DNA from: Terriglobia bacterium | Lineage (GTDB): Bacteria > Acidobacteriota > Terriglobia > Acidiferrales > UBA7541 | NCBI GenBank assembly: GCA_963819015.1 | Contig: CAWFUN010000007.1 | Location: forward strand, 677,741 to 741,740 | Length of the DNA stretch: 64,000 bases | Direction: 5' to 3' | In this document: positions 1 to 64,000 of the stretch, one piece after another | Layout: each line of letters opens with the position of its first letter | Numbering within the stretch: the stretch's first letter is position 1 | Made by a program: the position numbers and the translations under genes | The notes under the pieces: model-generated | Database searches by the model: none | What the model was told of the DNA's origin: nothing | What the model saw: only the letters and a program-made list of their open reading frames with translations

Positions 1-1539
1 CGCCCGTCATCTCGCCCGGCGCGGGCACTCCGAGCACGCCCAGCAGCGTGGGCGCGATGTCGCGCAGCGAACCGCCTGCGCGCACCCGCAAATTTCCATC
101 CTCGGTGACGAGCACGAACGGCACGGGATTTGTCGTGTGATACGTGTGCGGACCGCCGGTCACCGGATCGATCATCGTCTCCGCGTTGCCGTGATCCGCC
201 GTGACGATCCACGCTCCACCGCGCGGCCGCAGCGCCTGAAACAGCCGGCCCAGTCCTTCGTCCACGGCCTCGACCGCCTTGATCGTCGGCTCGAGCTTCC
301 CCGAATGCCCCACCATGTCCGCGTTCGCATAATTCATGATGATCGCGTCGAAGTCGCCTTTTTCCACGGCCTTCACCACGGCGTCCGTGATTCCCGCCGC
401 GCTCATCTCCGGCTTCAAATCGTAGGTCGGCACTTTCGGCGAGGGCACCAGCACGCGCTCTTCTCCCGGAAACGGCTTCTCCACGCCGCCGTTGAAGAAA
501 TAAGTGACGTGCGCATATTTCTCCGTCTCCGCGACCCGTAAATTGCGAAACCCCAGCTCGGCGAACACGTTCGCCAGAATGTGTTCGAGCTTCTCCGGGG
601 CGATCACGTATTGCAGCCATGGCCACGTCTTTTCGTATTGCGTCATTCCCACGAAAAACAGATTCTTCGGCCGCTCCGCGTCAACGAAACCGTTGAAGCC
701 CGGTTCCACCAGCGCCTTCGTCATCTGGCGCGCGCGGTCTGCGCGGAAATTGAAGAAGATCACGGCGTCATCATCGCGAATCAATCCCACCGGCGGCGCC
801 GAGGGTTCCGGCCCTGCCGTAATCACCACCGGCACGACGAACTCGTCCGTTGTCCCCTGCTCGTAGCTCTTCCGCAGCGCCGCAATCGGATCGGCGGATT
901 TCGTTTCGGCCTGGCCGTGCGTGATCGCGCGATAGGCCTTCTCGATGCGCTCCCAACGGTTGTCGCGGTCCATCGCGTAATACCGCCCGGAGACGCTTGC
1001 GATCTTGCCCAAGCCGTACTCGCGCAGCTTCTGCTGCAATTGCCGCACGTAGTCCGTGCCGCTCGTCGGCGGCGTGTCGCGCCCGTCCATGAAACAGTGG
1101 ATGAACACGCGCTCGACTTTGTTCTGCTTCGCCATCCGCAGCAGCGCGTAGAGATGATTCAGGTGCGAGTGCACGCCGCCGTCGGAAACCAGGCCCATGA
1201 AATGCAATTGCTTCGCAGCGCCGCGCTTCATCGCGCTGAGCAGCAACTCGTTTTCAAAAATCGCGCCCGACGAAACCAGCAAGTCGATCCGCGTGATGTC
1301 CATGCGCACGATCCGGCCCGCGCCCATGTTCATATGGCCCACTTCGCTGTTGCCCATCTGCCCTTCCGGCAGACCGACAAACGGCCCCGATGTATGAATC
1401 AGCGTGTTCGGGAATTGTTTCAGCAGGCTGTCGTAGTTCGGTTTTCGCGCGAGAGCGATTGCGTTGCCTTTGGTTTCCGGCGAGTAGCCCCAGCCGTCCA
1501 GCACGGTCAGTACGATAGGTTTCGGTCTCTTTGTCATAT
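1..1539 (-). CDS. gpmI: 2,3-bisphosphoglycerate-independent phosphoglycerate mutase; start codon at 1537-1539, C-terminus runs off the window
   Basis: The reverse-strand translation from the ATG at 1539 reads [77 protein letters not shown], the canonical iPGM N-terminus. The frame stays open to position 1. Confidence 0.9.
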
Positions 1540-1611
1540 CGCGTCAGAATACACAAACCTCTCTCCAAAACGAAATCACCCAAAATGTTTTCGCAGTGCC
1601 GGCGCCGCCCG

Positions 1612-2088
1612 CTATGCATTCGCAAGGCGCCGCGCCCACCGGCCGAGGAGCGGGTAAGCGGCCCACTCGCCGTGATAAGACTTGATCCCGTAGTAGATTG
1701 CCAGGAAGAGATTCACAATCCAGCCGGCCAAGAAGACCAGCCAGAACGCGCCGAATCCCACGAAGAAACCCACGGGTGGCACGCTATTCGCCGCGCCATT
1801 GTGCGCTTGATGCGCGATCACGCCGAACATTGTGGCGAACATCGTCATCATCCCCAGCATGATGATCACGAAATACGCGATCTGCCACAGAAGCGCCTGC
1901 AGCGCGTGAAACGCCACGAAGCGCGAGTTCCGCTTGACGAGATAAATCACCAGCGGCGGGATGAATCCCGCAAAAAACTGCAGGACGTGGGCCAGCATCG
2001 CGAACGTCCGCTCGTCTTCGGTCGGCGGAAAATCGGCGGGCTGGGAATTGGCCTGCTGGGGATTGAACTGTCCGGATGTATCGCTCAT
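1612..2088 (-). CDS. DUF4870-family small membrane protein
   Basis: ORF 1612..2139; the internal ATG at 2088 is preceded by GGAGGAAACG (RBS). Hydrophobic core with the FHALQALLWQI motif typical of DUF4870. Confidence 0.6.
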   Translation of the reverse strand: MSDTSGQFNPQQANSQPADFPPTEDERTFAMLAHVLQFFAGFIPPLVIYLVKRNSRFVAFHALQALLWQIAYFVIIMLGMMTMFATMFGVIAHQAHNGAANSVPPVGFFVGFGAFWLVFLAGWIVNLFLAIYYGIKSYHGEWAAYPLLGRWARRLANA

Positions 2089-2192
2089 CGTTTCCTCCGC
2101 GCGTAGCGCAGCCGGTGAATCGCGCAGAGTCCGCAACATCCATTTAAGCGCTTATGGATGGCGCTGAACTTCTGCGCCGTCACGCTGTGAGG

Positions 2193-3605
<1,413 letters not shown>

Positions 3606-3627
3606 CTAGCGGCGACGCGAATCATCG

Positions 3628-4860
3628 CTATTCCGGCTCTTCGAGCATGGACTCCTGGCGGACCACCACCACGATGCCGCCTTCGGAAACGTAATACTTC
3701 TTGCGATCTTCCTCGAGGTCGTAACCGATGCGCGTGCGTTCGGGAATCGTGACGTGACGGTCGATGATCGCGTTGCGGATGTGCGAATGCCGGCCGATGT
3801 TCACGTGGTTGAAGATGATCGAGTTCTCGACCTCGCAATAGCTGTTCACCCGCACGTCGTATCCCACCACGCAGCGCTTCACGCGGCCGCCGGAGACGAT
3901 CGAGCCCGGCGATACGATCGAGTCCACCGCGGCCCCCATGCGTTGTGGATCGGCGAAAACGAATTTCGCCGGCGGATACTGCTGCAGGGTGCTCCGCAGC
4001 GGCCAGCTCTGGTCGTAAAGATTGAAGACGGGCGAGACGGAGACGAGATCCGCGTTCGCTTCGTAATACGCGTCCAGCGTGCCGACGTCGCGCCAGTACT
4101 GCGGCCCCGACTTGTTCTCGTCCACGAAGTTGTAGGCGTACACATGGTACTTCGAGAGAATGCGAGGCAGAATGTCCTTGCCGAAATCGTGCGTGGAGGT
4201 CTGATCTTCGGCGTCGGCGATCAGCGTCGGCACAAGGAACTGCGTATTGAACACGTAGATTCCCATCGAGGCGTTCACCTTGGTGTGGTTGTGCCGCGAA
4301 CGCTTGGGTACGGACGGCTTCTCCTGGAAGCCGGTGACGCGCCAGTGCGCGTCGGTGTCGATGACGCCGAATCGCCCCGCCGCTTCTTCAGGCGTCACTT
4401 CGAGCGTGCCCACTGTCATGTCGGCGCCCGAATCCACGTGCTGCTGCAACATCTTGTGGTAGTTCATCTTGTAGATTTGATCGCCGGAGAGCACGAAGAT
4501 GTAGCTCGAGCGGTCGCCGCCGATGGAGTAGATATTCTGGTAGATCGCGTCCGCCGTGCCGAGATACCAATTGGTCGAGACGCGCATCTGCGGCGGCAAA
4601 ATCTCGATGAAATCGCCGAGGCCCATCAGCGAGGACCATCCCGCGCGAACGTGCCGGTTCAGGCTGAGCGCTTTGTATTGCGTGAGAACGTAAACGCGGC
4701 GCAGGTCGCTGTTGATGCAGTTCGAGAGCGTGATGTCGATGATGCGGTAAATTCCGCCGAAGGGCACGGCGGGCTTCGCGCGGTCGCGCGTCAACGGCCA
4801 GAGCCGCTCGCCCTGGCCTCCCGCGAGGACCACTCCGATCGCGTCCTGCATCAGCGACAT
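3628..4860 (-). CDS. glgC: glucose-1-phosphate adenylyltransferase
   Basis: 410-aa ORF; N-terminus GVVLAGGQGERLWPLTRDRAKPAVPFGG and overall similarity to ADP-glucose pyrophosphorylase. Confidence 0.95.
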   Translation of the reverse strand: MSLMQDAIGVVLAGGQGERLWPLTRDRAKPAVPFGGIYRIIDITLSNCINSDLRRVYVLTQYKALSLNRHVRAGWSSLMGLGDFIEILPPQMRVSTNWYLGTADAIYQNIYSIGGDRSSYIFVLSGDQIYKMNYHKMLQQHVDSGADMTVGTLEVTPEEAAGRFGVIDTDAHWRVTGFQEKPSVPKRSRHNHTKVNASMGIYVFNTQFLVPTLIADAEDQTSTHDFGKDILPRILSKYHVYAYNFVDENKSGPQYWRDVGTLDAYYEANADLVSVSPVFNLYDQSWPLRSTLQQYPPAKFVFADPQRMGAAVDSIVSPGSIVSGGRVKRCVVGYDVRVNSYCEVENSIIFNHVNIGRHSHIRNAIIDRHVTIPERTRIGYDLEEDRKKYYVSEGGIVVVVRQESMLEEPE

Positions 4861-5337
4861 CGAAGCCCTCCCGCTCAGTTCCTGGTTGTGCTCGAACCTG
4901 TGCTTGTGCTCGCGCTTCTTATTGGATTGGTGCTTGCGCGTGCGCCTGCGCGTCGGCCCAAATCGCGAATGGCCATTTTAGTGCCGATGCCCCCTCTTTG
5001 CGAGCGCCTTTCCGCGTAGAGCCCACATGCAGGACCGGCGTGTGGGGCACCCGGGGAAAAATCGCGGACGTGCGGAGACAACCTCCGCCCGTACCGCAGA
5101 GAAACCTCTAATTCCTGCGAAGGTGTTGGTTTTTCACTTGTAGGGGCGGAGCTTGTCTCCGCCCGCTTTCAATCGTGCCGAGACCCTGCATTGGGGGAAG
5201 AATTAGAAGACGGGGCAGAAGAGGACAAACAAGAGTGCCTGTCCTAGTGGGAAAAACCCCCACACCCAAAACCGACGTGTGGGGCGCCCTCATCTCGGTA
5301 CGTTGCGGTGTATTGCAACAGTGGTATCCTCAACGCA

Positions 5338-5871
5338 ATGAACGTAGCCAACAGGAAAGAGAAAATCGGTGCGCGGGCCGCCTTCTCTTACCGTCACCTC
5401 GCGGTTGTATTCTGCGTCAGTTTGGCTTGTCTTTTGGCAGCTTGCAGAAGCGACCGGACTGAATCTTTCTACCCCTCTCTCGCCGACGCGGACAAAGCCG
5501 GGGCCACCACCCACGGTTGGATACCAGACGACTTGCTCCCTGGCAGCTCCCGCGACATTCATGAGGTTCACGAGATTTCGCCGTCGACGGAATGGTGTGC
5601 TTTCGAGTTTCTTCCCACTGACTCCCAAGTCTTAAGAAAGAACCTCAGGCGTGCAGATGCACTTCTGCCCCCGGTAGCGCATGTACCAAATCCTGGCGTG
5701 CCGTGGTGGCCAGCTGTGCTCACCGGCACGCTTGATGTGGGAAAGATCCAAGAGGCCGGTTTCGATCTAAGTACAGTCGAACGGCCTGAAACCTCAGTCA
5801 CGAGCGAAATGATGCTCTTTGCGATTGACTGGTCAAAGGGTCATGGATTCTTCTACCTCGCGCCAAAGTAA
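5338..5871 (+). CDS. hypothetical lipoprotein
   Basis: ORF 5308..5871; the start at ATG 5338 gives MNVANRKEKIG...VVFCVSLACLLAAC, a signal peptide with a lipobox. No recognisable domain. Confidence 0.45.
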   Translation: MNVANRKEKIGARAAFSYRHLAVVFCVSLACLLAACRSDRTESFYPSLADADKAGATTHGWIPDDLLPGSSRDIHEVHEISPSTEWCAFEFLPTDSQVLRKNLRRADALLPPVAHVPNPGVPWWPAVLTGTLDVGKIQEAGFDLSTVERPETSVTSEMMLFAIDWSKGHGFFYLAPK

Positions 5872-5931
5872 GTCGCGTGACCCGCATAAAACGTGCCTCT
5901 GCCGAGAACGGGGCGCTCAAAAAAACATTGC

Positions 5932-5960
5932 TTGACTCAGCGGCCCGCCTTCGTTAGAAA
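5932..5960 (+). promoter_or_regulatory. candidate sigma70 promoter for rpsU
   Basis: TTGACT (5932-5937), a 17-nt spacer, then TAGAAA (5955-5960), preceded by an A7 tract; about 95 nt upstream of the rpsU GTG. Confidence 0.35.
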
Positions 5961-6054
5961 GACAGTCAACATCAGGCCTTATATTCGCACTCTCTTATTC
6001 GCCGACGATTTAGAGGGATTTTGCGGCCTTTTGGGGAAGGATGGTGATTTTCTA

Positions 6055-6252
6055 GTGGCCGAAGTCAGTATTCAGGAAGGCGAATCCTTGGAGAATGCCC
6101 TGCGCCGCTTCAAGCGCCGCGTGCAGCAGGAAGACATCATCAAGGAGATCAAGAAGCACAGCTACTACATGAAGCCCGGTGAGAAGCGCCGGGCCAAGCA
6201 GGCATTATCGCGCAAGCGATTGCGCAAGAAGCAGCGTCGCGAACAGGATTAA
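6055..6252 (+). CDS. rpsU: 30S ribosomal protein S21
   Basis: GTG start inside ORF 5893..6252 gives VAEVSIQEGESLENALRRFKRRVQQEDIIKEIKKHSYYMKPGEKRRAKQALSRKRLRKKQRREQD (65 aa), typical of bS21. A GGAAGGA run lies upstream. Confidence 0.9.
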   Translation: MAEVSIQEGESLENALRRFKRRVQQEDIIKEIKKHSYYMKPGEKRRAKQALSRKRLRKKQRREQD

Positions 6253-6397
6253 TACGGCCTAGTTCCTTAGGGCAGACCAATGCAGCTCCTACCTCTCGGC
6301 CATGGGGACCCGCAGGCAAACCCGGCGAATCCCAGCCACGTCGGGCCAGGAAGCGGAAGCTGCGGGCTCCTTTTGTTCCGGGGCCTCGGAGCAACGC

Positions 6398-6697
6398 ATG
6401 GAATATCACGATAGGGTACTGAAGTGCGCTGAGTGTAATGCCGAGTTCGTTTTCACCGCCGGCGAGCAGATGTTCTTCGCCGACAAGGGCTTCAAGAACG
6501 AGCCCAAGCGGTGCAAAGCTTGCAAGGCCAAGCGCGCCGAGTCCGCGGGCCAGGGTAACCACCAGAGATCGGAAACCAAGACGACCTGTTCGCAGTGCGG
6601 GAAGGAAACCACGGTTCCCTTCCGGCCGACGCAAGGGCGTCCGGTGTACTGCCGCGAATGTTTCCAGCAGCGGCGATCTCTGGGCGCTCAGGCCTGA
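6398..6697 (+). CDS. double CxxC zinc-ribbon domain protein
   Basis: Internal ATG of ORF 6302..6697, preceded by GGAG. MEYHDRVLKCAECNAEF...CKACKAK...CSQCGKETTVPFRPTQGRPVYCREC gives two CxxC...CxxC pairs, the second being CxxC-x17-CxxC. Confidence 0.6.
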   Translation: MEYHDRVLKCAECNAEFVFTAGEQMFFADKGFKNEPKRCKACKAKRAESAGQGNHQRSETKTTCSQCGKETTVPFRPTQGRPVYCRECFQQRRSLGAQA

Positions 6698-7062
6698 TCG
6701 TCCGATCCTGCGCCCGGAATTATTTGCGGGCTCGCGTGGGGCGGGTCCGCAAGTTCCTCTCACCAAACCCATCGTCCCCGGGAATCGCCGAAGTGTGTTT
6801 CTGGAGTTCGATTCCTTCGATTTGCGATAATCGTTCGCGCCGTTTCCCCGGAGGCGCGCGGAGCGACGCACCGGATCGCTCGTGAAAATCCTGCAAAACC
6901 GCACGCAGTAATCCGCTGGAATCCGCGAAAAGAATTTAACCGGGGTTCTGAAGTCGAATCCCCCGCGTTCTCAACCATGCAACTCAGTCATTCCGACCGG
7001 AGGGACGGCGCTCTTTGCCGTCCCGGAGCGGAGGAATCTCGCTTCAACTTCGAGATTCAGTT

Positions 7063-7896
7063 TCAGCGCCGCAGCGTCGCCTCGATGAGGGCGTACGGCT
7101 CTTCGGTGGGCAGGAAAATTTCGTTGTCGTTGCGCAAGCCGAACGGGTCGAGATTCACAAGGATATGTTGTTTGTTCGGAAGAGAGAAATGGATTTCAGC
7201 AACGTCGTCGTAGGCGGCGAGAACAGCTTCACCCATGGCGTCGAGCGTGTGCTGCGCGGAGCGGCTGTCATGTTCGGCGAAGGTTTCCAGAATGACGCGG
7301 CGAACGCCCTGCGCGAGCGTGCCGTAGGAGAGCCCCGGGCGGCTGTAGAGCCAGTCCGATTGGATGGCCGTGGCGAAAATGCGGTCGCTCGTTTCCTGGA
7401 GAGTCGTGAAGAGATCGTTGCGGAACCCCTCGAAGCCGGAATGGCTGCTCTTGAGAACGACGAGTCCCTCGACGCCGGCGCGAATCACAATGGATTCGCG
7501 CGTTCCGGCCACCGTCGCGGTGCGGCTTTCGCTTCCGCCGCGCAGAAACGCCGAGCCGTGCGGCTTGCCGCCGACGGGAATGCGGCTCCACGGATGTTCC
7601 GAGAGTTCGACGCGAACGCCGGAAACGGCGGGATTGATGCGCAGAAAATGCGAAGCCAGGCGCGCGCCGAATTCCTCGATCTCACCCGTGCCGCCGCGGG
7701 CCAGCGCGTAGACCGTGTTCTTCATCGTGTCGGTCGGGGTGATCTGACTGTTATCACCGTCGCGGTAGGCGGATTCAAACGCGCCTTCGAGGCGAATGCG
7801 AATCGTGAGATCTTTGATTTCGTGGGTGTCGCCGCGGCGTTCGAGCCGCAGCATGCGGACGCGCGCTTTGCCGTAGCCGTTCCAAACGAGCGCCAT
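7063..7896 (-). CDS. urate oxidase (cofactor-independent uricase)
   Basis: 277 aa; N-terminal YGKARVRMLRLERRG and the VVLKSSHSGFEGF motif characteristic of uricase T-fold proteins. Lies in a purine-catabolism context. Confidence 0.85.
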   Translation of the reverse strand: MALVWNGYGKARVRMLRLERRGDTHEIKDLTIRIRLEGAFESAYRDGDNSQITPTDTMKNTVYALARGGTGEIEEFGARLASHFLRINPAVSGVRVELSEHPWSRIPVGGKPHGSAFLRGGSESRTATVAGTRESIVIRAGVEGLVVLKSSHSGFEGFRNDLFTTLQETSDRIFATAIQSDWLYSRPGLSYGTLAQGVRRVILETFAEHDSRSAQHTLDAMGEAVLAAYDDVAEIHFSLPNKQHILVNLDPFGLRNDNEIFLPTEEPYALIEATLRR

Positions 7897-7905
7897 TGAG
7901 GATCC

Positions 7906-8247
7906 TCAACTTCCGCGATAGGTCGTATAGCCGAACGGGCTGAGCAACAGCGCAATGTGGTGGTGCTCGGACGGATTCTGGACCTCAAAGACGATGGAGA
8001 CCTCGGGATAGAAACACGCGACGCCTTGCGTACGAAAGTACGTACCGGTTCCAAAAGAGAGCCGGAACGTTCCAGGCGCGATTGTCGCGCTCGGAGGCAA
8101 GAGATCGGGGGTGCGGCCGTCGGCGCCGGTCTCCGCGCTATTCACGCGCTGCCAGCCGCCACCCTGTCGGCGCTCCAAAGTGACCGAGAGACTCGCGGCA
8201 GGCACGCCGCGCGAGGTATCGAGAACATGCGTCGTGATTCCGCTCAT
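7906..8247 (-). CDS. uraH: 5-hydroxyisourate hydrolase (transthyretin-like)
   Basis: Start MSGITTHVLDTSRGVPA with GGAGG 4 nt upstream, and the C-terminal YRGS signature of HIUases. The ATG overlaps the TGA of the upstream remnant (ATGA). Confidence 0.85.
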   Translation of the reverse strand: MSGITTHVLDTSRGVPAASLSVTLERRQGGGWQRVNSAETGADGRTPDLLPPSATIAPGTFRLSFGTGTYFRTQGVACFYPEVSIVFEVQNPSEHHHIALLLSPFGYTTYRGS

Positions 8248-8438
8248 TTCGCCTCCGACAGCAACCTTTCCAAACGGCACCGAGTGATGCGGCGCTGCTG
8301 TTCCGCCGCCTCCTGAATCTCCCGCTCGGGATCATTCTGGATGCGCTGCTCGAGAATCGCAAGCATCTCCTCGCTGGATTTTACGGTCGCGTCCGCCCAG
8401 GCGTTCCGAAGCCAGCGCCGGATATTCGGTGAGTTCCA
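8244..8438 (-). pseudogene. uraD: 3' remnant (64 codons) of OHCU decarboxylase, in frame directly after the allantoinase TGA
   Basis: Translation ...ATVKSSEEMLAILEQRIQNDPEREIQEAAEQQRRITRCRLERLLSEAK* matches the conserved C-terminus of OHCU decarboxylases (..ML.LL..RL.N.PE.E...A..E..KI..LRL..L). There is no start codon and no N-terminal domain. Its stop overlaps the uraH start (ATGA). Confidence 0.45.
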
Positions 8439-9800
8439 TCAGTCTGCGTTCCGTTCGAGCAACGATCCGCGCGGGTCTCCGGCAATGCGGCCGCGCTCGA
8501 AGATGAGCTTTCCTTTCAGGAAGGCTGCTTGCACCACGCCGGCGAGCGGCTTTCCATCATAAGGCGTCAGTTTGTTCTTCTGGTGCAGGCCGGACTGCTT
8601 CACGTGAAACACTTGGCTTGGATCCCAGATGACAAGATCCGCATCCGCGCCGGTTTCAAGCGTCCCCTTGCGGCCCGCGAGGCCCGCCATCCGAGCAGGC
8701 GCCTCCGCGAGCCAGCGAGCAACGGCTTCCACGCCGAACCCGCGCGTTCGCGCAGCCGTCCAAACCGCGGGCAATCGCAATTCAAGCGAAGCGATGCCGC
8801 CCCGGGCTTTGAAGAAATCGCCGTCCGCGCCGGTCTTGAGCTGCGCGGGACACGGACAATGATCGGAGACGATGAAATCAATCACGCCTTTGTGAAGCGC
8901 CCGCCAGAGCACATCGCGATTGGCGGAATCGCGAATGGGCGGGGCGCATTTGAATTGGACCGCGCCCGCGGGCACGCCGCCGCTGCGGAAATAAAGATAG
9001 TGCGGGCACGTTTCGACGCTGATGCGCACACCTTCCCGACGCGCGCGGCGAAGAATCGGCAGCGCCAGCGCGGCGGAGAGGTGCACGATGTGGATGGGCG
9101 CGCGAAATTCCCGGCCGAGCCCCACGAGCAAAGCGATGGCGTCGCGTTCGGCCTGCGGCGGCCGGGAACGCAGCCAGGTGCGATACCGGCGCGGATCCTC
9201 GCCGTGCAAGCGCCGCATGGCGGCGCCGATTGGCCGGGGCGCCTCGGCGTGCGCAAGCAGCGAAACGCCGAGCGAAGCGAGAATTGGCAACGCTTCGCGC
9301 AAATCGCTCTCGGAAACGTGCCCAAATTCCGGAACGCCGGACGGAACGAGAAAACATTTGAAGCCGAAGATGCCGGCATCGCGCAGCGGGCGCAGATCGT
9401 TTGCATTCCCCGGCACGACGCCGCCCCAGAAGCCGACGTCCACCCAGCACTGTCCGCGCGCGGCGCGCCGCTTGGCTTCGAGTGCGGCCACGGTCGTTGT
9501 CGCGGGAATGCTGTAGAGCGGCATATCGATCAGCGTGGTCGTGCCGCCGGCAGCGGCCGCGCGCGTGGCGGACTGGAAACCTTCCCAATCGGTGCGGCCG
9601 GGCTCGTTGATGTGGACGTGCGTATCCACGAGGCCGGCCATGACGACCGCGCGGCCGGCATCGTGTAACGGGCAGCCCGGGGGAATCGACTCCCAATTCT
9701 CGACGGCGGCGATTTTTCCGCCACGGATGTGGATACTCGCGCGGCGGACGCCGCTTGGCGTGACGACTCGCTCGCTGCGTACCACCAATTCGGCGCTCAT
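8439..9800 (-). CDS. allB: allantoinase (cyclic amidohydrolase superfamily)
   Basis: 453 aa; DTHVHINEPGRTDWEGF metal-binding motif, GGTTT, and length equal to AllB. Adjacent to uricase and HIUase. Confidence 0.8.
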   Translation of the reverse strand: MSAELVVRSERVVTPSGVRRASIHIRGGKIAAVENWESIPPGCPLHDAGRAVVMAGLVDTHVHINEPGRTDWEGFQSATRAAAAGGTTTLIDMPLYSIPATTTVAALEAKRRAARGQCWVDVGFWGGVVPGNANDLRPLRDAGIFGFKCFLVPSGVPEFGHVSESDLREALPILASLGVSLLAHAEAPRPIGAAMRRLHGEDPRRYRTWLRSRPPQAERDAIALLVGLGREFRAPIHIVHLSAALALPILRRARREGVRISVETCPHYLYFRSGGVPAGAVQFKCAPPIRDSANRDVLWRALHKGVIDFIVSDHCPCPAQLKTGADGDFFKARGGIASLELRLPAVWTAARTRGFGVEAVARWLAEAPARMAGLAGRKGTLETGADADLVIWDPSQVFHVKQSGLHQKNKLTPYDGKPLAGVVQAAFLKGKLIFERGRIAGDPRGSLLERNAD

Positions 9801-9953
9801 GAGGCGAGAGACTGCAGAGATTCTTCGCGGATGCTCTGCGCAACGCGCAGGCGGTAGCGCGCGCGGCCCGTCACATTGTCGCGGCCTTCTTTCCGCCGCA
9901 CCGAGTGACCCAGCAATTTGTGTTCGGCGGAGGCCATGACGCTCGCGGGCTGC

Positions 9954-10421
9954 TCAATACTTGACGCGGCCGGGAGATTCTAGCCACGCGCGAAACGCCG
10001 CCTGCGCTTCATCGCGCATCATCGGCTCCATTTCTATCTTCCGCTCGGCGGGGAGTGCGCGCAACTCATCGTAGATGAAAGTATCGTCGAAGCCGGCGGC
10101 GGCCGCATCCTCGGCGGTGCAGGCGTAGTAGACGTGGTCCGGCCGGGCCCAGTAAATCGCGCCGAAACACATGGGACACGGGTAGCAGCTCGTATAGATT
10201 TCGCAGCCATCGAGATGAAACGCGCCGAGAGCGCGGCAGGCTTCGCGGATGGCGATGATCTCGGCGTGGGCCGTGGGATCGTTGGACGAAGTCACGCGAT
10301 TCGTGCCTTCGGCGATGATTCGGCCGTCTTTCACGACGACGGCTCCGAACGGCCCGCCGCGGCCGGAACGCGCGCTCTCGATCGCCAATTCAATGGCGCG
10401 CTGCATGAAGGGGCTGGTCAT
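9954..10421 (-). CDS. guaD: guanine deaminase (CDA-fold, GuaD type)
   Basis: 155 aa; near-collinear with B. subtilis GuaD (GGPFGAVVVKDG.IIAEG.N.VTSSNDPTAHAEI.AIR.AC..LGA..LD.C.IYTSC.PCPMC.GAIYWARP...YYA....DAA.AGFDD.FIY.E). Confidence 0.75.
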   Translation of the reverse strand: MTSPFMQRAIELAIESARSGRGGPFGAVVVKDGRIIAEGTNRVTSSNDPTAHAEIIAIREACRALGAFHLDGCEIYTSCYPCPMCFGAIYWARPDHVYYACTAEDAAAAGFDDTFIYDELRALPAERKIEMEPMMRDEAQAAFRAWLESPGRVKY

Positions 10422-10478
10422 GGTGTCGCCAGATTGCGCATGCAGAATTCTAACAGTTTACGCAAAAAACGGGGTTAG

Positions 10479-10583
10479 GGTGTCATTCCGAACCCGCTTG
10501 CAGCGGGTGAGGAATCTCTCTTCGTTCAAATCCCAAGAAAAGAGAGATTCCTCGGCACGGAGCGTGCTTCGGAATGACAACAG
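10479..10583. repeat. ~105-nt cloverleaf-like palindromic element; candidate structured sRNA, REP/MITE or complex terminator
   Basis: Outer inverted repeat gtcattccgaa/ttcggaatgac, a 14-bp inner inverted repeat gaggaatctctctt/aagagagattcctc, and two small internal hairpins (cccgcTTGCAgcggg; gcacgGAGcgtgc). A TTTGATTTTTTC tract follows on the plus strand. Confidence 0.4.
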
Positions 10584-10821
10584 TTTGATTTTTTCGGTGC
10601 CCTACTGGCGAAAACTGCGGCTTTTCAGCGCACTTTCTGCGTGTTTCGCGCGAAGCCGGTACGTCCAGACCGCCGAATGGAATCTTTGGCGTCGGAAGGT
10701 GCCCCAAACGTAGGGCAGTTCCCCAGCTAGGACTTAGTGGAGTGGTATAATTACACTGAGAATATCCGTTGAAAGAGAAAACGCAAGAAGGGTCCGCCAC
10801 AACGGAAATGAGTTAAGGCGC

Positions 10822-11172
10822 GTGAAAACACCCGATAAGGTATTGGTCTCCTCCGGCGCGATTGTCGCTCTCACAACGGCAACGTTTCCTTACGTTAGAG
10901 GCTACGGGACAAACCTATTTCAGATCGTAGTTCTTAACGCTTGGGGTATCGTTGCCCATTTTTCCTCCGGTAGTTTCGCCGACCTTCATCACAGCGTAGT
11001 CTGGCCAGTTGCGCTAGTCCTGAACATGGCTGCATTCTCTGTGGTTGCCCTCCCCTGCTGGGCAGTTCTCCGAAATCGCGCACCTAAGATTGCCGCGGTA
11101 GCGACCATATGCTGGTTATGCCTATACGTCGCCATGCTATTCTTCTTATTCCCCGCAACCGATGGCCCTTGA
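10822..11172 (+). CDS. hypothetical small membrane protein
   Basis: ORF with a GTG start; 3 predicted TM segments; lower-GC codon usage; no recognisable domain. Confidence 0.35.
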   Translation: MKTPDKVLVSSGAIVALTTATFPYVRGYGTNLFQIVVLNAWGIVAHFSSGSFADLHHSVVWPVALVLNMAAFSVVALPCWAVLRNRAPKIAAVATICWLCLYVAMLFFLFPATDGP

Positions 11173-11408
11173 CTTGGGATTTCCAGGTGTAATCTCTCTT
11201 TCGCGGTCGAATTCCCAGTACCGGAATGTCAAGGAAACAGCACAGTAGCATCGGCCTGCGCGACTCCAGCCTCGGGGGGCGACACAAACCGGATCACCAT
11301 CACCGAGCGGGAACGCAGCTGAACATCCCGCAAATTGGGATATGCTATGCCGCGATTAGAGAGGCGAACCGCTTGTCGCTCTCCACACACCTAGATTAGG
11401 GGAAAAGC

Positions 11409-12440
11409 ATGGAGCTGAATACGAGGCCGTTCGGGAAGACCGGCATGCAGATCACGACGGTGGGATTCGGGGCGTGGGCGGCAGGCGGCGGCGGTTGGGC
11501 GTTCGGCTGGGGGCCGCAAGATGACGCCGAGTCGGTTGCGTCGATCCGGCGCGCAGTCGAGTTGGGCTTGAATTGGATCGACACCGCAGCGGTCTATGGG
11601 CTGGGCCACTCCGAGGAGGTCGTCGGGCGCGCCCTCCGTGAGATTCCGCCGGGCGACCGGCCGTTCGTCTTCACGAAGTGCGGACTGATTTTCGATCGCA
11701 ACAAACCGTTCGAGCCGGCGCAGCGCGTGCTGAAGCCGGAATCGCTGCGCAAAGAGGTGGAGATTTCTCTGCAGCGGCTCGGAGTCGAACGGATCGACCT
11801 CTATCAATTTCACTGGCCGGATGAAAGCGGCGTGCCGGTGGAGGATTCTTGGGGAGAGATGGCGCGGCTTGCTGAGGAAGGGAAAATTCGCGCGGCGGGC
11901 GTTTCCAATTTCGATGTTCCGCTGCTCGAGCGTTGCGAACGAATCCGGCACGTGGATTCGCTTCAACCGCCGTTTTCGCTGATCCGGCGGAAAGCCGCGG
12001 AAGACGTGATTCCGTGGTGCGCGGCTCACTCCACGGGCGTGATCGTCTATAGCCCTATGCAATCGGGAATACTGACGGATTCGTTCACGGCGGAGCGCGT
12101 CGCGAAACTCGCGGACGACGACTGGCGGAAGCGCGCGCCGTACTTTCAGCAGCCTGCATTGAACCAGGGCCTGCAACTGCGCGATGCGCTGCGTCCGATC
12201 GCAAAGCGGCACAACACGGCGGTCGCTTCCATTTCGGCGGCTTGGACGCTGGCTTGGCCCGGCGTGAGCGCAGCCATCGTGGGCGCGCGGTCGCCGTCGC
12301 AAGTGGACGGCTGGATTGGCGCGGGACGAATCGAGCTGACGCCTCAAGATCTCGACGAGATCGAGGTCGCGATCCAATCGAGCCAAGCGGGTTCGGGACC
12401 GAATCGGCCGCCGCGCGCGACCGCCAAGGTGAGCCGCTGA
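11409..12440 (+). CDS. aldo/keto reductase family oxidoreductase
   Basis: 343 aa; GFGAW..GG, IDTAAVYG, LQRLGVERIDLYQFHWPD and IVYSPMQSGILT motifs of the AKR superfamily. Confidence 0.9.
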   Translation: MELNTRPFGKTGMQITTVGFGAWAAGGGGWAFGWGPQDDAESVASIRRAVELGLNWIDTAAVYGLGHSEEVVGRALREIPPGDRPFVFTKCGLIFDRNKPFEPAQRVLKPESLRKEVEISLQRLGVERIDLYQFHWPDESGVPVEDSWGEMARLAEEGKIRAAGVSNFDVPLLERCERIRHVDSLQPPFSLIRRKAAEDVIPWCAAHSTGVIVYSPMQSGILTDSFTAERVAKLADDDWRKRAPYFQQPALNQGLQLRDALRPIAKRHNTAVASISAAWTLAWPGVSAAIVGARSPSQVDGWIGAGRIELTPQDLDEIEVAIQSSQAGSGPNRPPRATAKVSR

Positions 12441-12524
12441 GCCCGGCGGGCGGTTGTCGCAGCGGCCGGATAACAGATCCGCGCCCAATTTCGCACTCGA
12501 CCCCATTTTCGAAAGGAGAACTGA

Positions 12525-12941
12525 ATGGCTGCACCTAATCGTTTGACCGCGTTAGTCGGCCGCGTCCTTGTTACGCCCGTCTTCCTGGTTACAGGTTATA
12601 TGAAGGCCACTCATTTTTCGGCGACGGCCGCATCCTTGGCATCCATGAAGATTCCGCTGGCCACGTTTGCGGCGGCGGTGGCCATACTGATCGAATTGGG
12701 AGGCGGAATCAGCGTGGTTCTCGGATTCAAGACGCGATTCTGGGCGTGGATCATGTTCCTATATCTGATTCCGGTCACTTTCCTGGTGCACTCGTTCTGG
12801 AAGATGTCCGGGGCGGCACAGATGGACAACATGATTCACTTCCTCAAGAACTTGTCCATTATGGGAGCATTGCTGCTATTGGCAGCGTGTGGGCCAGGCC
12901 CATTGAGCCTGGATGAGGCGGGCGGAAAATCCAAGACGTAA
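12525..12941 (+). CDS. DoxX family membrane protein
   Basis: 138 aa with a 4-TM profile and AAGGAGAACTGAATG RBS; resembles DoxX (TQO small subunit-like). Confidence 0.75.
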   Translation: MAAPNRLTALVGRVLVTPVFLVTGYMKATHFSATAASLASMKIPLATFAAAVAILIELGGGISVVLGFKTRFWAWIMFLYLIPVTFLVHSFWKMSGAAQMDNMIHFLKNLSIMGALLLLAACGPGPLSLDEAGGKSKT

Positions 12942-12966
12942 GTGCAGAAGATAGACTGTAAGATAA

Positions 12967-12999
12967 GGGCGAGGACATGCGTTCGCGCTGGTCTCGCCC
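12967..12999. terminator. candidate bidirectional terminator hairpin between DoxX and cydB
   Basis: gggcgag(g)ac / gtctcgccc 9-bp stem with a 14-nt loop; it sits between two convergent genes. Confidence 0.3.
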
Positions 13000-13048
13000 C
13001 TTCCCATTCCTGTTTACCAGACCATCCGAGTTTATTTCCCCTTCAGGA

Positions 13049-14095
13049 TCAATAGCCCTCTCCCGAAGCGGGCAACTTGGTCTTGCCGGAGAAGCGGCGG
13101 TAGTTGAACACGATGTAGCCGGTCGCGAGCGCCATGCCGATCACCCACCAGATGAGCCCTACCCGCAGTCCATACGCGGGGGCCTTGGCATTATGGACTG
13201 TGAGGCCGAAGGATGGATCCGTGCTCGCGGGCAAAACGTAAGGATACAGGCTGAACGCGGCGCTCGTGAGCATGCCCAACAAGTAGGCGCAAGACGCAAG
13301 AAACGCCTTGCGGTCGTCGTGGCGACGGCTGAACGTGAGCGCGGCAATGAGCCCGACGACTGCAACGGCCGGGAAGACCGCGCCCCACGGATGCGCCGGG
13401 AAATTCGGCCACAGTTGCGGCTGAACGCGGAAGCTGACGTAGGTGATCAGCCCGGTCAGTAGCGCGACCAGCCACCAAACCACCGCCGCCAAGGTGCGAG
13501 CGCGCGCCTGGAGTTCTCCCTCCGTCTTGTGAGCAATCCAGAATGCGCCATGCAAAGTGAGGACGGCCAGAGCTGCGACGCCGATCAAGATCGTGTACCA
13601 ATCGAGGACGCCGGGATTCGGCCCCAGGCGAAAATTCGTCCAGAGCGACTCGAAGAAACGGCCCTGCGCGTCGAGGGGCACGCCGCGAACGACGTTGCCG
13701 AGCGCCGCCCCGTAAAAAATTGCGAGGAGAACGCTCGCGAGCGCGAAGCCGCCGTCCCAGAACGCGGCCCAGATTGCGCCGGACACGTGGTTGCGAAACT
13801 CCACGGAAATGCCACGCAGGATCAGCAGCCAGAGAACCATCATCAGCGGCAGATAGAATCCGCTGAAGCTGGAGGCGTAGAGGGCAGGAAACGCGAAATA
13901 AAGCGTGCCGCCGCCGGCGAGAAGCCAAACCTCATTGCCATCCCATACGGGGCCAATGGACCGGAGGATGATGCGGCGCTCCACGTCGGTTCGCGCGATG
14001 AGCAGGTGCAGGATTCCCGCGCCCAGATCGAAACCGTCGAGGACGACGTACATCGCGAGCATTACCGCGACGAGGCAAAACCAAATCGTTTCCAT
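13049..14095 (-). CDS. cydB: cytochrome bd ubiquinol oxidase subunit II
   Basis: Start taken at METIWFCLVAVMLAMYVVLDGFDLGAGIL (TGA-g-ATG junction with cydA); the track ORF extends to a TTG at 14197. Typical CydB sequence. Confidence 0.85.
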   Translation of the reverse strand: METIWFCLVAVMLAMYVVLDGFDLGAGILHLLIARTDVERRIILRSIGPVWDGNEVWLLAGGGTLYFAFPALYASSFSGFYLPLMMVLWLLILRGISVEFRNHVSGAIWAAFWDGGFALASVLLAIFYGAALGNVVRGVPLDAQGRFFESLWTNFRLGPNPGVLDWYTILIGVAALAVLTLHGAFWIAHKTEGELQARARTLAAVVWWLVALLTGLITYVSFRVQPQLWPNFPAHPWGAVFPAVAVVGLIAALTFSRRHDDRKAFLASCAYLLGMLTSAAFSLYPYVLPASTDPSFGLTVHNAKAPAYGLRVGLIWWVIGMALATGYIVFNYRRFSGKTKLPASGEGY

Positions 14096-14096
14096 C

Positions 14097-15479
14097 TCAG
14101 CCTCCTCTCCGAGCCTGCACTGCGCCCTGATTCGGCAATGGGGCCGAGGGCCCCGGAGGCTCCTCGCCGGGACCGCGCTCGATCTCGAGATAGACAAGAT
14201 AGAGAAAGAGAATCGCGAGAACGGTATAGGTGCCGAAGAACCCCAGCAGCGTAAACCACGTATTGCCCGCCGAAACTTGCGATGAGACGCCTTGCGGCGT
14301 CCTCATCAGGCCGTAGATGAGCCAGGGCTGCCGGCCCGTCTCGGCCGTAATCCAACCGGCCGTATTCGCAATAAAGGGCAAGGGAAGCGAGAGCATCAAA
14401 ATCCAAAGCATCGCCCGCGAGTCGTAGAGCTTGCGCCGAAAGAGTTTCCAAGCTGCGATGAGGAGGACGGCAATGAAGATCGTCCCCAGACCAACCATGA
14501 TGTGATAACTGAAATACAGCAGCGGAATCTGATCCGGCCACTGCGACTCCGAAAAGCTGTCGAGCCCGCGCACCTGAGCGCTCCACGACCGGTATGTGAG
14601 AAAACTCAAGGCGCGCGGCACCATCAGCGGATTATCGAGCGTGCGCTTGTTCACGTCCGGCTGCCCGAGCACGGCGATGGGCGCTCCCTGTTGTGTGTGG
14701 AACAAACCTTCCATCGCGGCAAGCGCCGGCGGCTGATAGCGCGCTACCATCTTGCCCTGTCCGTCGCCGGTGGGCCAAAGCTGCAAAAGGGCCGCGACGA
14801 CGCCCACCGTCACGGCCGTGCGCACGAAGAGGCGTCCAAATGCTTCGTGACGCTTCTCGAGTAAATAGAACGCGCCGACCGAGGCCATGACGAAGCATGC
14901 GGTCTGCACCGAGCCGAGCATGTTGTGCGCGTATTGCACGAGCGCCCACGGGTTCAGTATGAGCGACCAAAAACTTGCCAGGCCGAACTGGCCGCTTGCG
15001 TCAATCAAATAGCCGACGGGATGCTGCATCCAGGCGTCGGTCGCGATGATGAGATAGCCCGAGAGCCAGGAGCCGAGAAACATCATCAGCGAAGACAGCC
15101 AGTGCAGTACGTTGCCGAGGCGTTTTTCACCGAAAAGAAAAAGTCCGAGGAAACTCGACTCAAGGAAGAAGGAAAAGACGCCTTCCATGCCGAGGGTTTG
15201 CCCGATTACGCCGCCGGCAGCTTTTGAGAAAACCGACCAGTTCGTGCCGAACTGGAATTCCATCGGGATGCCGGTGACCACCCCCAGGGCAAAACTGATG
15301 CCGAAAATCTTGGCCCAAAAGCGCGCCGCGCGATTCCAGAAGTCGTCGCCGGTGCGCAGCGCGACCGTCTTCAGAATGAAGATGAGCAGCGCCAACCCCA
15401 TCGTGAGTTGCGGAAAAATGTAGTGAAACGTTGCGGTGAAGGCGAACTGCAAGCGGTGTACGGCGAGTGCCTCTTCCAT
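14097..15479 (-). CDS. cydA: cytochrome bd ubiquinol oxidase subunit I
   Basis: 460 aa; N-terminal FAFTATFHYIFPQLTMGLALL, the Q-loop and GxxEFQFGTNW motifs of CydA. Confidence 0.93.
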   Translation of the reverse strand: MEEALAVHRLQFAFTATFHYIFPQLTMGLALLIFILKTVALRTGDDFWNRAARFWAKIFGISFALGVVTGIPMEFQFGTNWSVFSKAAGGVIGQTLGMEGVFSFFLESSFLGLFLFGEKRLGNVLHWLSSLMMFLGSWLSGYLIIATDAWMQHPVGYLIDASGQFGLASFWSLILNPWALVQYAHNMLGSVQTACFVMASVGAFYLLEKRHEAFGRLFVRTAVTVGVVAALLQLWPTGDGQGKMVARYQPPALAAMEGLFHTQQGAPIAVLGQPDVNKRTLDNPLMVPRALSFLTYRSWSAQVRGLDSFSESQWPDQIPLLYFSYHIMVGLGTIFIAVLLIAAWKLFRRKLYDSRAMLWILMLSLPLPFIANTAGWITAETGRQPWLIYGLMRTPQGVSSQVSAGNTWFTLLGFFGTYTVLAILFLYLVYLEIERGPGEEPPGPSAPLPNQGAVQARRGG

Positions 15480-15596
15480 GCGACGTGCCCTCCTGCGATT
15501 GCCGCCCCTGAACGGCCGGCAGATGACAGGCGATTGGGCGCAAGCGAGTCGCGCGGGGCCGCGCGAGCGCGACTGAATCGCGGGTGACTCTAGTTG

Positions 15597-15670
15597 TGGG
15601 CCCGCCAGGACTCGAACCTGGGACCAACGGATTATGAGTCCGCCGCTCTAACCGGCTGAGCTACGGGCCC
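15597..15670 (-). tRNA. tRNA-Met (anticodon CAT)
   Basis: Reverse complement folds as a cloverleaf: acceptor GGGCCCG/CGGGCCC, D-arm GCTCAGCCGGTTAGAGC, anticodon arm GCGGA-CTCATAA-TCCGT (CAT), T-arm CCAGGTTCGAGTCCTGG, discriminator A. CCA is not encoded. Confidence 0.85.
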
Positions 15671-15876
15671 GCTGAATTAAGTTGGCATCCTACACCAAAG
15701 AAAGCCGGACAACCACGTGGGGCAGAACTCTTTTTCCCCCGGCAAAGGAATCGGTGGCATTTTTGCCTGACGCACAGTATTATTCCCGCGGGTCATCCTT
15801 CCAGCCCGCAGGCCCGCAGTCGAAGATATGCCATTTCTGGAATCTGTTCTGTTTAATGGGCTGGTGAACAAATCCT

Positions 15877-16995
15877 ATGCTGCTCGGATCCTTCTCCCGA
15901 GCGAGGTCTTTTTCTAGGTCGTCGCCCCGGAGCCCGCGGTGTGCGTGCGCGGGCGCGCGGACGGCCCCCCCACGCTTGTTCAGGACTGGCTGGCTTGCCA
16001 GCATATTCGCGCTTGCGCTCTTTGTGAGCAGCTCGGGCTGCGGGACGCTTTCATCCCAAAGCCAAGCCCCTCCATCACAAGGAACAAGTCCGCCCCCGGC
16101 TCAGCAGCAATCCTCGGGCGAGCTTACGACCGGCTCGACGTCACTCAGTTTGGGCAATGCGGTGGTCGGGACGCGGAACACGGCGGTCGTCGTGGCGCAG
16201 AATGTGGGATCCGGCGCCGTGACTCTCTCACAGGTCATCGTCACAGGAACCGGTTTTGCGGCTGCGGCACCAGCGCTGCCCGTCACGGTCTCCCCGGGGG
16301 CGACCATCAGCATCACGTTCCAGTTCACGCCGCAATCCAGCGGGCCTGCGTCGGGAACCGCCACGCTGCTCGCCACCGGCACGAACCCAACCATCTCCAT
16401 TGCGCTCAGCGGAGTGGGGCTGGCGGCTTCTCTGCGACTGACGGCCCTGCCATCGGCTTTAGGGTTTAATTCTGTGCCGCTCGGTAACAGCGCATCGCAA
16501 GTTGCCACGCTTGTGAACACCGGCAACCAGCCGATTGTTCTGTCTGGTGCCATTACAACGCAGGCCGAATTCAGTGCGCAGGGTCCTTCGCCGGGAACGT
16601 CGTTGGCCCCGGCTGACTCCACGATTGTGACTGTGACGTTTGCGCCATCGGGCACGGGGCTTGCGACCGGGAATCTGCTCGTGACCAGCAATGCCGCCAA
16701 CTCACCCACTGCAATCCAACTGACTGGTTTGGGGACCTCTCCATCGGCGCACTTCGTCTCTCTAAGTTGGCAGCCGGCACCGGGATTCGCGAACACATAC
16801 AACGTGTATCGGGGTACGATTTCGGGCGGACCTTATACCCAACAAAATTCGGTTCCCTTGTCGGCGACGTCATTTACGGACTTTGGCGTTTCCGGCGGGA
16901 CCACCTACTATTACGTTGTGACTACGGTCTCATCCAACGGCGGAGAGAGCCTCTATTCGGCAGAAGTCTCCGCGGCCGTCCCTCCCGACCAATAG
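15877..16995 (+). CDS. Ig-like repeat lipoprotein (choice-of-anchor-D/HYDIN-like beta-sandwich domains) with a C-terminal fibronectin-III-like domain
   Basis: 372 aa; lipobox LFVSSSGC; three repeats of the form L.FGNV..G.......L.N.G....LS......G..F......P..V..G.S....V.FTP...G...G.......S; FN3-like tail YNVYRG...TTYYYVVT. An in-frame TTG at 15976 would give a more conventional signal peptide. Confidence 0.7.
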   Translation: MLLGSFSRARSFSRSSPRSPRCACAGARTAPPRLFRTGWLASIFALALFVSSSGCGTLSSQSQAPPSQGTSPPPAQQQSSGELTTGSTSLSLGNAVVGTRNTAVVVAQNVGSGAVTLSQVIVTGTGFAAAAPALPVTVSPGATISITFQFTPQSSGPASGTATLLATGTNPTISIALSGVGLAASLRLTALPSALGFNSVPLGNSASQVATLVNTGNQPIVLSGAITTQAEFSAQGPSPGTSLAPADSTIVTVTFAPSGTGLATGNLLVTSNAANSPTAIQLTGLGTSPSAHFVSLSWQPAPGFANTYNVYRGTISGGPYTQQNSVPLSATSFTDFGVSGGTTYYYVVTTVSSNGGESLYSAEVSAAVPPDQ

Positions 16996-17024
16996 GAAGT
17001 GGAATTGCCGCGGTCTTGACTGCC

Positions 17025-19307
17025 CTAGGGAACTATTGCCGTGGCCATGTTTGAGTCGGTGCTTTCGACGCTCTTGCTATCCACAGCGGTGACGACGTAG
17101 TAGTAGGTCGTGCTGCCCTGCACGGTGCTATCCGTGTAGTTCAAGCCCGTGACCAGCGAAGGGTTGATCTGAACGTAGTTGGTTCCTGACATCGTCGAGC
17201 GATAGACGTTGTACCCAGACACGCTTGACGTGCTCGCCGTCCACCCAAGCGTGACGGAGTGCTGCACGGCAGCGACGCCCGTGCCCGTCACCGCGATCGT
17301 GGCCGGCGAAGCGGTCGCATTGCTGGTAATCGTCACCGTCCCGCTCGCCGCGGTCGTTCCTGTGGGGGCAAACGTCAAGGTCAGAGGCACGGTTTGCCCA
17401 GGGGTCATCGTCACCGGCGGCGTGACTCCGCTGGTGCCGAAGCCCGTGCCCGTCACCGCCAACTTTGAAATCGTCAAGTTTGAATTGCCGGTGTTGGACA
17501 GGGTCACCGTCTGCGTGCCTGTCAAGCCGTCGGTGACGTTGCCAAAACTCACGCTGTTCGAGCTGATGCCCAGAACGAACGTCGCAGCAACGCCGGTCCC
17601 CGTGAGAGGAATCGCGGTCGGCGATGTCGCCGCGTTGCTCACCAGCGAAACGCTTCCACTGACCGTCGTCGTTCCCGTCGGAGCAAAGTTCACGTTGAAC
17701 GTCGAGGAAGCACCCGCCGCAAGATTCAGCGGCAGCGTGAGCCCGGACACGCTGTAGCCCGCCCCGCTCGGCGTCGCCGTTGAAACCGTCAGCGTCGCGT
17801 TGCCCGTATTCTTCACCGTAATCGTCTGCGAGTTCGTCGTGCCGTCCACGACATTCCCAAAGCTCACGCTGGACGGGGTCACGCTGATTTGAGGCGCAGG
17901 AGCCGCGGCGCCGGTGCCCGTAAGGCTCAGCGTCGTGGGCGATCCCGCCGCATTGCTCGTTAGGACCACGCTTCCGCTGACCGCGGTGGTGCCCGTCGGG
18001 GTGAAGGTCACCGAAAACGAACTCGTTCCCCCGGCCGCGATATTCAGAGGAGTCGTGAGCCCACTCATCGTGAAACCTGTGCCGCTGATCGTCGCATTGG
18101 AAATCGCCAGCGTGGCGCTACCTGCGTTGGTGATCGTGACCGTCTTGGCGCTGTTGCTGCCGTCCGTCACGGTACCAAATGCGACCGGGGAGGGACTCAG
18201 CGCGATTTGCGGCGCGACCCCCGCGCCACTCAAAGGCAGGGTGTTCGGAGAGCTGCTTGCGTTGCTCGTCAACGTGATGCTGCCGGAAACATTCCCGGTG
18301 ACGGTCGGAGCAAACTTCACCGTGAGGGTCGTCGAGCCGCCCGCGCTCACGTTTACCGGCGTTGTCAAACCGCTGTCGCTAAATCCGGCACCGCTCACCG
18401 CGATCTGAGAAATAGTCAGCGTCGCCGTCCCTGGATTCGATATCGTCACCGAATGTGTGGCGCTGCTTCCCACGTTCACGTTCCCGAATGCCGCGTCCGT
18501 CGGGCTCAATGACAGTTGAGCTTGCGATGGCGTGACGCCCGTTCCGGAGAGGGCAAGAGACGTTGGCGAGCTGGAAGCGTTGCTCGTCAATGAGATGTTT
18601 CCAGAAACGGCTCCGGCGGTCGTGGGCGCAAACTTCACGCTCAATACTATGGAGCTGTTCGCACTCACGCTCACCGGCGTAGTCAGCAGGCCCATCGAAA
18701 AAGCGGACGATCCGCTGATGCTGGCTTGTGAGATCGTCAACGTGGCATTACCTGGGTTCGAAATCGTCACAGTCTGTGTGCTGCTGGTACCCGTGTTGAC
18801 GTTCCCGAAGGCAGCGCTCGCGGGGTTCAGCGAAATCTGCGGAGCCGGCGCGGCGATCGCGTTTGCCGTCATCGGAATGCTCAGGGGAGAGTTTGTTGCA
18901 TCGCTGGTGAAGTTGAGCGCGCCGGAGGCCGAGCCCATCGTCGTAGGTGTAAAGGTAACAGTGATGCCGAGTTGCGCCCCGCCAGCCAAGGTCGCGGGGA
19001 CCGTGATTCCGCTGAGCGTGAACAGCGAACTGCTCGTCGAAGCCGCAGAAATCGTGATTGAGGAAGTTCCTGGGTTGGAAAGCGTCAGACTCTGATGCGC
19101 GGTCGTTCCCATGGCCACGTTGCCGAATGCCAGCGAAGTTGCGTTGCTGGTCAATTGACCGACGGCGCTTGTGTCGCTGGAATTCTTTGGTCCGGATCCC
19201 AATAAAGCGCATCCGGAAACAAGGCTGGTGAGCGCCAGAGTGGCGGCCAACGCGATCCAACCCCTACCCGTTCTCCACGTGTTCGGTACTCCTCGCATGT
19301 CCGCCAT
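17025..19307 (-). CDS. large Ig-like repeat lipoprotein (7 choice-of-anchor-D-like domains + FN3-like C-terminus); paralog of 15877..16995
   Basis: 760 aa; lipobox LVSGC; about seven ~95-aa repeats (FGNV..G...TQTVTISN.G.A.LTIS...ISG.GFS.SGLT.P......S..L.V.FAPT..G.VSG...LTSNA..SP..L.L.G.G); C-terminal GYNVYRS...TTYYYVVTAVD. Confidence 0.75.
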   Translation of the reverse strand: MADMRGVPNTWRTGRGWIALAATLALTSLVSGCALLGSGPKNSSDTSAVGQLTSNATSLAFGNVAMGTTAHQSLTLSNPGTSSITISAASTSSSLFTLSGITVPATLAGGAQLGITVTFTPTTMGSASGALNFTSDATNSPLSIPMTANAIAAPAPQISLNPASAAFGNVNTGTSSTQTVTISNPGNATLTISQASISGSSAFSMGLLTTPVSVSANSSIVLSVKFAPTTAGAVSGNISLTSNASSSPTSLALSGTGVTPSQAQLSLSPTDAAFGNVNVGSSATHSVTISNPGTATLTISQIAVSGAGFSDSGLTTPVNVSAGGSTTLTVKFAPTVTGNVSGSITLTSNASSSPNTLPLSGAGVAPQIALSPSPVAFGTVTDGSNSAKTVTITNAGSATLAISNATISGTGFTMSGLTTPLNIAAGGTSSFSVTFTPTGTTAVSGSVVLTSNAAGSPTTLSLTGTGAAAPAPQISVTPSSVSFGNVVDGTTNSQTITVKNTGNATLTVSTATPSGAGYSVSGLTLPLNLAAGASSTFNVNFAPTGTTTVSGSVSLVSNAATSPTAIPLTGTGVAATFVLGISSNSVSFGNVTDGLTGTQTVTLSNTGNSNLTISKLAVTGTGFGTSGVTPPVTMTPGQTVPLTLTFAPTGTTAASGTVTITSNATASPATIAVTGTGVAAVQHSVTLGWTASTSSVSGYNVYRSTMSGTNYVQINPSLVTGLNYTDSTVQGSTTYYYVVTAVDSKSVESTDSNMATAIVP

Positions 19308-19630
19308 CCCTTCCGGGAATCCCCCAGGGACCCTATCTGCGAACGCCTCGCTGTCCTTGCTTCCTTCAGGCTAGAGAGTGGGGGTGAGGAGAAACACTGG
19401 TGAGATGGCCCAAAATAGGCCAGTTGGAACACCTGTACGTCCGTACAAGTCCTCCCTACTGGCCTATTTGCTGAGCGGACGTTGGGGGGCAAGAGATAGC
19501 TGGAAGATGGGGCCTCGCGACGCCGGTCTGCCGGGAGGGGGAGTGCTGCGCACGACTCAGGGCACTCGGCCCAGGTTGGCCGGGCACTCGGGGAGGAAAT
19601 TGGAAGATTGGGAGGTTTTGACCGCTGTAA

Positions 19631-20953
19631 TCAGTTTCCGGAGGCAGGAGCCCTCTCAAAAGACTCCGCGTCTGCCATTCCAGAGGCCAGAATAAGCGCT
19701 CGTGCGGCATCCCGCATCCGGGGCCAGTAGCGCCAAAACAGGAAAGCGCCGGCGAGGCAGCCCGCCCCGCCCAGTGCCACCGTGAACTGGGCGCCCCACT
19801 TGTTTGCAAGCGCCCCTGCGAACAGGGCTCCGAATGGCGCCATCCCGGCCATCATCATCGTGTAAAGCGCCATCAGTCTTCCGCGCAAGCGGTCGGGGGC
19901 CATCGCCTGTATGAGGGTATTCGTGCAGGCGAGTTGGAGCATCATGGCGTAGCCGGTCGGGACGAGGATGACGAGCGACACCCAGTACCACCTCGAATAT
20001 CCAAAGATAATCAGGCTCGCGCCAAAGGCTCCGGCTGACACCGCCACCCACCGCGCGAGACCCCTTACCCCCCTTCGAGTCGCCAGCGTCAGTGCTCCGA
20101 AAAGAGCGCCCACGCCCGTTGCGCCCATCAACCAGCCGAGCGCCTGCGCTCCGCCATGCAAGACGTGATCCGCGAAGATGGGCATCAGCACCGCGAACGG
20201 CATGCCCACCAAACTGGCCAGCCCAATCAGCAGGAGCAACGCCCAAATCGGCGCCGTCCCGCGGGCAAAGCGAAATCCTTCCACGAGGTTATCGAGCGCC
20301 GACTGTTCGTTCTCGCGCTCGGCCGGTTTTTCGATCCGCATCATGAAGAGCCCGATGATCACGGCGATGTAACTCACGGCGTTGGCGAAGAAACACCATC
20401 CTTCCCCAATCGTAGCCACCAGGATGCCGGCGATGGCCGGGCCGACGATTCGCGCACCATTGAACATCGAGGAGTTCAACGCGATCGCGTTCATCAGGTT
20501 TTCGCGGCTCACCATCTCGATGAGAAACGCCTGCCTCGCGGGAATGTCGATGGCGTTGACTACGCCGAGCAGCGCCGCCAGGACCACGATCTCCCAGACC
20601 GTCAGGTGGTGCGTCAGCGTCATCGCCGCCAGGATGAACGCCAGGATCATCGACGCCGTCTGCGTCCCGATGACCACCTTCTGCCGGTTCCAGCGATCCG
20701 CCACCAGACCGCCGACTGGCGCAAACACGAATATGGGGAATTGGCTGGCAAATGCAACGGTCCCGAGCAGCAGCGATGAACCCGTCATGCGATAGACCAA
20801 CCAGGACTGCGCCACGGTCTGCATCCAGGTCCCAATCAGAGAGATCATTTGTCCGCTGAGGAAAAGCTGAAAATTCCTGTGCCGCAGCGAGCGAAACGTC
20901 GTCCGGCTCCAGTGCGGCCGCGCCAGTTCTTCGATTTGGGTTTCGCGAGCCAT
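19631..20953 (-). CDS. MFS transporter (EntS/MFS_3-like)
   Basis: 440 aa, 12 predicted TM segments; motifs GLVADRWNRQK and LGVVNAIDIPARQAF typical of MFS family 3 exporters. Confidence 0.85.
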   Translation of the reverse strand: MARETQIEELARPHWSRTTFRSLRHRNFQLFLSGQMISLIGTWMQTVAQSWLVYRMTGSSLLLGTVAFASQFPIFVFAPVGGLVADRWNRQKVVIGTQTASMILAFILAAMTLTHHLTVWEIVVLAALLGVVNAIDIPARQAFLIEMVSRENLMNAIALNSSMFNGARIVGPAIAGILVATIGEGWCFFANAVSYIAVIIGLFMMRIEKPAERENEQSALDNLVEGFRFARGTAPIWALLLLIGLASLVGMPFAVLMPIFADHVLHGGAQALGWLMGATGVGALFGALTLATRRGVRGLARWVAVSAGAFGASLIIFGYSRWYWVSLVILVPTGYAMMLQLACTNTLIQAMAPDRLRGRLMALYTMMMAGMAPFGALFAGALANKWGAQFTVALGGAGCLAGAFLFWRYWPRMRDAARALILASGMADAESFERAPASGN

Positions 20954-21092
20954 TCTCGTCTTCCATTATATAAGAGCCATTTCTTCGCTCGAAACAAACG
21001 AAGCACGCGCGGTTCCTGCCAGGTTTCGGCAGGCGGTTAGTGACCCGCCTTCCCGTGCTCGGGATGTTCCATCGCCTGCCGCGGCGGACTTC

Positions 21093-21220
21093 GGCGCGGC
21101 AAGCCCGCCACCTGCCGCTGCGGGTGAACTGCGTCCAGGCTCTGGGCTGCGGCGCGACAAGCCCGCCACCTGCCGCTGCGGGTGAACTGCGTCCAGGCTC
21201 TGGGCTGCGGCGCGACAAGC
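21093..21220. repeat. 58-bp tandem direct repeat, 2.2 copies
   Basis: ggcgcg[g/a]caagcccgccacctgccgctgcgggtgaactgcgtccaggctctgggctgc at 21093-21150 and 21151-21208 (1 mismatch), a partial third copy from 21209, and a distal fragment ggcgcggcaagcgagggac at 21305-21323. Contiguous with no spacers, so not CRISPR. Confidence 0.6.
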
Positions 21221-21385
21221 AAGTGGCCCGCCTTTCCGACCAGGTCCCCGTACTCGGGGCAGGCGGAACTCGCACGAGACGCTTGTCGCCCAAGCCCAAG
21301 GCTTCGGCGCGGCAAGCGAGGGACTTTCTCTTGGCAGGCTGCAAGTGCAGCCCGCACCCGGGTACCCCCCCTCCCCCATGTTTTT

Positions 21386-21524
21386 ATGTATCTGCTGAAT
21401 CCAAAGGGGTTACGGGCAAAAATCGTGGATCTGCTGATTCTAAAGGGTTTAAAGTCCTTTGTTTTCAACATCATAAGAAAATGCTTGTAAGTGCTGAATC
21501 TAAAGGACTTAAAGTCCTTTGCTG
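21386..21524. repeat. AT-rich region with three iterated ctgctgaatc[c/t]aaagg motifs and near-palindromic aaaggacttaaagtccttt; candidate operator/iterons at the left edge of the R-M island
   Basis: atctgctgaatccaaagggg (21390), atctgctgattctaaagggtttaaagtcctttg (21429-21461) and agtgctgaatctaaaggacttaaagtcctttg (21490-21521). Local GC is well below the window average. Confidence 0.4.
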
Positions 21525-21760
21525 TGTATGACTTTCGGGGGCTGCACAAAAATGGTGCAATTGGAGGGATTGCGGAGTCGAAATTCTTAGCCACGGATGG
21601 ACACGGATCGACACGGACGGGGAGAGTCGAGGTTGCGATGCCGGGCGGGAATCGTTCGAAATGTTGTTCCGAGTTCACGCCGCATGTTAGCACACAAGTA
21701 CCGGCGTGTCAAGTATATTTAGTGAGTTACTATTCGAATAGAGGGCGTCGCGGCCGCCCG

Positions 21761-22453
21761 TCAGAGTTCGCCGCGAAAGGCTTTCGAGAGGATCGAAGGC
21801 ATGAGGGCGTCGAGATCGGCAGAGACTTCAGGGTCGGGATTCTCGAATACGTCTCGCAACTCGGCATTGACGGCGACCTCGTGATCCTTCTGCCATAACA
21901 AGTATTCGCCCGATACCCAAAGATAGTGGTCCAAATCCCGATTGGAAAACTGGTGGTCTATATTCGTTCTGAGATTCTCGAAGTTCGCAAAAAAAGCCAA
22001 ATAGGGATGATCCTTATTGGAGGCGTAGTTGCCTTTTCCCAGGTGTAGCCTGACCATGCGAACGGAATATGAATCCATGATTGGAAATCGTTCCGCGTCT
22101 ATGAAGAAGTGAGCAAATTTTGAGGCAAAGCTATGGAAGTGCGGATACTTCTTCCCTGCTTCCTCAGGAAGGCACGCAAGAGTTTCGACCAACTCAGGTC
22201 CGGGGCTCGCTAGACTGTGTTTCTCAAGAACCTCCGAGACGTGGAGCGCCACTGGCACGATGGCTATGACGTTCGTGCCGTAAAGCGCGTTTATGACAGT
22301 GGCTTTGATGAGCGCTTCGCGCGGAGCGAAGCCGGGAAGTTGTAGGGACACCCATGCAAGGGCTTCATCTTTTAGCTTCCACTGTTGAAGACTGCTGTGG
22401 AGTCGTTTGGCTGCCTCAAGCTGGCCTGGTTGAATTGGTATCGAGGCGGGCAT
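21761..22453 (-). CDS. hypothetical protein translationally coupled to hsdS; C-terminal 17 aa identical to the HsdS C-terminus; possible HEPN-like Rx4H
   Basis: 230 aa. Its ATG overlaps the hsdS TAA (TAATG). The last ~60 nt (21761-21820) are 90% identical to the hsdS 3' end (22453-22512), so both proteins end LDALMPSILSKAFRGEL. ENLRTNIDHQF fits Rx4H. No TRD motifs. Low GC. Confidence 0.5.
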   Translation of the reverse strand: MPASIPIQPGQLEAAKRLHSSLQQWKLKDEALAWVSLQLPGFAPREALIKATVINALYGTNVIAIVPVALHVSEVLEKHSLASPGPELVETLACLPEEAGKKYPHFHSFASKFAHFFIDAERFPIMDSYSVRMVRLHLGKGNYASNKDHPYLAFFANFENLRTNIDHQFSNRDLDHYLWVSGEYLLWQKDHEVAVNAELRDVFENPDPEVSADLDALMPSILSKAFRGEL

Positions 22454-23635
22454 TAGAGTTCGCCGCGAAAGGCTTTGGAGAGGATGGAGGGCATTAGGGC
22501 GTCGAGTTCGGCGGCGCTGTGAGTTTGAAGTTGCTCCAGAGCTTCGAGTTTCTTGTACAGGTCATCGAGTTCTAACACAGACTGTCTTTGCTCGTCCGGC
22601 GTTGGCACCGGGATCGCAAAATCGAGGAGCTTTTCCGTTTCGAGCTTTCGAGTGTCGTGTGTCGATTTTTCGATGAGGTCAAGTAGGCGCGGATTGAGTG
22701 CCCAAATACAAGTGCACAGGTATTCCGGCAAGATTTCCTCGTTGGGTACCATTGCCTTAATGTCTTGATTGATCGCGGCTGGAACTCTCAGTATCGCTGC
22801 CGGAACTGTGTGAGCGAGAATCATCCCGCGGACCACTATTAACACGGAGTTAGGATCAAGCAGTTTGGCATTTGTTTCCCGGGTGGCTGTTTCAGAGATA
22901 TGATCCTGGGAATTGTAGAGTTCGCGCACCTTCATGTCCTTTGGTGAAATCCAGGGGGTGGAACCACTCCAGTACATTGGATTCGATTTGCTCGGGGTGC
23001 CTCCTCCTTTTAGCGACACGAGATCGCGTAGCCGTTTGACTACCGCCTGTGTTGAGTTTTTGAGAAGTTGCTCTGCAGCCCTCTGCCAAAGGCGGAGACG
23101 CTCTGTTTGAGCCTCGGCGCGGAGTGTTTGGGTCTGTGCGAATTTTCTCAGCTAATTCCTCGATGCGAGAGACGATGCGGCGTTGTTCGTCGAGGGAAGG
23201 AAGGGGAACCTCACTCTTCAGAAACCCCTCAGGCTGTAGGCGAACCCTGTTTGTGGTTCCCTCGCTCGCCGCTTTGCAGGCATCAACGAATTCAGCCGTG
23301 CCGAAGTACGCGTCGAGGAAGGCGGGAACGGCAGACTGTAAATTGACTGCGAACGCCCAAAAGTCATTGGTTACGATCGCCCCATCCAATTCTAGTGGCA
23401 CGATGCCAATTGCGCCGTTGCGAGCATCGATGCGAGAGAGCAGAACCTGACCCTGGCGAACTTGCCATTGCCTGGTGGTTCGTATGGCCGATCCGAGTTT
23501 TTCGCCCCTAAGCACCACTCCCTTGTGGAAGAGGCGCACGGTTACCTGCTTGTATGTTTCATGAGGAGCGATCGCGACACTATCCTGGACGCGGGTCAGA
23601 ACACTCGCTAGCGATCGTTTCGGGTAGGCCCTCAT
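22453..23635 (-). pseudogene. hsdS: Type I restriction-modification specificity subunit HsdS, interrupted by a -1 frameshift in the central conserved region (~23135-23150)
   Basis: Frame A (22892..23635) gives TRD1 plus LPSLDEQRRIVSRIEELAEKI and then nonsense. Frame B (22453..23019, extendable upstream) gives ...AQTQTLRAEAQTERLRLWQRAAEQLLKNSTQAVVKRLRDLVSLKGGGTPSKSNPMYWSGSTPWISPKDM (TRD2) ending LPSILSKAFRGEL. Confidence 0.75.
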
Positions 23636-23640
23636 ACAGG

Positions 23641-25204
23641 TTACTTGCGAAGGGCGGCTTGGATTTCTTCAACCAGGGCCAGAATATGCCGCTCCTTAGC
23701 GCATAAGTCGTCTACGAGTTTCCCGGGTGGCATGTGCTCAAAGTCTTCTTTGGCATTCGGGTTCTTGATGTCGAGATTGGCGGATACAACCGCACCCTGT
23801 TCATCGTACTTCAGAACAGTCGAGACGGGCACTTTCCAGGCAAGCTCGTTCTCTTGGCGTTTGCCCCACCACTCTAGGCACGGCTCAAATTCCTCGAATC
23901 GCATGGTTTGTGTTTTCGTGTAATTTTTCCGGCCCTCGGGGAGGGGTTGCTCGTAATACCAAATCTCCTTGGTTGGTCCCGAGCGGTCAAAGAAGAGAAG
24001 ATTTGTCGGGATATTCGTATAGGGTGCGAAAACTCCGTTCGGCAATCGGACGATCGTATGGAGGTTGAATTCTTTGAGAAGCTCTTCCTTGATGCGCGCG
24101 CAAATACCGTCGCCGAACAGTACGCCGTTCGGCACAACCATGCCGCAGCGGCCCGGCTTTGCGCCTCCCACCGGGCGGCGAAGTTTGCGCATGATGAGCT
24201 GGAGGAATAGAAGGGCGGTCTCGGCGGTCTTCTTGTCCTCGGGGAAATTCGAGAGGATCCCGCGCTCTTCCTCGCCGCCAAAGGGCGGATTGGTCATGAT
24301 GATGTCCACGCGGTCCTTGTCCCCGATTTCGCGCAAGGGAAAGCGGAGGGCGTTTTCTGGATCAATGTCCGGCGATTCCAGGCCGTGGAGCAGGAGGTTC
24401 ATCTGGCATAGCAGGTAAGGAAGCGACTTCGGTTCGATTCCGAAAAGGGTGCCCTTCTGCAGCCGATTGAAGTCTTCCGTCTTCTTGCATTGCTCTTGCA
24501 GGTGCGTAAATGCTTCGACGAGAAAGCCGCCCGTGCCCGCCGCAGGGTCGAGGATGGTTTCGCCCAGGCGGGGATTCAAGACGGAGACGATGAATTTGAC
24601 AACGGGACGCGGCGTGTAGAATTCACCGGAATCGCCCGCCGAGTCTCGCATTTCGCGGAGCATGGACTCGTAGAGCAAGCCTAGCGTGTGGATTTCATCT
24701 TTGGACGTGAAGTGGATTTCATTGATTTTGTTGACCACATCGCGGAGGAGGTAGCCGTTGGTCATGCGGTTGAACGTGCCCTGGAAAACCTTGGCGATCA
24801 CGTCGCGGCGGTCACCGTTTGCGCTGCGCAGCGAACGCAGATAAGCAAAGAGGCCCGTCGCCACGCTTGCCGTCCGGGCGGATGGCTTCGTCCTGATTGA
24901 TGAAGGCGATTAGCTCTGGGCCGGTGATGCCCATCGGGTTCGCAGCCCAATCGCGCCAGCGGTAGGGCGGTTCGATGGCGGGGCGGAAGCGCTTGCCGGC
25001 GAGTTTGGCTTCTTCGGCGCGGATGCTCTCCATGTCATCAAGGAACTTGAGGAACATGATCCAGGTGAGCATCGGCAGGCGGTCAAGGTCGCCGTTGAGG
25101 CCTTTGTCCTTGCGCATGATGTCGCGGCAGGATTTGACAATGGAAGCGAGCTGCTGGGCGGTGGATTGCGGGAGTTCCTTGTTGCTGTTTTTTGTTCGGG
25201 CCAT
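23641..25204 (-). pseudogene. hsdM: Type I R-M methyltransferase subunit HsdM, interrupted by a +1 frameshift in a GGG run (~24854-24856)
   Basis: N-terminal HsdM_N domain in ORF 24812..25204 (...FINQDEAIRPDGKRGDGP then nonsense). The catalytic part is in ORF 23641..24864 (GLFAYLRSL...NPPFG...), offset by one nucleotide. Removing one G from gacGGGcct restores ...KRGDGLFAYLRSL. Confidence 0.75.
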
Positions 25205-27522
25205 AGGTGTCTAGTTAGGGCTGCGTAGAGGAGCGTCTGCAATTCGTCCACGGCCGCGCGCAGCATTTCCGCGCCGCCGAACATTTGCGAAATCTCCATC
25301 ACGCTGCCTCGATCTGAAATCGGCGGCACTTTCAGAATCTCCGGGATGGCGAATTGCGCCGTGCCATAGTCTACATACTTATCGAGAATATCGTGCAAGA
25401 CTTCGCGGGCTTTTTCGGAATACCGCTCGAAGAAGGCCTTCTGTTCTTTCCGAAGCCGTTCGGCGCGCTCTCGGCGCGTGCGAATCGGGGCGCTGTAAGC
25501 GACCTGGCAGAGAAGATCGAACGGGTCCGCGTCCGGTTGGTTTGATGCAGCGATGAGTTCTTCGAGCGCAATGCCGCGCTCTTCCAGGGCCTGAATGATT
25601 TCAGCGCGTTGGTCGGCGTCAGACCATTTTGAGCGGAGATCCGCCGCGGAGGGGCACATACTCGCGCACTTTCTCGCCCGTGTAGTCCGTGAAGCGGACG
25701 ACGCGAAGCTGCTTGCCTTCGGCATCCAGTTCGGAAACGAAGTGGGCCACGATTTCGATGGAACCCTGGTCCACGTAAAATTTGCGGGGCGCTTGTTCCT
25801 TCTTGCCTCCGGGTTCGAGGATTTGCGGCGGCAAGGGATCGGCGATGACTTCCTCGGGCTTTTCGATGTCGGCTTTGACGTTCTCGCCTGCGGCGTTCAT
25901 TTCCTCGACGGTCACCAAAGCGGGTTCGCCATCGAAATCGGGATCGGAGAAAAGGCGCGTGGCGCTTCCGGTGTAATCGAGGATGTTGAAAAAGAGCTTG
26001 CCGTAGTCGTCCTTGACGCGGGTGCCGCGTCCGATGATCTGCTTGAATTCGGTCATCGAGTTGATGATGCGAGCGATGACGATGTTCTTGCAGGTTTGAA
26101 CATCCACGCCGGTGGTCAGAAGTTGAGAAGTAGTGACAATCGTTGGGGTTGCAGTCTCAAGCTCCATGAAGCGGTCTAAGTGGCCGCGTCCCGTTTTGCC
26201 TTCATCCGCGGTGATGCGGACAACGTAATCCGGGTATTGCTGGACCAAATCCGCGTTGAGATTGTTGAGAGCGTGGCGCATGTCTTCGGCGTGTTCCTGG
26301 TCAACGCAAAAGACGATGGTTTTGTCGAATCTCCCATTCGCTTTCAGAAAATCGGTGAGATTGCGGGCGATGGTTTCGGTGCGAGGGAGGAGAGAGACTT
26401 TGCGCTCAAAATCCTTGGTGGTGTATTCGGCGTCCGGGATTTCGCGCCCTAAGCGGTCAAGCTGGCCACGATTCGGCCGCCAGCCAACGGAATCGGCGCT
26501 GGTGACGATGCGATGGACGCGATAGGGCGCCAGGAAACCGTCTTCGATGCCCTGCCGCAAGCTGTAGGTGTAGAGCGGATTGCCGAAGTAGAGATACGTG
26601 TCGCGGTTGTCTTCGCGCTTCGGGGTGGCGGTCATGCCGAGCTGGAAGGCAGGCTCGAAATACTTCAGGATATCTTTCCAGTTGGAATCGTCGGCTGCGC
26701 TGCCGCGGTGGCACTCGTCCACGACGATGAGGTCAAAGAAATCCCTCGGGTAGTCACGGTAAAGGCCGGGGCGGCGTTCGTCTTTGGCGATCGCCTGATA
26801 GGTCGCGAAATACATCTCGCGGCTCTTGATGGCCTCGCCCTCGATCTTGTGCCGGGCGTCGCCAAAGGGGGTAAAGATTTTGTCCTTGGGGTCGTCCACG
26901 AGGATGTTGCGGTCGGCAAGATAGAGAATGCGAGGACGGCGTGCTGGATCACCAGTCCGATTCCATTTGGTGTTCCAGAGTTTGTAGCAAATCTGGAAGG
27001 CGACGACGGTCTTGCCGGTGCCCGTGGCAAGGGTGAGAAGAACGCGCTTCTGGCCCTGAAGAATGGCGCGGATGGCGCTGTTGATGGCGATCTCTTGGTA
27101 GTAGCGCGGCGATTTTCCGGAGAGATGGTAGTACGGGGTGAGAAGGCGTTCGACGATCTGGCTGGGGATGTTTTCGCCGTGCTTGAGGCGCTGCCAGAGT
27201 TCGTCGGGAGACGGGAAGCTTTCGAGAGTGCTGTTCGAGGCCGGTCAGTGAAATCGTGCTCGACGATGCCGTGGCCGTTGGTGGAGTAGGCAAACTTCAG
27301 ACCAAGGATTTGTGCGTACTCCATCGCCTGGCCGAGACCATCGGCGGGTTTCTTGTAGTCGGCCTTGGCTTCAACGATGGCGATTGCAAAGTCAGGGCGG
27401 TAGCGGAGGAGATAGTCGGCGCGCTTCTGTTTGCGGCGGATCGTGCGGTTGCCAGCGACGACGATCCGGCCATCGGTGAAAGTCCGCTGCTCGTTGATGT
27501 GGTCGTCCGTCCCAGCCTGCAC
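25204..27522 (-). pseudogene. hsdR: Type I restriction enzyme R subunit HsdR (EcoEI-like C-terminal domain family), with at least two frameshifts (~27240-27250 and ~25650-25655)
   Basis: Three consecutive frames carry collinear HsdR sequence: the N-terminal nuclease domain (ORF 26665..27522, real up to NGHGIVEHDFT); the helicase core (frame of 25619..26899, which extends upstream to STLESFPSPDELWQRL...YYQEIAINSAIRAILQGQKRVLLTLATGTGKT, VVDECHR, QLLTTGVDV, QIIGRGTR); and the C-terminal domain (ORF 24910..25725 from SAADLRSKWSDADQRAEIIQALEERG... to ELQTLLYA). That frame then reads through the hsdM start with no stop. Confidence 0.75.
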
Positions 27523-27654
27523 GCGTAGAGCTTCGGGAGGACATATTTTCGACAGGTGTCTGCTTCGGTGAGTAAAGGCATGCCTCTGATATCAGCGCCG
27601 CTCGAATTACGACGGCGAATAGTATGGGTTCGAGTAATGCAGGATAACACGCCG

Positions 27655-27712
27655 AGCGGGGGGTGAGGCAGAGAGGTCCCTCACTTCGTTCGGGATGACA
27701 ACGCTGGGGAGG
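27655..27712. repeat. partial copy of the 10479-10583 palindromic element at the right edge of the R-M island
   Basis: agcggggggtgaggcagagaggtccctcacttcgttcgggatgacaacg shares agcgggtgagg, ttcgttc and ttcgg[a/g]atgacaac with the element at 10479-10583; it has an internal hairpin gtgagg/cctcac. Confidence 0.3.
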
Positions 27713-27739
27713 GCGAGCGGATGGGGCGCGGAGAAAGGC

Positions 27740-28483
27740 TTACGGCGCGGGCTGGGTCTTGCTCGGCGGGAGCAAGGTCCGGCGCAGTAGCATTCCCAGC
27801 GCGGCCATCGCGAACGTAACGCCCCAATAGACTCGCATGGGATGCGCCAACTGGAACGTGAAGGCAAGCGCCACGCCTCCGGTGCCGAAGGAAAACCACC
27901 AAAACTCACCCAGAAAGCCGTCGAGCCAGTGCGGCGGATTCCCGGCCGATGGCACGCGCGGCCACAGCGACGGGATAAATCGAGGCACAGCTTTGCAATA
28001 GGCGCGGTACGACTCCCCTTGCGCCGCACTCAGTTCCTTTTCCTCGTGGGAAATGAGCCGTAGGCAGAAAATCAGCAAAGCGAAAACGAGAACGAGGAAC
28101 CCTGTCCGGCTCGCCAACAAACCGACCCCCGCGCCCGCAATGACGTTTCCGAGATACAGCGGATTGCGGACGTAGCGGAACGGCCCGTCGGCCAACAGGC
28201 GCTCGGCGTGGACGCGCTTGTCGTGCATCACTTCGGTCTTCAGGTAGGACGTCCCCCACGCCCGGATCGCTCCACCCAGAAACACCAGCGCGGCAGAAAC
28301 GAGAAACGCAATGCGCACCCACGTGTCCACTGAAAGGCGCGGATCGCGATGCGCCAGCTTTTCCGCCAGGAATAGTACGCAGGTCTCGCGGTCAAAGGTG
28401 TAGCAAGCGAACGCCAGGAAGAAAATTCCCATGAAAATCCAGAACCGGTGATGAAACTCGAAGGGAGCTTCTTTTGATTCCAC
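27740..28483 (-). CDS. isoprenylcysteine carboxyl methyltransferase (ICMT/PEMT) family membrane methyltransferase
   Basis: 247 aa, multi-TM, with the RYVRNPLYLGNVI and HEEKEL motifs characteristic of ICMT-family SAM-dependent methyltransferases. Confidence 0.7.
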   Translation of the reverse strand: MESKEAPFEFHHRFWIFMGIFFLAFACYTFDRETCVLFLAEKLAHRDPRLSVDTWVRIAFLVSAALVFLGGAIRAWGTSYLKTEVMHDKRVHAERLLADGPFRYVRNPLYLGNVIAGAGVGLLASRTGFLVLVFALLIFCLRLISHEEKELSAAQGESYRAYCKAVPRFIPSLWPRVPSAGNPPHWLDGFLGEFWWFSFGTGGVALAFTFQLAHPMRVYWGVTFAMAALGMLLRRTLLPPSKTQPAP

Positions 28484-28640
28484 ATGGCCTCCGGGCTGTC
28501 GCTACAGCGTACGCCTCTGCCCCGCAGGAGTTTCACGCGTTCGCGCGATTCGCGCAACCCCTATGCGCCCAAATCCACTCGGCATAGTGCGCTTGTCAAA
28601 GAGATGTTGCGATGCGAATGCGCGGACAGAATTGCCCGCG

Positions 28641-29810
28641 TTACTCCGTGAAGACGATGCCCACCGCCGCTTGATCTTTCTCCGGCCCCGGCTCGATGCG
28701 CACGACGTACGCCCGCAGCCGCATCGGCACGTTTTCCTGCCCGGGCTCCGCTGTGCTTTCGATCATCACGTGCAGCTCGGACTGCAGCTTCGGGCTATGG
28801 TCCAGGTAGATCATCGCGCCGTGCAAACTCAAATTGCGGATGACGGTGTCTTCCTCGAACGCCAGCCCGTCCCCCGTAAACCCGGTGACGTGCGCGCGGA
28901 AACTCGCTTCGCGCCGCAGCCCTTCGCGTACGGTCGGGATCACGACCCCGAACTTCCGCTCCCCCAGCGTGAGCACCATGCCCTCCGTCGCCGCCCATAC
29001 GCTCTCGAATTGCCCGCGCGCCTCCCTCAGAATCTCGTCCACGGCGCGGTCGGAGGAATCCGGATCGTGGTGAAACAGCACGAGGTTTCGCACGCCCACT
29101 TCCTGCGCGATGCGCACGCCCTCTAGCCAGCTCGAATGTCCCCAACCCTTGCGCGCCGTCGCGAGCTGCTGCGGCGTGAATTGCGCGTCGTGCACGAAGA
29201 TATCCGCGCCCTCCGCCAGCTCCCGCAAACTCTTGTCGAGCTTGGGGTCGCCCGGCTCGTTGTCCGTGGCATACACGACCGTTCCCACCGGCGTCTCAAA
29301 CCGGAATCCCAGGCATCCCTGCGGGTGATTCAGCCAGCGCGTGGTCACGCGCGCCCCGCACACCTCGAACCGCTCGCCGCCGTCCACTTCGGTGAATTCG
29401 CGCGACGCCGACATCGCGCTCAAATCCACGGGAAAATACGGATTGGCCATCTGCGCTTCGAAGACGCGCTTCAGACTGTCCGGCCCCAGCGATGGCGAGC
29501 GAAAACTGTAGAAGTGAAAACGATTCTCTCCCGCGTAGAGCGGCGAAAAAAATGGAATCCCCTGAATGTGGTCCCAGTGGTAGTGCGTCAGGAAGATGTG
29601 CGCGTTGGTTTCACGGCCGCCGCGATTCGCGGTCCAGTGCTTTCCGAGCGTCCGCAACCCGGTTCCGCAATCGAGAATGAACCGCGCGCCGGACGGAGTC
29701 TCCAGCTCCAGGCAAGGCGTGTTCCCGCCGTAGCGCCACGTCGCGCGGTCAACGGTCGGAGTGGATCCCCGCACGCCCCAGAAACTCAATTTGGCGATGG
29801 CTTCGGGCAT
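28641..29810 (-). CDS. MBL-fold metallo-hydrolase fused to a C-terminal PilZ domain
   Basis: N-terminal beta-lactamase-fold signature FLTHYHWDHIQG (HxHxDH) and ATDNEPGD. The C-terminal ~110 aa (RREASFRAHVTGF...RNLSLHGAMIYLD...RAYVVRIE) has the PilZ pattern (RxxxR ... D/NxSxxG). Confidence 0.65.
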   Translation of the reverse strand: MPEAIAKLSFWGVRGSTPTVDRATWRYGGNTPCLELETPSGARFILDCGTGLRTLGKHWTANRGGRETNAHIFLTHYHWDHIQGIPFFSPLYAGENRFHFYSFRSPSLGPDSLKRVFEAQMANPYFPVDLSAMSASREFTEVDGGERFEVCGARVTTRWLNHPQGCLGFRFETPVGTVVYATDNEPGDPKLDKSLRELAEGADIFVHDAQFTPQQLATARKGWGHSSWLEGVRIAQEVGVRNLVLFHHDPDSSDRAVDEILREARGQFESVWAATEGMVLTLGERKFGVVIPTVREGLRREASFRAHVTGFTGDGLAFEEDTVIRNLSLHGAMIYLDHSPKLQSELHVMIESTAEPGQENVPMRLRAYVVRIEPGPEKDQAAVGIVFTE

Positions 29811-29915
29811 GTCCCCACGTTTCGGATTTTCTTCCGCTGCTCCGCACCCGGCGCCGAACCCTTCGGAAACTCGGGGATTCAGCGCGTTTTTTCATCGTAA
29901 GCAGCGCCGAAAGCC

Positions 29916-29929
29916 AAGTCAATTGACTT
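29916..29929. promoter_or_regulatory. perfect 14-bp palindrome AAGTCAATTGACTT in the divergent promoter region between the MBL-PilZ gene and the CDF transporter
   Basis: Exact dyad symmetry. A T6 tract and a ttcggaaactcgggg run lie just upstream, 75-90 nt before the CDF start. Confidence 0.25.
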
Positions 29930-30005
29930 TGCGGCCGGGCGTGCGCAGCGCGCATATCCGCAGTCCGGCAGGACGTTTCCCGCCTTCCCGCAGTAGAATG
30001 GCAAC

Positions 30006-30953
30006 ATGCACGTGCACGCCGGCGAACACGATCACGCGCACGGCCCCCACGATCACGGCGCGGTAATTGGCCGGGGCGTCTTTGCCGGCGCGATGGCCGC
30101 CACCCTCGCGCTCGTCGCGGCGGAACTCGCGGGGGGCTACTTTGGCCATTCCATCGCTTTGCTGGGCGACGCCGTTCACAAATTCTCCGATGTTCCCGCG
30201 TTGCTCATCTCCTGGCTGGCCGCGGTGTGGTCCCAGCTCCCCGCGGACTCGCAGCGGACGTACGGCTACCGCCGCGCGGGCACGCTCGCCGCGTTCATCA
30301 ACGGCATCCTGCTCGTGTTCGTCGCGCTGGGGCTGTTCTACGAAGCGTTCGATCGCTTCCGCCATCCCGTCGCCGTGCGGGAAAGCTGGATGATTGTCGT
30401 CTCGCTCGGCGCGCTCGTCGTGAATGGCGGCATCACGCTGGCCCTGATTCGCGGACGCCACGACCTCAATCTGCGCAGCGTGCTCGTTCACAATCTGGGT
30501 GACGCGCTCTCCAACGTCGGCATTCTCATCGGCGCGATCGCGATTCGCGCGACCGGCGCGCGCTGGCTCGATCCCGCCATTGGAGCCGCAATCGGCGTGC
30601 TGGTCCTGTGGTCCACGTGGGGAATCTTGAAGGAGTCGGGGAATATCCTGCTCGAAGGTTTGCCGAAAGGCCTCAACGTCGAAAATGTCGCGCGAGCGAT
30701 CCTAAGCGTCGAGGGCGTCCGCGAAATCCACGATATTCACATCTGGACGATCGGCACGGGCCTGCATGCCCTCTCGTGCCACGTCCGCATTCCGGATATG
30801 CACATGGCCGAAAGCGAAAAAATCCTCGCCGCCATCCAGCAGCGCCTCGCCTCGGAATTTCACATCACGCACGTTACCGTGCAGCTCGAGCGCGCCGGCC
30901 TACCCAAAGACGCCGGCCTCTTCATGCCGGAACCCTTCCAGCCGGTGGAATAG
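30006..30953 (+). CDS. cation diffusion facilitator family transporter (CzcD-like) with a His-rich N-terminus
   Basis: 315 aa; His-rich start MHVHAGEHDHAHGPHDHG, 6 TM segments, HxxxD motifs (HKFSD, HNLGD), and a C-terminal cytoplasmic domain. Confidence 0.9.
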   Translation: MHVHAGEHDHAHGPHDHGAVIGRGVFAGAMAATLALVAAELAGGYFGHSIALLGDAVHKFSDVPALLISWLAAVWSQLPADSQRTYGYRRAGTLAAFINGILLVFVALGLFYEAFDRFRHPVAVRESWMIVVSLGALVVNGGITLALIRGRHDLNLRSVLVHNLGDALSNVGILIGAIAIRATGARWLDPAIGAAIGVLVLWSTWGILKESGNILLEGLPKGLNVENVARAILSVEGVREIHDIHIWTIGTGLHALSCHVRIPDMHMAESEKILAAIQQRLASEFHITHVTVQLERAGLPKDAGLFMPEPFQPVE

Positions 30954-30989
30954 CCGGACGGCCGCCTTGCTGCGCCGCGATTACGTCAG

Positions 30990-33011
30990 TCAGGGCTTTG
31001 CCGGCGTCTTGTCTGGGAGCGCGGGAGCCCCGCTCTTCTCCGCGGGTGCTTTGCCGCCCTTCGTTCCGTCGCCGCCGCTCCCCGCGAGGAAACGCATCGC
31101 TGTCGCTGCGAGGCCGTCCATCGCGCCGCCGCCCGATCCGCCGGTCACCAGAATGTCCGGCACGAATTTCGACATGCCTTGCGATAACGACGTGATCACG
31201 TTCACCAGCGCCGTGGCGTTTGATCCCAGCGCCTCCACCTGCGCCTGGTAACCCTTCGCCCGCGCGAGTCCCACCGCTTCCACTTCCGCTCCGCGCGCCG
31301 TGCCGGTCTGGCGGATGTACTCCGCCTCGCCGCGCGCTTCTTCCGTGCGCGCATTGGCGTTGTTCGTCTTGATGTCCACGCCGACCTTCGATTTCGCGAG
31401 GTCGGACTGCATGTCCGCCGTGCCCTTGGAGTTTTCCATGGCGATGCGCTCTTCCTGCGCCGAGCGCTGCTTCTTGTACGTCTCGATCTCCTGGTTCGCG
31501 ACCTCGCGCTGCGTCAGCACCGTGACCAGCGCCTCCGGCAGAATCACGTCCTGGATGTACACGCCGCGCGTCTCCACGCGGTACTGTTCCAGTTGCTCCT
31601 TGATGTGCTCGAAACCCTCCTCCTGCACCTGCTGGCGTGTCTCGATGAAGCGGATGGCCGGCATGCTCTGCAATTTGTTGCGGAAGTGGTTGCCCACCGC
31701 CGCCTGCAACACTTCGTTCACGAGGTTCTTCATCGTGCCGACCATCGAGATCACGCGCGGCGCGTTGACGTCCGGCACGTGAATCTGCACCTGCAAATCA
31801 ATGTTGAAGACGAATCCTTCGTTGCTCTTGGCCACGATCTGCTTCAATTCCGCGTCCAGATTGTGCGCATCGGACACCGCGTCCGCCCAATTCAGCGTCA
31901 GGATCGAGGTCGGCACGATCTCCGCCTGGTAGCAGCGCGGATTCAGCGGATATTTCCCCGTCCGCAGCGGCTCTTCCCAGATTCCGCGATGTCCCGGATG
32001 CACCAGCGAGCCGAATTTGAAATCCGAGCCCGAAGTGTCTTGCGTGGGCAATCCTACGTACGCCTTGATCACCGCGACCTGCCCCTGCTGCACGACGAGC
32101 ATACCCACAAGCTCGACGCTCACAAGAAACGGATTGAGCGCGTACGCGCCATACAGCAGCGGGTCGTGCTGCAAGCCGATCCGCCCGCCATTGTCGAGAA
32201 ATCCCTGAAAATCCTGATAATTGTTGTGTAGGTTGTTTTTGTTTCCGAGCAGCACTTCGATCACTTCGCCTTCTTTGGCGTTCGCCTGTTCCATCGTGGC
32301 GATGTCGGCGAAGCCCCCGAGCCGGCCCGCGATGTCGCCCGAAGGCAGCGGGTCGCCTTCGTACGTGGTCACGATTCCCACAACGTCCATCAGCGCGCGC
32401 TCTTTTCCGTACTGTTGCGGCTCGATTCGCACGAGCTCGAGCTGCTCCGGGCGCAATCCGAACGCCGCAGCAGTAAGATGCCCGGACCTGCCGCCCGTGG
32501 CCCGCAATTCCGGCGAGATCGGCAGCCCGTACACCTGGCTCTTCGTCACCACCAGAAAGCCGACCGGGTGAATCGGCGCCAGCGTTCCCGGCGAAAGCAC
32601 CGGCCGCTGCACGCCCTTCTGTCCGCCGCCCGTCACGAACCCGCGCAAATCCGAAAAATTCCCGAATGCTTTCTTGTACACCGCCGATTTCGCTCCGATC
32701 GGCAGCGGCGCGCCCACTTGCGCAATCACCACGCCCACTTCTCCCGCCTGCACTTGCACCCACGGGAATTTCTCCACCTGATAGATCAGCCAGGCCTTCC
32801 AACGCAGCCCGGGCATCAGCATATCGGCCTGATAACCCGCTTCCCCGCGAAACGCGATCGCGTTGTCATTGGAGAGTTTCTTGAACGAGATGCGCTTCAG
32901 CACCAACCCGACTTCGGTCGGCCCCACGCGCCGAAAGGACATCAGGACGTAGAGAACGGCGAACAGCCCGACGGTGTAAATCCAAGTGGAATAAGCAAGT
33001 CCCAATAGCAT
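30990..33011 (-). CDS. flotillin-like SPFH/band-7 domain protein
   Basis: Start taken at MLLGLAYSTWIYTV (GAGGTG 7 nt upstream); the track ORF starts 10 codons earlier. N-terminal TM, SPFH domain, then a long E/A/Q-rich coiled coil (AQEERIAMENSKG...EEARGEAEYIRQTG) typical of flotillins/YqiK. Confidence 0.8.
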   Translation of the reverse strand: MLLGLAYSTWIYTVGLFAVLYVLMSFRRVGPTEVGLVLKRISFKKLSNDNAIAFRGEAGYQADMLMPGLRWKAWLIYQVEKFPWVQVQAGEVGVVIAQVGAPLPIGAKSAVYKKAFGNFSDLRGFVTGGGQKGVQRPVLSPGTLAPIHPVGFLVVTKSQVYGLPISPELRATGGRSGHLTAAAFGLRPEQLELVRIEPQQYGKERALMDVVGIVTTYEGDPLPSGDIAGRLGGFADIATMEQANAKEGEVIEVLLGNKNNLHNNYQDFQGFLDNGGRIGLQHDPLLYGAYALNPFLVSVELVGMLVVQQGQVAVIKAYVGLPTQDTSGSDFKFGSLVHPGHRGIWEEPLRTGKYPLNPRCYQAEIVPTSILTLNWADAVSDAHNLDAELKQIVAKSNEGFVFNIDLQVQIHVPDVNAPRVISMVGTMKNLVNEVLQAAVGNHFRNKLQSMPAIRFIETRQQVQEEGFEHIKEQLEQYRVETRGVYIQDVILPEALVTVLTQREVANQEIETYKKQRSAQEERIAMENSKGTADMQSDLAKSKVGVDIKTNNANARTEEARGEAEYIRQTGTARGAEVEAVGLARAKGYQAQVEALGSNATALVNVITSLSQGMSKFVPDILVTGGSGGGAMDGLAATAMRFLAGSGGDGTKGGKAPAEKSGAPALPDKTPAKP

Positions 33012-33089
33012 GACAGGCACCTCACTTCGCGCTGCCCGCATCCTGCGCGTTTGCCGCTCTGCGTGTCAAGTTGGCGCAAGCCGCCCCGC

Positions 33090-34823
33090 ATGGACGCTCG
33101 CGCGCACGCGCCATATACTCGTCGCGTGAGCGCCTCTCCGGATCTTCACGCATTGCTCCGCCGTTACTGGGGCTACCATGAATTTCGTCCGTTGCAGGAG
33201 AGGATCGTCCGCAGTCTGCTCGGCGGCCACGACGTCTGCGTCGTGATGCCAACCGGCGGCGGCAAATCGCTCTGCTACCAATTGCCCGCCGCGACGCTCT
33301 CCGCGCAAACCGTGGTCGTGCTCTCGCCATTGATCGCGCTGATGCAGGATCAAGTCGCGCAACTCACTCAGGTCGGCATCCCCGCCGCATTCCTTAACAG
33401 CACGCTCTCGGAACACGAGCAGTCCACCCTAATCCGCCGCGCCCGCGCGGGAAGCTATCGCCTCCTTTATCTCTCTCCCGAGCGCCTCGCCCGCCAGGAC
33501 ACCATCGAATGGCTCCGCCAAGTCCCCGTCTCGCTTTTCGCCATTGACGAGGCGCACTGCATTTCCGAGTGGGGCCACGAATTCCGCCCGGAGTACCGCA
33601 AGCTGGCCAGCCTGCGAGAGCATTTTCCCAATTGCCCCATCGCGGCCTTCACCGCCAGCGCCACGCGCCACGTCCGACACGACATCATCGAGCAGCTCCG
33701 CCTACGCGATCCCGATAAGTACATCGCCAGCTTTCATCGCCCCAATCTGCGTTATGTAGTGAAGGAGTGCGACGCACGCACGCAGGGCACTCTGCTCGTG
33801 CGCGCCTTGCGGGCGCACACCACCGGCAGCGTTATCGTCTATGCGCCGACGATCGCGCGCGTCGCGCAAACCGTTGCCTTGCTCGAAGCAGCAGGAATCC
33901 CCGCCATCCCCTACCACGGGAGAATGGACGCCCGCGAGCGCCGCGACAATCAGGAGCGCTGGATGTCCAACGAAGCGCGCGTCCTGGTCGGCACGATCGC
34001 ATTCGGTTTGGGCATCAATAAGGCCGCCGTGCGCGCCGTCATCCATCTCTCGCTGCCGAAATCCATCGAACAGTATTATCAAGAGGCCGGGCGTGCCGGA
34101 CGCGACGGCCAGCCCGCCGATTGCATCCTCCTGTGGCAAAAATTCGACGTGGGCCTGCTCACGCATTTCATCCAGCAAATTGAAGACCCCGAGGAAAAAG
34201 AGCGCGCATGGAAGCGTTACCACGCCATCCGCCACTTCGTGGATACGCCCGTCTGCCGTCATCGCCAGATCTGTCTCCACTTCGGCGAAATTCGCAAAGA
34301 GCATTCCTGCAACGCCTGCGACGTCTGTGGCTGCGGCCTAGAATGGCTCGATGAGCCCGTAATCGCCGCACGCGCAAAGCGCAAACGCAGGCGCACGAAA
34401 GCGCCCTATACGCCGCAAGCGCCCGCGACGAAAGCAAGAAAAACTCCCGGTCAACTCCTGGGACGCCCTCGTCAGGGCACGGCTTCAGCAGTGCCGAAAA
34501 GCCTCAAGACCTCAGGGGTTTTAACCCCTGAGGCCAGCGCAATGGACGGTCGCACTTCTGTTGAGACGCGTCCTGGCAGCACCGCCGCCGTGGTTCCCCC
34601 ATCCGATCTCTTTGAAGCCCTCCGCCAATGGCGCCAAAAAGCCGCCAGAGAACAGAATGTCCCAGCCTTCGTCGTAATGCACGATACGACTCTGGAAGAG
34701 ATTTGCCGCACGCGCCCCCGCACGCTGGCCGAACTGTACGAAGTCCACGGCATCGGCGAACGAAAGTTGGAAATGTACGGCAAGCAAATCCTGGACACTT
34801 TGAAGAACTCCTTGCCTTCGTAG
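33090..34823 (+). CDS. recQ: ATP-dependent DNA helicase RecQ
   Basis: YWGYHEFRPLQERIV, PTGGGKSLCYQLPA, DEAHCISEWGHEFRPEY, the zinc-binding CRH..CNAC.DVC cluster and a C-terminal HRDC domain. Start chosen at the MDARAH ATG; an alternative is at 33051. Confidence 0.9.
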   Translation: MDARAHAPYTRRVSASPDLHALLRRYWGYHEFRPLQERIVRSLLGGHDVCVVMPTGGGKSLCYQLPAATLSAQTVVVLSPLIALMQDQVAQLTQVGIPAAFLNSTLSEHEQSTLIRRARAGSYRLLYLSPERLARQDTIEWLRQVPVSLFAIDEAHCISEWGHEFRPEYRKLASLREHFPNCPIAAFTASATRHVRHDIIEQLRLRDPDKYIASFHRPNLRYVVKECDARTQGTLLVRALRAHTTGSVIVYAPTIARVAQTVALLEAAGIPAIPYHGRMDARERRDNQERWMSNEARVLVGTIAFGLGINKAAVRAVIHLSLPKSIEQYYQEAGRAGRDGQPADCILLWQKFDVGLLTHFIQQIEDPEEKERAWKRYHAIRHFVDTPVCRHRQICLHFGEIRKEHSCNACDVCGCGLEWLDEPVIAARAKRKRRRTKAPYTPQAPATKARKTPGQLLGRPRQGTASAVPKSLKTSGVLTPEASAMDGRTSVETRPGSTAAVVPPSDLFEALRQWRQKAAREQNVPAFVVMHDTTLEEICRTRPRTLAELYEVHGIGERKLEMYGKQILDTLKNSLPS

Positions 34824-35006
34824 TGGCGAGCGATTTCCGCGAGTTCCGCTCAACACGGGCCGCAAGCCAATCGTCCGATTCTTTGCTTGCTTCCCTGCCT
34901 CCTTGCATCCTTGCCTCTGCCCAGCCCGCCACTCGCCACTCATCACCGGCCACTCCCCCGTGGGTCCACACGCATGCCCCGGACAGTGCTCGCTTGGTGG
35001 TAGAAT

Positions 35007-35747
35007 TTGCCCGCCTTGGCTAAATCTGCGACCAAATCAGACTTTCGTCTGCTCGCTGAGTTTCGGAAGCTTTTCGAAGGGCGACTGTACAAACACCGCG
35101 CTTCGAATCAGGGCGACTACGTCGCTATGCAACTTTACGAGGACCTTTTCACTATCGATAGATCTCCCAAGCTGGTCAAGGAAATTAAGGGCGGAATTCT
35201 GGTATTGAACGTAGCGAATAAGCTTCAGGGCATCCGGGCGAGGCGCGGAGACGGGACCCTGGGAGAGATCGTTCCGGGAGAAACACCAATCCGAGACGCA
35301 GGTTACGCCGTCGCGCGGGGCAAGATCGCAACGGTGGTAATTGGCGTGGAGGTAAAAATCCTCGCCAAGGCAATGATCAAACAGATAGACAGGGTTACCA
35401 ACGATCTCCGCAATCAGGTGGTCCAATTTCGAAGGGGCGGTGGTCAGCCGTTCTGCGTCGGAATTGTTGGAATAAATCAAGCCGACCACTACGTCAGCTT
35501 CGAAGGTGACAGGCCTTGGCCTACAACGGGGAAAGGCGGCTATCTACATCCCATCCAAGAGGCAGCGGAAGCAGAGCGGAGGCTGCTCGAGCTAGCTGCT
35601 CCCGCATACAGCGAGTTTCTTGTGCTTCGCTACAAAGCAACCAACGAGAAACCGTGTCCTTTTCAATGGGTGGATTTTGGCGAAACACGCCTGAACTATG
35701 CAGCAGTCCTGACCCGAATCAGCAGTGGCTTCCAGCAAAGATCGTAG
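35007..35747 (+). CDS. putative Type II restriction endonuclease (PD-(D/E)xK fold), family not recognised
   Basis: 246 aa with no family match I can name. Candidate catalytic motif D(AGYAVARGKIATVVIG)VEVK (D...ExK). Convergent with, and ending 6 nt from, a beta-class DNA MTase. Lower GC than its flanks. Confidence 0.5.
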   Translation: MPALAKSATKSDFRLLAEFRKLFEGRLYKHRASNQGDYVAMQLYEDLFTIDRSPKLVKEIKGGILVLNVANKLQGIRARRGDGTLGEIVPGETPIRDAGYAVARGKIATVVIGVEVKILAKAMIKQIDRVTNDLRNQVVQFRRGGGQPFCVGIVGINQADHYVSFEGDRPWPTTGKGGYLHPIQEAAEAERRLLELAAPAYSEFLVLRYKATNEKPCPFQWVDFGETRLNYAAVLTRISSGFQQRS

Positions 35748-35752
35748 GAACC

Positions 35753-36763
35753 TCAGCCGGCGGCGAAGCGCACGGTCGCCGTGGTAAAAAGCGACGAAGT
35801 ATCTTCTGCAATTCGTTTGCGGGCGAGTTTGAAGTAATGCTCGTCAATCTCGTAACCGATGCTGTTCCGACCCCATTTCGCAGCCGCGACGGTCGTCGTT
35901 CCCGTGCCCAGGAATGGGTCAAGCACCGTGTCACCGACGAAGCTGAACATGCGAATCAGTCTCTCAGCGAGCTCCGTCGGAAATGGCGCAGGGTGATGCT
36001 TCGTCGAAGCGCCCGTCAGACCGTTCCAGATTTGCTGGAACCATTTCTTGTGATTTTCCGCCGAAATCAAACTTAGAATTTTCGTCGGAATGTCGGGAGC
36101 GCGATACCCGCCCGGTTTGCGCTCCATCAGGATAAACTCGATGTCGTTCTTGATCACCGCGTTCGGCTCGTAGGGTTTGCCGAGAAATCCCGAGCCGCCT
36201 TCCACCTCATAGGCCGCATTGGCGATCTTGTGCCAGATAATCGGCGCGAGATTGTCGAATCCAATTTTCCGGCAATGCTCTTGGATGGACGCATGCAGCG
36301 GAACAACCGTGTGTCGACCTCCGTTCTCTCTGCGTGAGAGACACACGTCCCCCACCACGCAAATCAAACGCCCGCCCGGGACCAGGGCTCCGAAACTGTG
36401 CTTCCAGACTTTGTCTAGTTCATGAAGGAATTGGTCGTAATCCTCAATGTGACCAAGCTGCGAGTCGTTGTCCCTGTACTCCTTCAGCGTCCAATAAGGC
36501 GGCGACGTCAATATGAGATGCACGCTCCCGGGCTCGACGCTCTCCATCTCGCGCGCATCGCCCAAATGCAGTTCGTGTCTTGTGGGAATCGATTGGACGG
36601 CCCGCTCAATCCGCCGCACCGACTGTTCGTCCTTCGCCAGCCGCGGAATATCCTCCTGCGCGTCGCCCAGTTCTCGCAGCTCAGTCGGAACAAATGAAGA
36701 CAGGTCAGCAATCGTCGTTTCCGGCGAATCATCAATCGGCTTGCGCTTCGCGGCTACATGCAT
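35753..36763 (-). CDS. DNA methyltransferase, beta-class (N4-cytosine/N6-adenine); SPPY catalytic motif precedes the FxGxGTT SAM motif
   Basis: 336 aa; LILTSPPYW (motif IV) near the N-terminus and DPFLGTGTTTVAA (motif I) near the C-terminus, a circularly permuted beta-class order. SPPY is typical of N4C MTases (inference). Confidence 0.85.
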   Translation of the reverse strand: MHVAAKRKPIDDSPETTIADLSSFVPTELRELGDAQEDIPRLAKDEQSVRRIERAVQSIPTRHELHLGDAREMESVEPGSVHLILTSPPYWTLKEYRDNDSQLGHIEDYDQFLHELDKVWKHSFGALVPGGRLICVVGDVCLSRRENGGRHTVVPLHASIQEHCRKIGFDNLAPIIWHKIANAAYEVEGGSGFLGKPYEPNAVIKNDIEFILMERKPGGYRAPDIPTKILSLISAENHKKWFQQIWNGLTGASTKHHPAPFPTELAERLIRMFSFVGDTVLDPFLGTGTTTVAAAKWGRNSIGYEIDEHYFKLARKRIAEDTSSLFTTATVRFAAG

Positions 36764-36996
36764 GGGCTAGAGACTACTGCGCACAGAGTAGGTCGTCAAT
36801 CGCACGTGTGGCCCGGCCCCTGACGTTAGGGTGGCCACCTTTTTCCGGCGGCGGGACCTCTGACGGCGCAACCGCTCCCTCCACTGTCGCGCCCCGTCCC
36901 CATCTGGAAGGGATCAAGCCCGCTGCGGCGACAGCCACGCGCTGAAGCATCGCCCATCGCCCCCGCCTCCATCCGGCCTTTCCAGACGCGCGCCGG

Positions 36997-37221
36997 GTGT
37001 GTTATAAGCATCGCTCCATGCTTCGTCCGGTGGGGGAACTTCAAACGGCAATCCAGGAAAGCCCGGGCGAGGCTGGGTCCCGGCATTCTGAGGCAGCGCG
37101 CCCCGCGGAACGGCACGCATCGAGCTTCTGCCCGGCGTGCTCGGCGCAGCTCGAACCGCACCGCTGCAAACTGGTATGCTCCCGGTGCGGGTACTATATG
37201 TCCTGTTCGGACTACATTTGA
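36997..37221 (+). CDS. possible small zinc-ribbon protein
   Basis: 74-aa ORF (or 67 aa from MLRPVGEL) ending CPACSAQLEPHRCKLVCSRCGYYMSCSDYI (CxxC...CxxC). No RBS seen; weak support. Confidence 0.25.
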   Translation: MCYKHRSMLRPVGELQTAIQESPGEAGSRHSEAARPAERHASSFCPACSAQLEPHRCKLVCSRCGYYMSCSDYI

Positions 37222-37267
37222 GACCGCCGGCGCGGCGGCTCAGCTAGATTTGCGAGGAGGTTGGATC

Positions 37268-37618
37268 GTGGCACTGAAACTGTCGGATCGGCAAGTGGAT
37301 GGAGTGGAAGTGGTGGCACTCGAAGGACGAATCGTGCTCGGCGAAGAGAGCAACGCGCTTCGTGAAAAAGTGAAGGGTTTTCTCGCGGCCGGCAAAAAGA
37401 ACATCGTGCTCAACATGAGCAACGTCACCTACATTGACAGCGCGGGGCTCGGCACCCTGGTCGCGTCGCACCACAGCGCGAAAACGCAAGGCGCGAGCCT
37501 CAAGCTGTCCAATCTCGGCCAAAAATTTCAGGAAGTCTTGCAGGTCACGAAGCTGCTGACCGTCTTCGAGGTCTACGACTCCGAAGCCGCCGCCATCCGC
37601 AGCTTCAGCGGCAAGTAG
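37268..37618 (+). CDS. STAS-domain anti-sigma-factor antagonist (SpoIIAA-like)
   Basis: GTG start 7 nt after AGGAGG. VALKLSDRQVDGVEVVALEGRIVLGEESNALREKV...NMSNVTYIDSAGLGTLV, with a conserved Ser in the DSAGLG context. Confidence 0.8.
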   Translation: MALKLSDRQVDGVEVVALEGRIVLGEESNALREKVKGFLAAGKKNIVLNMSNVTYIDSAGLGTLVASHHSAKTQGASLKLSNLGQKFQEVLQVTKLLTVFEVYDSEAAAIRSFSGK

Positions 37619-37638
37619 CAGCGCCGCCAGGCCGCGAC

Positions 37639-38970
37639 TTATTCCAGGCGGTAGAGCGTCATCCCGCTCAGCAGCTTGGGATAAAAGTCCGTGGATTTTT
37701 GCGGCAGGACTTCGCCCGCGAGCGCGATCTCCGCGACGCGCCCAACAGGGATCGGATTCAGCAGGCAGCACAATTGTGCGCGCCCGCTGTCAACCGCCGC
37801 AATCGCCGCCGCCGCTTCCCGTTCGTAGGTGAGGTTGCGTTCCCGAGTGACGGCGTCGGCGCTGATGCCGAGGCCGCGCTCCAGCACCAGCCGGTGCAGC
37901 AGGACGACGTCGAGCCTCCGCTGGACGGGCGAGACGCCGGGCAGCAGCGCATCCAGATCGGCGCCGCCGCGCAGCAAGAACAAGTGGAACGCACCGTCTC
38001 CGGCATAGACTCCGATCGCCGGCCGCGTGCGGCCGATCTCTTCGAGATCGGCTTGAAATTTTCTCCAAGCGCGTTCGCGCTCCTTCGCATTGAACCGGTA
38101 CGCGCGCCACTCGAAAATCGGCTGCAGCTCCGCGCAAAACTTCTCGAACGAAAAACCCGCAAGGCCCGCGATGACGCGGTGCGTCGGCAGAATCGTCAGC
38201 CCTTCGCCGTCCGTGTTGAAGAGCGTCATCATCACGAATTCGTGCGGGGCGCCGCGATCCTCGCGACCCGCGCGCGCGCGGCACTCGTCACGATAGGCGA
38301 GCGCGGTTTCGTAGCGATGATGTCCATCCGCGATGACGAGTTTCTTCTCCGCCGTCTCGCGCGTGATGGCCGCCAGGGTGGAAGCGTCCGCGATCGGCCA
38401 GAGTCTGTGCACGACTCCGTATTCGTCGCGCGCTTCGCTGGCGGGCTTCGCCTGCGACGCCCGGCCGAGCAACGCGTCCACGCGCCGCGCCGGATCGGTG
38501 TACAGCATGAAGAGTTGTCCGGTGTGCGTTCGCGTGTGCCGCAGAAGTTCGAGGCGATCCGCCTTCGGTCCCGCGAGCGTCTGCTCGTGACGAAAGACAA
38601 CTCCGGCCGAGTAGTCTTCGATCCGCCCCAGCGCGATGAATCCCTTCCGCGTCCGCCGCACGCCGCTTCCTGGCACGATGTACTCCTGAAAGTAGGCGTA
38701 GACGGCGGGGACCGCGTCGCGCACGAGCACGCCCGACGCGATCCAGTCCTCGAGCGTCCGCGCGGCGCGCGTGTACACGTTGTCCGCGGCGGAATCTTCC
38801 GCTCGCGTCTTCCCTTTCTCAACGGGAATCAGGTTGAAGGGGCTCACGGTGTAGTACTTCTCCTGCATGTCCGGCGAGATTTTGTCGTAGGGCTGCGTGA
38901 CGGCCTTGAATAATTCCACTCGCTCCGGACTGTAGCGGTATGCGCGAAAGGGGAAGATCTCTGCCATCAA
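37639..38970 (-). CDS. DUF1015 domain-containing protein
   Basis: 443 aa; N-terminus MMAEIFPFRAYRYSPE and overall architecture typical of the DUF1015 family. Confidence 0.85.
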   Translation of the reverse strand: MMAEIFPFRAYRYSPERVELFKAVTQPYDKISPDMQEKYYTVSPFNLIPVEKGKTRAEDSAADNVYTRAARTLEDWIASGVLVRDAVPAVYAYFQEYIVPGSGVRRTRKGFIALGRIEDYSAGVVFRHEQTLAGPKADRLELLRHTRTHTGQLFMLYTDPARRVDALLGRASQAKPASEARDEYGVVHRLWPIADASTLAAITRETAEKKLVIADGHHRYETALAYRDECRARAGREDRGAPHEFVMMTLFNTDGEGLTILPTHRVIAGLAGFSFEKFCAELQPIFEWRAYRFNAKERERAWRKFQADLEEIGRTRPAIGVYAGDGAFHLFLLRGGADLDALLPGVSPVQRRLDVVLLHRLVLERGLGISADAVTRERNLTYEREAAAAIAAVDSGRAQLCCLLNPIPVGRVAEIALAGEVLPQKSTDFYPKLLSGMTLYRLE

Positions 38971-39099
38971 TTTGCCTCGCGGGCTGAATGAGAATTTTCA
39001 TTCTAGCAGCAACGCTGTTGCCGGCCAACGCAACAAGGCGAGCAGTCGCCGCCGGATTCCAATACAATGGGTCATGCCCGCAATAGCCAGAGGAGGCTC

Positions 39100-39786
39100 A
39101 TGTCGGCGACAGCGCGCTCGCTCTCTCAAGTACGCGGTCTGGTCTTTGATCTCGACGGCACTCTGATTGATTCCAAGCTGGATTTGGCCCTTTCGGTGAA
39201 CGCGGCGCTGGCGGAACTGCACAGGAAGCCATTGCCCCACGACCGGATCTACGGATGCGTCGGCCAGGGCGCACTGCGGCTTGTGGAGCGAGCGCTCGGA
39301 GAAGGCGCTGATCCGAAAGAAGTCGAGCACGGCCACGCGTTTTTTCTCACGCACTACCGCGCGCACATGCTGGACCACACGGTCGCTTACCCCGGAGTGC
39401 GCGAAGGACTCGCGGCACTGAAAAGCCGGCCCTTGGCCGTGCTGACGAACAAGCCGACGCGCTTCAGCCAGGAGATCCTCGAAGGGCTGGGCCTGGCCAA
39501 ATATTTTCGTGCGATCCACGGGGGCAACAGTTTCGAGAAGAAAAAACCCGACCCCACGGGGATGCTCGCAATTGCCAGTGAATTCGGAATTTCCCCGGAT
39601 CAGGCGATGCTCGTCGGAGACTCCGAAATCGACGTGCAGACCGCGCGCAACGCAGGCTCCTGGGTGTGCGGACTGACGTACGGATTCGGGAGCGCCGGCT
39701 TCGTGAGATTCCCGCCCGATCTACTGTTGGACAGCCTGATCGAGTTGCCCGCTTACCTCGAGGGGCGCGCACTGCAGTCACGGTAA
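39100..39786 (+). CDS. HAD-family hydrolase (phosphoglycolate phosphatase-like)
   Basis: Internal ATG after AGAGGAGG. LVFDLDGTLIDS (motif I), VLTNKP (II), and K-x...GDSEIDVQTARNAG (III/IV). Confidence 0.8.
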   Translation: MSATARSLSQVRGLVFDLDGTLIDSKLDLALSVNAALAELHRKPLPHDRIYGCVGQGALRLVERALGEGADPKEVEHGHAFFLTHYRAHMLDHTVAYPGVREGLAALKSRPLAVLTNKPTRFSQEILEGLGLAKYFRAIHGGNSFEKKKPDPTGMLAIASEFGISPDQAMLVGDSEIDVQTARNAGSWVCGLTYGFGSAGFVRFPPDLLLDSLIELPAYLEGRALQSR

Positions 39787-39821
39787 ACGAAGATTCGCAT
39801 CGCGTCTTGAAAACGATCGCC

Positions 39822-40646
39822 ATGCACGATTTCAAACCGCACAAGAACTGGCCCGCCGCGCTGGCCGGCATTTTGGCCGGAGTTTTGATTTGCGCGTCGT
39901 TTCCAGCGCTGGGCGGGCAGACCCGGCAGGCTAAATCCAAGGTGAAGACGCCTCCACCGGCTTCACCGGCGGCGATGCCCGTGCCGTTCGCCTTGGGTGA
40001 AATGCTGCACTATCAAGTCTTGTGGACGCAATTTTCGGTGCACGCCGCGACGTTGGATTTCTCGGTTGCGGAAGAACGCAATTTCTTCGGCCATCTCGCG
40101 TGGCATTTTCGCGCGACCGCGCACACGATCAACACCATGCGGCTGGCTTACACACTCGACGATCAATTCGATTCCTACACGGACGCGTCGCAACTGAACT
40201 GCATGCAATATGAGATGTATTTGAACGAACAGGGCAAGTCGGAAACTTCCATTCTCCGCACTTCAACGCAGGCGGAACCTGTTCCACGAAATGCGACGCT
40301 GGTTCGCGTACTGCCGGGAACGCGTGATCCCATCGGCCTTCTTTACGCGTTGCGCGCCGCCGACTGGCAGCACAGCACAGAATTTCGCGCTCCGGCGTTT
40401 GACGGGCACCGCCTCTACGAGATCCGTGCGGACGTCGAGATTCCGTCCGGGCAGGTCACGGTTCCGGCGGGAGAGTTTACGGCCACGCGGATTGTGGTTC
40501 ACATCTCCGAGCGCGGCAGCGAACTTCCGGGCACGCACTTCTGGGTCTGGCTCGCACACGACGCCGGGCGAACGCCCGTACTCATCGAGGCCGAAGTTCC
40601 CTTCGGAACGGCGCGCGTCGAACTCCTGCAATTGCCACGGCACTGA
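39822..40646 (+). CDS. DUF3108 domain-containing secreted protein
   Basis: Start at MHDFKPHKNWPAALAGILAGVLICASFPALG (signal peptide), then the GEMLHYQVLW... pattern of the DUF3108 family. The track ORF extends 52 codons upstream with no support. Confidence 0.55.
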   Translation: MHDFKPHKNWPAALAGILAGVLICASFPALGGQTRQAKSKVKTPPPASPAAMPVPFALGEMLHYQVLWTQFSVHAATLDFSVAEERNFFGHLAWHFRATAHTINTMRLAYTLDDQFDSYTDASQLNCMQYEMYLNEQGKSETSILRTSTQAEPVPRNATLVRVLPGTRDPIGLLYALRAADWQHSTEFRAPAFDGHRLYEIRADVEIPSGQVTVPAGEFTATRIVVHISERGSELPGTHFWVWLAHDAGRTPVLIEAEVPFGTARVELLQLPRH

Positions 40647-40797
40647 AGATTCCGCGGCCGGCCGCCGCGCAGGCTGGACGCAATTGACATAGCCGCGCCG
40701 GGCGGTGCCGCCGCTACGCAGAAGAGAGGCAGACGGGCGGAGGCAGTCCTTGCGCGAGCGGCCCACATACGACCCAATCCCTTGTGAGAAATGCGGG

Positions 40798-41181
40798 CTA
40801 GCTTGTGGGGGTGGCTTTGCCTTCCAAAACGGAGGCTGACCAGTCATCGGGCGGGAAGGAGATGTGCCAGAAATCCGGCGCGGCCTGAAGGAATTCAACT
40901 GCCACTTGGGTCTTGCCGCCGTCGGAGTGGCCAACGTAGACGACGCGGCATTCCTGCGGCGTAGTTGAACCGCGGCTGGTGAGATGCAGCGATTGCGCCT
41001 CCTTCACCCGTGCGGTCATAGCAATCAATGCGCCGTGAGCGTTCACTACGAGCGTAATGGCGTCTTCCTGAAATTCAGTCCCGTCGGCCTTCTTCCCGCT
41101 GACCGACACGGGCACACTGATGATCACGCGCTGGCTGCGGCGCTTGTTGCTGGAACCAGCGTAATTGGGGGGCGGGGCCAT
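40798..41181 (-). CDS. PilZ domain protein
   Basis: 127 aa; KRRSQRVIISVPVSV (RxxxR) and LVVNAHGALI (D/NxSxxG-like) spaced as in the PilZ c-di-GMP binding module. Confidence 0.6.
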   Translation of the reverse strand: MAPPPNYAGSSNKRRSQRVIISVPVSVSGKKADGTEFQEDAITLVVNAHGALIAMTARVKEAQSLHLTSRGSTTPQECRVVYVGHSDGGKTQVAVEFLQAAPDFWHISFPPDDWSASVLEGKATPTS

Positions 41182-41270
41182 CTTAAGGAACTACCGTAGG
41201 CCAGGAATCGCCGGGCCGCAATGGGCGGGCCTGGCTAATACTTACAAATAGTAACGGTCTGAGAGGACGG

Positions 41271-41891
41271 TCAGCGGCGCGGGCGGGGGGTCCCGGAAGC
41301 GGCCGGGCTGCGCCCGCGGAAGCATAGCGCTTCGATGAGGGAGCAGACGATGTGTCCGATCGTAATGTGGGCTTCCTGGATGCGCTGCGGATCCCGGGAG
41401 GGAACGTTGATCAGCAAATCCACTTTGCGGGCGAGCGCGCCGCCGGTTTCGCCGGTCAGGGCGACCAGAAACGCCCGCCGCCTTGCACCGGCTTGCACCC
41501 CGCGAAGGATGTTCGGGCTGTTTCCGCTGGTCGAAAGCGCAACGAGAACGTCACCGGGCGCAACCAGCGATTCAATCTGCCGCTCGAAAACATGGTCGAA
41601 ACCGTAGTCATTGGCGGCGGCGGTGAGCACGGAGGGATTTGTGGTCAGGGCCAAAGCGGGCAGTCCCGGACGATCTTCTCGCAAGCGGACGACGAGCTCG
41701 GCGGCGAGGTGCAGAGAATCGGCGGCGCTCCCGCCATTGCCGAAGAAGACGATTTTCCGGCCGGAGCGAAGCGCCTTCGCCGAGCGGCGTGCGAACTTTT
41801 CGATGCGGGAGATGAGGCCGCCGGAAAGACTTTGCTTAACGCGGCAACTTTCCCGGAGCTGCGCGAGGATGTCTTTCCGCTGGTCGGCCAT
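41271..41891 (-). CDS. gmhA: D-sedoheptulose-7-phosphate isomerase (SIS domain)
   Basis: 206 aa; GNGGSAADSLHLAAEL, LSTSGNSPNI and an overall GmhA profile. Confidence 0.8.
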   Translation of the reverse strand: MADQRKDILAQLRESCRVKQSLSGGLISRIEKFARRSAKALRSGRKIVFFGNGGSAADSLHLAAELVVRLREDRPGLPALALTTNPSVLTAAANDYGFDHVFERQIESLVAPGDVLVALSTSGNSPNILRGVQAGARRRAFLVALTGETGGALARKVDLLINVPSRDPQRIQEAHITIGHIVCSLIEALCFRGRSPAASGTPRPRR

Positions 41892-41897
41892 GAAAGA

Positions 41898-43253
41898 TCA
41901 GCAAAGGACGATTTTGTGGCGGTGCCGGGCAACGCGGCGCGTGGCATTGCGCGTGTCCACGACAAGCGCCGCCGCCTCAACGATCGCCTGATAATCGTAG
42001 CTGGTATGGTCCGTGGCGATGACGACGCAGTCGTAACTCTCGATCGTCCTCGCGTCCAGATTCACGGATTTTTTCTTGGAAAAGTCGTAATGGCGCATCT
42101 TCTGCATCGTGGGAAAGAAAGGATCGTTGTAGTCCAGCAGGGCTCCGCGCTGCTCGAGCAGCTGCATGATTTTCAGCGAGGGAGATTCCCGGGGATCGTC
42201 AATGTCCTTCTTGTACGCCACGCCGAGCACGAGCACTCGCGACCCCTTCAGCGATTTCTTCCGCTCGTTCAGCGCGCTGGAGATGGCCTCCACGACGTGG
42301 TAGGGCATAGCGGTGTTGATTTCGCCGGCCAGTTCGATGAAGCGCGTTGCAAAATCGAATTCGCGCGCCTTCCAGGAAAGGTAGAAGGGATCCACGGGAA
42401 TGCAGTGTCCGCCCAAGCCAGGCCCGGGATAGAAGGGCATAAAACCGAACGGCTTGGTGGCCGCCGCATCGATCACTTCCCAGATGTCCATGTTCATGCG
42501 CTGGCAGAGCATTTTCAGTTCGTTGACGAGCGCGATGTTCACGCAGCGGAAAATATTTTCGAGAAGTTTCGCCATCTCCGCCGCACGCGTGGTGCTGACG
42601 GGGACGACCCGCGCAACAATTTGCGCGTAGAGCGAGACTGCAGCGCGTCCCGACGGAGGATTGATCCCGCCCACGATCTTGGGAATCTGGGCCAAGCCGA
42701 ATTGCTTGTTTCCCGGATCTTCGCGCTCCGGCGAAAACGCCAGGAAGAAATCGGTGGCGGTCAGCTCCGCATCAGGCCCTTGCGCTACCGGACACCGCAA
42801 CCCACTCTCTTCCAGGATCGGCAGCACCAACTCCTCGGTGGTTCCAGGGTAGGTGGTGGATTCGAGGACGACCAGTTGCCCGCGAGTCAAATGAGGGGCG
42901 ATGGCGCGCGCGGTCTGCTCGACGTATTTCAAGTCCGGATCGCGCCGCTCGTCCAAAGGCGTCGGCACGCAGATCACGATCGCATCCATCGGGCCCAGCC
43001 GTGAGAAATCCGCGGTGGCGCCGAAGTGGCGCGACCTCACGTATTGCTGGATTTTTGTCGTGGGCACGTGACCGATGTAGCTCTGCCCGTCGTTGAGCAT
43101 TTCCACTTTCTTCGAGTCGCTATCGAACCCGGTGACACGGTGGCCCGCCTCCGCGAAGCGCAGCCCCAACGGGAGCCCAACATATCCGCACCCAATCACA
43201 CCGACGCGCAGTTGCGCGCCCTTGAAGAATTCCGGCTTCCGATCCACCGGCAT
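41898..43253 (-). CDS. nucleotide-sugar dehydrogenase (UDP-GlcNAc/UDP-ManNAc 6-dehydrogenase family)
   Basis: 451 aa; GVIGCGYVGLPLG Rossmann motif, catalytic GGHCIPVDP, and the length and motifs of the WbpA/WecC family. Confidence 0.9.
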   Translation of the reverse strand: MPVDRKPEFFKGAQLRVGVIGCGYVGLPLGLRFAEAGHRVTGFDSDSKKVEMLNDGQSYIGHVPTTKIQQYVRSRHFGATADFSRLGPMDAIVICVPTPLDERRDPDLKYVEQTARAIAPHLTRGQLVVLESTTYPGTTEELVLPILEESGLRCPVAQGPDAELTATDFFLAFSPEREDPGNKQFGLAQIPKIVGGINPPSGRAAVSLYAQIVARVVPVSTTRAAEMAKLLENIFRCVNIALVNELKMLCQRMNMDIWEVIDAAATKPFGFMPFYPGPGLGGHCIPVDPFYLSWKAREFDFATRFIELAGEINTAMPYHVVEAISSALNERKKSLKGSRVLVLGVAYKKDIDDPRESPSLKIMQLLEQRGALLDYNDPFFPTMQKMRHYDFSKKKSVNLDARTIESYDCVVIATDHTSYDYQAIVEAAALVVDTRNATRRVARHRHKIVLC

Positions 43254-43397
43254 GTGTCGTTCGCACCTTTCTCAAACGTGAAGCCCGCAAAGATAACCGC
43301 GGAAACGCCAGCTAAACTGGAATCGCGGCGCGCCACCACGGCAGAACTCGCTCCACGCGCCGATCGCGCGGGGTGGAAGCTCGCGCAGGAGCGAACG

Positions 43398-44048
43398 CTA
43401 CGACGCCACGCTCCGCTGCTGAAAGCAAAGCAGAATCAGATCCGCCCGACGGCGCACGCCGAACTTGCTCAGCAGATTCGAGACGTGAAACTTCACGGTT
43501 CGCTCCGAGATGTTCAGCTTCCCGGCGATTTCCTTGTTCGCCAGGTTCTCCAGCAGGCCGCTGAGCACCTCTTGCTCGCGGCGGCTCAATTCACTCGAAA
43601 CCTCGACCTGCACTCGCCGATTGCCCGGCCCGCTCAGGACGGAATCCACAAAACCGGAGAGCACCGACCGCGGAACCCAAAAACCTCCGCCCGCAACCAG
43701 CGGCAGCGCGCTATCCAAGTGGTCGCGCACTTCGGCGTACGTGAGCAACCCTTTGGCCCCGAGCCGCAGCAGCGCATAGCTCTCGGCCACATTCAGCTTT
43801 TCAGCAACAACCAGAATTCGCGCACCGGGGTAATGCTCCAGGATATTCGAGAGCAGCGCGCCGGCCGCGGCCCGCGCGACGTGCGCATCGACCACGAACA
43901 CTCCGGCTCGCGGCACGCTCATGCGCCGCAAATCCGGCCCAAGCGAAGATTCAAGCAGCCGCGGAATCAGCTTATAGCCCGAACCAGAAAGCACACGCTC
44001 AAATTCGCCCAGGACCAACGGATGCGGCGAGAGCAGACACACCGGCAT
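43398..44048 (-). CDS. LuxR-family transcriptional regulator with a degenerate receiver-like N-domain
   Basis: Internal ATG at 44048 of ORF 43398..44561. The C-terminal HTH LSRREQEVLSGLLENLANKEIAGKLNISERTVKFHVSNLLSKFGV is the LuxR type. The N-domain keeps VFVVDAH but lacks the acidic DD pair of canonical receivers. Confidence 0.7.
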   Translation of the reverse strand: MPVCLLSPHPLVLGEFERVLSGSGYKLIPRLLESSLGPDLRRMSVPRAGVFVVDAHVARAAAGALLSNILEHYPGARILVVAEKLNVAESYALLRLGAKGLLTYAEVRDHLDSALPLVAGGGFWVPRSVLSGFVDSVLSGPGNRRVQVEVSSELSRREQEVLSGLLENLANKEIAGKLNISERTVKFHVSNLLSKFGVRRRADLILLCFQQRSVAS

Positions 44049-44256
44049 GCTTCTCGTGCGTACCGTCTTCACCACGATTTTGGAGCGTATACGAATCCCG
44101 GCAAGCGGGCAAGGCTCTGTGAGGCCTCTTGTAACACTATAGTTATAGTCATCGCCACGTGTCGCGCTCACTCGCGGGCGGCCCGGCTTGTCGGCTTGGA
44201 CAAGTCTCGCGCATCGTTCCGCTACAGGCGCCGGGCCAAAGGGCAGAATACGGTTG

Positions 44257-44577
44257 ATGACGGAAGCGTCTCGAAGCCGGCGATACTCTCGTTTGCGCTT
44301 GCCGAAGGGCATGCTTGTCGCGTGGCAAGGCAGCGGGCTGCGTAAGGTTTCGCGTGTGTCGACCATCGGTCTCGGGGGAATCTTCATCTCCACGCCGACG
44401 CCTCCTCCCGTGGGCGAACTCCTCCGCCTGGTGTTCGATGTGCCATCCGGAGAGGTGAGGGCCCGCGCGGTCGTGCGCACTTCGGAGACGGGGCGCGGGA
44501 TGGGCGTGGAATTTACGGCGATGTCGCTCGAAGCGCGGGCACGCCTGGATAGACTGCTCAAACTGCTTCTTCGATAA
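44257..44577 (+). CDS. PilZ domain protein
   Basis: Start at MTEASRSRRYSRLRL (RxxxR), then STIGLGGIF (DxSxxG-like) and a C-terminal beta-barrel-like segment. The track ORF starts 23 codons earlier. Confidence 0.6.
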   Translation: MTEASRSRRYSRLRLPKGMLVAWQGSGLRKVSRVSTIGLGGIFISTPTPPPVGELLRLVFDVPSGEVRARAVVRTSETGRGMGVEFTAMSLEARARLDRLLKLLLR

Positions 44578-44593
44578 GAGTGGCCGGGAGCGC

Positions 44594-45028
44594 TTACCGC
44601 TGCGGGAACAGCAGCGCCTCAAACATGTCGGCTCGCGCTTTGTGATCCGAGGCGACCACCTGCAACAAATCCGCAACCGAAATCATTCCGCAGTAGACAC
44701 CCTTCGCGTCCAGGACCAGCAAATGGAAGATGCCGTACTTTTCCATTCGCCTCAGGCACTCATCCAGAGCGACTTCGGGAGAAATGCTGACGAGTTCGCG
44801 CGTCATGATCTCCGACACGCGCATCCATGCGGGACACTTGTTCTCCGCGGCGACTTTGTCTGAAATATCGCTCTGCGAGACGACTCCGGCGAGCCGGCCA
44901 TCCGCATCGAGCACACCGGCGGCGCGAACTTGTTTGTCACGCAAATAGCGCGCAGCCTCATGCACCGTGGCGTTTTCACTGATCGAAAATGTCTCCTTGC
45001 GGCCGCTGATCAATTCCTGGACAGTCAT
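44594..45028 (-). CDS. CBS domain-containing protein
   Basis: Start at MTVQELISG; two CBS motifs (VHEAARYLRDKQVRAAGVLDADGRLAGVVSQSDI and LDECLRRMEKYGIFHLLVLDAKGVYCGMISVADL). Confidence 0.75.
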   Translation of the reverse strand: MTVQELISGRKETFSISENATVHEAARYLRDKQVRAAGVLDADGRLAGVVSQSDISDKVAAENKCPAWMRVSEIMTRELVSISPEVALDECLRRMEKYGIFHLLVLDAKGVYCGMISVADLLQVVASDHKARADMFEALLFPQR

Positions 45029-45328
45029 GGGGCGCTCCTCGGAATGCCGGTTCGCCCGATAGTAGGACTCCCGGGCCGGCATCGCAAGGAGTTCGCGAAG
45101 CGATTGCGCCAGCCGGACGACCCTGCAATACGGGAGGGCTGGCTTTCAGGGGGTGTCGGCCTGGTCGGCAGGCTGCAAGAAGTCAGGAACCGGGCTGCAC
45201 TAAAACGGAAAGGAATTTCCACAACGTTGCCTTTCCCACGGTTCTCTGGCATCCCATAAGAAGAATCTCATAACTTATTGACAGTGAAGGGATTACTGAC
45301 GGTGCAGAACTGTGGAAATGCCCGGCGA

Positions 45329-45344
45329 CGGCACTCGATGTGCT
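45329..45344 (+). promoter_or_regulatory. candidate sigma54 (-24/-12) promoter upstream of the EBP gene
   Basis: cGGCACtcgatgTGCTg: GG at 45330-45331 and GC at 45342-45343 at canonical spacing, about 100 nt upstream of the ATG at 45444. Confidence 0.3.
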
Positions 45345-45443
45345 GATAAACACAGCAGGGGTATCAGGGTGAATGGGGGTCAATTCGCTCTGGCTTGCCT
45401 CCAGGTCCCAAATTACACAGGTCATTGGAAAGACAAGGCGCCC

Positions 45444-46496
45444 ATGGGAGCTTCGAGAGCGGTATTGTCCCGGCGAGTGGACGATCTGCCACCTGAGTCG
45501 CTGATCTTTGGGAAATCGCCTGCGATGCAGGCCGTGCGATTGAAGGTGGAGAAGATCGCCTCTACGTCCGTGCCGGTCCTCATCCAGGGGGACAGCGGAA
45601 CCGGCAAGGGTGTGCTGGCGCGCTACCTCCATGCCCGCTCCCCCGTCGCGAATGGCGCATTTGTGAAGGTGAACTGCGCGGCGATCCCAGGTCCGCTTCT
45701 GGAGAGCGAGCTGTTCGGGTACGAGCGGGGGGCCTTTACCGGCGCTTACTCCGCAAAGCCGGGGCGTGTGGAATTGGCGGAGGATGGGACACTCTTCCTC
45801 GACGGCATCAACGAAATTGGCTTCTCCCTTCAGGCGAAACTGCTGCACTTATTGCAAGACGGACAATTCTCCCGCATCGGAGGCCAAGAAGACCGCAGCA
45901 CCAGGACGCGCGTCATCTGCGCGACAAACCGCAACCTCGAGGAGGAAGTGGCTGCGGGCAGTTTCCGGCAGGACCTTTTCTACCGCATCAATGCACTGAC
46001 GCTGAACATGGTTCCGCTCCGGTCGCGAACGGAAGACATCCTTGATCTCGCGAGCTATTTCCTGGAATCGCACCAATCACGCCACGGGCAGCCCGCTCAT
46101 TCGTTTTCGCCCTCTTTGGCGCGGCAATTGGTGAAGTATCAATGGCCGGGAAACATCCGGGAGTTGGAAAATCTAATTGAGCGCTATGTGATCCTGGGAT
46201 CGGAAGATGCAATCAGCAGCGAACTGTTTGACCGTGTACCTCCGGCGGCTCCGGTGAGCGTACCGATCAGCGAGCCCATCCAACTCAAGAAGGTGACCCG
46301 CCAGGCAGTTCTGGACATGGAGCGGAGGATCATTCTCCGCGTGCTGGAAGCGAATCACTGGAATCGAAAGCGGGCCGCTGCAGCCCTTCAGATCAGCTAT
46401 CGGGCCCTGTTGTACAAGATTCGACAGGCGGGCCTGCCGCCGAAGAGATCGCGGATGGAGCTTCCCACAACAGATATCTCGAAAGGGATACTCTGA
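45444..46496 (+). CDS. sigma54-dependent transcriptional activator (PspF-like bEBP with no N-terminal regulatory domain)
   Basis: Start at MGASRAVLSRRVDDLPPESLIFGKSPAMQAV. Walker A GDSGTGKG, GAFTGA motif ESELFGYERGAFTGA, and a C-terminal Fis-type HTH (NRKRAAAALQISYRALLYKI). Only ~25 aa precede the AAA+ domain. Confidence 0.85.
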   Translation: MGASRAVLSRRVDDLPPESLIFGKSPAMQAVRLKVEKIASTSVPVLIQGDSGTGKGVLARYLHARSPVANGAFVKVNCAAIPGPLLESELFGYERGAFTGAYSAKPGRVELAEDGTLFLDGINEIGFSLQAKLLHLLQDGQFSRIGGQEDRSTRTRVICATNRNLEEEVAAGSFRQDLFYRINALTLNMVPLRSRTEDILDLASYFLESHQSRHGQPAHSFSPSLARQLVKYQWPGNIRELENLIERYVILGSEDAISSELFDRVPPAAPVSVPISEPIQLKKVTRQAVLDMERRIILRVLEANHWNRKRAAAALQISYRALLYKIRQAGLPPKRSRMELPTTDISKGIL

Positions 46497-46728
46497 GTGA
46501 GCGGTGGGGAGGAAGGAGACCATCCACCGCGTCAGGCGCCGGGAAGGATTCCGGGGCCAAGCGCGGCGAGATCAAAGTCCTGTGTAAGGCTTCAGAACCG
46601 AACCCCGAAATGTCCCGCAACGAACTGAACGACTCGGCAATTTCAAAATCGTGAACGCGTGTTCGCGTGGAGTTGCCGCAGGAGATGAACTTTCCACCGA
46701 AGGGCGTGGCGCAATAGGAGAAACCGGG

Positions 46729-47952
46729 TTACCCGCCCGGTCGAGAAAGAACATGTGTGAAGCGCATCTTGTACCGCAGGAAAGGTTGCTCCAGCCAGCG
46801 ATAGGAAACTGCCGCCAACAGGACTGTGATTGCGAGTGCCGCCGCGCCGGCCCCAAGGCCTCCCAGACGCATATGGTCTGCCACTGAGATCGAAAATATG
46901 TGATAGACGTAAAGCCCGTACGAAATTCGACCCAAATAGATTAACGAAGCACCAATCCGCCTGGGCAGTCGATCCAGTCTCATAGACAGGCTAACGAACA
47001 CCAAGGCCCCACACGAAAGTGCAACAACGGGATAGCCAATAAAAACGCTCGGCGGGTGAGGCCCACCGTCAACGGGTGCGAAACGCTCCACGAATACGGG
47101 CGCCAACAGGGCGGCAATTCCGAGCGTTCCTCCGACGATCCACGAGAGATTCGGCCGCTTTCCTTTCAACCAGACTGCGAGCAAGATGCCGCATGCTATG
47201 GAATCCAAGTGAGAGAACGTATTGCACCAGCCGGCGATGGGGCTTGCATGCGCGATCATCAACACCACGCGGCTCGCCGCGGCAACGAAAAACATCGCTA
47301 TCGCCACGGCCGCCAAACGTCCGATCCCGACCAAACGGACTATGAGGGGCCAAATCAGGTAGAACTGCTCCTCAAGCGAAACGCTCCAGAGGGCATCCGC
47401 CGAGGTCCTCGCGTATCCGCGGATTGCACAAATCCAATTACCAGTCAGCAGGAGAAAACACAGCAAGTAGGAGAGCGGCAGGCCATGGGAGTAGGGAAAA
47501 AACCGGGGCAATACGAACGTGGATAAACCCAGAAACATAAAGTACAGCGGCCAGATCCGCAGGATCCGACGCGCATAGAATCCGCGAACTTCGAGCTTTC
47601 CTGTGCTCAGAACTTCCCGGATCAATAATTCAGTAATTAAATAAGCGCTGAGGACGAAGAAAAGGTCGACCCCGTACTTGCCGGATGCAACCGTGGCTGA
47701 AATCCATTGGGCAGCAGACTTTGGCAGGCCGTGCCGCTGATAGCTTTCAAGATCAAGGGCGGTCGCCAGGTCGTGATACAAGAAAACGCCGAAGAAGGCC
47801 GCGAACCGCAAAGCGTCCAGCTCGGGCCTGTAGAAGCGCCCGCTCCGGCTGTCCAGTGCAGGCGATCGCTCGGGTTCGGCGGGAGGGGAGGCCGACCCCC
47901 AGGCTGGCGCGAGGGAAACGTCGGCTTGGATGGTCCTATCGGTAATCGTCAA
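46729..47952 (-). CDS. acyltransferase family 3 (OatA/WecH-like) membrane protein
   Basis: 407 aa, ~10 TM segments; N-terminal FYRPELDALRFAAFFGVFLYH and the SYYLY-like core of PF01757 O-acyltransferases. Confidence 0.8.
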   Translation of the reverse strand: MTITDRTIQADVSLAPAWGSASPPAEPERSPALDSRSGRFYRPELDALRFAAFFGVFLYHDLATALDLESYQRHGLPKSAAQWISATVASGKYGVDLFFVLSAYLITELLIREVLSTGKLEVRGFYARRILRIWPLYFMFLGLSTFVLPRFFPYSHGLPLSYLLCFLLLTGNWICAIRGYARTSADALWSVSLEEQFYLIWPLIVRLVGIGRLAAVAIAMFFVAAASRVVLMIAHASPIAGWCNTFSHLDSIACGILLAVWLKGKRPNLSWIVGGTLGIAALLAPVFVERFAPVDGGPHPPSVFIGYPVVALSCGALVFVSLSMRLDRLPRRIGASLIYLGRISYGLYVYHIFSISVADHMRLGGLGAGAAALAITVLLAAVSYRWLEQPFLRYKMRFTHVLSRPGG

Positions 47953-48060
47953 GCGATGACCTCATGTGGACCGGCAATTAGCCCGTCCAGGGGATGCCTA
48001 GTCTTGAGGGCGCTCGACGCTAGAAAGTTGGGCAGCAAATTGCCAGGCTATTGGAACGCT

Positions 48061-48168
48061 TCACAGCAACTGTGATTCGAATCGCTGATTCCCTATCAGC
48101 AGGATTGCCGACGCAATCCCAAGACAAACAACCGATGGCCCACCTATCCTCGTGAAGCGCGCAATCAT
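48061..48168 (-). pseudogene. 35-codon remnant ORF duplicating the start and signal peptide of the 808-aa secreted protein gene
   Basis: MIARFTRIGGPSVVCLGIASAILLIGNQRFESQLL* versus MIARVMKIVGLFAICLGVAGAMLLMGNQRFEP... of 48426..50852. About 130 nt of upstream leader (cctccgag..catgat.gcgcgc) is also conserved between the two sites. Confidence 0.4.
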
Positions 48169-48425
48169 GCTGTGCCTCCGAGACGAGACGGATGAGCGCC
48201 CCACGGCGCCGGGACACCCCTGGCAATAGCGATGGGAACACGACGGAGAAGACGCCCATGACGCCAGACGGAAGTTGCCCCGCTATTTAAGTATCAGAAT
48301 GAATGCAGGAGAGAGCAATAGCCCTGTGGTACTCGTGGTACTGGTGCTCCTGTGTAGTACACCAGGGCCTGCGTCGCCGGAGGGCGAGGGTGGAAGGTGA
48401 GGGTGGAGACCGTTATTAGCCGGCG

Positions 48426-50852
48426 CTATTGGATGGCGTTCTTAAAGCCGACTATGATCGCCCCATAACTGTTCGTGCCAGTCGCAGTGGCCGTGGCTGT
48501 GTAGCTGCCCGTGTTGGAAACGGCCATATCCTCGATGAGGCTGGTCGCGTCTATGAGTTCTACCGTGTAACCCGGGCCGGGCGTGAACGGATAGTCCTGG
48601 TAGTCCGCGAAGCCAAACAAGCCGATGACGGTTTCATATTGGGCGGTTGTGGCGCCGCTGGGTCCGGTGGTCAGCGCCAACGTCCCACTTCCCGTGTTCA
48701 TATGATACGTGCCTGCATCCAGAGGCGCGACCGTGTCGAGTCCCGAGTATTCGATCACATCAACTAAGGAAATATTCGCCACCGGCCCAGAGAAATTCGC
48801 GGTGACGCCGTTAGTGTAGGAAACATTCTTGGCGTACCAGGCCTGAATGTAGTTGCCTCCCCCCATGTCTATCTGCGGGCCGAGGGCGATAAACGTGTTC
48901 GCGCCGCCGGAGATCGTTGCCGTGATCCCCGCGCCATCCCAGTGCAAGAAGACCAAGAAGAGATCTCCAGGCGTCGGGATGAGGTTAAAATAAGTAGTCG
49001 TAGTTGTCACCCCAGGGCCGCCATCTCCCGACTGCTGTTGGACCACCACACCGTTGCTGCCGAGTCCCAGTTGAGATACTTGAACCGTGCAGCCTGTACC
49101 GGAAGTATCCCCATCGCACGGATACGTGGGGCTCGAATTTCCAATCCACGAGTAATAGATGTTAGCCCCGCCAGGCGAATTGCTGTCGTTGTCCACGACG
49201 ATTCCGCTCGCCCCGCCGCTGGCGGGTATCGCCCCCGCGATCTGTACAGTTCCGCCCGTGACCGCGGCTCCGTAGACGCACCCTTCTCCAGCGCAGGTCA
49301 TAGGTGCACCAACGCCGGCATTGCCGGCTGCCTGTACGCTAAAGAAAACGAAATCCGCGTTGCTGGTAGTGTTATAAAACTCGGAGACCGGAGAGCACTC
49401 CGTGCCGGCTACAGTGGCCGCTCTGAACTCCTCCGTCGCAGCGCCTATGGTCCCGCCCGTCACCGCGATTTGATAAAGCTCCGGCCGGTCCGGACCACCG
49501 TTATTCCCACAAACGTAGAGGTTCCCGGTCCCAGTCCCCGCGCCGGTGTCGCTGCTGTAATAAGCGTTATCGAAAACGCCCGAATGGAACGGGACGGTAT
49601 TTGCCGTTCCCACGAGCACGGGCCCCGTTTGTGTTCCGAGGGTGGCGGCGTCGGCTTCCCCAACCTCCGCTCCGGACGTAGTTCTGGCGAAGACGAAAAC
49701 CATGCCGGTGGTGCCGTCAACAATCGGCGGGTCCGTAATGCTGGTGGCTCCCGCGATCGTCCAACTTGCGCCCGCGGATGCGTTAAATGTGACGGGGGCC
49801 ACCGTTACGTAGCTCAGCTGGCCTGTGCTGTCTCCCACGAACACATGACCAGAAGTTTCGTCGTAGATGGGACCTGTCAACGCATGACCGGCGTTGACCG
49901 TGAACGGCCAGCCGGTGGAACCGCCGGACACTTCGGCTGGAGTGCCGTCGAAGATTCCGTTGAAGAGATGCAAGACGCCGGCGTCGTCACCCACAAATAT
50001 CATGTCGAAGGCATAGTCGTAGTAGGGCGAGGATGGAGTGATGGCGCCTGCTCCGCCGGTGTCGTCCGCACCGCCGGCGAAATCTATGCTGTAAAGGCAT
50101 CCCTGGTTGGTCGAGTTCGGCGTGCAGCTTCGAAAGGCACTGGCGGATGCGCTGTCCGTCAGCGTGACCGGCGAAGCCAGCGTGCCCGCGCCCCCCGTGT
50201 AGGGCTTGAGAATATGCAGCGTGGCCGTTCCACCCTTGCCCTCGACCCAAGCTACTTGCGTTCCATCCAAGGAAAGAATCGGAGACGTGATCGCCGCGCC
50301 GCCGTGGCTCTGCACGCTATAGGCCCAGAGTGTGCTGGGCACGCCCGAACACGTTCCGGTATAGAGTTCATTCAGGGAGTAGATGTCGGTAACGCCGGCG
50401 CCGGCCTGGCTTGTCGTGAACACGACGAAATCATTCGTGCAGTCGGGAGCGGCGTTCACATCGAAGGTGTACTTCGCAGGGAAGACGCCGTCGCCCATGG
50501 TGTAGCCGGCGCCGGGCATTACCTGCGCCCAATCCAGATGGATATTGTTTGGGGCTGGCTTGTTCTGCCGAAATCGGACCGGTTGGGGAAGCGGCCGTCT
50601 GCCGATCGGAGGGCGATGGGAAAAATTCCTGCGGAGAAATTGTTGGGCATATCTCGGCTGTCGCTGCACCTGCAAGTTCTGGATGATGGACTTCGGATGG
50701 GAATAAACCATGTGCCGATGAGACCAGTCCTGAACCACCGGGACGCGATTCGACCGTGGCTCAAATCGCTGATTCCCCATCAGAAGCATGGCCCCCGCCA
50801 CCCCAAGGCAGATTGCAAAAAGCCCAACGATCTTCATTACGCGCGCGATCAT
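48426..50852 (-). CDS. large secreted Gly/Thr/Ala-rich protein of unknown function, embedded in the EPS locus
   Basis: 808 aa; signal peptide MIARVMKIVGLFAICLGVAGAMLLMG; long low-complexity beta-rich sequence with many GxxG/TG turns; no catalytic motif recognised. Confidence 0.65.
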   Translation of the reverse strand: MIARVMKIVGLFAICLGVAGAMLLMGNQRFEPRSNRVPVVQDWSHRHMVYSHPKSIIQNLQVQRQPRYAQQFLRRNFSHRPPIGRRPLPQPVRFRQNKPAPNNIHLDWAQVMPGAGYTMGDGVFPAKYTFDVNAAPDCTNDFVVFTTSQAGAGVTDIYSLNELYTGTCSGVPSTLWAYSVQSHGGAAITSPILSLDGTQVAWVEGKGGTATLHILKPYTGGAGTLASPVTLTDSASASAFRSCTPNSTNQGCLYSIDFAGGADDTGGAGAITPSSPYYDYAFDMIFVGDDAGVLHLFNGIFDGTPAEVSGGSTGWPFTVNAGHALTGPIYDETSGHVFVGDSTGQLSYVTVAPVTFNASAGASWTIAGATSITDPPIVDGTTGMVFVFARTTSGAEVGEADAATLGTQTGPVLVGTANTVPFHSGVFDNAYYSSDTGAGTGTGNLYVCGNNGGPDRPELYQIAVTGGTIGAATEEFRAATVAGTECSPVSEFYNTTSNADFVFFSVQAAGNAGVGAPMTCAGEGCVYGAAVTGGTVQIAGAIPASGGASGIVVDNDSNSPGGANIYYSWIGNSSPTYPCDGDTSGTGCTVQVSQLGLGSNGVVVQQQSGDGGPGVTTTTTYFNLIPTPGDLFLVFLHWDGAGITATISGGANTFIALGPQIDMGGGNYIQAWYAKNVSYTNGVTANFSGPVANISLVDVIEYSGLDTVAPLDAGTYHMNTGSGTLALTTGPSGATTAQYETVIGLFGFADYQDYPFTPGPGYTVELIDATSLIEDMAVSNTGSYTATATATGTNSYGAIIVGFKNAIQ

Positions 50853-51269
50853 GCTAAGCCTCCGAGGCTAGACGGTTGTGTACCCCACACTGCAGAAATG
50901 CGACTGGCGACAGCGATGCCACAGCAAGCAAATCGATTGTCCCCCGACCCACGCAAACAGAACTACCGCTGACCCCAGACGGATGCTCCGCCCGTTACCT
51001 AAGTATGAAGATTGAGCAAGACAAGTTCAATAGGTTTGAAGGACTAGTAGGGCTATAGCTCCCATTTGACACAGGTGTCAGGGCGGTGCAGCCTGAAACA
51101 AGACCCCTTGCAATTCTCAACTAACCGATTTAGAAACAATGACTTACGGGTGAGGTACGGCAGGCCCTTAGCCCCTCTCTGGCGCAATTGAAAATGGACG
51201 ACCACGCCATTCGCTGCCAATTGGGGGTCTTAAATATGGGTCCAGCCGAGCCACAGCGCACGCCGACGC

Positions 51270-52649
51270 TCAAGCCCTAATTCCAGCCTCACGGGTCGAA
51301 CCGCTTAGGGTATACGCCAGACTTTCGCCATCGAGAGAGGCGTACGCAAGGCGGGCGCGTTCACTCCCGGGACCTTCGATTTCCCAGCGGCCATCCTTCC
51401 GGATCAGGCTCATTTGAGCGCGATCCCTCCACCACCGGTTCACATCCCGGGGGAGCGCCAACCAAACATCATGCGTCGAGCCCAGTGCGGCCAGGTAGGC
51501 AAGCAATTCCGAATACGTGGCGCGCGCGCGCTTTTCAATAATGTAATCGGGATGGACGACCGTGCAGATGAGGCCGTGCCCTTGCAGGATCAAGCCGATT
51601 TGCTTCTTCCAAAGATCGATCGAGTAATCGCGCAAAACGTGGAAGAGCGGGTAATCCTGGGTTGTGGTCAGTGGAATTTCCAGGATTTTGCCGATGAAGT
51701 AGGGAAACGTGGTGCAGCAGCCGCCAGGTTGGGGATCCAGATGGCCGACATTGGGCACGGACATGTCATAGGAGAACGTGAATTCATCGTACCAGTCGGT
51801 ATTGCGATACAACACACCCGAGCGAAAACCTTGCGCACCCCAGTCACTTGCGATCCGATTGATCTTGGCGGCACGGGAGAGAAAAGTGGCTCGATCGGAA
51901 TAGAGGTGTCCATCGTGGTTCCAGTCGTGGACATCCACTTCGAAGCCGCGGCGCTCGATCTCATCGCGGACTTGCTGAGAGGTGTGATAACGGCCCTCGG
52001 GAATGATTTGGAAAGAAGACTTTATTCCGTAGGAATCGTTCAGGTCCATAAGGGACGAGCAGAAATCGAGCCCGGTTTTTGTCTCAACGTCGTGGGTCAT
52101 GACGGCGCAAGCGGACTTTCCTTCCGGCCAAAACCAAATGAAGGGGATCTTCTCGCCCCCCCGGGCTTTCAGGGCAAATAACATCAGTCTCTCGAATATC
52201 TGATCGACGGAGCGGTCAACGGGCCAGCGAGGAAAGGGCTTTTGATCCCAACCCCGAAGCGAAATCCTCTGGAGGTGCTTGCGAATAGAAACCGGGAGGA
52301 TGGGCCGCACGGCGTAATAGGCCTTGCGGACCAGACCTCTATGAGCCAGCCCCCCGCCGTCAGAAGGACCATCGGCAACGTAGCGCTCGCAACGCAGGTT
52401 CTCGACGACAGAACCGGGATCGAACGAAATCAGGCAGGCGCCGCCGTCCATCCGCACATCGGAACTGGCGTCATGCAACTCACGGCGCACATCGTCCGAT
52501 GCAAAGGCCACGCCCACCTGGCCGTAGCCAATCGCCTCGGGCCCGAACTTGAAGAAGCCCGGCGCTCCCAATCCCGGCTGGATCAATGCGAGATTGAAGG
52601 AATCTTCGGGACAGCGAAAGAAATCGATCAGTGCTTCGTTGATTTTCAT
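51270..52649 (-). CDS. polysaccharide deacetylase family protein (CE4; PEP-CTERM-locus subfamily-like)
   Basis: Start at MKINEALIDFF. The CAVMTHDVETKTG (NodB-like TxDxE) and WNHDGH metal-binding motifs are typical of EPS-locus deacetylases. Confidence 0.8.
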   Translation of the reverse strand: MKINEALIDFFRCPEDSFNLALIQPGLGAPGFFKFGPEAIGYGQVGVAFASDDVRRELHDASSDVRMDGGACLISFDPGSVVENLRCERYVADGPSDGGGLAHRGLVRKAYYAVRPILPVSIRKHLQRISLRGWDQKPFPRWPVDRSVDQIFERLMLFALKARGGEKIPFIWFWPEGKSACAVMTHDVETKTGLDFCSSLMDLNDSYGIKSSFQIIPEGRYHTSQQVRDEIERRGFEVDVHDWNHDGHLYSDRATFLSRAAKINRIASDWGAQGFRSGVLYRNTDWYDEFTFSYDMSVPNVGHLDPQPGGCCTTFPYFIGKILEIPLTTTQDYPLFHVLRDYSIDLWKKQIGLILQGHGLICTVVHPDYIIEKRARATYSELLAYLAALGSTHDVWLALPRDVNRWWRDRAQMSLIRKDGRWEIEGPGSERARLAYASLDGESLAYTLSGSTREAGIRA

Positions 52650-52659
52650 AAGAGAAGCC

Positions 52660-53763
52660 TTACCCGATATGGCGGTAGAGGATTGCTCCCGCGGCAGAAA
52701 GAAGACGATTCGGCAGCAAGGGGAACACTTTGCGAGCAAGTTTCAGACTGAGCGTGCGTTCGCGGCCCGCGACCGGAGGCGGAGGATAACGGTAGTATCC
52801 GAGCTGCGAAACTTCGGCGGCAAAGTGCTCTTTGAAGGCGATGAGCCCCGGATTGTCGGTATCGCTCCGTCCAAAATCGAAGACCTCTGCGCCGGATTCC
52901 TTTGCGTCTTGAATCGCGCGCCAGACGAGAAAGGGGGTCCCGCCGAGATTGTTGCGTGCCGCATCAGAGCAGCCGTACTTGTACATGACGATCCGGTTGT
53001 GGGACAGGGTGAAGATGCTCGCGACGGGAATTCCATCCTTCATGGCGACCCGGATCAAGGCTTTTTCGCCCATGCAGAGCAAGAGGTTCCGAAACCACGA
53101 AAGGGGCTGAGGAGGCACTTCGTGGCGGCGACGCGTCTGTATCAGAAGCGAAAAGAACATTCGCAGCACTTCTTCGGAACGCCCTGCCTTCACGGCCAAT
53201 TTTTCCCGGTTCGCACGGTTGATCGGTTGCCGAACGCTCTTCTTGTTGAAGCGATTGAAGATCTCTTCGACGCTCGGGCGCAGATCCAGTTCATGAAGCG
53301 TATGGGTTGTGCAGTGGGCGAAGCCTGACCCCGGGTAAGGATCCGGCAATCCCGCGGGGAGCGGCCGCAACTCAATGTATTTCCAGTCCTCGTCCTCCTG
53401 ATACTGCCGGGCCTTGTTTAGAAGATTGGGAAGAGTTCCGGCGTCCTCGAATAGCGGGTCGCAGTGATCCGAGAAAGGCAGAGACACGATTCTCGGACCA
53501 GTGAGCCAGCTTCTGATCTTGCAGAGGACGAGGCCGTCCGAAAGAACTTCCCCCGGCTGGGCAGTTGTCAGGACAAACGGTTCGTACCCATAACTAACCT
53601 TTAGAGCCCTCAACCAGCCGGGAGTGTGGAATGCGCAGGCTCGCGGGTGCCCCTCGATGAACTCCGCCCAGCGACTGTCCTTCAGCGGATCTATTTCGCA
53701 GACGGGCGCAACCGATTCCGTCCGGTCGGGAAGATTCATCACGATCTGATCCATTGGCTGCAT
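52660..53763 (-). CDS. FemAB-family (GNAT-fold) protein, exopolysaccharide-locus associated
   Basis: 367 aa; resembles the FemAB-like proteins found in XrtA/PEP-CTERM EPS loci (FHTPGWLRAL..., LVWRAIQDAKESGAEVFDFGRS). Confidence 0.7.
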   Translation of the reverse strand: MQPMDQIVMNLPDRTESVAPVCEIDPLKDSRWAEFIEGHPRACAFHTPGWLRALKVSYGYEPFVLTTAQPGEVLSDGLVLCKIRSWLTGPRIVSLPFSDHCDPLFEDAGTLPNLLNKARQYQEDEDWKYIELRPLPAGLPDPYPGSGFAHCTTHTLHELDLRPSVEEIFNRFNKKSVRQPINRANREKLAVKAGRSEEVLRMFFSLLIQTRRRHEVPPQPLSWFRNLLLCMGEKALIRVAMKDGIPVASIFTLSHNRIVMYKYGCSDAARNNLGGTPFLVWRAIQDAKESGAEVFDFGRSDTDNPGLIAFKEHFAAEVSQLGYYRYPPPPVAGRERTLSLKLARKVFPLLPNRLLSAAGAILYRHIG

Positions 53764-53772
53764 GTCATATCC

Positions 53773-55146
53773 CTATACCGTTCCTGCAGAGACGAGTGAA
53801 TCCTCTGCGTCCGGGTTCGCGCCGTGGCTGGGGAGGAACGGAACCCCGCTGAAAAGGTTCAATACCGTCGCCTTGACCTCCGGCATCCTGGATTCGAGCT
53901 GGCGCCGGATCGCTTCGCGACGATCGAATGTTTGGCCGATTCCATCGAGGATTTCAGAAGTGGTTTGCGTGCGCGCATCCGCAACGATGGAGTCGATGCC
54001 CAGCGTTTCCATGACGCCCAAGAATTTGTCGCTATAGGCGACGCACACCGCCGGGATGCACTGCGAAACCGCTGCAATGCAGGCATGCATGCGCGAACCA
54101 ACCAGAAAGTCGCACTTGCCGATGATGTACTTGATTTCGCTCTGGTCGTAAGCGCCGCGCACGAATCCGAGCCGCCCCGGGTACCGTGCGTTCATCTTCG
54201 CGTAGACCTGCTCGCAGATTGCCTGATCGTTCTCCAGCCTGTCGCTCTCGCTGGCGTCAGCCGCGATGAAGACGTGCGGCACGAGAAGAACATCCGCGCC
54301 CCGCTCCTCGATGAGAAACCGAAGAAGCTCTCGAATGAACTCCTGGTAATCGATCCGCAGGCCGAACATGTTCTTGCGCGTGTAACCGCCGGCATAAAGG
54401 AGACCGCTGATATTCACGCCCACAACCGGCCGGGCGCGATTGCCGTCGAGCGACAACTCGGGAGTGTCCACGTGTAGCGGCGCCAGGGGCGGCAGGGAAA
54501 ACGCGAGGTCGTAGCAAAATAAGTATTTCCCCGGTTTCAAAGTTCCCAGAAGAGCTTCCATTTCGCGCAGGCCATTCCGGTCTCTTGTAAACACCCTCTC
54601 CGCATGCCTCAAGATATACCGCGCGACCACCCTGGAGAGCCGCCGACGAAATGGCCCCATCGTCTGCGGCAGCAGGACGAGTCTCTTGCCCATCAGCAAA
54701 ACGAGAACCTGCGGAAGCGACGTGTAGAAGAATCGGGCCATGCCATAGATATCGCTGAAGCTATCGCCGCCCGCTACGGAGGCGAACAGCTCGATCCGGT
54801 CGATCATGCGGAGGCAGTCGTTCTTGGCCGTGATCCACCGGCGGAATCTCGCGGACGGGATCACCTTCATCAGGACGGCAAGGAAGAGAAGAACCGCGAT
54901 GTTGTTGGGCAGATAGAATTTCTTGGAAAACCTCATGTTGATGAGCGGGACTTCCAGTTCCCTGCTTTCCAGCTTCAGGCGATGGACCGCGCTCTCGCTC
55001 GAATAGTCCAGCAGTGAGACGCAGGCGTTGGGATAACCCTTCAAAATACAATTGATCGCGCTCGCAGCGAGCGCGCCGACACCCATGTTGCCTGTGTCGA
55101 ACGTGGCTCCAAGCAGGGCAACCCGCATCTGTTTGGGATCAGACAT
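53773..55146 (-). CDS. polysaccharide pyruvyl transferase family protein
   Basis: Start at MSDPKQMRVALLGATFDTGNMGVGALAAS (GGAAG upstream), typical of CsaB/WcaK-like pyruvyl transferases; C-terminal GSRMHACIAAVSQCIPAVCVAYSDKF. Confidence 0.8.
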   Translation of the reverse strand: MSDPKQMRVALLGATFDTGNMGVGALAASAINCILKGYPNACVSLLDYSSESAVHRLKLESRELEVPLINMRFSKKFYLPNNIAVLLFLAVLMKVIPSARFRRWITAKNDCLRMIDRIELFASVAGGDSFSDIYGMARFFYTSLPQVLVLLMGKRLVLLPQTMGPFRRRLSRVVARYILRHAERVFTRDRNGLREMEALLGTLKPGKYLFCYDLAFSLPPLAPLHVDTPELSLDGNRARPVVGVNISGLLYAGGYTRKNMFGLRIDYQEFIRELLRFLIEERGADVLLVPHVFIAADASESDRLENDQAICEQVYAKMNARYPGRLGFVRGAYDQSEIKYIIGKCDFLVGSRMHACIAAVSQCIPAVCVAYSDKFLGVMETLGIDSIVADARTQTTSEILDGIGQTFDRREAIRRQLESRMPEVKATVLNLFSGVPFLPSHGANPDAEDSLVSAGTV

Positions 55147-56047
55147 TTGCTTCCCTGTTGTGATGGCCGTACGTGCCAGGCGCTGCGGCGGCCAGTGACG
55201 GCTTCTGTGCGGATTCGAGCGCATCGCGCTCCTGTTGCACAGCCGCCCGCAGGGCGCCGACGTCTTCCCAACGCTTGCCGACCTTACGCGGCCAGAGAAC
55301 CCGGTGAGCGGTGTCGCGGGCGATTCGATTCATGGCCGGCGTGCACCACTTCGTGATGGTGGTGCAGCAGGTGTGTATGGGCAACTCGCCAGGCCATTTG
55401 TTGCGCAAATAGAAATAGCCGCGCCAGAAATCCTGCGGGAAGTATTGGATGCCGTTCGTGTTATGGATACAAAACGCGGAAGCGACGTAGCTTCTCATGC
55501 CCAGACGCTTCGCCTCCAGACAGATGTCGGTTCCATAGAGATGAAACCCGGGCAATTGCTCATCGAACTTCAGGCCGGAGGAGCGGCGGAGAACGAGCAC
55601 AATCTCATCCAACGATACAACTTCGACAGGCTTGGGGAAAGGTTGGCCCAAAATTGTCTGGAGGCCGGTCGAGTAGCAATATCCCCGAAATTCCTGGCGG
55701 CGAGTGGATTCCACGCCAGCCACTCCAAGGACTCCCCAGCCGGGATCTGCCTCCGCCAGAGCGGCCACGGCGCGATCGAGATCGCTGGTCCAGCCCGGCG
55801 GCAAGATTACGTCTTGATGAGCAAAGACAAGAAGTTCGTGCGCTGCTTCGGAGATTCCAGCGTTATAGGCCTTCCCCGCTGATGCAAAACCCTGTTTCGC
55901 AATGACCTGGCACTGATCACCGATCACCGGAGAAGCAAGCAGATTACTGCGCAGCGTCCGGTCATTGTTTGAGGCAACGATCAAGGACCAGCGATCCAGT
56001 TTTTGGAGAACTGGAGTTTGATGGGCGTTTTCAGGAATGGCGATCAC
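55139..56047 (-). CDS. glycosyltransferase (GT-A fold, family-2-like)
   Basis: 302 aa; SLIVASNND, AYNAGISEA and HQDV (DxD-like) segments consistent with a GT-A glycosyltransferase. It overlaps the flanking operon genes by 4-8 nt. Confidence 0.5.
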   Translation of the reverse strand: MIAIPENAHQTPVLQKLDRWSLIVASNNDRTLRSNLLASPVIGDQCQVIAKQGFASAGKAYNAGISEAAHELLVFAHQDVILPPGWTSDLDRAVAALAEADPGWGVLGVAGVESTRRQEFRGYCYSTGLQTILGQPFPKPVEVVSLDEIVLVLRRSSGLKFDEQLPGFHLYGTDICLEAKRLGMRSYVASAFCIHNTNGIQYFPQDFWRGYFYLRNKWPGELPIHTCCTTITKWCTPAMNRIARDTAHRVLWPRKVGKRWEDVGALRAAVQQERDALESAQKPSLAAAAPGTYGHHNREANV

Positions 56048-57537
56048 GCTCTTGTTGCTGCCTTCTGCGGAACTTCTTCAGCGATCTTGCCCGCAATCCC
56101 GGTCTTACCGCCAATGAACTCCCGCCACAGGATGAACAGGCTCGGGACGCCCGCGGCGAATGCAAGAGCGAGAGCGACGGGAGTGCGAAAAGCGGCAAAT
56201 CGCGTGGAGGGCAAAATGCGAATGATGAGCGCGGCGGTTACGGCACCGAGCATCATCAGCTTGTTGCTTCTCGTCCAAACCAGCGGGATTTCGCGGCGAA
56301 TGGTCACCCAGACTACGACGTAGTATACGGCGTAGGCCGCCAGAAAACTGACTCCGAGGCCCGTCATGCCGAACCAACGGACTCCAAGCCAGGTTGTGGC
56401 CAGCATGGCAGCGCCACCCATCGATTCGGTGAGGAAGTACACGGAACTGCTGCACCGCGCGAGGATGGCAAACGACATCGTCCAACTTGAGAACTTAAAG
56501 AGATCCCCAATGAGCTGCCATTCGAGAATATCCACGGCCGGCGTGAATTTGTGCGAGTAGACGATCGGGATCAGTATGGGGACAAGCGCCAGCATTCCCA
56601 GGATGATCGGCACGGCGATGAGCATGACCAATCGGTGTTGCTCGTTAATGAGCTTCACCATCGCTTCGGGCTGGTGAGACACCGCAGAAACCCGCGGATA
56701 GTAGTCCTGACCCATCGCTGTCACCAAGAATCCCAAGTAGCCCACCGAAATAGCGGCGGCCGCTTTGTAGTAGCCAACACTCGCTGGATTGAGCAAATGC
56801 ACAACGACCATCGGAAGCGCCAACTGGACTCCCGTGCCCACCATCGTACTGAGAGTGAACGGCCCTCCGAATCGTGCCAGCGCCACTGCTGATTGGAGGG
56901 CTTCTTTGCGAGTCGGCCGAATTCGAGTCGGCTTGACTTCGCGGAGGAGGAAGTATCGAGACGAAAGCCAGTTGACCGCACCACTAGCAATCACGGCAGG
57001 AACAATGCCATGAGTGCGCCAGATCAGGACCGCACCTATCGTACACAGGCCGCTTCCGAGCGTGTTCACAACCGCATACTTCGCCAACGCCCCGACGCGG
57101 TGGTGAGCATTGAGTGTGCCGACTTGAATGTTTCCCGCGACCGTGAAAAGCAGAGCGAATCCCATGAGGACGATCGTCCAGCCATGATCGGGGCTGCCAA
57201 GCGCCCAGCGGCTGAGCGTCCCTCGGAGCACGGTGATTATCGTGAGTGTCAAACTCCCCAACCCAACGAACAACAGCCAAGCTCCGCTATCTAGACTCGC
57301 CAGCGCCGCCTCATCATTTTGCGTGGCCGCGCGCGCCCCCAGCCGGACCAAACCAGTCGACATTCCCAACCCGGCGAACAGGGTTGTGACCCCAACGAAA
57401 CTCTGAAGCAGGCCGTAGTAGCCGTAGCCGGCCGGCTGCAGGAACAAGGCGAGGACCTTGGCCGACACAATCCCCAAGAGAATGCTGATGATCGAACTGC
57501 CGCTTAGAATGGCGGTAGCGCGAAAAATGGATTTCAT
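56044..57537 (-). CDS. oligosaccharide flippase (Wzx-like, MOP superfamily polysaccharide biosynthesis protein)
   Basis: 497 aa, ~12-14 TM segments; N-terminus SGSSIISILLGIVSAKVLALFL typical of Wzx/RfbX. Confidence 0.85.
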   Translation of the reverse strand: MKSIFRATAILSGSSIISILLGIVSAKVLALFLQPAGYGYYGLLQSFVGVTTLFAGLGMSTGLVRLGARAATQNDEAALASLDSGAWLLFVGLGSLTLTIITVLRGTLSRWALGSPDHGWTIVLMGFALLFTVAGNIQVGTLNAHHRVGALAKYAVVNTLGSGLCTIGAVLIWRTHGIVPAVIASGAVNWLSSRYFLLREVKPTRIRPTRKEALQSAVALARFGGPFTLSTMVGTGVQLALPMVVVHLLNPASVGYYKAAAAISVGYLGFLVTAMGQDYYPRVSAVSHQPEAMVKLINEQHRLVMLIAVPIILGMLALVPILIPIVYSHKFTPAVDILEWQLIGDLFKFSSWTMSFAILARCSSSVYFLTESMGGAAMLATTWLGVRWFGMTGLGVSFLAAYAVYYVVVWVTIRREIPLVWTRSNKLMMLGAVTAALIIRILPSTRFAAFRTPVALALAFAAGVPSLFILWREFIGGKTGIAGKIAEEVPQKAATRA

Positions 57538-57990
57538 CGGGAGTACTCGCGAATCGTCGAAATGTCCTTCTCAACTTGGAATAGACCAAGCTGCGAAACG
57601 ACCGGCAGACCGAGGACGTCAAGGCGGCTTGCTTCACAAATCGGGAGATAACACTGCTTCATATTCGACCCTTGGAATGCCTTTCGCAGGCGCGGCGGTG
57701 CGGGATATCGGCCCAGAGTCCTAATGCGGCGCTCCTCATCATGCAGACACGGCGAGTCCGGCTGCTGACTGCGGACAACAAACAGATGAAAGGCCAGCTC
57801 AGCCCAGCTTGGGGCAAAAGGAAGCACGAGACCAAGAATATTTAGATCTTTCGTATCCTGAGCGGCAACTTCGCGACACTGTTGTTGATGCGGCGACTGT
57901 GGTAGCCCGCCCCGAATCGGAAAGCCTGAACCCGAGGGGCGTGGGCCAACAGACGAAAATTTGGACCCGCGAATCCTGGGGACTAACTGC

Positions 57991-59031
57991 TCAGGAACTC
58001 TTTTCGTGCCGCCAGCTCACCCGATCGGGTCGCCCGCCAGAGACACTATGATCGCGGATCGAAAGAACTTTTTTCGCAAGAGCGGGAGAAATTCGAGCCA
58101 GAAGCCATTTGAATGCAATATTCGCGGTGAGGTCGTATCCCGCGGCCGCAGACAGGGCCTCTCGCGCCTTAGGGTAATCTCCGCTCGCCAAATAAAAGTT
58201 CGACCAGGAGCTGTGGATTGACCTGAGATTCTTGCGAATGGTTGCACGAACATCAGCCTCCAGACCTTGGCCGAGGCTTAGTTGCTTCTCAAAGCGGTAT
58301 TGATCCGCTTTGAGACAAAACTCCACTTTATGCCAGTTTTCCGATTCCCCGGTATGACGGATATCCGCGGGAGAACGGTCGATCAGCACCATCGGCATGC
58401 TGACGTAGCAAAACTTGGTTTTGAGCGCCATTCGAAACAAGAAATCGTGGTCCTCACTGTAACGAAGTTTCGGATCGAATCCCCCAATTGCGCGGATCAA
58501 GTCAGCGCGCACAAGACAGGTTTGAACCCACGCCGGGTGTTGATTGCTGGCTATGAGTCTGGCCGGATCATCGATGATTCCAAGTGGGCCGTCATAGTGC
58601 TTCTTGAAAAATTCAAAAAGATTGAGCTTCATGTGCGGATTGTTCATGAACCACGCATCGGTGAAACACACGCCGCACTGGTCCTTGAACTTCTCGATGG
58701 CACGGAACTGCCATTCCAGCTTCCCGGGCAACCAGAGATCGTCATTGGCATTGAACGCAATCCAGTCGCCTTTGGCCCTCGCTAATGCGTTATTTAGAGC
58801 CGCGCTCTGACCTTGGTTTTCCTGGCGGACAAATACGACCCGATCCTTCCAGGCGGGTGTTTCATTTACGAGCCGCCGCACTTCCCCCTCGACATCCTCG
58901 GTCGAACCGTCATCCACGAGGATCAGCTCCAATACCGGGAGTGTTTGCCAAAAGACACTCTCGACCGCGTGGCGAATGATTTCGGGACGATTGTAGATAG
59001 GAATGATTGCTGAAACGCTGGGGCTCATTTG
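57991..59031 (-). CDS. glycosyltransferase family 2
   Basis: Start at MSPSVSAIIPIYNRPEII; LILVDDGSTED (DxD) and QSAALNNAL motifs of the GT2 family. Confidence 0.85.
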   Translation of the reverse strand, partial: QMSPSVSAIIPIYNRPEIIRHAVESVFWQTLPVLELILVDDGSTEDVEGEVRRLVNETPAWKDRVVFVRQENQGQSAALNNALARAKGDWIAFNANDDLWLPGKLEWQFRAIEKFKDQCGVCFTDAWFMNNPHMKLNLFEFFKKHYDGPLGIIDDPARLIASNQHPAWVQTCLVRADLIRAIGGFDPKLRYSEDHDFLFRMALKTKFCYVSMPMVLIDRSPADIRHTGESENWHKVEFCLKADQYRFEKQLSLGQGLEADVRATIRKNLRSIHSSWSNFYLASGDYPKAREALSAAAGYDLTANIAFKWLLARISPALAKKVLSIRDHSVSGGRPDRVSWRHEKSS

Positions 59032-59219
59032 AGTTGTCTCGCAAAGAATTCTATCCCGTCCGCTCGAACCGACCGGCATGTCGTTCTCGATCGTGTGATT
59101 AGCTCAGCACTCCCGGGCTCGGACGATGAGATCCGACGTGTCTTGCAGAGTGATTCGATCCGGCGGCTGAACAGGGCCGGACAGGCTACCGCCACAAAGG
59201 CGATGTGTTAAGCTCTTGA

Positions 59220-59235
59220 TGGCAATTAGCATGCC
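59220..59235 (+). promoter_or_regulatory. candidate sigma54 promoter in the 650-nt intergenic region upstream of the beta-helix gene
   Basis: TGGCAAttagcATGCc, with GG at 59221-59222 and GC at 59233-59234 (12-nt offset). Confidence 0.25.
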
Positions 59236-59685
59236 ACATCTCGCTTGTTGACATGGGGAGCTCGTCGGAAGACACCTTCTAAGTCATTGAGAATGCTGGG
59301 TTAAAGAATGATATTCTTCGGAGAGCCATAGTACTTGGCGCCTCTTCCAGGAGGGGAACACGCCACTATCGAAAGGGTTTGCGCAAATGTAGCAAGAGAA
59401 TTCCAGCCTTGAGGGCCAGTTTCGATATAAACAGACCGGGTGGAAGAGAGAGAGGCTCGCCTTCCCCCGTGCGCTCCAAGGAACCCCAGCGGGGTATGCA
59501 TCCCGGCTGGCGATGAGGATACCGGCGCGCGGAGGGCCTTGATGGGTACATGTACAGCAGCTGTCCCTACGACCAGTAGCATTCGATTAGGGCCTGTAAT
59601 AGTTTTAGACAGGAAAGCTACATGGGAGTAGAAATCCAAGAGTTGGCCTCCCGTCGTTTGTGACTTTGAAAGAGAAGGAGTGCAA

Positions 59686-61290
59686 ATGTACTTTAAACCT
59701 CGACAGATCGTTCGATTGGTCATCCTGATCACTGCCATCCTCTTGGCTCCCCGATATCTTCAGGCGGCGTCCGGATGCGACGGGAACGGCAACTGCTATA
59801 TCCACGCTTCGGCCACCGGTTCGGGTAACGGCTCAAGCTGGACGAACGCGTACACGGGATTCGGAAGCGGCTCAGGAAAGGTGAATCCCGCGAGCATGAC
59901 GCGCGGAGTGACCTACTGGATCGCCGCTGGGAACTACGGGGCTGTCTCGTTCAATACGCCCGATAGCGGCACTTCGCTTATCACGATCGAGGCTGCGACT
60001 GCCACAAGTCATGGGCCGGCGAGCGACTGGAGCAACAGCTTCGCAGGACAGGCCTTGTTTGGACAAAGCTCTGCATCGACAGATTACTGGACATTCAACG
60101 GCCAATCGCGCGGAGCGGACTGGCAATCGGGTTACAACATCAAGTTCTGGAACCAGACCAACGGCGGTGGGGAGGCCTTCTATATCGGTGGAAACAGCAA
60201 CATAAGTTTCATTTACGTCGAGATGGAAGGCACGGGCGCGGGCTTCCCGAACAATAACAGCACCGCTGATAAGTGCAACTCGGACAATTGCGGCGTCTGG
60301 GCCGACTACGCCCTCTTTGAAGGCAGTCCGGTCTCCAACCTATACGTCGGGTACGGTTACTACCACCATACTGGCAACACCCAGTTTCAGATGAATGACA
60401 CCGGATCCGGGGGGTCGATCAACAACAATGTGACGTGGGAATACAACTGGGTTTCCTACAACCACACAGGCCAGAACGGGCAGCACGACGAAGCCTTCTC
60501 TCTTCTTGCGAACAATGTGACTGTCCGCTACAACGTTTTTCAGGACATCTCGGGGTCCGGGTTGATTTGCGATGCGAGTGCGGCGAATCCGGCGATGTCG
60601 AATTGGTTCGTCTACGGAAATCTCTTCTTTAATGACGCCGCATATCTCGCTTTGGGGCAAACCTATTGGCTGAACACGATGGACAATGGAATCCTGGCTC
60701 TGGGCGATGGCAACGGTTCCGCCGAAAATCTGACGGGCACGTTCCTGTTCTCCAACAACACGATTGCTAATTTCGACCCGCCTGGGGTCTCTGGATACAA
60801 CGTCTACAGCACGCTGCCCATATCGGGAGTTCCGGGAGGCATCAAGGGCACCGCAAATGTGATCATCGAGAACAACCTGTGGTATGCCTCCGCTTATGTC
60901 TATGGCAATTACAATCCCATCTGTAACCTGTTGAGCGGCACCTGCACGGAGGACTACAACACTTCCTATCAAGGCGATAGCGCGATTTCCGGGGGAAACT
61001 GGCAAACCCAATCTTCGCCGGCATCGCACGACGTCAATGTAAGCGGCACGGCTAGTCCCTTTGCCACTTCACAGCCAGCGGTCACCATCGCGGGCTACCA
61101 GCTCGCACTGCCGGACCCGTTCACCAGCCACGCTGGAGCATCGCTTGGTTCTCCCTATAATGTTGACCTGCTGGGAACTACTCGCGGAGCGAATGGAGTA
61201 TGGGACCGGGGAGCACTTCAACTTGGGTCTACTTCCTCGTCGCAACCACCGGCTCCGCCCACCGCCGTGGCGGTGACTGCGGTTCAATGA
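59686..61290 (+). CDS. secreted right-handed parallel beta-helix (pectate-lyase-fold) protein; candidate polysaccharide lyase/hydrolase
   Basis: ATG 5 nt after AAGGAG; signal peptide MYFKPRQIVRLVILITAILLAPRYLQAASG; many N-x-[ST]/NN repeats (NNVTWEYNWVSYNHTG, NNVTVRYNVFQDISGSG) typical of beta-helix coils. Confidence 0.7.
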   Translation: MYFKPRQIVRLVILITAILLAPRYLQAASGCDGNGNCYIHASATGSGNGSSWTNAYTGFGSGSGKVNPASMTRGVTYWIAAGNYGAVSFNTPDSGTSLITIEAATATSHGPASDWSNSFAGQALFGQSSASTDYWTFNGQSRGADWQSGYNIKFWNQTNGGGEAFYIGGNSNISFIYVEMEGTGAGFPNNNSTADKCNSDNCGVWADYALFEGSPVSNLYVGYGYYHHTGNTQFQMNDTGSGGSINNNVTWEYNWVSYNHTGQNGQHDEAFSLLANNVTVRYNVFQDISGSGLICDASAANPAMSNWFVYGNLFFNDAAYLALGQTYWLNTMDNGILALGDGNGSAENLTGTFLFSNNTIANFDPPGVSGYNVYSTLPISGVPGGIKGTANVIIENNLWYASAYVYGNYNPICNLLSGTCTEDYNTSYQGDSAISGGNWQTQSSPASHDVNVSGTASPFATSQPAVTIAGYQLALPDPFTSHAGASLGSPYNVDLLGTTRGANGVWDRGALQLGSTSSSQPPAPPTAVAVTAVQ

Positions 61291-62659
61291 CGGCAAGCGG
61301 GGAACTCACCCGCTTGCTGCAGGCTGGATAGATCATTGCGAGCGCGATGATGATCCACAGCAGATAAGCCTGTTGGCCCCAGTTGAAAAGCTCAACGCTC
61401 GTCATTAAGAAACCGAATGCTGCCAGGTTAGCGAAGAAGACCACGCAGAGCGAATTCTCCGGCTTCGGCATGCTGAAGAAGTTGCGTAGAGTGACGAGAC
61501 CCGCCTTCAGCAGAAGCGCGGCCACCAGGAAAAAGCCGACATAACCCGTATCCATCATCAGCTCCACCACCGCGCTGTCGCAACTCTCAACCTTCACCAT
61601 GTGCATCTCGCCGTCTACCATGAAAGGCGCCGTCAAACCCAGAAAATAAAAAGACTCCGGCCCGTATCCCCAGAGGCTGCGGCCGACGCTCTTCGATAAT
61701 TCTTTCTTGGAGATGTCATATAACAAGTATCTCCACTCATAAGACTGCCCCTGGACAGTGGTGGGATTTATGGTCTCTCCATAGAGATCCGCGATCGTAT
61801 TCCATACGCCGGGTCTTGCCACCAGAACTATGACAGCGAGGGTCACAATCAGGATCAGGTACTTACGCATCTGGCCCCGGCCCAAAACGAGGAGGATTGC
61901 CAAGGAAAGCGCTAATGCCATCCAGGGGCCGCGGCTGCCCGTCTTGTAAATGTTCACAAACATGAGCAGGATCGCCGCCCAAAGGAAGAACTTTCGCCAC
62001 TTACTCTCGGTGACCGTCAAGAGATACAGCGCCAACGGGATCGCCATTGCGAGCGCGGCCCCGAACAAGATGGCGTGGCCGAACGTCGATTGGACCCGAA
62101 TGCCGCGATCCGAAGCTACGCCCGCAATGCCCGAAAAGCGTGACGCAAGCGCTGGAAAAAGCGAGAGGACGCTCCACCCCTGATAGGCTTCGAAGAAGCC
62201 GAAAATGGAGCACAGAAACGTTCCCGAAACAAAGGCAAAGAGAATCTCGCGGACTGTCTCCACCTTGGACACTGTCTTGGCGTAAATGTAGTAAGGCACA
62301 AAAAAATCAAAAACCTGCGACAGGGTAGATTTGATGCTGACGCTCGGCACGACCGAATTCACGGAAGAAAGCAACATCCAGCCGATGATGAGGAGTATCA
62401 AATACCTCAGAGGGAGCGGCTTATCAGGTTCGGTTTCCCGCTGGCGCCGTCCGTAGGAAAAATACAGCACTATCAACGCAGCTACGACGATCCTTTGCGT
62501 CGTGAAATCGAACAGGCCGGGCAGTTGGATTTGCGATTCGTTCGGAAACAAGATCAGCAGGAATGCCGCCAGGGGTAACGCGCCCTCAAAACCCCTCTTC
62601 AGCACCACGACGCAGAGAGATCCCACGGCGAGAATATCGAGCAACAGAATGAGCATCAT
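61229..62659 (-). CDS. O-antigen ligase / Wzy-like polymerase family membrane protein
   Basis: 476 aa, ~11 TM segments; the periplasmic loop motif YKTGSRGPWMALALSLAILL is typical of Wzy_C (PF04932). Confidence 0.8.
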   Translation of the reverse strand: MMLILLLDILAVGSLCVVVLKRGFEGALPLAAFLLILFPNESQIQLPGLFDFTTQRIVVAALIVLYFSYGRRQRETEPDKPLPLRYLILLIIGWMLLSSVNSVVPSVSIKSTLSQVFDFFVPYYIYAKTVSKVETVREILFAFVSGTFLCSIFGFFEAYQGWSVLSLFPALASRFSGIAGVASDRGIRVQSTFGHAILFGAALAMAIPLALYLLTVTESKWRKFFLWAAILLMFVNIYKTGSRGPWMALALSLAILLVLGRGQMRKYLILIVTLAVIVLVARPGVWNTIADLYGETINPTTVQGQSYEWRYLLYDISKKELSKSVGRSLWGYGPESFYFLGLTAPFMVDGEMHMVKVESCDSAVVELMMDTGYVGFFLVAALLLKAGLVTLRNFFSMPKPENSLCVVFFANLAAFGFLMTSVELFNWGQQAYLLWIIIALAMIYPACSKRVSSPLAVIEPQSPPRRWAEPVVATRK

Positions 62660-63609
62660 CTATCGGCCAACCTGTCGAGCGGGTCGTGAACGCGCGGCTT
62701 CGCTGGTACGGCGGCTTGAGTGGTGTGATTTCTCTGAGCCGGCGGGAGCGCACGGAACAACGTCATTCTGCCCCACTGCTGTTCGCGGCGTGCCCTGGCA
62801 AACGCGGAGTCCTGGATGCGTTGCATCCGATTGATATAGCAAGCAAGGAAGCCCAAGAGGTAGGACACAGGTCTTAAGAGTGAGAGCTCCGTGAAGGCGG
62901 TCTTGACGGCCTTAGCCAGCACAAATAAGGGAGCGCTCCACGTCAAGTATTCGGCCTTTCCACGTTCCCAGTAGACGCGGCCCGCGTGGATCCCTTCGCC
63001 GGTAGGGCGGCGATGAATGACTCCGTACTCGAAGAAACTCCTTGTCTTCCACCCCTTCGTCCAGGCAGACACTTCGTCAATCGTGTCCCAGCCAATGCGA
63101 GCCGTGATTCCGCCGATCTGTTCAAAGCATTCGCGGCGATACATCTTGAGAGCGCCGCGGACATGATATTCGGGCGCTTTCTCGAATTCCAAGCTGCCCT
63201 TCCGCTGAACGTACAGACCGCCGCCCGCGATGCCGAGCTGCGGGTCCCGCTCAAATTCTCCGAGGATCTGTTCGATGTAGTTCGACTCGAAGAGCAGGTC
63301 GGCGTCAAAACGCGCCAAGTATTCATAGTCCGCGAGCGTCAGCCGGTGCAGCGCGTGAGCGATCGCGCCTTCACCGCCCGGCGCTCTTTGCTCACGGCGC
63401 GGCAACTCGAGGATTTCCAGAGATGGAGTACGGCTGGCGTAAGAGCGGATGATCTCGACGGTCTTGTCAGCGGAGCCGTCGTCCACAATGATCCACTTCG
63501 TGGGCGGCAGAGTCTGGGCCGAAATCGATTCAATCAACTCCGCGATGAACTTCTCCTCATCGCGCACCGGCATGATGAGTGCGTACCGTGGATGTTTCAA
63601 GTCGCTCAT
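62656..63609 (-). CDS. glycosyltransferase family 2
   Basis: Start at MSDLKHPRYALIMPVRDEE; WIIVDDGSADKT (DxD) and a GT2 core. The track ORF extends 21 codons upstream. Confidence 0.8.
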   Translation of the reverse strand: MSDLKHPRYALIMPVRDEEKFIAELIESISAQTLPPTKWIIVDDGSADKTVEIIRSYASRTPSLEILELPRREQRAPGGEGAIAHALHRLTLADYEYLARFDADLLFESNYIEQILGEFERDPQLGIAGGGLYVQRKGSLEFEKAPEYHVRGALKMYRRECFEQIGGITARIGWDTIDEVSAWTKGWKTRSFFEYGVIHRRPTGEGIHAGRVYWERGKAEYLTWSAPLFVLAKAVKTAFTELSLLRPVSYLLGFLACYINRMQRIQDSAFARARREQQWGRMTLFRALPPAQRNHTTQAAVPAKPRVHDPLDRLADR

Positions 63610-63631
63610 GGTTTCGCTGAAAGGAGCTATC

Positions 63632-64000
63632 CTACCTGGCCTCCACTCGAACCTGCCGGGCTTCCAGTCCAATGGCCCAGCGAAAGATTCGCGACCATTT
63701 CTTCAGAACACTCGCGGGCCTCTTGTTTCCAAAGCCGGCTTTTCCGAACGGAACCAAGCACAGAGCCAATCCTACGCGAATGGCGGCAATGCAAGCCATC
63801 GCAACCCGATAGGTTGCGGAATAGACACGCCCATGGGCTTGGCGAAAGAACTGGGCCAATGATTCCCGCTGCCAAAGATCCGCAAAATTGTCCTCTTGCT
63901 TTTCGGAACTTTTCTCCCCATGGTGAGTGACCGCGCAGTCGTTCAGATGAATCGAGTGGTAGCCCGCTCTTTTGATCTTATAGCTGAGATCGAGATCATC
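63632..64000 (-). CDS. glycosyltransferase family 2, C-terminal part (5' end beyond the window)
   Basis: Reverse frame open from the window edge to TAG at 63632: DDLDLSYKIKRAGYHSIHLNDCAVTHHGEKSSEKQ..., a typical GT2 C-terminal region. Confidence 0.6.
   Translation of the reverse strand, partial: DDLDLSYKIKRAGYHSIHLNDCAVTHHGEKSSEKQEDNFADLWQRESLAQFFRQAHGRVYSATYRVAMACIAAIRVGLALCLVPFGKAGFGNKRPASVLKKWSRIFRWAIGLEARQVRVEAR

Follow-up and report, generated by a model that had tools for sequence, protein, structure and literature searches.

The interval between the allantoinase (allB) and 5-hydroxyisourate (HIU) hydrolase (uraH) genes of the window, by which we mean the whole 64,000-nucleotide (64 kb) stretch of DNA analysed here, is very probably a non-coding deletion relic in an ancestral purine-catabolism cluster (8244..8439, minus strand), consisting of the 5′ end of an allantoicase gene (alc) followed by the 3′ end of an OHCU decarboxylase gene (uraD), the latter apparently kept for the expression signals of uraH and the urate oxidase gene uox. 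Both ends are homologous to their respective genes, are collinear with intact relatives, meet at a microhomology and evolve in a non-coding manner, and no other alc or uraD sequence occurs in the 64 kb.

Four genes of the cluster are intact on the minus strand. The first encodes a guanine deaminase-like enzyme of the CDA fold (9954..10421; Pfam dCMP_cyt_deam_1, E = 1e-27; 87% identity to its counterpart in L001, the closest intact relative). It is followed by allB (8439..9800, stop TGA at 8441..8439), whose 453-aa product matches Amidohydro_1 over profile positions 1–344 of 345 (E = 3.9e-26) together with an allantoinase composite domain in Pfam, and aligns across residues 1–452 with the likewise 453-aa L001 protein at 84% identity. 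Downstream lie uraH (7906..8247, 113 aa; full-profile match to Pfam Transthyretin/HIUase, E = 2e-37) and uox (7063..7896, 277 aa; two repeats of Pfam Uricase, E = 7e-55; 89% identity to L001). Inside the clade carrying the deletions, dN/dS is 0.17–0.22 for allB, 0.09–0.13 for uox and mostly 0.12–0.25 for uraH, with a single pair (L085–L084) at 0.44. These four enzymes (deaminase, allantoinase, HIU hydrolase, uricase) are the only ones that the cluster encodes today, and each is under purifying selection. In L001 the order is deaminase-xdhABC-allB-alc-uraD-uraH-uox, then a DUF6986 gene on the opposite strand; the full cluster was found in L001 and L099 (L095 ends at a contig edge), and the order allB-alc-uraD-uraH is intact in L001 and dozens of species. 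An ancestral cluster deaminase-xdhMo-xdhFeS-xdhFAD-allB-alc-uraD-uraH-uox, with DUF6986 convergent to uox, would best explain the locus, and the reading of the locus as a deletion relic of such a cluster has, as a whole, our good confidence.

On the minus strand, 8244..8441 is open for 64 codons, lying between the TGA of allantoinase and its own terminal TGA, and translates to the very peptide that an initial annotation of this DNA had read as a uraD remnant. Its last ~47 codons are the C-terminus of OHCU decarboxylase. In a Pfam hmmscan, PF09349 (OHCU_decarbox) covered peptide residues 19–57, equivalent to profile positions 117–155 of 155 (E = 6.7e-8; 33.6 bits, above the gathering cut-off of 24), and our own HMM, trained on 131 uraD sequences from related loci and run with filters off on the six-frame translation of the 64 kb, returned the relic as its sole match (E = 5e-19; HMM positions 123–170 of 178). 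By tblastn, residues 121–167 of L001 UraD aligned to 8393..8253 at 83% identity; the relic proper (8244..8393) holds residues ~121–169 and the stop. UraD residues 1–120 gave no match in any frame of the 64 kb, and no uraD paralog was found elsewhere in it (tblastn to E = 10 and the 131-sequence HMM with filters off, in both cases), bearing out two points of the initial annotation: that the N-terminal part of uraD, where it had put the catalytic His region, is missing, and that the cluster is left without an OHCU decarboxylase. The catalytic His and Glu residues belong to the N-terminal and central part of the domain; about 116 of the 155 PF09349 positions are gone from the relic, all 155 of which are spanned by L001 UraD. 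The relic stop (8246..8244) overlaps the uraH ATG (8247..8245) as ATGA, an ancestral overlap, already noticed in the initial annotation and identical in L001. A Shine-Dalgarno-like GGAGG (8252..8256, minus strand) stands 4 nt 5′ of that ATG, and its GGAG is kept in every variant of the locus. Gene callers label relic stubs of 56–89 aa '2-oxo-4-hydroxy-4-carboxy-5-ureidoimidazoline decarboxylase'.

Upstream of the uraD sequence, codons 1–17 of alc (MELTEYPALASERLGGR; 8389..8439, minus strand) are preserved, matching residues 1–17 of L001 Alc at 88% identity (tblastn, E = 7e-4). Their ATG (8439..8437) overlaps the allB stop as TGATG, as in L001, where the gene opened by this overlap codes for 335 aa and carries both PF03561 allantoicase repeats. 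The earlier observation that no start codon is present holds for the uraD frame, but the alc start codon is there and opens a leftover 35-codon ORF (MELTEYPALASERLGGRDRKIQRGDACDSRAAHPE*; 8332..8439, minus strand) out of frame with the uraD relic; this ORF has no Pfam match and retains neither PF03561 repeat (allantoicase has two, over ~330 aa). In L082 and L083 the alc ATG is mutated to ATT. The two fragments meet at a 7-nt microhomology, GGACGCG (8388..8394, minus strand), common to alc codons 16–18 and uraD codons ~119–121, and their tblastn matches overlap at 8389..8393. The window holds one copy of GGACGCG and the less-eroded L081 and L085 hold two (GGCGGACGCGTCC ... GTGGACGCGACC); the direct repeats at alc/uraD joints are GGACGCG and CTCGCCGCG. 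The succession of alc 1–17 and uraD 121–169 between allB and uraH is collinear with L001 and many other loci. We propose that slippage or illegitimate recombination between GGACGCG copies brought alc codon 17 up against uraD codon ~121 in a different frame, perhaps as the final step in a series of nested deletions. Such a deletion would have taken ~1.3 kb and both the alc and uraD enzymes. It would have spared the alc start overlapping the allB stop, the first 17 alc codons and a uraD tail of ~49 codons that keeps its ancestral ATGA overlap.

The window's junction also occurs on independent contigs in L082 (sample 3300035696) and L083 (sample 3300033402), with 92% nucleotide identity in the relic. 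Close relatives carry other junctions, namely L081 (an in-frame 89-aa fusion), L085–L089, L084, L090 and L093; in L093 the upstream context is unrelated and uraD sequence starts only at the 5′ edge of the constrained block described below. The deleted clade is young (dS 0.11–0.16). Variable sites group L082 with L085 at 26 positions, the window with L085 at 20 and the window with L082 at only 10, despite the common junction of the last two, and these conflicting patterns rule out the deletion junction as a clade marker. Since relatives were collected by searching for the relic or uraH, relics without the uraD C-terminus would be under-sampled in this comparison, an ascertainment bias.

These data bear on three other accounts of the relic. 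The initial annotation was right to see a deletion relic of uraD but placed the left breakpoint in allB: on that account a single deletion fused the allantoinase 3′ end straight to the uraD 3′ end, with OHCU decarboxylase as the sole loss, as the in-frame position of the relic directly behind the allB stop and the absence of the uraD N-terminus might suggest. We consider this highly improbable, and as stated it is refuted by the alc codons and by synteny with L001: the allB stop is followed by 51 nt of the alc 5′ end, complete with the ancestral TGATG, intact relatives hold a 335-aa alc between allB and uraD, and the alc/uraD joints are explicit in the less-eroded L081 and L085. The breakpoint instead lies in alc, both genes were lost and the joint is out of frame, although allB is indeed full length, as annotated, and an intact uraD does lie between allB and uraH in L001 and others, with alc also between. 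That the relic reads in frame with allB is an arithmetic accident: the alc start is offset by +2, and the joint shifts the frame by +1. Only in the window/L082 type do allB and uraD share a frame; in the sister variant L085–L089 they do not. Least credible of all is that assembly or binning produced the junction, through a chimeric or collapsed contig that hides intact alc and uraD in the real genome, a concern raised for positions 8430–8445. The window's assembly is probably metagenomic, but the identical junction in two further samples, from different strains rather than the same reads, and four or five more junction variants in other samples, show that it is not an assembly product, because the same or other, partly nested, junctions recur in independent metagenome contigs. 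A slightly better but still very small chance attaches to a relic that still functions, either as a micro-protein of 40–64 aa made of UraD C-terminal helices (e.g. from an internal ATG at 8366) or as an allantoinase extension through TGA read-through. Its 64 codons are open, its last ~45 residues are 78–86% conserved among relatives, gene callers name it an OHCU decarboxylase and its stop still overlaps the uraH start. Against this, the domain is largely missing, GAGGAG abuts the internal ATG so that no spaced ribosome-binding site precedes it, and the frame continuity with allB is not found in L085. Variable sites in the relic fall 11/10/6 over the three codon positions, with no third-position excess, in contrast to 13/10/35 in uraH, 19/9/57 in uox and 25/11/70 in allB; pairwise dN/dS ranges from 0.2 to 1.5; and in L090 a 1-nt deletion breaks the frame while the DNA is still similar. 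The missing third-position excess, the L090 frameshift and the loss of the alc ATG in L082 mark the relic as non-coding: it is a gene fragment whose evolution is no longer of the coding type.

Within the relic, a 48-nt block (CGAGGAGATGCTTGCGATTCTCGAGCAGCGCATCCAGAATGATCCCGA; 8326..8373, minus strand) is constrained and may serve uraH-uox as an internal promoter or other cis element. Only 1 of its 48 sites varies among the window, L082 and L085, compared with 16.5% of third codon positions and 15–21% of sites in the other relic pieces. In 11 intact relatives its codons form the top 14-codon window for synonymous codon identity across allB, alc, uraD, uraH and uox (0.89, against a mean of 0.53), ranking first for synonymous constraint among ~1,300 windows; elsewhere synonymous sites are saturated. 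The block, ~85 nt upstream of uraH, contains a −35-like TTGCGA (8357..8362) separated by 17 nt from a −10-like CAGAAT (8334..8339). Both hexamer features are found together in 16 diverged uraD genes (Fisher test, uncorrected for phylogeny), along with the fixed rare codons CTT and AAT. The limits of the block were set after inspecting the alignment, and the sequences compared are few and related. A consensus promoter scan of 6900..10700 found no site with at least 9 of 12 matches; TTGCGA-17-CAGAAT has 8 of 12 matches to the sigma-70 consensus, below that threshold; its −10 hexamer has C in place of T at position 1 and keeps the A of position 2 and the T of position 6. We infer from this arrangement a candidate weak sigma-70-type internal promoter of uraH-uox; the block could also be another cis element, e.g. 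an operator or RNA signal. The relic gave no Rfam match at E up to 1 and no stable RNA structure (fold z-score +0.85). A sigma-54 reading of the TTGC in the block was rejected by eye, the GG spacing being wrong and the upstream part unconserved in L093. A dyad-symmetry operator was also rejected, only GATGC...GCATC pairing, and weakly. An inverted 13-nt near-copy of the block motif (one mismatch, GCGCAT[C/G]CAGAAT) overlaps the −10 region that precedes the deaminase gene, a site that is altered in L084; a shared operator is possible.

The relic may instead be pure junk that has yet to erode, the block being invariant by chance, mutational coldness or recombination, with uraH-uox transcribed only from a promoter upstream of the deaminase gene. 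We judge this unlikely, though well ahead of the alternatives above: the hexamers are poor and the scan returned no promoter, the clade is young, a good −10 (TAGAAT, 10447..10452) lies upstream of the deaminase gene, and neither an Rfam family nor unusual RNA stability is evident. Chance preservation sits badly, however, with relic pieces of the same age that vary at 15–21% of sites against 2% in the block, with the same codons being the most constrained at synonymous sites in intact relatives, and with L093, which retains the block and nothing upstream of it. We favour retention for regulation, in which the uraD 3′ ~145 nt would have been kept in every rearranged relative since they carry the expression signals of uraH-uox, namely the GGAGG and the 48-nt block. 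The stronger version, in which the uraD 3′ end doubles as promoter and leader of uraH-uox in this acidobacterial clade and the stub, once the enzyme-coding part was deleted, is kept purely as a regulatory element, so that what used to be coding sequence lives on as a promoter, we give slightly less than an even chance. If true, the repeated, partly parallel, repeat-mediated deletions sparing the block would amount to a natural deletion scan of the minimal uraH-uox cis-region.

The same erosion has touched other parts of the cluster. The initial annotation listed the four surviving enzymes correctly and missed the losses of xdhABC and DUF6986. Between the deaminase gene and allB, a 46-codon in-frame fusion (9797..9937, minus strand) joins codons 1–28 of the xanthine dehydrogenase Mo subunit to the final ~18 of the FAD subunit (tblastn: xdhMo 1–28 at 86% identity; xdhFAD 261–287) and ends in a stop that overlaps the allB start. 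The fusion point falls at a 10-nt repeat, CGCGCGCTAC (9854..9863), carried at both sites in L001, which holds all three xdh genes at the corresponding place. Of the DUF6986 gene, which runs convergent to uox, just the final ~18 codons (...AERRTGSLVKILQNRTQ*; 6855..6911, plus strand) are left, as identified by blastn and tblastn against L001, whose gene at this place encodes 480 aa; a literature search on DUF6986 gave no papers.

With alc and uraD gone from the cluster, OHCU must decay non-enzymatically to racemic allantoin, and allantoate would go uncleaved by the cluster, unless enzymes elsewhere in the genome act. A Pfam scan of 20 larger ORFs in the window found no allantoate amidohydrolase or similar ureide genes. 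The locus appears to record how a purine-catabolism cluster of ten genes shrank step by step to four, with three left in some relatives, through short-repeat deletions that spared the ends of genes, purifying selection on uricase, HIU hydrolase and allantoinase continuing meanwhile; it raises the question of what use a urate-to-allantoate stump pathway is to the cell. Annotation of the stub as OHCU decarboxylase would lead reconstructions of peat and soil Terriglobia to score the urate pathway wrongly as complete. The 48-nt block offers a concrete, directly testable candidate for an internal uraH-uox promoter, and the modest conceptual point is that gene relics can persist by carrying their neighbours' signals. 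This is ordinary gene decay with a modest cis-element twist, and it does not overturn current knowledge.

Set against known systems, the relic shares with OHCU decarboxylase (UraD; PF09349) the homology of its last ~47 codons to the family's C-terminal helices and the stop-uraH overlap of intact operons, but lacks some three quarters of the domain (the N-terminal ~120 residues), an in-frame start and coding-type selection. From allantoicase (Alc; PF03561) it retains the ATG on the allB stop with the 16 codons behind it; unlike alc, its frame then enters uraD sequence in the wrong register and ends after 35 codons with no repeats. Like internal operon promoters embedded near the 3′ terminus of the preceding gene, the candidate block has two conserved hexamers at 17-nt spacing within a coding region ~85 nt before the next gene, is constrained at synonymous sites in intact genes and is kept after its host gene was destroyed; it differs in its weak sigma-70 match (8/12). 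Uricolytic pathway decay through gene inactivation, including hominoid urate oxidase and HIU hydrolase pseudogenes, has been discussed in PMC3646786, where non-enzymatic OHCU decay and the leaky growth of OHCU-decarboxylase mutants are also documented. As in that decay, urate-to-ureide steps have been lost piecemeal within a lineage, and OHCU decarboxylase would be dispensable because OHCU decays spontaneously. In contrast to hominoids, the window retains uricase and HIU hydrolase under purifying selection and has lost xanthine dehydrogenase, OHCU decarboxylase, allantoicase and DUF6986, apparently via repeat-mediated internal deletions rather than point mutations.

The initial annotation read a 64-codon remnant of uraD (OHCU decarboxylase) after the allantoinase stop, and its peptide is the exact translation of 8244..8441 on the minus strand, which carries all genes of the purine cluster. 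At one end stands the allantoinase TGA (8441..8439); at the other, a TGA at 8246..8244 shares bases with the uraH ATG (8247..8245) in the ATGA junction described. Residues 19-57 align to positions 117-155 of 155 of Pfam OHCU_decarbox (PF09349; E 6.7e-8, 33.6 bits against a cut-off of 24 bits), and a uraD HMM trained on 131 genes from related loci found its sole match here (E 5e-19, HMM 123-170 of 178) in a six-frame translation of the whole 64-kb window with all filters off. Pfam likewise bore out the named neighbours: a full-length, 453-aa allantoinase (allB), HIU hydrolase (uraH, 113 aa), uricase (uox, 277 aa) and a CDA-fold deaminase. The observation is confirmed and its interpretation partly supported.

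The part that requires revision is the left end of the deletion. At 8439..8437 (TGATG), the A of the allantoinase TGA doubles as the A of an ATG, from which an ORF beginning MELTEYPALASERLGGR runs on out of frame for 35 codons (8332..8439). In L001, a Terriglobia MAG and the closest genome relative (allantoinase 84% identical), the identical overlap opens a 335-aa allantoicase (alc) with two PF03561 repeats, followed by a 169-aa uraD (PF09349 positions 1-155), uraH (ATGA overlap) and uox; an intact uraD does lie between allB and uraH there, together with alc. By tblastn against the 64-kb window, L001 Alc residues 1-17 match 8439..8389 (88% identity) and UraD residues 121-167 match 8393..8253 (83%), with no match to the rest of either protein. 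The two matches share 5 nt within GGACGCG (8388..8394), so the deletion spans ~1.3 kb from alc codon 17 to uraD codon ~121, and both genes were lost in it. The remnant is hence a deletion relic of uraD as proposed, but is joined to alc rather than to the allantoinase 3′ end, and the cluster lost allantoicase as well as OHCU decarboxylase. That the uraD relic falls in the allB frame is a coincidence, produced by a +1 shift at the joint together with an alc start at +2 relative to allB; in the sister variant L085 there is no such agreement.

Used as a protein-search query, the 64-aa peptide recovered four clusters only, all short (56-89 aa), three of which JGI annotates as OHCU decarboxylase. 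The contigs of these clusters, together with two others picked up by scanning metagenomes with uraH, carry a family of structural variants from close relatives (allB 94-96% nucleotide identity, dS 0.11-0.16), to which L001 is the outgroup at dS ~0.75. The window's joint recurs in L082 and L083, from two different samples and with the alc ATG mutated to ATT; it is neither an assembly artefact nor unique to the window. In L081, alc 1-~19 continues in frame into uraD ~97-169, with an additional 9-codon gap, giving an 89-aa fusion, and in L085-L089 alc ~20 is joined to uraD ~109 at the 9-nt repeat CTCGCCGCG, with a 1-nt frameshift. In L084 an xdhMo fragment is joined to uraD ~codon 90, and L090 is a shortened version with a frameshift near the uraD end, which looks like a further deletion between two GGGGCC.GC..GCG repeats. 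Both loci (L084 2971..3294; L090 4721..4961) have also lost allantoinase, and retain the deaminase, uraD stub, uraH and uox. Most variants can be placed in a nested order of deletions at repeats; the more distant L093 (uraH 75% identical), with unrelated upstream DNA joined to uraD ~codon 129, is independent. Site patterns across allB, uraH and uox grouped the window and L082 as sisters at 10 sites, versus 26 and 20 for the alternatives, in conflict with the junction as a clade marker. Because sisterhood is not supported, the shared joint may have arisen twice by parallel deletion at the same repeat, or been moved by recombination. Two deletion variants, from strains ~4% apart in allB, co-occur in metagenomes 3300035696 and 3300033402 (L082/L083 and L085/L086).

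L001 and L099 carry the cluster deaminase-xdhMo-xdhFeS-xdhFAD-allB-alc-uraD-uraH-uox, as does L095 from xdhMo through uox, where the contig end cuts off the remainder; dozens of the 80 retrieved species-level genomes share the allB-alc-uraD-uraH core. More than 50 retrieved purine-catabolism loci also have, downstream of and convergent to uox, a 480-aa DUF6986 gene (10208..11650 in L001), weakly similar to the malate-synthase TIM barrel. No paper on DUF6986 was found in our literature search, and so close a linkage hints that the gene acts in an uncharacterised step of ureide or glyoxylate metabolism. In the window, DUF6986 and the three xanthine dehydrogenase (xdh) genes are reduced to relics. 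At 9797..9937 (minus strand), xdhMo codons 1-28 are fused in frame to the final ~18 codons of xdhFAD, giving a 46-codon ORF that ends in a stop overlapping the allB start and that gene calling reports as a 46-aa gene in L082, L083 and L085-L087. The joint lies at a 10-nt repeat, CGCGCGCTAC (9854..9863), of which L001 has a copy at either site. Of DUF6986 the window keeps no more than the last ~18 codons (6855..6911, plus strand); L090 still has the two termini (aa 1-25 and 449-477). A ten-gene cluster has thus been cut to four intact genes by three or more internal deletions.

A short palindromic repeat of the form GTCATTCC...stem-loop...GAGGAATCTC, or the reverse complement of this, occurs three times around the cluster, once just downstream of uox (~6987..7040) and twice upstream of the deaminase (~10482..10518, ~10544..10578); the copies look like REP-type intergenic elements. 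Elsewhere in the window, a 407-aa N6 DNA methylase (23641..24864, minus) is accompanied by a 426-aa protein (25619..26899, minus) whose ResIII match is restricted to the domain end (profile positions 88-164); the latter could be a type I/III restriction subunit that has been truncated, and possibly another decayed gene.

The uraD relic has lost its coding role. Across six relic sequences, variable sites by codon position 1/2/3 in the uraD frame number 11/10/6, compared with 13/10/35 in uraH, 19/9/57 in uox and 25/11/70 in allB, and pairwise dN/dS ranges from 0.2 to 1.5, compared with 0.09-0.25 in the intact neighbours (one uraH pair 0.44). A micro-protein, or a read-through extension of allantoinase, was rejected on this codon-position pattern and dN/dS scatter, the frameshifts in L090 and L085, and the lost alc ATG in L082. 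Purifying selection has continued to act on the retained genes after the shared loss of xdh and DUF6986, so the stump pathway is still in use.

In no variant has the uraD 3' end been trimmed to less than ~125 nt. Among the window, L082 and L085, the alc piece, the initial 19 nt of the uraD piece and the xdh relic are 15-21% variable, like third codon positions of intact genes (16.5%), whereas a 48-nt block (8326..8373) varies at one site (p about 0.002-0.004, the block limits having been set post hoc). In an independent comparison of L001 with 11 diverged intact relatives, synonymous codon identity across allB, alc, uraD, uraH and uox peaks in the 14-codon window over this block (0.89; mean 0.53, runner-up 0.79). 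Its Leu codon is CTT and its Asn codon AAT in 16 of 16 mutually diverged uraD genes, against usage of 13% and 36% over the rest of the gene; the two features occur together (Fisher 2e-8, without phylogeny correction). The conserved bases, TTGC(R)(M) and CA(N)AAT around a variable 17-nt spacer, are arranged like a sigma-70-type promoter lying ~85 nt ahead of uraH, with a weak consensus match (8/12); a promoter scan returned nothing at its 9-of-12 threshold. The relic region matches no Rfam family and its RNA stability is not unusual; GGAGG lies 4 nt upstream of the uraH ATG. We accordingly take the stub to be kept as promoter, leader and ribosome-binding region of uraH-uox, and give the candidate promoter itself about an even chance.

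The conserved region just upstream of the deaminase ATG (10436..10452, minus), with a good -10 TAGAAT (10447..10452), contains on its opposite strand GCGCATGCAGAAT, matching GCGCATCCAGAAT of the uraD block (8334..8346, minus) at 12/13. The same pair occurs in L001 and could be a shared operator, although L084 has an altered site.

The remaining genes of the cluster cover the steps from guanine to xanthine, from urate via HIU to OHCU, and from allantoin to allantoate; it encodes nothing for xanthine to urate, OHCU to (S)-allantoin, or allantoate cleavage, gaps that paralogs elsewhere may fill, and the 20 other large ORFs scanned in the window include no ureide-metabolism genes. Spontaneous decay of OHCU yields racemic allantoin, and in other organisms mutants lacking OHCU decarboxylase can still grow, slowly, on urate (PMC3646786), making the spontaneous route suggested initially a reasonable one. 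Two by-products follow from the locus: such stubs are recurrently mis-annotated as OHCU decarboxylase, and the uraD 3′ end offers a concrete, testable candidate for an embedded internal uraH-uox promoter. The feature itself is a gene relic of a known kind, the product of ordinary operon decay via short-repeat deletion.

Follow-up and report, generated by a model that had tools for sequence, protein, structure and literature searches.

Introduction

In front of the guaD-like gene of an Acidobacteriota genome, within the 64-kb stretch of DNA that was analysed here as a whole (the window), there is a palindromic element (10479-10600) that can be drawn as a cloverleaf and is followed by a run of T. 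The question that this locus raises is whether the element is an RNA, that is a small RNA gene or a cis-acting signal of guaD, or a repeat dispersed as DNA. A first-pass annotation of the window had entertained both readings, and the sequence of 10479-10600, which we inspected directly, agrees with its description.

Two published studies provide the background. Chenal et al. (Nat Commun 2025; PMC11893778) described the Neisseria NTS CGTCATTCCCGCGMAVGCGGGAATCYRG and related SRM hairpins, which flank ssn genes encoding single-domain GIY-YIG nucleases of ~94 aa (cd10448). Ssn binds the NTS/SRM hairpin only as single-stranded DNA, and one strand only, and cuts a few nucleotides upstream of the tag; cutting by SsnA depends on the three bases 5' of the palindrome, its binding above all on the C that directly follows, and replacement of the loop is tolerated. 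Transformation of Neisseria by repeat-containing DNA is reduced (PMC11893778). Di Nocera et al. (BMC Genomics 2013; PMC3733652) described REPs tagged CGTC or TGTC with stems that start AT, which were found in five phyla, occur mostly as inverted dimers, have no known transposase and include Neisseria dRS3 and Rickettsia RPE-4 and RPE-6.

Results

The cloverleaf consists of two inverted hairpin units

Folded as RNA, positions 10470-10610 reach a minimum free energy of -63.7 kcal/mol (z = -5.7), which none of 200 dinucleotide shuffles equalled. The element proper (10482-10578) is closed by an 11-bp outer stem, GTCATTCCGAA/TTCGGAATGAC, around three hairpins, one of which has a 14-bp stem, GAGGAATCTCTCTT/AAGAGAGATTCCTC, and a 17-nt loop, exactly as the first-pass annotation had drawn it. 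The minus strand is as stable as the plus strand (z = -6.7), and when DNA parameters are applied the two strands give z = -9.6 and -8.6. On the 3' side the T-run TTTGATTTTTTC (10584-10595) begins 9 nt from the stem and not adjacent to it, and on the 5' side there is a mirror-image A-run (10464-10469).

The element is composed of two inverted copies of one unit of ~35 nt with differing apical hairpins, of which the cloverleaf is a by-product. The unit consensus is (T/C)GTC-AYNNN-GA-[variable hairpin]-GA-NNNRT-CTC, and each of the two units alone, as single-stranded DNA, forms an ATTCC/GGAAT stem topped by a 2 x 2 internal loop of purines, GA facing GA, and then an apical stem-loop. Their positions are as follows:

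10482-10518, plus strand: left hairpin unit, GTCATTCCGA-ACCCGCTTGCAGCGGGT-GAGGAATCTC, which fits the family pattern
10519-10543, no strand: spacer of 25 nt between the units, from sequence and fold
10544-10578, minus strand: right hairpin unit, GTCATTCCGAAGCACGCTCCGTGCCGAGGAATCTC, that is GTCATTCCGA-AGCACGCTCCGTGCC-GAGGAATCTC, by the family pattern

The left unit is made up of the GTC tag, the ATTCC stem, the G·A/G·A step, an apical hairpin (ACCCGC-TTGCA-GCGGGT), GGAAT and the CTC tail, and folds alone as single-stranded DNA with -10.9 kcal/mol (z = -4.4). The right unit has identical flanks around a different apical hairpin, GCACG-CTC-CGTGC (-7.0 kcal/mol, z = -2.7 under the same treatment), and the spacer ends, TCTT and AAGA, lengthen the long middle stem of the cloverleaf. 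By our own arithmetic the exact pattern GTCATTCCGA...GAGGAATCTC is expected ~4e-6 times in 64 kb; it occurs three times.

Several other identities were considered for the element and rejected. ARAGORN finds only a tRNA-Met at 15596-15670, which disposes of a tRNA or tmRNA, and hammerhead or other ribozymes, K-turns, integron attC sites and CRISPR are all at odds with the conserved positions. A mini-ORF can be read from a spacer ATG behind an SD-like GAGGA to a TGA in GGAATGAC, and was discarded because the frames are inconsistent between copies. The statement that no ORF covers the element needs amending in its letter, in that mechanical ORFs do overlap it, but holds in substance, none of these having coding support.

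Further copies in the window and a family across phyla

Besides the guaD dimer the window carries two further units, at 6987-7040 and 27673-27699:

6987-7058, plus strand: third copy, a full unit (6987-7040), a 9-nt loop, then CGAGATTC
27673-27699, minus strand: fourth copy, a minimal single unit, GTCATCCCGAACGAAGTGAGGGACCTC, from a scan allowing one mismatch

In the third copy CGAGATTC represents the first 8 nt of an inverted partner, the rest of which is lost. Its full unit has a long apical stem, longer than that of the left guaD unit, and the copy is situated 5-23 nt downstream of a uricase gene (7063-7896, minus strand). The first-pass annotation had missed this unit. It had, however, reported a degenerate second copy at 27655-27712, and a unit is indeed found there, at 27673-27699; this is a complete minimal unit and not the half element that had been supposed. 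It is of the CCC/GGG stem type (GTCATCCCGA-ACGAAGT-GAGGGAcCTC), has a single T-to-C substitution in its 3' arm, folds weakly, and is placed ~40 nt downstream of an ICMT/PEMT-like gene (27740-28483, minus strand), adjoining a ResIII helicase gene (25619-26899, minus strand). A 13-nt likeness to its left (GCGGG..TGAGG) may be the remnant of a partner unit or due to chance.

Outside the window, the exact flanks GTCATTCCGA..GAGGAATCTC at a distance of 8-38 nt produced 78 matches in 55 viral-contig loci, and the same flanks were found in at least 120 loci of species-representative genomes from at least 14 bacterial phyla, as assigned by record title. The matches listed include Acidobacteriota, Chloroflexota, Bacteroidota, Verrucomicrobiota, Planctomycetota, Gemmatimonadota, Bacillota and Pseudomonadota, as well as Bdellovibrionota, Armatimonadota, Hydrogenedentota, Atribacterota, Calditrichota and others. 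The search for additional copies that the first-pass annotation had recommended is answered by these loci together with the two window units, and its proposal of a REP/MITE-like structured repeat family is upheld by the window copies, by the hundreds of copies in public genomes and viral contigs, and by the empty and filled sites described below.

Copies occur as single units, inverted pairs and clusters, next to unrelated genes. Among the genome loci listed, pairs are oriented '-> <-' in 48 cases, against 6 '<- ->' and 3 in the same orientation, and the spacers of other inverted pairs measure 0-90 nt. When the ORFs within 400 nt of 352 units were clustered, no recurrent family, of transposases or otherwise, emerged from a set that near-duplicate viral contigs dominated. 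Rfam contains no family matching the element or 20 related loci (the window at the gathering score, 10300-10900 at E ≤ 10), the scans returning tRNAs and chance-level matches only, and a literature search by sequence retrieved only primer coincidences.

Which of the two possible folds is conserved was decided by covariation, using loci picked by protein only and units defined by their outer anchors only. Stem triplets are perfectly complementary in 100 of 109 units, compared with 26.9 +/- 4.1 on random re-pairing, and eight stem pair types were seen, among them TCT/AGA, CCT/AGG, GCT/AGC, CCC/GGG, TCC/GGA and GTT/AAC. The two units of an inverted pair carry different stem triplets in 48 of 71 pairs, in which the outer cloverleaf stem therefore cannot form. 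Covariation within units, taken with these mismatched pairs, hence identifies the single-unit hairpin, read on one strand, as the conserved fold; the cloverleaf at guaD is an accident, since both its units are of the ATTCC type. Of 307 hairpins adjoining GIY-YIG genes, 216 have GA/GA or GA/AA at the step above the 5-bp stem, and ~12% are Watson-Crick there. GTC is preceded by T in 235 of these hairpins and by C in 51, and CTC is the commonest 3-nt tail, although the C after the stem was built into the search pattern and its count says nothing on its conservation.

The element is part of a 155-nt insertion in front of guaD

The features of the guaD locus are these:

9954-10421, minus strand: guanine/nucleoside deaminase gene (guaD-like; Pfam dCMP_cyt_deam_1, E = 1e-27)
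10453-10607, no strand: complete insertion of 155 nt, made of a 29-nt arm, the 97-nt inverted dimer and a 29-nt arm
10453-10481, plus strand: left arm with the A-run, ACAGTTTACGCAAAAAACGGGGTTAGGGT, within the insertion
10579-10607, plus strand: right arm with the T-run, AACAGTTTGATTTTTTCGGTGCCCTACTG, within the insertion

An exact-protein lookup of the window guaD returned no record; the homologs nearest to it come from Ca. Acidiferrales and bear the name guanine deaminase or nucleoside deaminase. The closest proteins are 86%, 77%, 77% and 72% identical, two being named Ca. Acidiferrales, and the four related guaD loci share a neighbourhood with an aldo-keto reductase upstream and purine-catabolism genes downstream. 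A unit scan detected no unit in these four loci, and the element is missing in the relatives L263-L268. In the leaders of the relatives GCAGAATTCTA is followed directly by GCGAAAACTGCGG (in a longer view, GCTGAAAAGCCGCAGTTTTCGC by TAGAATTCTGCATGCGCAATCTGGC and then, further on, by the ATG), and at this junction the window has 155 extra bases. BLASTN homology to L264-L267 ends at 10452 and starts again after 10607, both junctions being clean. With its near edge 31 nt upstream of the start codon of guaD, the insertion interrupts a block that is conserved among the relatives, in which TAGAAT could be a candidate -10 box; a simple sigma-70 scan gave no match in the guaD upstream region. Comparison of the junctions with the relatives revealed no clear target-site duplication. 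A 7-nt direct repeat, ACAGTTT, is present at 10453-10459 and 10580-10586, which are not the two ends of the insertion.

These observations bear on the proposal that the element encodes a small RNA, or acts in cis as a leader or attenuator of guaD, with an intrinsic terminator at its end. Several features speak for it: a very stable predicted RNA fold, a G+C-rich hairpin with a T-run nearby, and a position before a purine-catabolism gene. However, Rfam gave no match even at E ≤ 10, scans found neither a promoter-like nor a terminator-like site, and both strands fold equally well. The T-run is set 9 nt off the stem and matched by an A-run, giving symmetric flanks, and as it is contained in the inserted arm, the apparent terminator tail is itself part of the inserted element. 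At the locus, the structure is not conserved, being missing from the leader of the four relatives and splitting a block conserved there; elsewhere, copies adjoin unrelated genes at hundreds of unrelated locations, and the cloverleaf pairing is not kept in the family. The small RNA with intrinsic terminator, as the first-pass annotation had put it, is contradicted by its absence from relatives no less than by the Rfam, promoter and terminator scans and the folding of both strands, and we consider an RNA function of this kind very improbable. The apparent structured RNA is a dispersed DNA repeat in the promoter-proximal region of guaD and should therefore not be annotated as a small RNA or a terminator.

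The outer arms

In further Acidobacteriota MAGs, such as L140, L079, L016, L094 and L155, dimers are bordered by similar arms, of the form ACAG..GCGGAAAAA followed, after 13-15 nt, by GTCATTCC. The arm of L140, beginning cACAGTTTGCGGAAAAACCCCC, resembles that of the window, beginning ACAGTTTACGCAAAAAACGGGG, and the reverse complement of the right arm, CAGTAGGGCACCGAAAAAATCAAACTGTT joined to GTCATTCC (in its longer form GCACCGAAAAAATCAAACTGTT joined to GTCATTCC), resembles the arm of L079, GCTGCGGAAAAACTCAAATAGTT joined to GTCATTCC. The two arms of the insertion are inverted repeats only loosely, sharing TAGGG/CCCTA and the A and T runs. Among viral contigs searched for the outer arms, the filled pattern had no matches and the empty pattern three, which are unrelated palindromes.

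The arms raise the possibility of a conventional MITE, in which an ordinary transposase would act on the outer arms (ACAG..GCGGAAAAA / TTTTTCCGC..CTGT) and the dimer would simply be carried along, or would have inserted earlier into a palindromic target. That the 29 nt on either side of the dimer belong to the insertion, that similar arms recur beside dimers in other Acidobacteriota MAGs and that the site is polymorphic for presence and absence all agree with this, as does the occurrence of CGTC dimers within longer palindromes in Halothiobacillus neapolitanus (PMC3733652). Against it, the inverted repeats are loose, a target-site duplication is not evident, no transposase family recurs near the units, and arms lacking a dimer were not found, the three viral-contig palindromes having proved unrelated. 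We regard a conventional MITE as unlikely, although it and the explanation preferred below, a dimer of Ssn-recognised hairpins, are not mutually exclusive.

Units of the same class bracket small GIY-YIG genes

A link with GIY-YIG proteins was first noticed at L067 and then tested on independently selected loci. At L067 a unit abuts the ATG of a small GIY-YIG ORF and an inverted unit is found at the 3' end of this ORF; here and at L071, 5-7 nt separate the GAGGAA arm of the unit from the ATG downstream of it. Units bracket all four members of the L067 GIY-YIG subfamily that occur among the 175 repeat-selected loci listed. The independent set comprised 80 metagenome and 7 viral loci, retrieved by protein profile alone (~90-aa GIY-YIG). 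A unit lies within 300 nt of the gene in 46 of these 87 loci, and on both sides in 33, with [unit ->] gene [<- unit] as the usual layout; about half of the set has no recognisable unit, many of the contigs being short and the search pattern strict. The background more than 500 nt from the gene is 0.07 units per kb and the density near the gene ~40 times higher, and a reversed-sequence control yielded one match in 323 kb.

The unit-flanked proteins are single-domain GIY-YIG proteins of 82-96 aa according to Pfam, and UPF0213 proteins are their nearest sequences in the PDB. In two viral loci canonical NTS-like repeats, TGTCATTCCCGCGCAGGCGGGAATCCAG, flank a GIY-YIG protein; this viral protein and one bracketed by G·A-type units share 40% identity (E = 4e-23), and both repeat types are therefore tied to one protein family. 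The 64-kb window itself contains no GIY-YIG gene.

The published SRM pattern, HGTCWYN(0-2)YYVSBRHN(0-5)WNVSBRGN(0-2)RNCYNB, as given in the text of the paper (PMC11893778), matches none of the four window units, because of their GA/GA mismatches and long apical hairpin, and its sole match in the window (61249-61278) is at chance level. Across 81 loci of this GIY-YIG subfamily, the published pattern finds 3 and the GA-type pattern 41.

The identity of the bracketed gene also weighs on another candidate for the mobilising enzyme. REPINs (Bertels and Rainey 2011; PMC3116915) are non-autonomous inverted doublets of short palindromes that form a long hairpin; a single-copy enzyme that works on single-stranded DNA hairpins presumably mobilises them in trans. 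The guaD dimer could be a REPIN-like doublet mobilised by a RAYT, i.e. an IS200/IS605-type tyrosine (Y1) transposase. In architecture the two agree, each having a pair of short inverted palindromic units around a spacer, mostly intergenic and in many copies. The tag, however, is (T/C)GTC here and GTAG there; the bracketed gene encodes a GIY-YIG nuclease and not a Y1 HUH transposase; no transposase-like family is recurrent near the units; and none of the tyrosine-transposase genes examined by Di Nocera et al. was flanked by CGTC units (PMC3733652). The chance that a RAYT is responsible appears slight in the extreme.

Discussion

Judging from its sequence, 10482-10578 is probably an inverted dimer of hairpin units of the Ssn-recognised class (SRM; CGTC/TGTC-tagged REPs), and it is with the same degree of confidence, the two propositions being taken jointly, that we describe the 155-nt insertion as non-autonomous and MITE-like. 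The recognised unit would be a strand-specific hairpin with an unpaired (T/C)GTC tag, a 5-bp stem starting AT, two G·A mismatches, a variable apical stem-loop and a C directly after the palindrome. Replication, repair or DNA uptake can leave the region single-stranded, and a cognate Ssn, whose gene would lie at another place in the genome, would then act on the left unit of the plus strand and on the right unit of the minus strand, the predicted cuts falling just outside the dimer (~10476-10481 on the plus strand, 10579-10584 on the minus strand). We infer that the guaD element may have spread as a gene-less derivative of an SRM-ssn-SRM arrangement, copied by Ssn or by another enzyme; to our knowledge, a mechanism for Ssn-dependent copying has yet to be demonstrated.

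A bolder reading can be offered only tentatively, and we hold it to be somewhat less probable than its negation: the unit-ssn-unit arrangement might be a mobile element of a new mechanistic class, IS-like, with a GIY-YIG single-stranded DNA nuclease of ~90 aa as its sole protein, the 155-nt guaD insertion its non-autonomous derivative and the G·A units a large, previously unsearchable Ssn specificity class in at least 14 phyla. The comparison of filled and empty sites at guaD, although a single case, is direct evidence for the gain or loss of gene-less SRM dimers in one piece. It is thereby relevant to the spread of these repeats, a question raised in both earlier studies (PMC11893778, PMC3733652). 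The tandem-G·A unit is the predominant partner of one large Ssn-like GIY-YIG subfamily, and as the published SRM pattern misses such units, surveys that rely on this pattern will undercount SRMs in Acidobacteriota, Chloroflexota, Bacteroidota, Verrucomicrobiota and others. Conserved flanks around a variable apical hairpin point to candidate enzymes with new single-stranded DNA specificities.

Comparison with known systems

The units share with the CGTC REPs of Di Nocera et al. (PMC3733652) an unpaired TGTC tag, a stem running AT...AT that opens with an A-T and a T-A pair, an unpaired 3-nt tail, a preponderance of inverted dimers, a distribution over several phyla and the want of any association with a transposase. 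The described families differ in having uninterrupted stems of 8-9 bp, loops of 4-5 nt and the tail consensus CCA, whereas the stems here are longer with G·A mismatches and the tail is CTC; the left guaD unit has 5 bp, 2 mismatches and 6 bp below a 5-nt loop. Minimal members, GTCATTCCGAGCGAAGCGAGGAATCTC, approach the dimensions of CGTC REPs only when their G·A pairs are taken as part of the stem. Acidobacteriota and most phyla of the present scan are outside that survey (PMC3733652).

The likeness to SRMs (PMC11893778) extends to the positions that matter for Ssn. The HGTC tag is unpaired, as tGTCATTCC at 10481-10489 (plus strand) and 10579-10571 (minus strand), and a C directly follows the palindrome in both guaD units (GGAAT-C-TC); GTC and this C, the latter being part of the search pattern, are invariant in the family and correspond to the Ssn-critical positions. 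The NTS (CGTCATTCCCGCG..GCGGGAATC) and the window units are identical over GTCATTCC and GGAATC. Orientation is strand-specific, many gene-less copies are intergenic, and the unit class brackets single-domain GIY-YIG genes of ~90 aa in the SRM-ssn-SRM layout, although the guaD copy is without such a gene in the window. Conserved flanks with freely variable apical hairpins also fit the tolerance of SsnA for loop replacement. Unlike that of SRMs, the stem here is broken by two conserved purine-purine mismatches (GA/GA), and the apical hairpin varies from 7 to 60 nt, compared with an SRM loop of 3-5 nt; the host belongs to the Acidobacteriota, and extra A-run arms surround the dimer. On this comparison of sequences, we place the guaD copy, as a variant, within the recently described SRM/Ssn system and the CGTC-REP super-family. 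The window copy is in itself ordinary, and what is added is the G·A-mismatch class together with the pair of filled and empty sites.

Genomic context of the insertion at the guaD locus

The 155-nt insertion (window 10453-10607), an inverted dimer of hairpin units flanked by two 29-nt arms, lies upstream of guaD in a neighbourhood that was compared with the corresponding loci of related Acidobacteriota (Candidatus Acidiferrales) in which the insertion is absent. The features bearing on this comparison are listed below.

Features on either side of the insertion at the guaD locus
8439-9800, allantoinase-like gene
9854-9937, minus strand, remnant of a xanthine-dehydrogenase large-subunit gene, between guaD and the allantoinase-like gene
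9954-10421, guaD
10822-11172, plus strand, 116-aa ORF inside the spacer between guaD and the aldo-keto-reductase gene

Three xanthine-dehydrogenase genes (about 3.6 kb) separate guaD from the allantoinase gene in the relatives and, because all that the window retains of the large-subunit gene is its first 28 codons (75% identity), these genes appear to have been deleted here. On the opposite side, the spacer from guaD to the aldo-keto-reductase gene is about 990 nt long in the window and contains, in the part beyond the insertion (10608-11408), the 116-aa ORF, for which no Pfam match was found; in the relatives, the corresponding place holds either a spacer of 213 nt or a gene encoding an Rce1-like protein or a Na+/H+ exchanger. 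The spacer is a variable spot adjoining the insertion.

A perfect 8-bp palindrome, AGAATTCT, directly abuts the insertion point, both in the window (10441-10452) and at the empty site of the relatives, and the native sequence just past it, GCGAAAACTGCGGCTTTTCAGC, forms a small GAAAA/TTTTC hairpin similar to the arms of the element. Together, palindrome and arm-like hairpin may hint, in this single case, at a target preference.

Other repeats in the window

Elsewhere in the window, an imperfect 38-nt inverted repeat (I1) at 5069-5165 contains GGGGCGGAGCTTGTCTCCGCCC-type hairpins and may represent another intergenic repeat family. Two short tandem duplications are located upstream of the restriction-helicase region, one of 58 nt (two copies, 95% identity; 21086-21201) and one of 44 nt (two copies, 80% identity, 60-nt period; 21418-21521). 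Diverged direct repeats (families D1, D3 and D5) at 17620-18829 have a period of 309-321 nt, as would be expected for a protein with tandem domains of ~105 aa.

Arrays of units and their association with GIY-YIG genes

Among public loci carrying units, whole dimers form a tandem array with a 150-nt period (L164, 1030-1441), units are strung head-to-tail with 12-15 nt spacers (L151, 1153-2200), and tandem stacks are built of repeated left halves, each GTCATTCCGAG with about 10 further nt (L013, L044 and L053), arrangements that suggest slippage or nested insertion at the (T/C)GTC tag.

Read in frame, units yield recurring peptide strings, such as EIPRFARND and DSSLRSE*, which form the tails of many hypothetical proteins; at L067 (5061-5109), the called GIY-YIG ORF continues through the downstream inverted unit(s), gaining a tail such as ...RSLDKLGMTDVGARDD. 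Such peptides are probably contaminants of protein databases, where they would figure as the false ends of ORFs. Upstream of the GIY-YIG gene, the 3' arm of a unit supplies an SD-like GAGGAA 5-7 nt before the ATG (L067, 4704-4735; L071, about 1812-1870), and folding of the unit would therefore mask the ribosome-binding site, a possible means of autoregulating the translation or expression of ssn, the small single-domain GIY-YIG nuclease gene.

What the first reader, a model, noticed from the sequence alone, without database searches (positions are those of the whole stretch)
21761..27522. Low-GC Type I R-M island in which hsdR, hsdM and hsdS are each broken by single-nucleotide frameshifts
Collinear HsdR (nuclease N-domain, SF2 helicase core, C-terminal domain), HsdM (HsdM_N + NPPFG catalytic domain) and HsdS (TRD1, central coiled coil, TRD2, conserved C-terminus) are all present. 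Each is split across frames by 1-nt indels: hsdR at ~27240-27250 and ~25650-25655 (a G4 run), hsdM at ~24854-24856 (a G3 run), and hsdS at ~23135-23150. The hsdR C-terminal frame also runs 295 nt into hsdM without a stop. Each fragment is still free of internal stops and the protein motifs are intact, so inactivation looks recent, or the indels are homopolymer sequencing errors. No other gene in the 64 kb shows this. The island GC (roughly 45-55%) contrasts with ~65% elsewhere, consistent with horizontal acquisition and possibly selection against an active restriction system.
Basis: partly seen in the sequence, partly recalled or inferred. Interest (0 to 1): 0.6.

Follow-up and report, generated by a model that had tools for sequence, protein, structure and literature searches.

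The report
Type I restriction operon with probable assembly frameshifts
This is an ordinary Type I restriction-modification operon whose eight reading-frame breaks are all one-base insertions with no other damage, which looks more like a long-read assembly error than real gene decay.

Summary
A minus-strand operon hsdR–hsdM–hsdS (EcoAI/EcoEI family, Type IB) plus an undescribed fourth gene lies at 27581–21761. It has eight frame disruptions, not four: six in hsdR, one in hsdM, one in hsdS.

All eight are +1 insertions. At least three cannot be homopolymer slips. One sits just before the hsdR stop codon, which explains the 295-nt read-through into hsdM.

Removing them gives a 786-aa HsdR, the same length as intact relatives of 93–94% identity. 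It has no stop codons and no change at 225 invariant columns. Nineteen flanking genes give end-to-end Pfam matches.

Two other Flye-named ENA contigs carry the same operon family with 36–40 single-base insertions and equally undamaged proteins. In one of them, 25 of 27 inserted bases equal an alternative allele at the adjacent polymorphic position (P≈3e-7). The window scores 4 of 4.

Best reading (~0.6): consensus artefacts in a long-read metagenome assembly, where both alleles of a SNP were kept. The hsdS insertion also occurs in an independent k-mer assembly and may be real.

The GC contrast is small: 56% against 60%. Either way the finding is ordinary.

The fourth gene is a side lead. Its predicted fold resembles HhH DNA glycosylases and it ends in an HsdS-like tail.

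The parts
25215..27581 (-). hsdR, Type IB (EcoAI/EcoEI family) restriction subunit. It reads as 786 aa after six extra bases are removed. As deposited it is split over four frame segments.
   Evidence: blastx against intact homologs shows frames 3>2>1>2. The repaired protein equals the length of P0001/P0002, 93-94% identity and 100% coverage. NF046051 gives 1046 bits. Motifs LATGTGKT, DECH and IVEAKA are visible in the translation.
27507..27520 (-). Two +1 insertions in the hsdR N-terminus (T[G]CA at about 27520; G[G]AC at about 27507), net +2.
27233..27247 (-). Two +1 insertions 14 nt apart (CAC[T]GAC at 27247; GAA[C]AGC at 27233).
25662..25662 (-). +1 insertion in GCG[A]GTATG, between the helicase and the EcoEI_R_C domain. 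It is not in the nearby C4 run.
25215..25220 (-). Extra C in GCC[C]TAA. It pushes the hsdR stop codon (TAA at 25217-25215) out of frame and causes the 295-nt read-through into hsdM.
23641..25204 (-). hsdM, N6-adenine methyltransferase subunit. It reads as 520 aa after one extra base is removed. Motifs DPAAGTGGF and NPPFGG are present.
   Evidence: Pfam HsdM_N and N6_Mtase, 203 bits. Repaired translation. 88-90% identity to L001/L002/L004.
24854..24857 (-). +1 insertion in hsdM, GA[C]GGG. It is either a C at 24857 or one G of the GGG at 24856-24854.
22453..23635 (-). hsdS specificity subunit: TRD1, central conserved helix, TRD2 and conserved C-terminus. It reads as 393 aa after one extra base is removed.
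   Evidence: Pfam Methylase_S twice. Repaired translation. Collinear with the intact hsdS of L090.
23130..23137 (-). +1 insertion at the start of the central conserved region of hsdS (7 nt ACAGACC where relatives have 6). The extra base is also present in Logan contig L081.
21761..22453 (-). orf230, the fourth gene. Its ATG overlaps the hsdS stop (TAATG). It is all-alpha with a fold resembling HhH-GPD glycosylases. Its last ~20 aa copy the HsdS C-terminus.
21763..21820 (.). 58-nt direct repeat copy 1 (3' end of orf230), 91% identical to the 3' end of hsdS.
22455..22512 (.). 58-nt direct repeat copy 2 (3' end of hsdS).

Best explanation
The locus is a complete Type IB (EcoAI/EcoEI-family) restriction-modification operon, hsdR-hsdM-hsdS, with a co-transcribed accessory gene. 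The coding information is undamaged.

The frameshifts, at least the seven in hsdR and hsdM, are most likely errors of the consensus step of a long-read (Flye-type, Nanopore-only) metagenome assembly. This operon family occurs in many co-occurring soil bacteria at 80-95% nucleotide identity. Inferred step: reads from more than one variant are piled up on this stretch. Where the variants differ by a single base, the consensus keeps both alleles in tandem. This gives a +1 insertion, while the unique flanks are called cleanly.

Shown: the insertions, their type, the absence of any substitution damage, and the same signature in other contigs. Inferred: the read mixture and the assembler's behaviour.

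The hsdS insertion is also seen in a k-mer assembly of an ENA run. It could therefore be a real mutation or a recurrent basecalling error.
For: (1) All eight disruptions are +1 insertions with no deletions. At least three (27520, 27247, 25662) cannot be read as homopolymer slips.

(2) There is no decay at the substitution level. No stop codons occur. The repaired HsdR deviates at 0 of 225 invariant columns and at 1 of 388 columns that are at least 95% conserved; the median for 119 intact homologs is 3. HsdM deviates at 1 of 148, median 1. dN/dS against L001 and L004 is about 0.04.

(3) The repaired lengths match intact relatives: 786 aa, equal to P0001 and P0002.

(4) The breaks are confined to the operon. 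Nineteen flanking genes, about 22 kb, give end-to-end Pfam matches. Eight events in 5.8 kb against none in 22 kb gives (5.8/27.8)^8, about 4e-6 (my arithmetic). None falls in the strain-specific TRDs or in orf230.

(5) The events cluster in pairs 13-14 nt apart, twice.

(6) In the four unambiguous sites the inserted base equals an allele present in homologs at the adjacent column: 4 of 4, null 0.37-0.47, P = 0.02-0.05.

(7) The same phenomenon appears at higher density in other ENA assemblies with Flye-style contig names. L088 (ERZ25039467 contig_21444) has 36 single-base insertions against 11 deletions in 4.2 kb. L089 (ERZ25039512 contig_106624) has 40 against 12. Intact controls have equal numbers of each. 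In L088, 25 of 27 non-duplicative insertions match a neighbouring homolog allele (P = 3.4e-7). After projection its HsdR has no stops and deviates at only 2 of 386 conserved columns. That cannot be natural decay.

(8) The exact 407-aa and 426-aa fragments are on record in NCBI/ENA on a 757,857-bp contig. A contig that size from soil implies a long-read assembly. The Microflora Danica long-read pipeline is Flye plus one round of Medaka, with no short-read polishing (PMC12313526).
Against: Logan contig L081 is a de Bruijn assembly of run ERR11594403. It carries the same extra base in hsdS. A k-mer assembler cannot merge alleles, so at that site the base is in at least two reads.

Five of the eight sites can also be read as +1 in a run of 1-2 identical bases, which natural slippage could produce. 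Real decay of this operon family does occur in short-read MAGs, for example the +2 duplications in L029.

The platform and pipeline of the source contig and of ERR11594403 could not be verified. No reads were available, so the read mixture is inferred. With only four unambiguous sites, the allele-match test on the window itself is weak (P about 0.02-0.05).
Confidence: 0.6

Rival explanations
1. Genuine, very recent pseudogenisation. The operon was inactivated, for example first by the hsdS frameshift, and then picked up further real +1 insertions in hsdR and hsdM.
For: The hsdS insertion is shared by an independently assembled contig. That contig differs by a SNP next to the site and carries a further 2-bp deletion in hsdM. 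Restriction-modification genes are often found decayed; see L029, L034 and L020. Five of the eight sites can be read as short-run slippage.
Against: Eight indels came with no accompanying substitution damage: 0 of 225 invariant HsdR columns changed and no stops. From general knowledge, not measured here, bacteria show roughly 10 substitutions per indel. At that ratio about 20 changes at conserved HsdR columns would be expected, and even a 3:1 ratio predicts several. All events are +1 with no deletions. At least three cannot be slippage. Inserted bases match neighbouring alleles. The TRDs and orf230 are spared. L081's other differences from the window are of the homopolymer-junction type, so it may itself derive from Nanopore reads.
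Confidence: 0.27
2. Random or homopolymer-type sequencing error typical of the platform, unrelated to strain mixture.
For: The source is probably a long-read-only assembly (PMC12313526). L081 shows junction-type miscalls.
Against: Random error should be spread over the contig, yet about 22 kb of flanking genes are clean. The runs involved are 1-3 bases long, not long homopolymers. L088 has nearly identical local sequence at the window's sites and does not show the same insertions, so the events are not set by sequence context.
Confidence: 0.1
3. A regulated state: phase variation, or programmed +1 ribosomal frameshifting that restores the proteins.
For: Some Type I systems are known to be phase-variable through repeat tracts or hsdS inversion (general knowledge).
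Against: No repeat tract lies at any site, and TRF finds none in the genes. There are no inverted hsdS copies and no recombinase. Eight separate sites with no shared motif cannot be one recoding signal. Intact homologs lack them.
Confidence: 0.02

Closest known systems
Type IB restriction-modification systems (EcoAI / EcoEI family)
   Same: Gene order is hsdR-hsdM-hsdS. HsdR has an N-terminal PD-(D/E)XK nuclease, an SF2 helicase core and the EcoEI_R_C domain. HsdM has NPPF and AdoMet motifs. HsdS has two TRDs and conserved central and C-terminal regions. NF046051 matches end to end.
   Different: As deposited, all three genes are out of frame at eight places. An extra gene is fused onto the operon's 3' end.
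Frameshift errors in long-read-only metagenome assemblies (the reason for Illumina polishing or frameshift-correction tools)
   Same: Indel-only damage to otherwise perfect genes, on a very long contig. Related Flye-named contigs show the same pattern.
   Different: The errors are not the classical long-homopolymer deletions. They are +1 insertions that duplicate a SNP as two adjacent bases. They concentrate in one community-shared operon rather than along the whole contig.
Decayed restriction-modification operons (pseudogenes)
   Same: Frame-disrupted hsd genes. Real examples exist in this family: L029 (+2 duplications), L034 (4-nt tandem duplication) and L020 (deletion).
   Different: No stop codons, no loss of conserved residues, no deletions.
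Defence-associated HhH DNA glycosylases (Dag proteins; bioRxiv 10.1101/2025.10.29.685425) and Brig1 (PMC11078745) - relevant to orf230 only
   Different: No sequence-level link was shown, and Foldseek was not significant. The HsdS-like C-terminal tail and the position directly behind hsdS are not described for Dag proteins in the text I read.

Membership tests
Type I R-M, family IB (EcoAI/EcoEI) | hsdR, hsdM and hsdS encoded together and collinear with single subunits | tested here: met
   blastx and DNA alignment to intact operons L001-L013 and L090
Type I R-M, family IB (EcoAI/EcoEI) | HsdR reaches the curated family score, with nuclease, SF2 helicase and EcoEI_R_C domains | tested here: met
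Type I R-M, family IB (EcoAI/EcoEI) | HsdM is a gamma-class N6-adenine methyltransferase with NPPF and an AdoMet-binding motif | tested here: met
   PF02384 at 203 bits. NPPFGG and DPAAGTGGF are present in the translation.
Type I R-M, family IB (EcoAI/EcoEI) | HsdS has two target-recognition domains separated by conserved helices | tested here: met
   PF01420 hits twice: TRD2 at 45 bits, TRD1 at 17.9 bits, below the cutoff of 22. The repaired 393-aa protein is collinear with the L090 HsdS.
Type I R-M, family IB (EcoAI/EcoEI) | Uninterrupted reading frames, so that the system can be expressed | tested here: not met
   Eight +1 insertions in the deposited sequence
Type I R-M, family IB (EcoAI/EcoEI) | Bipartite target motif methylated in the host genome | not testable with these tools
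   Needs raw-signal or modified-base data
Naturally decaying pseudogene | Relaxed constraint: stop codons, or changes at conserved residues | tested here: not met
   No stops. HsdR changes at 0 of 225 invariant columns and 1 of 388 conserved columns (median of intact homologs 3). HsdM changes at 1 of 148.
Naturally decaying pseudogene | Disruptions reproducible in independent read sets | tested here: inconclusive
   Only the hsdS site is covered by a second assembly (L081). Its platform is unknown. No other contig carrying the 426-aa hsdR fragment was on record. A search with the out-of-frame tails returned no near-identical protein.
Long-read consensus artefact (both alleles of a SNP retained) | Indel-only damage limited to sequence shared with other community members, with clean unique flanks | tested here: met
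   No event falls in the TRDs or orf230.
Long-read consensus artefact (both alleles of a SNP retained) | Inserted base equals an alternative allele at the adjacent polymorphic column | tested here: met
   Window 4 of 4 (P = 0.02-0.05). L088 25 of 27 (P = 3.4e-7). L089 17 of 25 (P = 0.03).
Long-read consensus artefact (both alleles of a SNP retained) | Source is a long-read-only assembly, and the reads show two single-base alleles at each site | not testable with these tools
   Only indirect evidence: a 757,857-bp contig in NCBI/ENA. No reads were available.
Phase-variable Type I system | Simple-sequence tract in an hsd gene, or invertible hsdS copies with a recombinase | tested here: not met
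   No tandem repeat inside the genes. Runs at the sites are at most 3-4 nt. The only hsdS-related repeat is a direct 58-nt one, and no recombinase is present.
HhH-GPD DNA glycosylase superfamily (orf230) | HhH-GPD fold | tested here: inconclusive
   [not shown]
HhH-GPD DNA glycosylase superfamily (orf230) | Catalytic Lys in the hairpin and an Asp about 15-20 residues later, after a Gly/Pro-rich loop | tested here: inconclusive
   K112 and P124 are invariant and D127 is at least 90% conserved in 36 family members. Their equivalence to the catalytic residues is inferred from the motif pattern, not from a superposition.

The most novel reading that the evidence does not exclude
The fourth gene, orf230, belongs to a widespread family of about 220-235 aa; about 790 representatives at 50% identity matched it. 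The family may be a defence-associated HhH-type DNA glycosylase that is physically tied to Type I systems. The gene sits 0-18 nt behind an EcoAI-type hsdS in at least a third of the metagenome loci examined. It is translationally coupled here. Many members end in a copy of the HsdS C-terminal helix (LDALMPSILxKAFRGEL). That tail could dock the protein onto the methylase/restriction complex. Alternatively it could serve as the homology arm by which the cassette spreads between hsdS 3' ends.
Probability: 0.2. Interest if true: 0.55.

Novelty: already known. Interest (0 to 1): 0.15.

Why it matters
For the genome scan, this is a warning rather than a discovery. In long-read-only metagenome assemblies, an operon shared by many community members can be riddled with +1 insertions while the rest of the contig is clean. 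Such loci will be annotated as pseudogenes or 'inactivated defence systems' when they are probably intact. The signature found here gives a reference-free way to flag them: only +1 insertions, inserted base equal to the neighbouring allele, and no loss of conserved residues. If the frameshifts are real after all, it is a routine case of a decaying restriction system. The only part with some biological promise is the glycosylase-like gene attached to hsdS.

Tried and rejected
1. Exact-product look-ups gave nothing. These covered the flanking gene 28641-29810, the 130-aa HsdM N-fragment, and the 426-aa and 407-aa fragments. The first attempts on the 426-aa and 407-aa fragments may have failed because GTG starts were translated as V. 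The listing of cluster members later showed both fragments are on record on a 757,857-bp NCBI/ENA contig, but that contig could not be fetched.

2. P0123, the representative of the HsdM fragment's cluster, turned out to be an unrelated truncated hsdM remnant in six Logan contigs. It was not informative.

3. I searched with a concatenation of the out-of-frame tails to find other assemblies of the same frameshifted allele. It returned no near-identical hit. It did lead to the multiply frameshifted ENA homologs P0138-P0140.

4. No near-identical intact allele (above 95% identity) of HsdR exists among the listed hits; the best is 94%. A direct 'repaired twin' comparison was therefore impossible.

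5. dN/dS on the window's branch is uninformative about a short neutral period, because dS to the nearest relatives is 0.7-2.

6. I looked for a shared sequence motif around the eight sites, such as a methylation motif causing miscalls, and found none. L088 has the same local sequence without the insertions.

7. ERR11594403 could not be found in papers or supplements.

8. The afdb50 fold library was unavailable.

9. My first impression that the insertions match homolog alleles needed a null model. Chance is 0.37-0.47, so the window alone gives only P of about 0.02-0.05.
Full report
**What is there**

On the minus strand, from 27581 to 21761, lie four tightly packed genes. hsdR runs from the ATG at 27581 to its stop TAA at 25217-25215. 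hsdM is at 25204-23641, and hsdS at 23635-22453. A 230-codon gene, orf230, is at 22453-21761, and its ATG overlaps the hsdS stop (TAATG).

Pfam finds HSDR_N_2, ResIII/SWI2_SNF2/Helicase_C and EcoEI_R_C in the hsdR pieces. It finds HsdM_N and N6_Mtase (203 bits) in the hsdM pieces, and Methylase_S in both hsdS pieces.

GC content is 56.3% for the island and 60.0% for the rest of the window.

**Placing the breaks**

I fetched 80 loci encoding relatives of HsdM. I compared them with the window by blastx and by DNA alignment with six intact operons. Later I also used L090, a JGI contig with the same four-gene operon intact, 81% identical over 5.8 kb.

The window has eight frame disruptions, not four. 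In hsdR:
- about 27520 (T[G]CA)
- about 27507 (G[G]AC)
- 27247 (CAC[T]GAC)
- 27233 (GAA[C]AGC)
- 25662 (GCG[A]GTATG)
- an extra C in GCC[C]TAA at 25220-25218

The last one pushes the stop codon out of frame.

hsdM has one disruption at GA[C]GGG (24857-24854). hsdS has one, in seven bases ACAGACC (23137-23131) where relatives have six.

Every event is a +1 insertion, and there are no deletions. Three sites (27520, 27247, 25662) cannot be read as extending a run of identical bases. The other five could be +1 in a run of one or two bases. The events also form two pairs 13-14 nt apart.

**The coding information is undamaged**

Deleting the eight bases gives HsdR of 786 aa, HsdM of 520 aa and HsdS of 393 aa, with no stop codons.

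The repaired HsdR has the same length as the best intact database proteins (P0001 and P0002, 93-94% identity, 100% coverage). It scores 1046 bits end to end against NCBIfam NF046051, 'EcoAI/FtnUII family type I restriction enzyme subunit R' (cutoff 550).

In an alignment with 119 intact homologs, it differs at none of 225 invariant columns. It differs at 1 of 388 columns that are at least 95% conserved. Intact homologs themselves differ at a median of 3, range 0-14. HsdM differs at 1 of 148 conserved columns, median 1. dN/dS against the closest relatives is about 0.04.

Natural decay long enough to collect eight indels should also bring many substitutions. From general knowledge, not measured here, the ratio is roughly ten per indel. 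There is no trace of them.

**The breaks are confined to the operon**

Nineteen genes on both sides, about 22 kb, give end-to-end Pfam matches. They include enolase, cytochrome bd subunits I and II, iPGM, RecQ, UDP-glucose dehydrogenase and an MFS transporter.

Within the operon, none of the eight events lies in the strain-specific TRDs or in orf230. All lie in sequence that is conserved across the family.

**Provenance**

The exact 407-aa and 426-aa fragments are on record in NCBI/ENA on a 757,857-bp contig. So the frameshifts are in the deposited assembly, and the contig size points to a long-read assembly.

The closest loci come largely from Danish soil long-read MAGs. That project used Flye plus one round of Medaka, with no short-read polishing (PMC12313526). 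I could not confirm that the window belongs to that project.

**The same signature elsewhere, much stronger**

A search with the out-of-frame tails returned three ENA proteins that weave in and out of frame. Two were fetched: L088 (ERZ25039467 contig_21444) and L089 (ERZ25039512 contig_106624).

- Against intact relatives, L088 has 36 single-base insertions and 11 deletions in 4.2 kb of hsdR-hsdM.
- L089 has 40 insertions and 12 deletions.
- Intact controls have equal small numbers of each.
- In L088 only 4 of 36 insertions duplicate a neighbouring base, 29 of 36 are G or C, and 30 of 36 touch a third codon position.
- Neighbouring genes in L088, such as a 586-aa TPP enzyme and a 413-aa radical SAM protein, are whole.
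- Projected onto an intact homolog, the L088 HsdR has no stops and differs at only 2 of 386 conserved columns.

Dozens of indels with no other damage cannot be evolution. It is an indel-only error process.

In L088, 25 of 27 non-duplicative insertions equal an allele that homologs carry at the adjacent column. The chance rate is 0.46, giving P = 3.4e-7. The consensus appears to have written both alleles of a SNP one after the other.

The window's four unambiguous sites all behave the same way (4 of 4; P = 0.02-0.05). L089 gives 17 of 25 (P = 0.03).

L088 has almost the same local sequence at the window's sites but lacks those insertions. The events are therefore not fixed by sequence context. 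They depend on the sample.

**Most likely mechanism**

This operon family is present in many co-occurring soil bacteria at 80-95% identity. I infer that reads from more than one variant were used for the consensus of this stretch, and that SNPs were turned into +1 insertions. The unique flanks and TRDs were called from one genome only. The read mixture and the assembler behaviour are inferred, not shown.

**What argues against it**

Logan contig L081 is a k-mer assembly of run ERR11594403. It equals window 24294-21715 at 99.69% identity and has the same extra base in hsdS, with a G/A difference next to it. A de Bruijn graph cannot merge alleles, so at this site the base is in the reads.

L081's other differences from the window are of the homopolymer-junction type (CAACCCC>CAAACCC, GCCAAG>GCCCAG, and a 2-bp loss in a CT-rich stretch). 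All but one lie in its first 440 nt, inside hsdM. This suggests Nanopore origin and a second hsdM haplotype, but I could not verify the platform.

The hsdS break may therefore be a real mutation or a recurrent miscall at CC|AAA. Real decay of this family does occur in short-read MAGs, as in L029 with two +2 duplications.

**Other readings**

Phase variation or programmed frameshifting is not supported. There are no repeat tracts, no inverted hsdS copies and no recombinase. The eight sites share no motif.

**The fourth gene**

orf230 has no hit in the local Pfam copy, in NCBIfam or in PADLOC apart from its tail. The Logan record lists PF27257 (HI_0787_N).

It belongs to a family with about 790 representatives at 50% identity, typically 215-235 aa. 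N55, A110, K112, P124, Y151 and D175 are invariant, and the family shares the motif SFASKFAHFF...ERFPIxD.

The last ~20 residues copy the HsdS C-terminus, as they do in many family members. A 58-nt direct repeat, 91% identical, brackets the gene. In 16 of 50 metagenome loci with enough upstream sequence, an EcoAI-type hsdS ends 0-18 nt upstream on the same strand.

HhH-superfamily glycosylases acting in phage defence have been described (bioRxiv 10.1101/2025.10.29.685425; Brig1, PMC11078745). orf230 may be one of that kind, attached to Type I systems. This is a lead, not a result.

**Verdict**

The sequence observation is real and larger than reported. The biological reading 'recently inactivated island' is less likely than an assembly artefact. 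I put about 0.6 on the haplotype-merge artefact, about 0.27 on real decay, and the remainder on other error types. Either way the locus is an ordinary Type IB system. Interest is low, and the useful product is a recognisable error signature.

Noticed in passing
[not shown]
   Followed up: partly
window 21763-21820 and 22455-22512: A 58-nt direct repeat (91% identical) formed by the 3' ends of orf230 and hsdS brackets the orf230 body. This suggests the cassette arrived or spreads by recombination at the conserved hsdS 3' end.
   Followed up: partly
L088 6400-10600; L089 7900-12000; protein P0140: Other ENA contigs with Flye-style names carry the same operon family with 36-40 single-base insertions but undamaged protein sequence and largely intact flanks. 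This looks like a recurrent, operon-specific consensus artefact that would be annotated as pseudogenes.
   Followed up: yes
L081 positions 180-440 (= window about 24115-23855): The Logan contig differs from the window by five substitutions and a 2-bp deletion within about 240 bp of hsdM, but by only one base in the remaining 2.1 kb. This points to a second hsdM haplotype or to Nanopore junction errors in that run.
   Followed up: partly
window 21086-21220 and 21387-21521: The intergenic region between the island and the MFS transporter gene holds a 58-nt tandem repeat (2.2 copies, 98% matches) and three copies of a ~26-44-nt unit with hairpin potential. Function unknown.
   Followed up: no
window 35753-36763 (minus): A second DNA methyltransferase gene (PF01555 N6_N4_Mtase, full-length match) lies elsewhere in the window. 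It could supply methylation independent of the Type I system.
   Followed up: no
L029 6738-6815; L034 about 5327: The short-read MAG locus L029 has two +2 duplications (CC, GA) in hsdR, and L034 has a 4-nt tandem duplication (CTAC). These look like genuine inactivating mutations of the same operon family.
   Followed up: partly
window 15596-15670 (minus): tRNA-Met (CAT) is the only RNA gene detected in the window by ARAGORN and Rfam. It is not adjacent to the island, so it does not mark an integration site.
   Followed up: no

Follow-up and report, generated by a model that had tools for sequence, protein, structure and literature searches.

The gene at positions 28641-29810 (minus strand) of the 64-kb stretch of DNA that was analysed (the window) codes for a 389-aa protein in which an MBL-fold hydrolase is joined to a C-terminal PilZ domain, and our results show that its catalytic and ligand-binding residues are intact and under purifying selection. 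The best explanation is that this MBL-PilZ protein is a cytoplasmic, catalytically intact, binuclear-metal phosphodiesterase that is gated by c-di-GMP and acts most likely on cAMP/cGMP, a reading that we hold tentatively and to which we give a little less than an even chance. We infer c-di-GMP binding, the allosteric coupling between the domains, its sign (activation or inhibition) and the substrate.

The ORF is complete from ATG to TAA. At least ~8,000 homologues were found, the best 120 of which are all full length and 70-96% identical, and the GC3 of the gene (0.82) matches that of genuine coding sequence elsewhere within the window; the ORF is therefore not a chance one. An exact-sequence look-up of the 389-aa protein matched no record. 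The fusion proposed in the initial annotation is borne out, since both domains score above their Pfam thresholds, but its description as uncommon holds for characterised proteins only: the architecture is abundant in uncultured soil Acidobacteriota and near-universal in the Acidoferrales/Terriglobia, a major uncultured soil lineage of at least several hundred species-level genomes. To our knowledge, almost nothing is known about signalling in this lineage. The architecture is absent from two PilZ surveys, and a literature search on the fusion of an MBL fold with PilZ found no paper, an absence that is not proof, as many subscription-journal papers lay outside the search.

The MBL hydrolase domain and its relatives

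The phosphodiesterase domain covers residues 1-290 (28941..29810; this and all other features of the gene given below are on the minus strand) and has the alpha-beta/beta-alpha sandwich fold. Pfam Lactamase_B_2 (PF12706) matches residues 43-248 with E=2.5e-19 and 70.1 bits against a gathering cutoff of 27, and the match spans profile positions 2-200 of 200. Residue conservation was counted over 86 sequences of the MBL-PilZ family, in which all five MBL metal motifs (D; HxHxDH; H; D; H) are present and D47, H76/H78/D80/H81, H162, D183 and H247/H248 show little or no variation. Motif II, THYHWDH (T75-H81, 29568..29588), is the HxHxDH metal site that had been recognised at the outset, and it matches the [T/S]HxHxDH of atypical class-II PDEs; H76, H78, D80 and H81 are each found in 86/86 sequences and residue 75 is always S or T (49/49). 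The metal ligand H162 of motif III (29325..29327) and the bridging ligand D183 of motif IV (29262..29264) are equally invariant (86/86 each), and in motif V, H247-H248-D249 (29064..29072), H247 and D249 occur in all 86 sequences and H248 in 85. G224-H-S-S227 (29130..29141) is the counterpart, on alignment, of GHSS in E. coli RNase Z/ZipD (2cbn); H225, which is counted among the metal ligands, and S226 are present in 86/86.

This MBL subfamily has FWGVRGSTPT (residues 10-19, 29754..29783) as its N-terminal signature, at the start of a conserved loop that may act as a substrate-binding lid. Residues F10-G15 are kept in all 86 sequences, and among 30 stand-alone MBL relatives G12 and G15 never vary and R14 is found in at least 90%. 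The model predicts this loop with low confidence, with a pLDDT below 50 at residues 15-22.

Within the MBL superfamily, the hydrolase domain most probably falls in the phosphodiesterase branch of RNase Z, YhfI and Rv1339, and its original placement near RNase Z and class-II cyclic-nucleotide PDEs is supported. The [T/S]HxHxDH signature within a PF12706 domain defines the atypical class-II PDEs Rv1339, CpdA and YhfI (PMC9293780). Rv1339 of M. tuberculosis, CpdA of C. glutamicum and YhfI of B. subtilis share with the MBL-PilZ protein the MBL fold, the signature and the lack of an RNase Z arm, and YhfI (6kns) is matched colinearly by the family profile from end to end (E=3e-15), with a Foldseek target TM of 0.78. 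However, these enzymes are only ~20% identical to the MBL-PilZ protein and are single-domain, sensor-less proteins of ~250-270 aa, lacking both the N-terminal FWGVRGS and the C-terminal PilZ domain.

Relationship to RNase Z raises the alternative that the MBL domain cleaves RNA, in 3' processing of the RNase Z/BN type or in the decay of small RNAs or oligoribonucleotides, with PilZ tying RNA turnover to c-di-GMP. We consider this improbable. RNase Z, ZipD (RNase BN) and ELAC1 hold tRNA with a flexible arm (exosite) that is missing here: the arm region has 21 aa (174-194) in the MBL-PilZ protein against 66 aa (154-219) in ZipD, and profile alignments to RNase Z break into two stretches at this point. 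RNase Z equivalogs gave 47-95 bits against cutoffs of 250-290, among them TIGR02651 (75.4 bits against 293) and NF000801 (73.5 against 252). RNase Z enzymes also differ from the MBL-PilZ protein in not being known to have a regulatory domain. The recurrent fusion of this MBL core to REC, STAS, GAF, histidine-kinase and cyclase domains is typical of second-messenger enzymes and not of RNases.

A metabolic role is about as improbable. Here the protein would be a small-molecule phosphodiesterase, either a PhnP-like cyclic sugar-phosphate diesterase, as its JGI name has it, or a phosphoester hydrolase of another kind, and c-di-GMP would act as a metabolic regulator. The match to PhnP is weak (profile E=1e-7; TIGR03307 30.7 bits against a cutoff of 272), phn genes are absent nearby in all loci examined, and a metabolic neighbourhood is found in one clade only, which is not that of the window.

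In favour of the phosphodiesterase branch, the profile NF041851, 'cyclic nucleotide-degrading phosphodiesterase', matches over its full length but below its cutoff. The MBL-PilZ protein scores far under that family cutoff (400 bits), and it also differs in setting from phage Apyc1, a small single-domain anti-defence enzyme, as there is no sign of a phage or defence context at its gene. None of the NCBIfam equivalog cutoffs was reached by the MBL-PilZ protein or by ten stand-alone relatives.

A PilZ barrel without the C-terminal helix

The PilZ domain (residues 295-389, 28644..28928) is made of an RxxxR loop and a six-stranded beta-barrel, without a C-terminal helix. Pfam PilZ (PF07238) matches residues 302-388 with E=8.7e-7 and 29.7 bits, above the gathering cutoff of 22.5; the initial annotation had named a failure at the PilZ threshold as a point that would refute its proposal. 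The match spans only profile positions 8-86 of 102, and in homologues the score ranges from 19 to 34 bits, with some under the 22.5-bit threshold.

The pattern RxxxR...(D/N)xSxxG that had first pointed to PilZ is near-invariant in the 86 sequences. The RxxxR motif, R295-E-G-L-R299 (28914..28928), forms the interdomain linker 5 residues past the last MBL strand and is the predicted c-di-GMP switch; this arginine switch, the other point on which the proposal had been made to depend, is present on alignment (R299 in 86/86, R295 in 84/86), and its linker neighbours at positions 294, 296 and 297 are variable. The second predicted c-di-GMP motif, N326-L-S-L-H-G331 (28818..28835), follows 27 residues after R299 and fits the canonical definition of Galperin and Chou, [D/N]hSxxG with a hydrophobic h (10.1101/814665): position 326 is D or N in 86/86, h is L, I or V, position 328 is S or T in 78/86 and Ala in the other 8, and G331 is kept in 85/86. 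Positional entropy at the PilZ contact sites is 0-0.3 bits against a linker mean of 2.15 bits. The PilZ motifs hold in a second MBL-PilZ clade (~45% identity), as do the metal ligands, and also in distant representatives. The AF2 model has two confident domains with the low-confidence RxxxR linker (pLDDT ~59) between them.

The long C-terminal alpha-helix of canonical PilZ is missing family-wide. The MBL-PilZ protein stops 2 residues past beta-6, and 80/86 sequences end in VFT[D/E]-stop. In the second clade the tails vary and most are rich in Pro, Gly and Arg, although a few could make a short helix of ~10 aa. In canonical PilZ this helix completes the hydrophobic core and pocket, and helix-less PilZ-related domains are classified as the non-binding xPilZ type, in which the motifs are lost (10.1101/814665). 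It could follow that the barrel no longer binds c-di-GMP and serves as a structural or protein-interaction module like xPilZ, leaving the enzyme c-di-GMP-independent, and the modest Pfam score, sub-threshold in some homologues, agrees with this. We regard it as quite unlikely, since xPilZ domains have lost the motifs whereas R295, R299, D/N326 and G331 are kept here at 98-100% in two clades. Searched against PDB by sequence, the PilZ domain on its own gave no match at E<=10, and PilZ structures were found by fold comparison only; the best of these was the c-di-GMP complex of an 85-residue PilZ, 80 residues of which align to the helix-less domain.

A compact PilZ receptor is known. PA0012/TssZ, of ~85 aa, is an experimentally confirmed c-di-GMP receptor (PMC10912698), and site-specific conservation together with this precedent suggests that the PilZ domain of the MBL-PilZ protein binds c-di-GMP. 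A helix-less PilZ with intact motifs puts to the test how ligand-binding PilZ domains are now defined by structure. The P. aeruginosa protein (PDB 8u0i) is 20% identical and differs in being a stand-alone adaptor that works by protein-protein interaction (HinK) and has no enzymatic partner domain. In BcsA cellulose synthase, Alg44, YcgR and PlzD, PilZ is joined to a glycosyltransferase or a motor-brake and not to a soluble MBL phosphodiesterase, and the MBL-PilZ protein differs from this group also in lacking the C-terminal helix.

Under the c-di-GMP-gated phosphodiesterase reading, c-di-GMP would bind the RxxxR loop, which is also the interdomain linker, and the [D/N]hSxxG face of the PilZ barrel. 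Binding could clamp the flexible hinge and shift the barrel against the MBL domain, and this shift may make the active site more or less accessible or alter the geometry of a dimer. With cAMP/cGMP as the substrate, the protein would link the turnover of a second messenger to the level of c-di-GMP. The same logic is found in eukaryotes, as Dictyostelium PdeD and PdeE are MBL-type class-II PDEs gated by cNMP-binding domains within the same polypeptide. The likeness lies in the allosteric nucleotide-binding domain placed on an MBL phosphodiesterase; the regulators there are cNMP-binding domains and not PilZ. Weighing against the reading as a c-di-GMP-gated phosphodiesterase are the loss of the helix, the replacement of S328 by Ala in 8/86 sequences, the equivalog scores below cutoff, the cyclase-free neighbourhoods of MBL-PilZ genes and the fact that the cyclase link described below comes from a paralogous branch.

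The MBL core and its links to signalling domains

The MBL core has ~8,900 representatives at 50% clustering, most of them stand-alone and many of them fused to signalling modules; among 30 long representatives, 27 include a PilZ, STAS, REC, GAF, PAS, histidine-kinase or cyclase domain. A fusion of the MBL core with REC and Guanylate_cyc domains was found in 9 clusters. Its gene comes last in an MCP-CheW-CheR-CheW-CheA-CheB operon, and a cNMP_binding gene lies close by. In a relative, MBL and REC-cyclase are encoded by two adjoining genes with a 4-nt overlap. The MBL part of the REC-cyclase fusion is 42% identical to the MBL-PilZ protein over residues 7-281 (E=3e-66); the cyclase link sits in a paralogous MBL branch and not in the MBL-PilZ clade itself. 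This fusion and adjacency with a REC-nucleotidyl cyclase is the one piece of indirect support for the predicted hydrolysis of 3',5'-cAMP or cGMP. A literature search on response regulators with an MBL output domain found none.

Another possibility is that PilZ captures or senses c-di-GMP while the MBL domain hydrolyses c-di-GMP itself, pGpG or another cyclic di- or oligonucleotide, which would make MBL an alternative to EAL and HD-GYP. A c-di-GMP receptor fused directly to a nucleotide-type phosphodiesterase speaks for it, as does the degradation of cyclic nucleotides by related MBL enzymes (Apyc1 and the NF041851 family). No EAL or HD-GYP domain occurs among the annotated ORFs of the window either, but this means little because only 64 kb of the genome is covered. 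However, the literature searched gave no earlier example of an MBL-fold enzyme that cleaves c-di-GMP, and the MBL core is mostly PilZ-free and has its link with a mononucleotide cyclase, not with GGDEF. We see little chance for this reading.

A broader version of the cAMP/cGMP phosphodiesterase reading is more speculative, and we think it rather unlikely to hold as a whole: the FWGVRGS-[S/T]HxHWDH core would represent a large unrecognised family of cyclic-nucleotide PDEs serving as outputs of signal transduction, and the MBL-PilZ protein of Acidobacteriota would be the first direct enzymatic bridge from c-di-GMP to cAMP/cGMP, with a helix-less but ligand-competent PilZ barrel packed on the enzyme, which takes the place of the helix. 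Cross-talk between c-di-GMP and cAMP/cGMP is mostly known from the control of transcription. If real, a cNMP phosphodiesterase gated by PilZ would join the two messenger systems directly and post-translationally, and the wider MBL core may make up a class of regulated cNMP PDEs that is missing in bacteria that are rich in class III cyclases and poor in recognised PDEs.

Genomic neighbourhood

Within the window, gene identities are given by Pfam matches only; a GC3-based caller mis-assigned several antisense frames. A CDF cation-efflux gene (30006..30953, plus strand; Pfam Cation_efflux and ZT_dimer) is divergent from the MBL-PilZ gene. It is adjacent and divergent in 80/85 related loci, is the sole conserved neighbour in the window's lineage, and stays paired with the MBL-PilZ gene in the window despite two flanking insertions. 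In the second clade CDF is absent and a transketolase and Dak neighbourhood is found instead; because of this replacement we take the CDF link to be lineage-specific synteny, and the transporter was rejected as a functional clue. No cyclase or cNMP-binding gene lies in the MBL-PilZ neighbourhoods of either clade.

The initial annotation had also drawn on two more stand-alone PilZ proteins and an EPS locus in the same window as an argument for c-di-GMP control. These are present: one PilZ ORF lies at 44188-44577 (plus strand, 38 bits) and another, which is sub-threshold (18.9 bits against a cutoff of 22.5), at 40798-41181 (minus strand), and an EPS-type locus extends from ~41.9 to 63 kb with genes for a UDP-glucose dehydrogenase, an acyltransferase_3, a pyruvyl transferase, a Wzx-like flippase, GT2 and Wzy_C. 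The argument itself carries no weight, since they are at least 11 kb from the MBL-PilZ gene and unrelated genes lie between. No Rfam match indicating a riboswitch or other RNA control was found at E<=1 within 27000-31500. A candidate sigma-70-like promoter, TTGACT-17-TACGAT (29894..29922, minus strand), lies ~84 nt 5' of the MBL-PilZ start codon and is a match to the consensus only, with 1 found against 0.3 expected.

The fusion gene and its hydrolase domain

The ORF at 28641-29810 (-) runs from ATG to TAA, codes for 389 aa with a GC3 of 0.82 and is a genuine gene, with a sigma-70-like promoter match ~84 nt upstream; no Rfam family matched in the 4.5 kb around it. The initial annotation described a metallo-beta-lactamase (MBL) fold hydrolase fused to a PilZ domain, and Pfam places both above cutoff, Lactamase_B_2 at aa 43-248 (E=2.5e-19, 70.1 bits vs 27) and PilZ at aa 302-388 (E=8.7e-7, 29.7 bits vs 22.5). 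The motifs that it named were all found where it had put them: THYHWDH at aa 75-81, RxxxR as R295-E-G-L-R299, and the second PilZ motif as N326-L-S-L-H-G331, 27 residues beyond RxxxR.

By sequence, by profile and by fold the hydrolase falls within the MBL superfamily's phosphodiesterase branch, in agreement with its earlier description as RNase Z/class-II cyclic-nucleotide phosphodiesterase-like, with matches to B. subtilis RNase Z, YhfI (E=3e-15, full length and colinear) and ELAC1. The [T/S]HxHxDH signature by which Thomson et al. define atypical class-II PDEs (Rv1339, CpdA, YhfI; PMC9293780) is also present in the MBL-PilZ protein, and all 49 sequences of an alignment have S or T at position 75. 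Cleavage of RNA is a less likely rival reading. The protein is no RNase Z: equivalog scores reach about a quarter of the cutoffs and the tRNA-binding-arm region is short, 21 aa against 66 aa in ZipD. No NCBIfam equivalog claims the protein or any of ten stand-alone relatives.

A PilZ domain with both motifs and no helix

An alignment of the protein with 85 fetched loci (86 sequences, partly redundant) showed invariant MBL ligands (H76, H78, D80, H81, H162, D183, H225 and H247) and confirmed the arginine switch of the PilZ part, with R299 kept in 86/86 and R295 in 84/86. D/N326 is present in 86/86 and G331 in 85/86, while position 328 is S/T in 78 and Ala in the remaining 8; the linker positions beside the arginines (294, 296 and 297) vary freely. 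In a 49-sequence alignment covering both this clade and a second one, mean positional entropy was 1.17 bits in the MBL domain, 2.15 in the linker and 1.83 in the barrel, with values of 0-0.3 bits at R295, R299 and G331. Such site-specific conservation is the pattern that would be expected of a functional ligand site. In P0167, a distant representative, the PilZ motifs are kept and the catalytic site is degenerate.

The improved AF2 model (49 sequences, pLDDT 85, pTM 0.75) has a six-stranded barrel at aa 304-387, with the RxxxR linker modelled at low confidence (pLDDT ~59). There is no C-terminal PilZ helix in this model or across the MBL-PilZ family, the sequence ending two residues past the last strand in 80/86; second-clade tails are variable and mostly Pro/Gly/Arg-rich, and a few could make a short helix of ~10 aa. 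For Galperin and Chou (10.1101/814665), a canonical PilZ consists of a barrel and a C-terminal helix, and xPilZ domains, which have no helix, have lost the binding motifs. Because the helix is missing, unlike in canonical PilZ, and the motifs are present, unlike in xPilZ, this domain is a hybrid. A non-binding PilZ is a less likely rival suggested by the missing helix, and the intact motifs argue against it. PA0012/TssZ is a confirmed receptor with its RxxxR at R5/R9 (PMC10912698), and by analogy a compact barrel could bind c-di-GMP; the MBL domain may offer a stand-in packing surface for the helix.

We favor, as a likely reading, a c-di-GMP-responsive phosphodiesterase. Binding of c-di-GMP at the RxxxR hinge and the face of the barrel would shift the barrel to a new position on the catalytic domain, as happens in other PilZ fusions. 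The full statement, a c-di-GMP-gated MBL phosphodiesterase acting on a cNMP, with cAMP or cGMP as the most likely substrate, is a tentative one that we doubt slightly more than we believe. No paper on an MBL-PilZ fusion was found in a literature search and database names are generic only; two known kinds of module meet here in an uncharacterised combination, in a large uncultured lineage, that is easy to test.

The MBL core with other signalling domains

A set of 1.84 billion cluster representatives, searched exhaustively, yielded 8,925 relatives of the MBL core, 1,492 of them at E<1e-30, which share FWGxRGS, HxHWDH, GWGHS and LFHHDP. The majority are stand-alone proteins of ~275 aa with 38-46% identity over aa 7-285. 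A signalling domain was present in 27 of 30 long representatives scanned: PilZ in 9 by Pfam (and in P0125 only from its motif and a full-length alignment), STAS in 5, REC in 4, GAF and histidine-kinase core in 3 each, PAS in 1, and REC with a class III nucleotidyl cyclase in 1. The core is N-terminal in histidine kinases (MBL-HisKA-HATPase, MBL-GAF-HK), and REC-MBL response regulators and MBL-STAS fusions also occur, in a set including P0148, P0182, P0204, P0150 and P0213. Its recurrence in these architectures suggests a broad, undescribed role of this MBL subfamily in signalling.

The MBL-REC-nucleotidyl cyclase fusion is found in 9 clusters, and its MBL part shares 42% identity with the window protein over aa 7-281 (E=3e-66). 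In one locus outside the window (L090, 1-8004) it closes an MCP-CheW-CheR-CheW-CheA-CheB operon, with a cNMP_binding gene close by, and in another (L089, 1-8393) the MBL and REC-cyclase genes are separate and adjoining, with a 4-nt overlap. The Che-like operon is complete and has the look of a chemosensory pathway whose output is a cyclic nucleotide and which carries its own candidate phosphodiesterase. Genes for C39-peptidase ABC exporters and a cNMP-binding protein come after its MBL/REC-cyclase end. Fusion with, and adjacency to, a cNMP synthase, in a GGDEF-EAL-like manner, is the best available, if indirect, substrate clue, drawn from a paralogue. Hydrolysis of c-di-GMP or pGpG is a less likely rival to which the PilZ domain itself could point, while the cyclase partner favors a cNMP.

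Distribution and genomic setting

The best 120 of at least 8,000 matches among 5.8 billion proteins were all full-length homologues (385-478 aa, 70-96% identity), named 'MBL fold metallo-hydrolase', 'PilZ domain-containing protein' or 'phosphoribosyl 1,2-cyclic phosphodiesterase'. At least 551 species-representative genomes encode a relative; the best 80 matches are full length (59-75% identity) and come essentially all from uncultured Acidobacteriota MAGs, labelled Acidoferrales/Acidiferrales, Acidoferrum, Terriglobia or gp2, with no cultured isolate among them. The architecture is also that of the second clade (~45% identity), some of whose members are MAG proteins labelled NC10/Methylomirabilales, and versions with a longer linker occur (among them P0133, P0134, P0141 and P0153). 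Several 60-70%-identical copies (L019, L034, L046, L053, L069, L076, L079) carry the MAG labels Dormiibacterota, Rugosimonospora, Limnocylindrales, Dongiaceae or Patescibacteria; as they are highly identical to Acidobacteriota copies, their contigs were probably binned or labelled wrongly, and horizontal transfer is the less likely explanation.

The window keeps the ancestral clade order of MFS (19631-20953), MBL-PilZ with the divergent CDF gene (30006-30953), STAS (37250-37618), DUF1015 (37639-38970), DUF3108, a small PilZ-like ORF and UDP-glucose dehydrogenase, and the CDF gene is adjacent and divergent in 80/85 loci. The second clade has a different set of neighbours: AP_endonuc_2, split transketolase, Dak1/Dak2 and G6PD. 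In three loci of the NC10/Acidoferrum-labelled clade (L086-L088) the gene lies 63-164 bp after co-directional split transketolase genes and faces Dak2/Dak1, with G6PD beyond in 2/3, a recurrent arrangement that hints, for this clade, at a connection with sugar-phosphate metabolism. A metabolic cyclic-phosphate diesterase, another less likely rival, finds no such setting in the window clade; since neighbourhoods differ between clades, none predicts function across the family.

Two insertions interrupt the order, one on each side: a PEMT gene with a low-GC type I R-M block, and an SPFH-RecQ-DNA methylase block. HsdM (23641-24864), in a lower-GC stretch (0.535-0.59), adjoins an hsdR apparently split into three overlapping ORFs at 24910-27522 (-): an N-terminal part without Pfam match (26665-27522, -), a ResIII/Helicase_C part (25619-26899, -) and an EcoEI_R_C part (24910-25725, -). 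The split implies two frameshifts, due to either a pseudogene or an assembly error, and the block is probably an inserted R-M island. The stretch at 30990-36763 holds SPFH/Band7 (683 aa), RecQ helicase, a 246-aa ORF without Pfam match and an N6/N4 DNA methylase; it separates CDF and STAS, ~1-2 kb apart in relatives, and is apparently a second insertion, one by which the CDF/MBL-PilZ pair was not disrupted.

The EPS locus and additional PilZ ORFs that the initial annotation placed in the same window do exist, but both are distant from it. Two large ORFs of the EPS locus, 48426-50852 (-, 808 aa) and 51270-52739 (-, 489 aa), had no Pfam match at E<=0.001. The conserved 127-aa PilZ-like protein at 40798-41181 (-) is sub-threshold in Pfam (18.9 bits), keeping RxxxR as RRSQR with a degenerate, shortened second motif (VNAHGA); its homologue in a related locus (L001, 448-831) is 47% identical, in both places the gene has DUF3108 and UDP-glucose dehydrogenase as syntenic neighbours, and a homologue lies upstream of the MBL-PilZ gene in 10/85 loci. 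The 129-aa PilZ ORF at 44188-44577 (+) scores 38 bits and has RxxxR and a C-terminal amphipathic helix, with the second motif altered. It is antisense to the 5' third of a LuxR/GerE ORF at 43398-44561 (-; 387 aa, sole domain at aa 324-377). The TTG-first rule probably set the start of this LuxR ORF wrongly, and the two may both be real genes. Two proteins with ASH/DUF1573/Cep192-D4-type Ig-like repeats, at 15877-16995 (+) and 17025-19307 (-; 760 aa, six repeats), are probably cell-surface or secreted.
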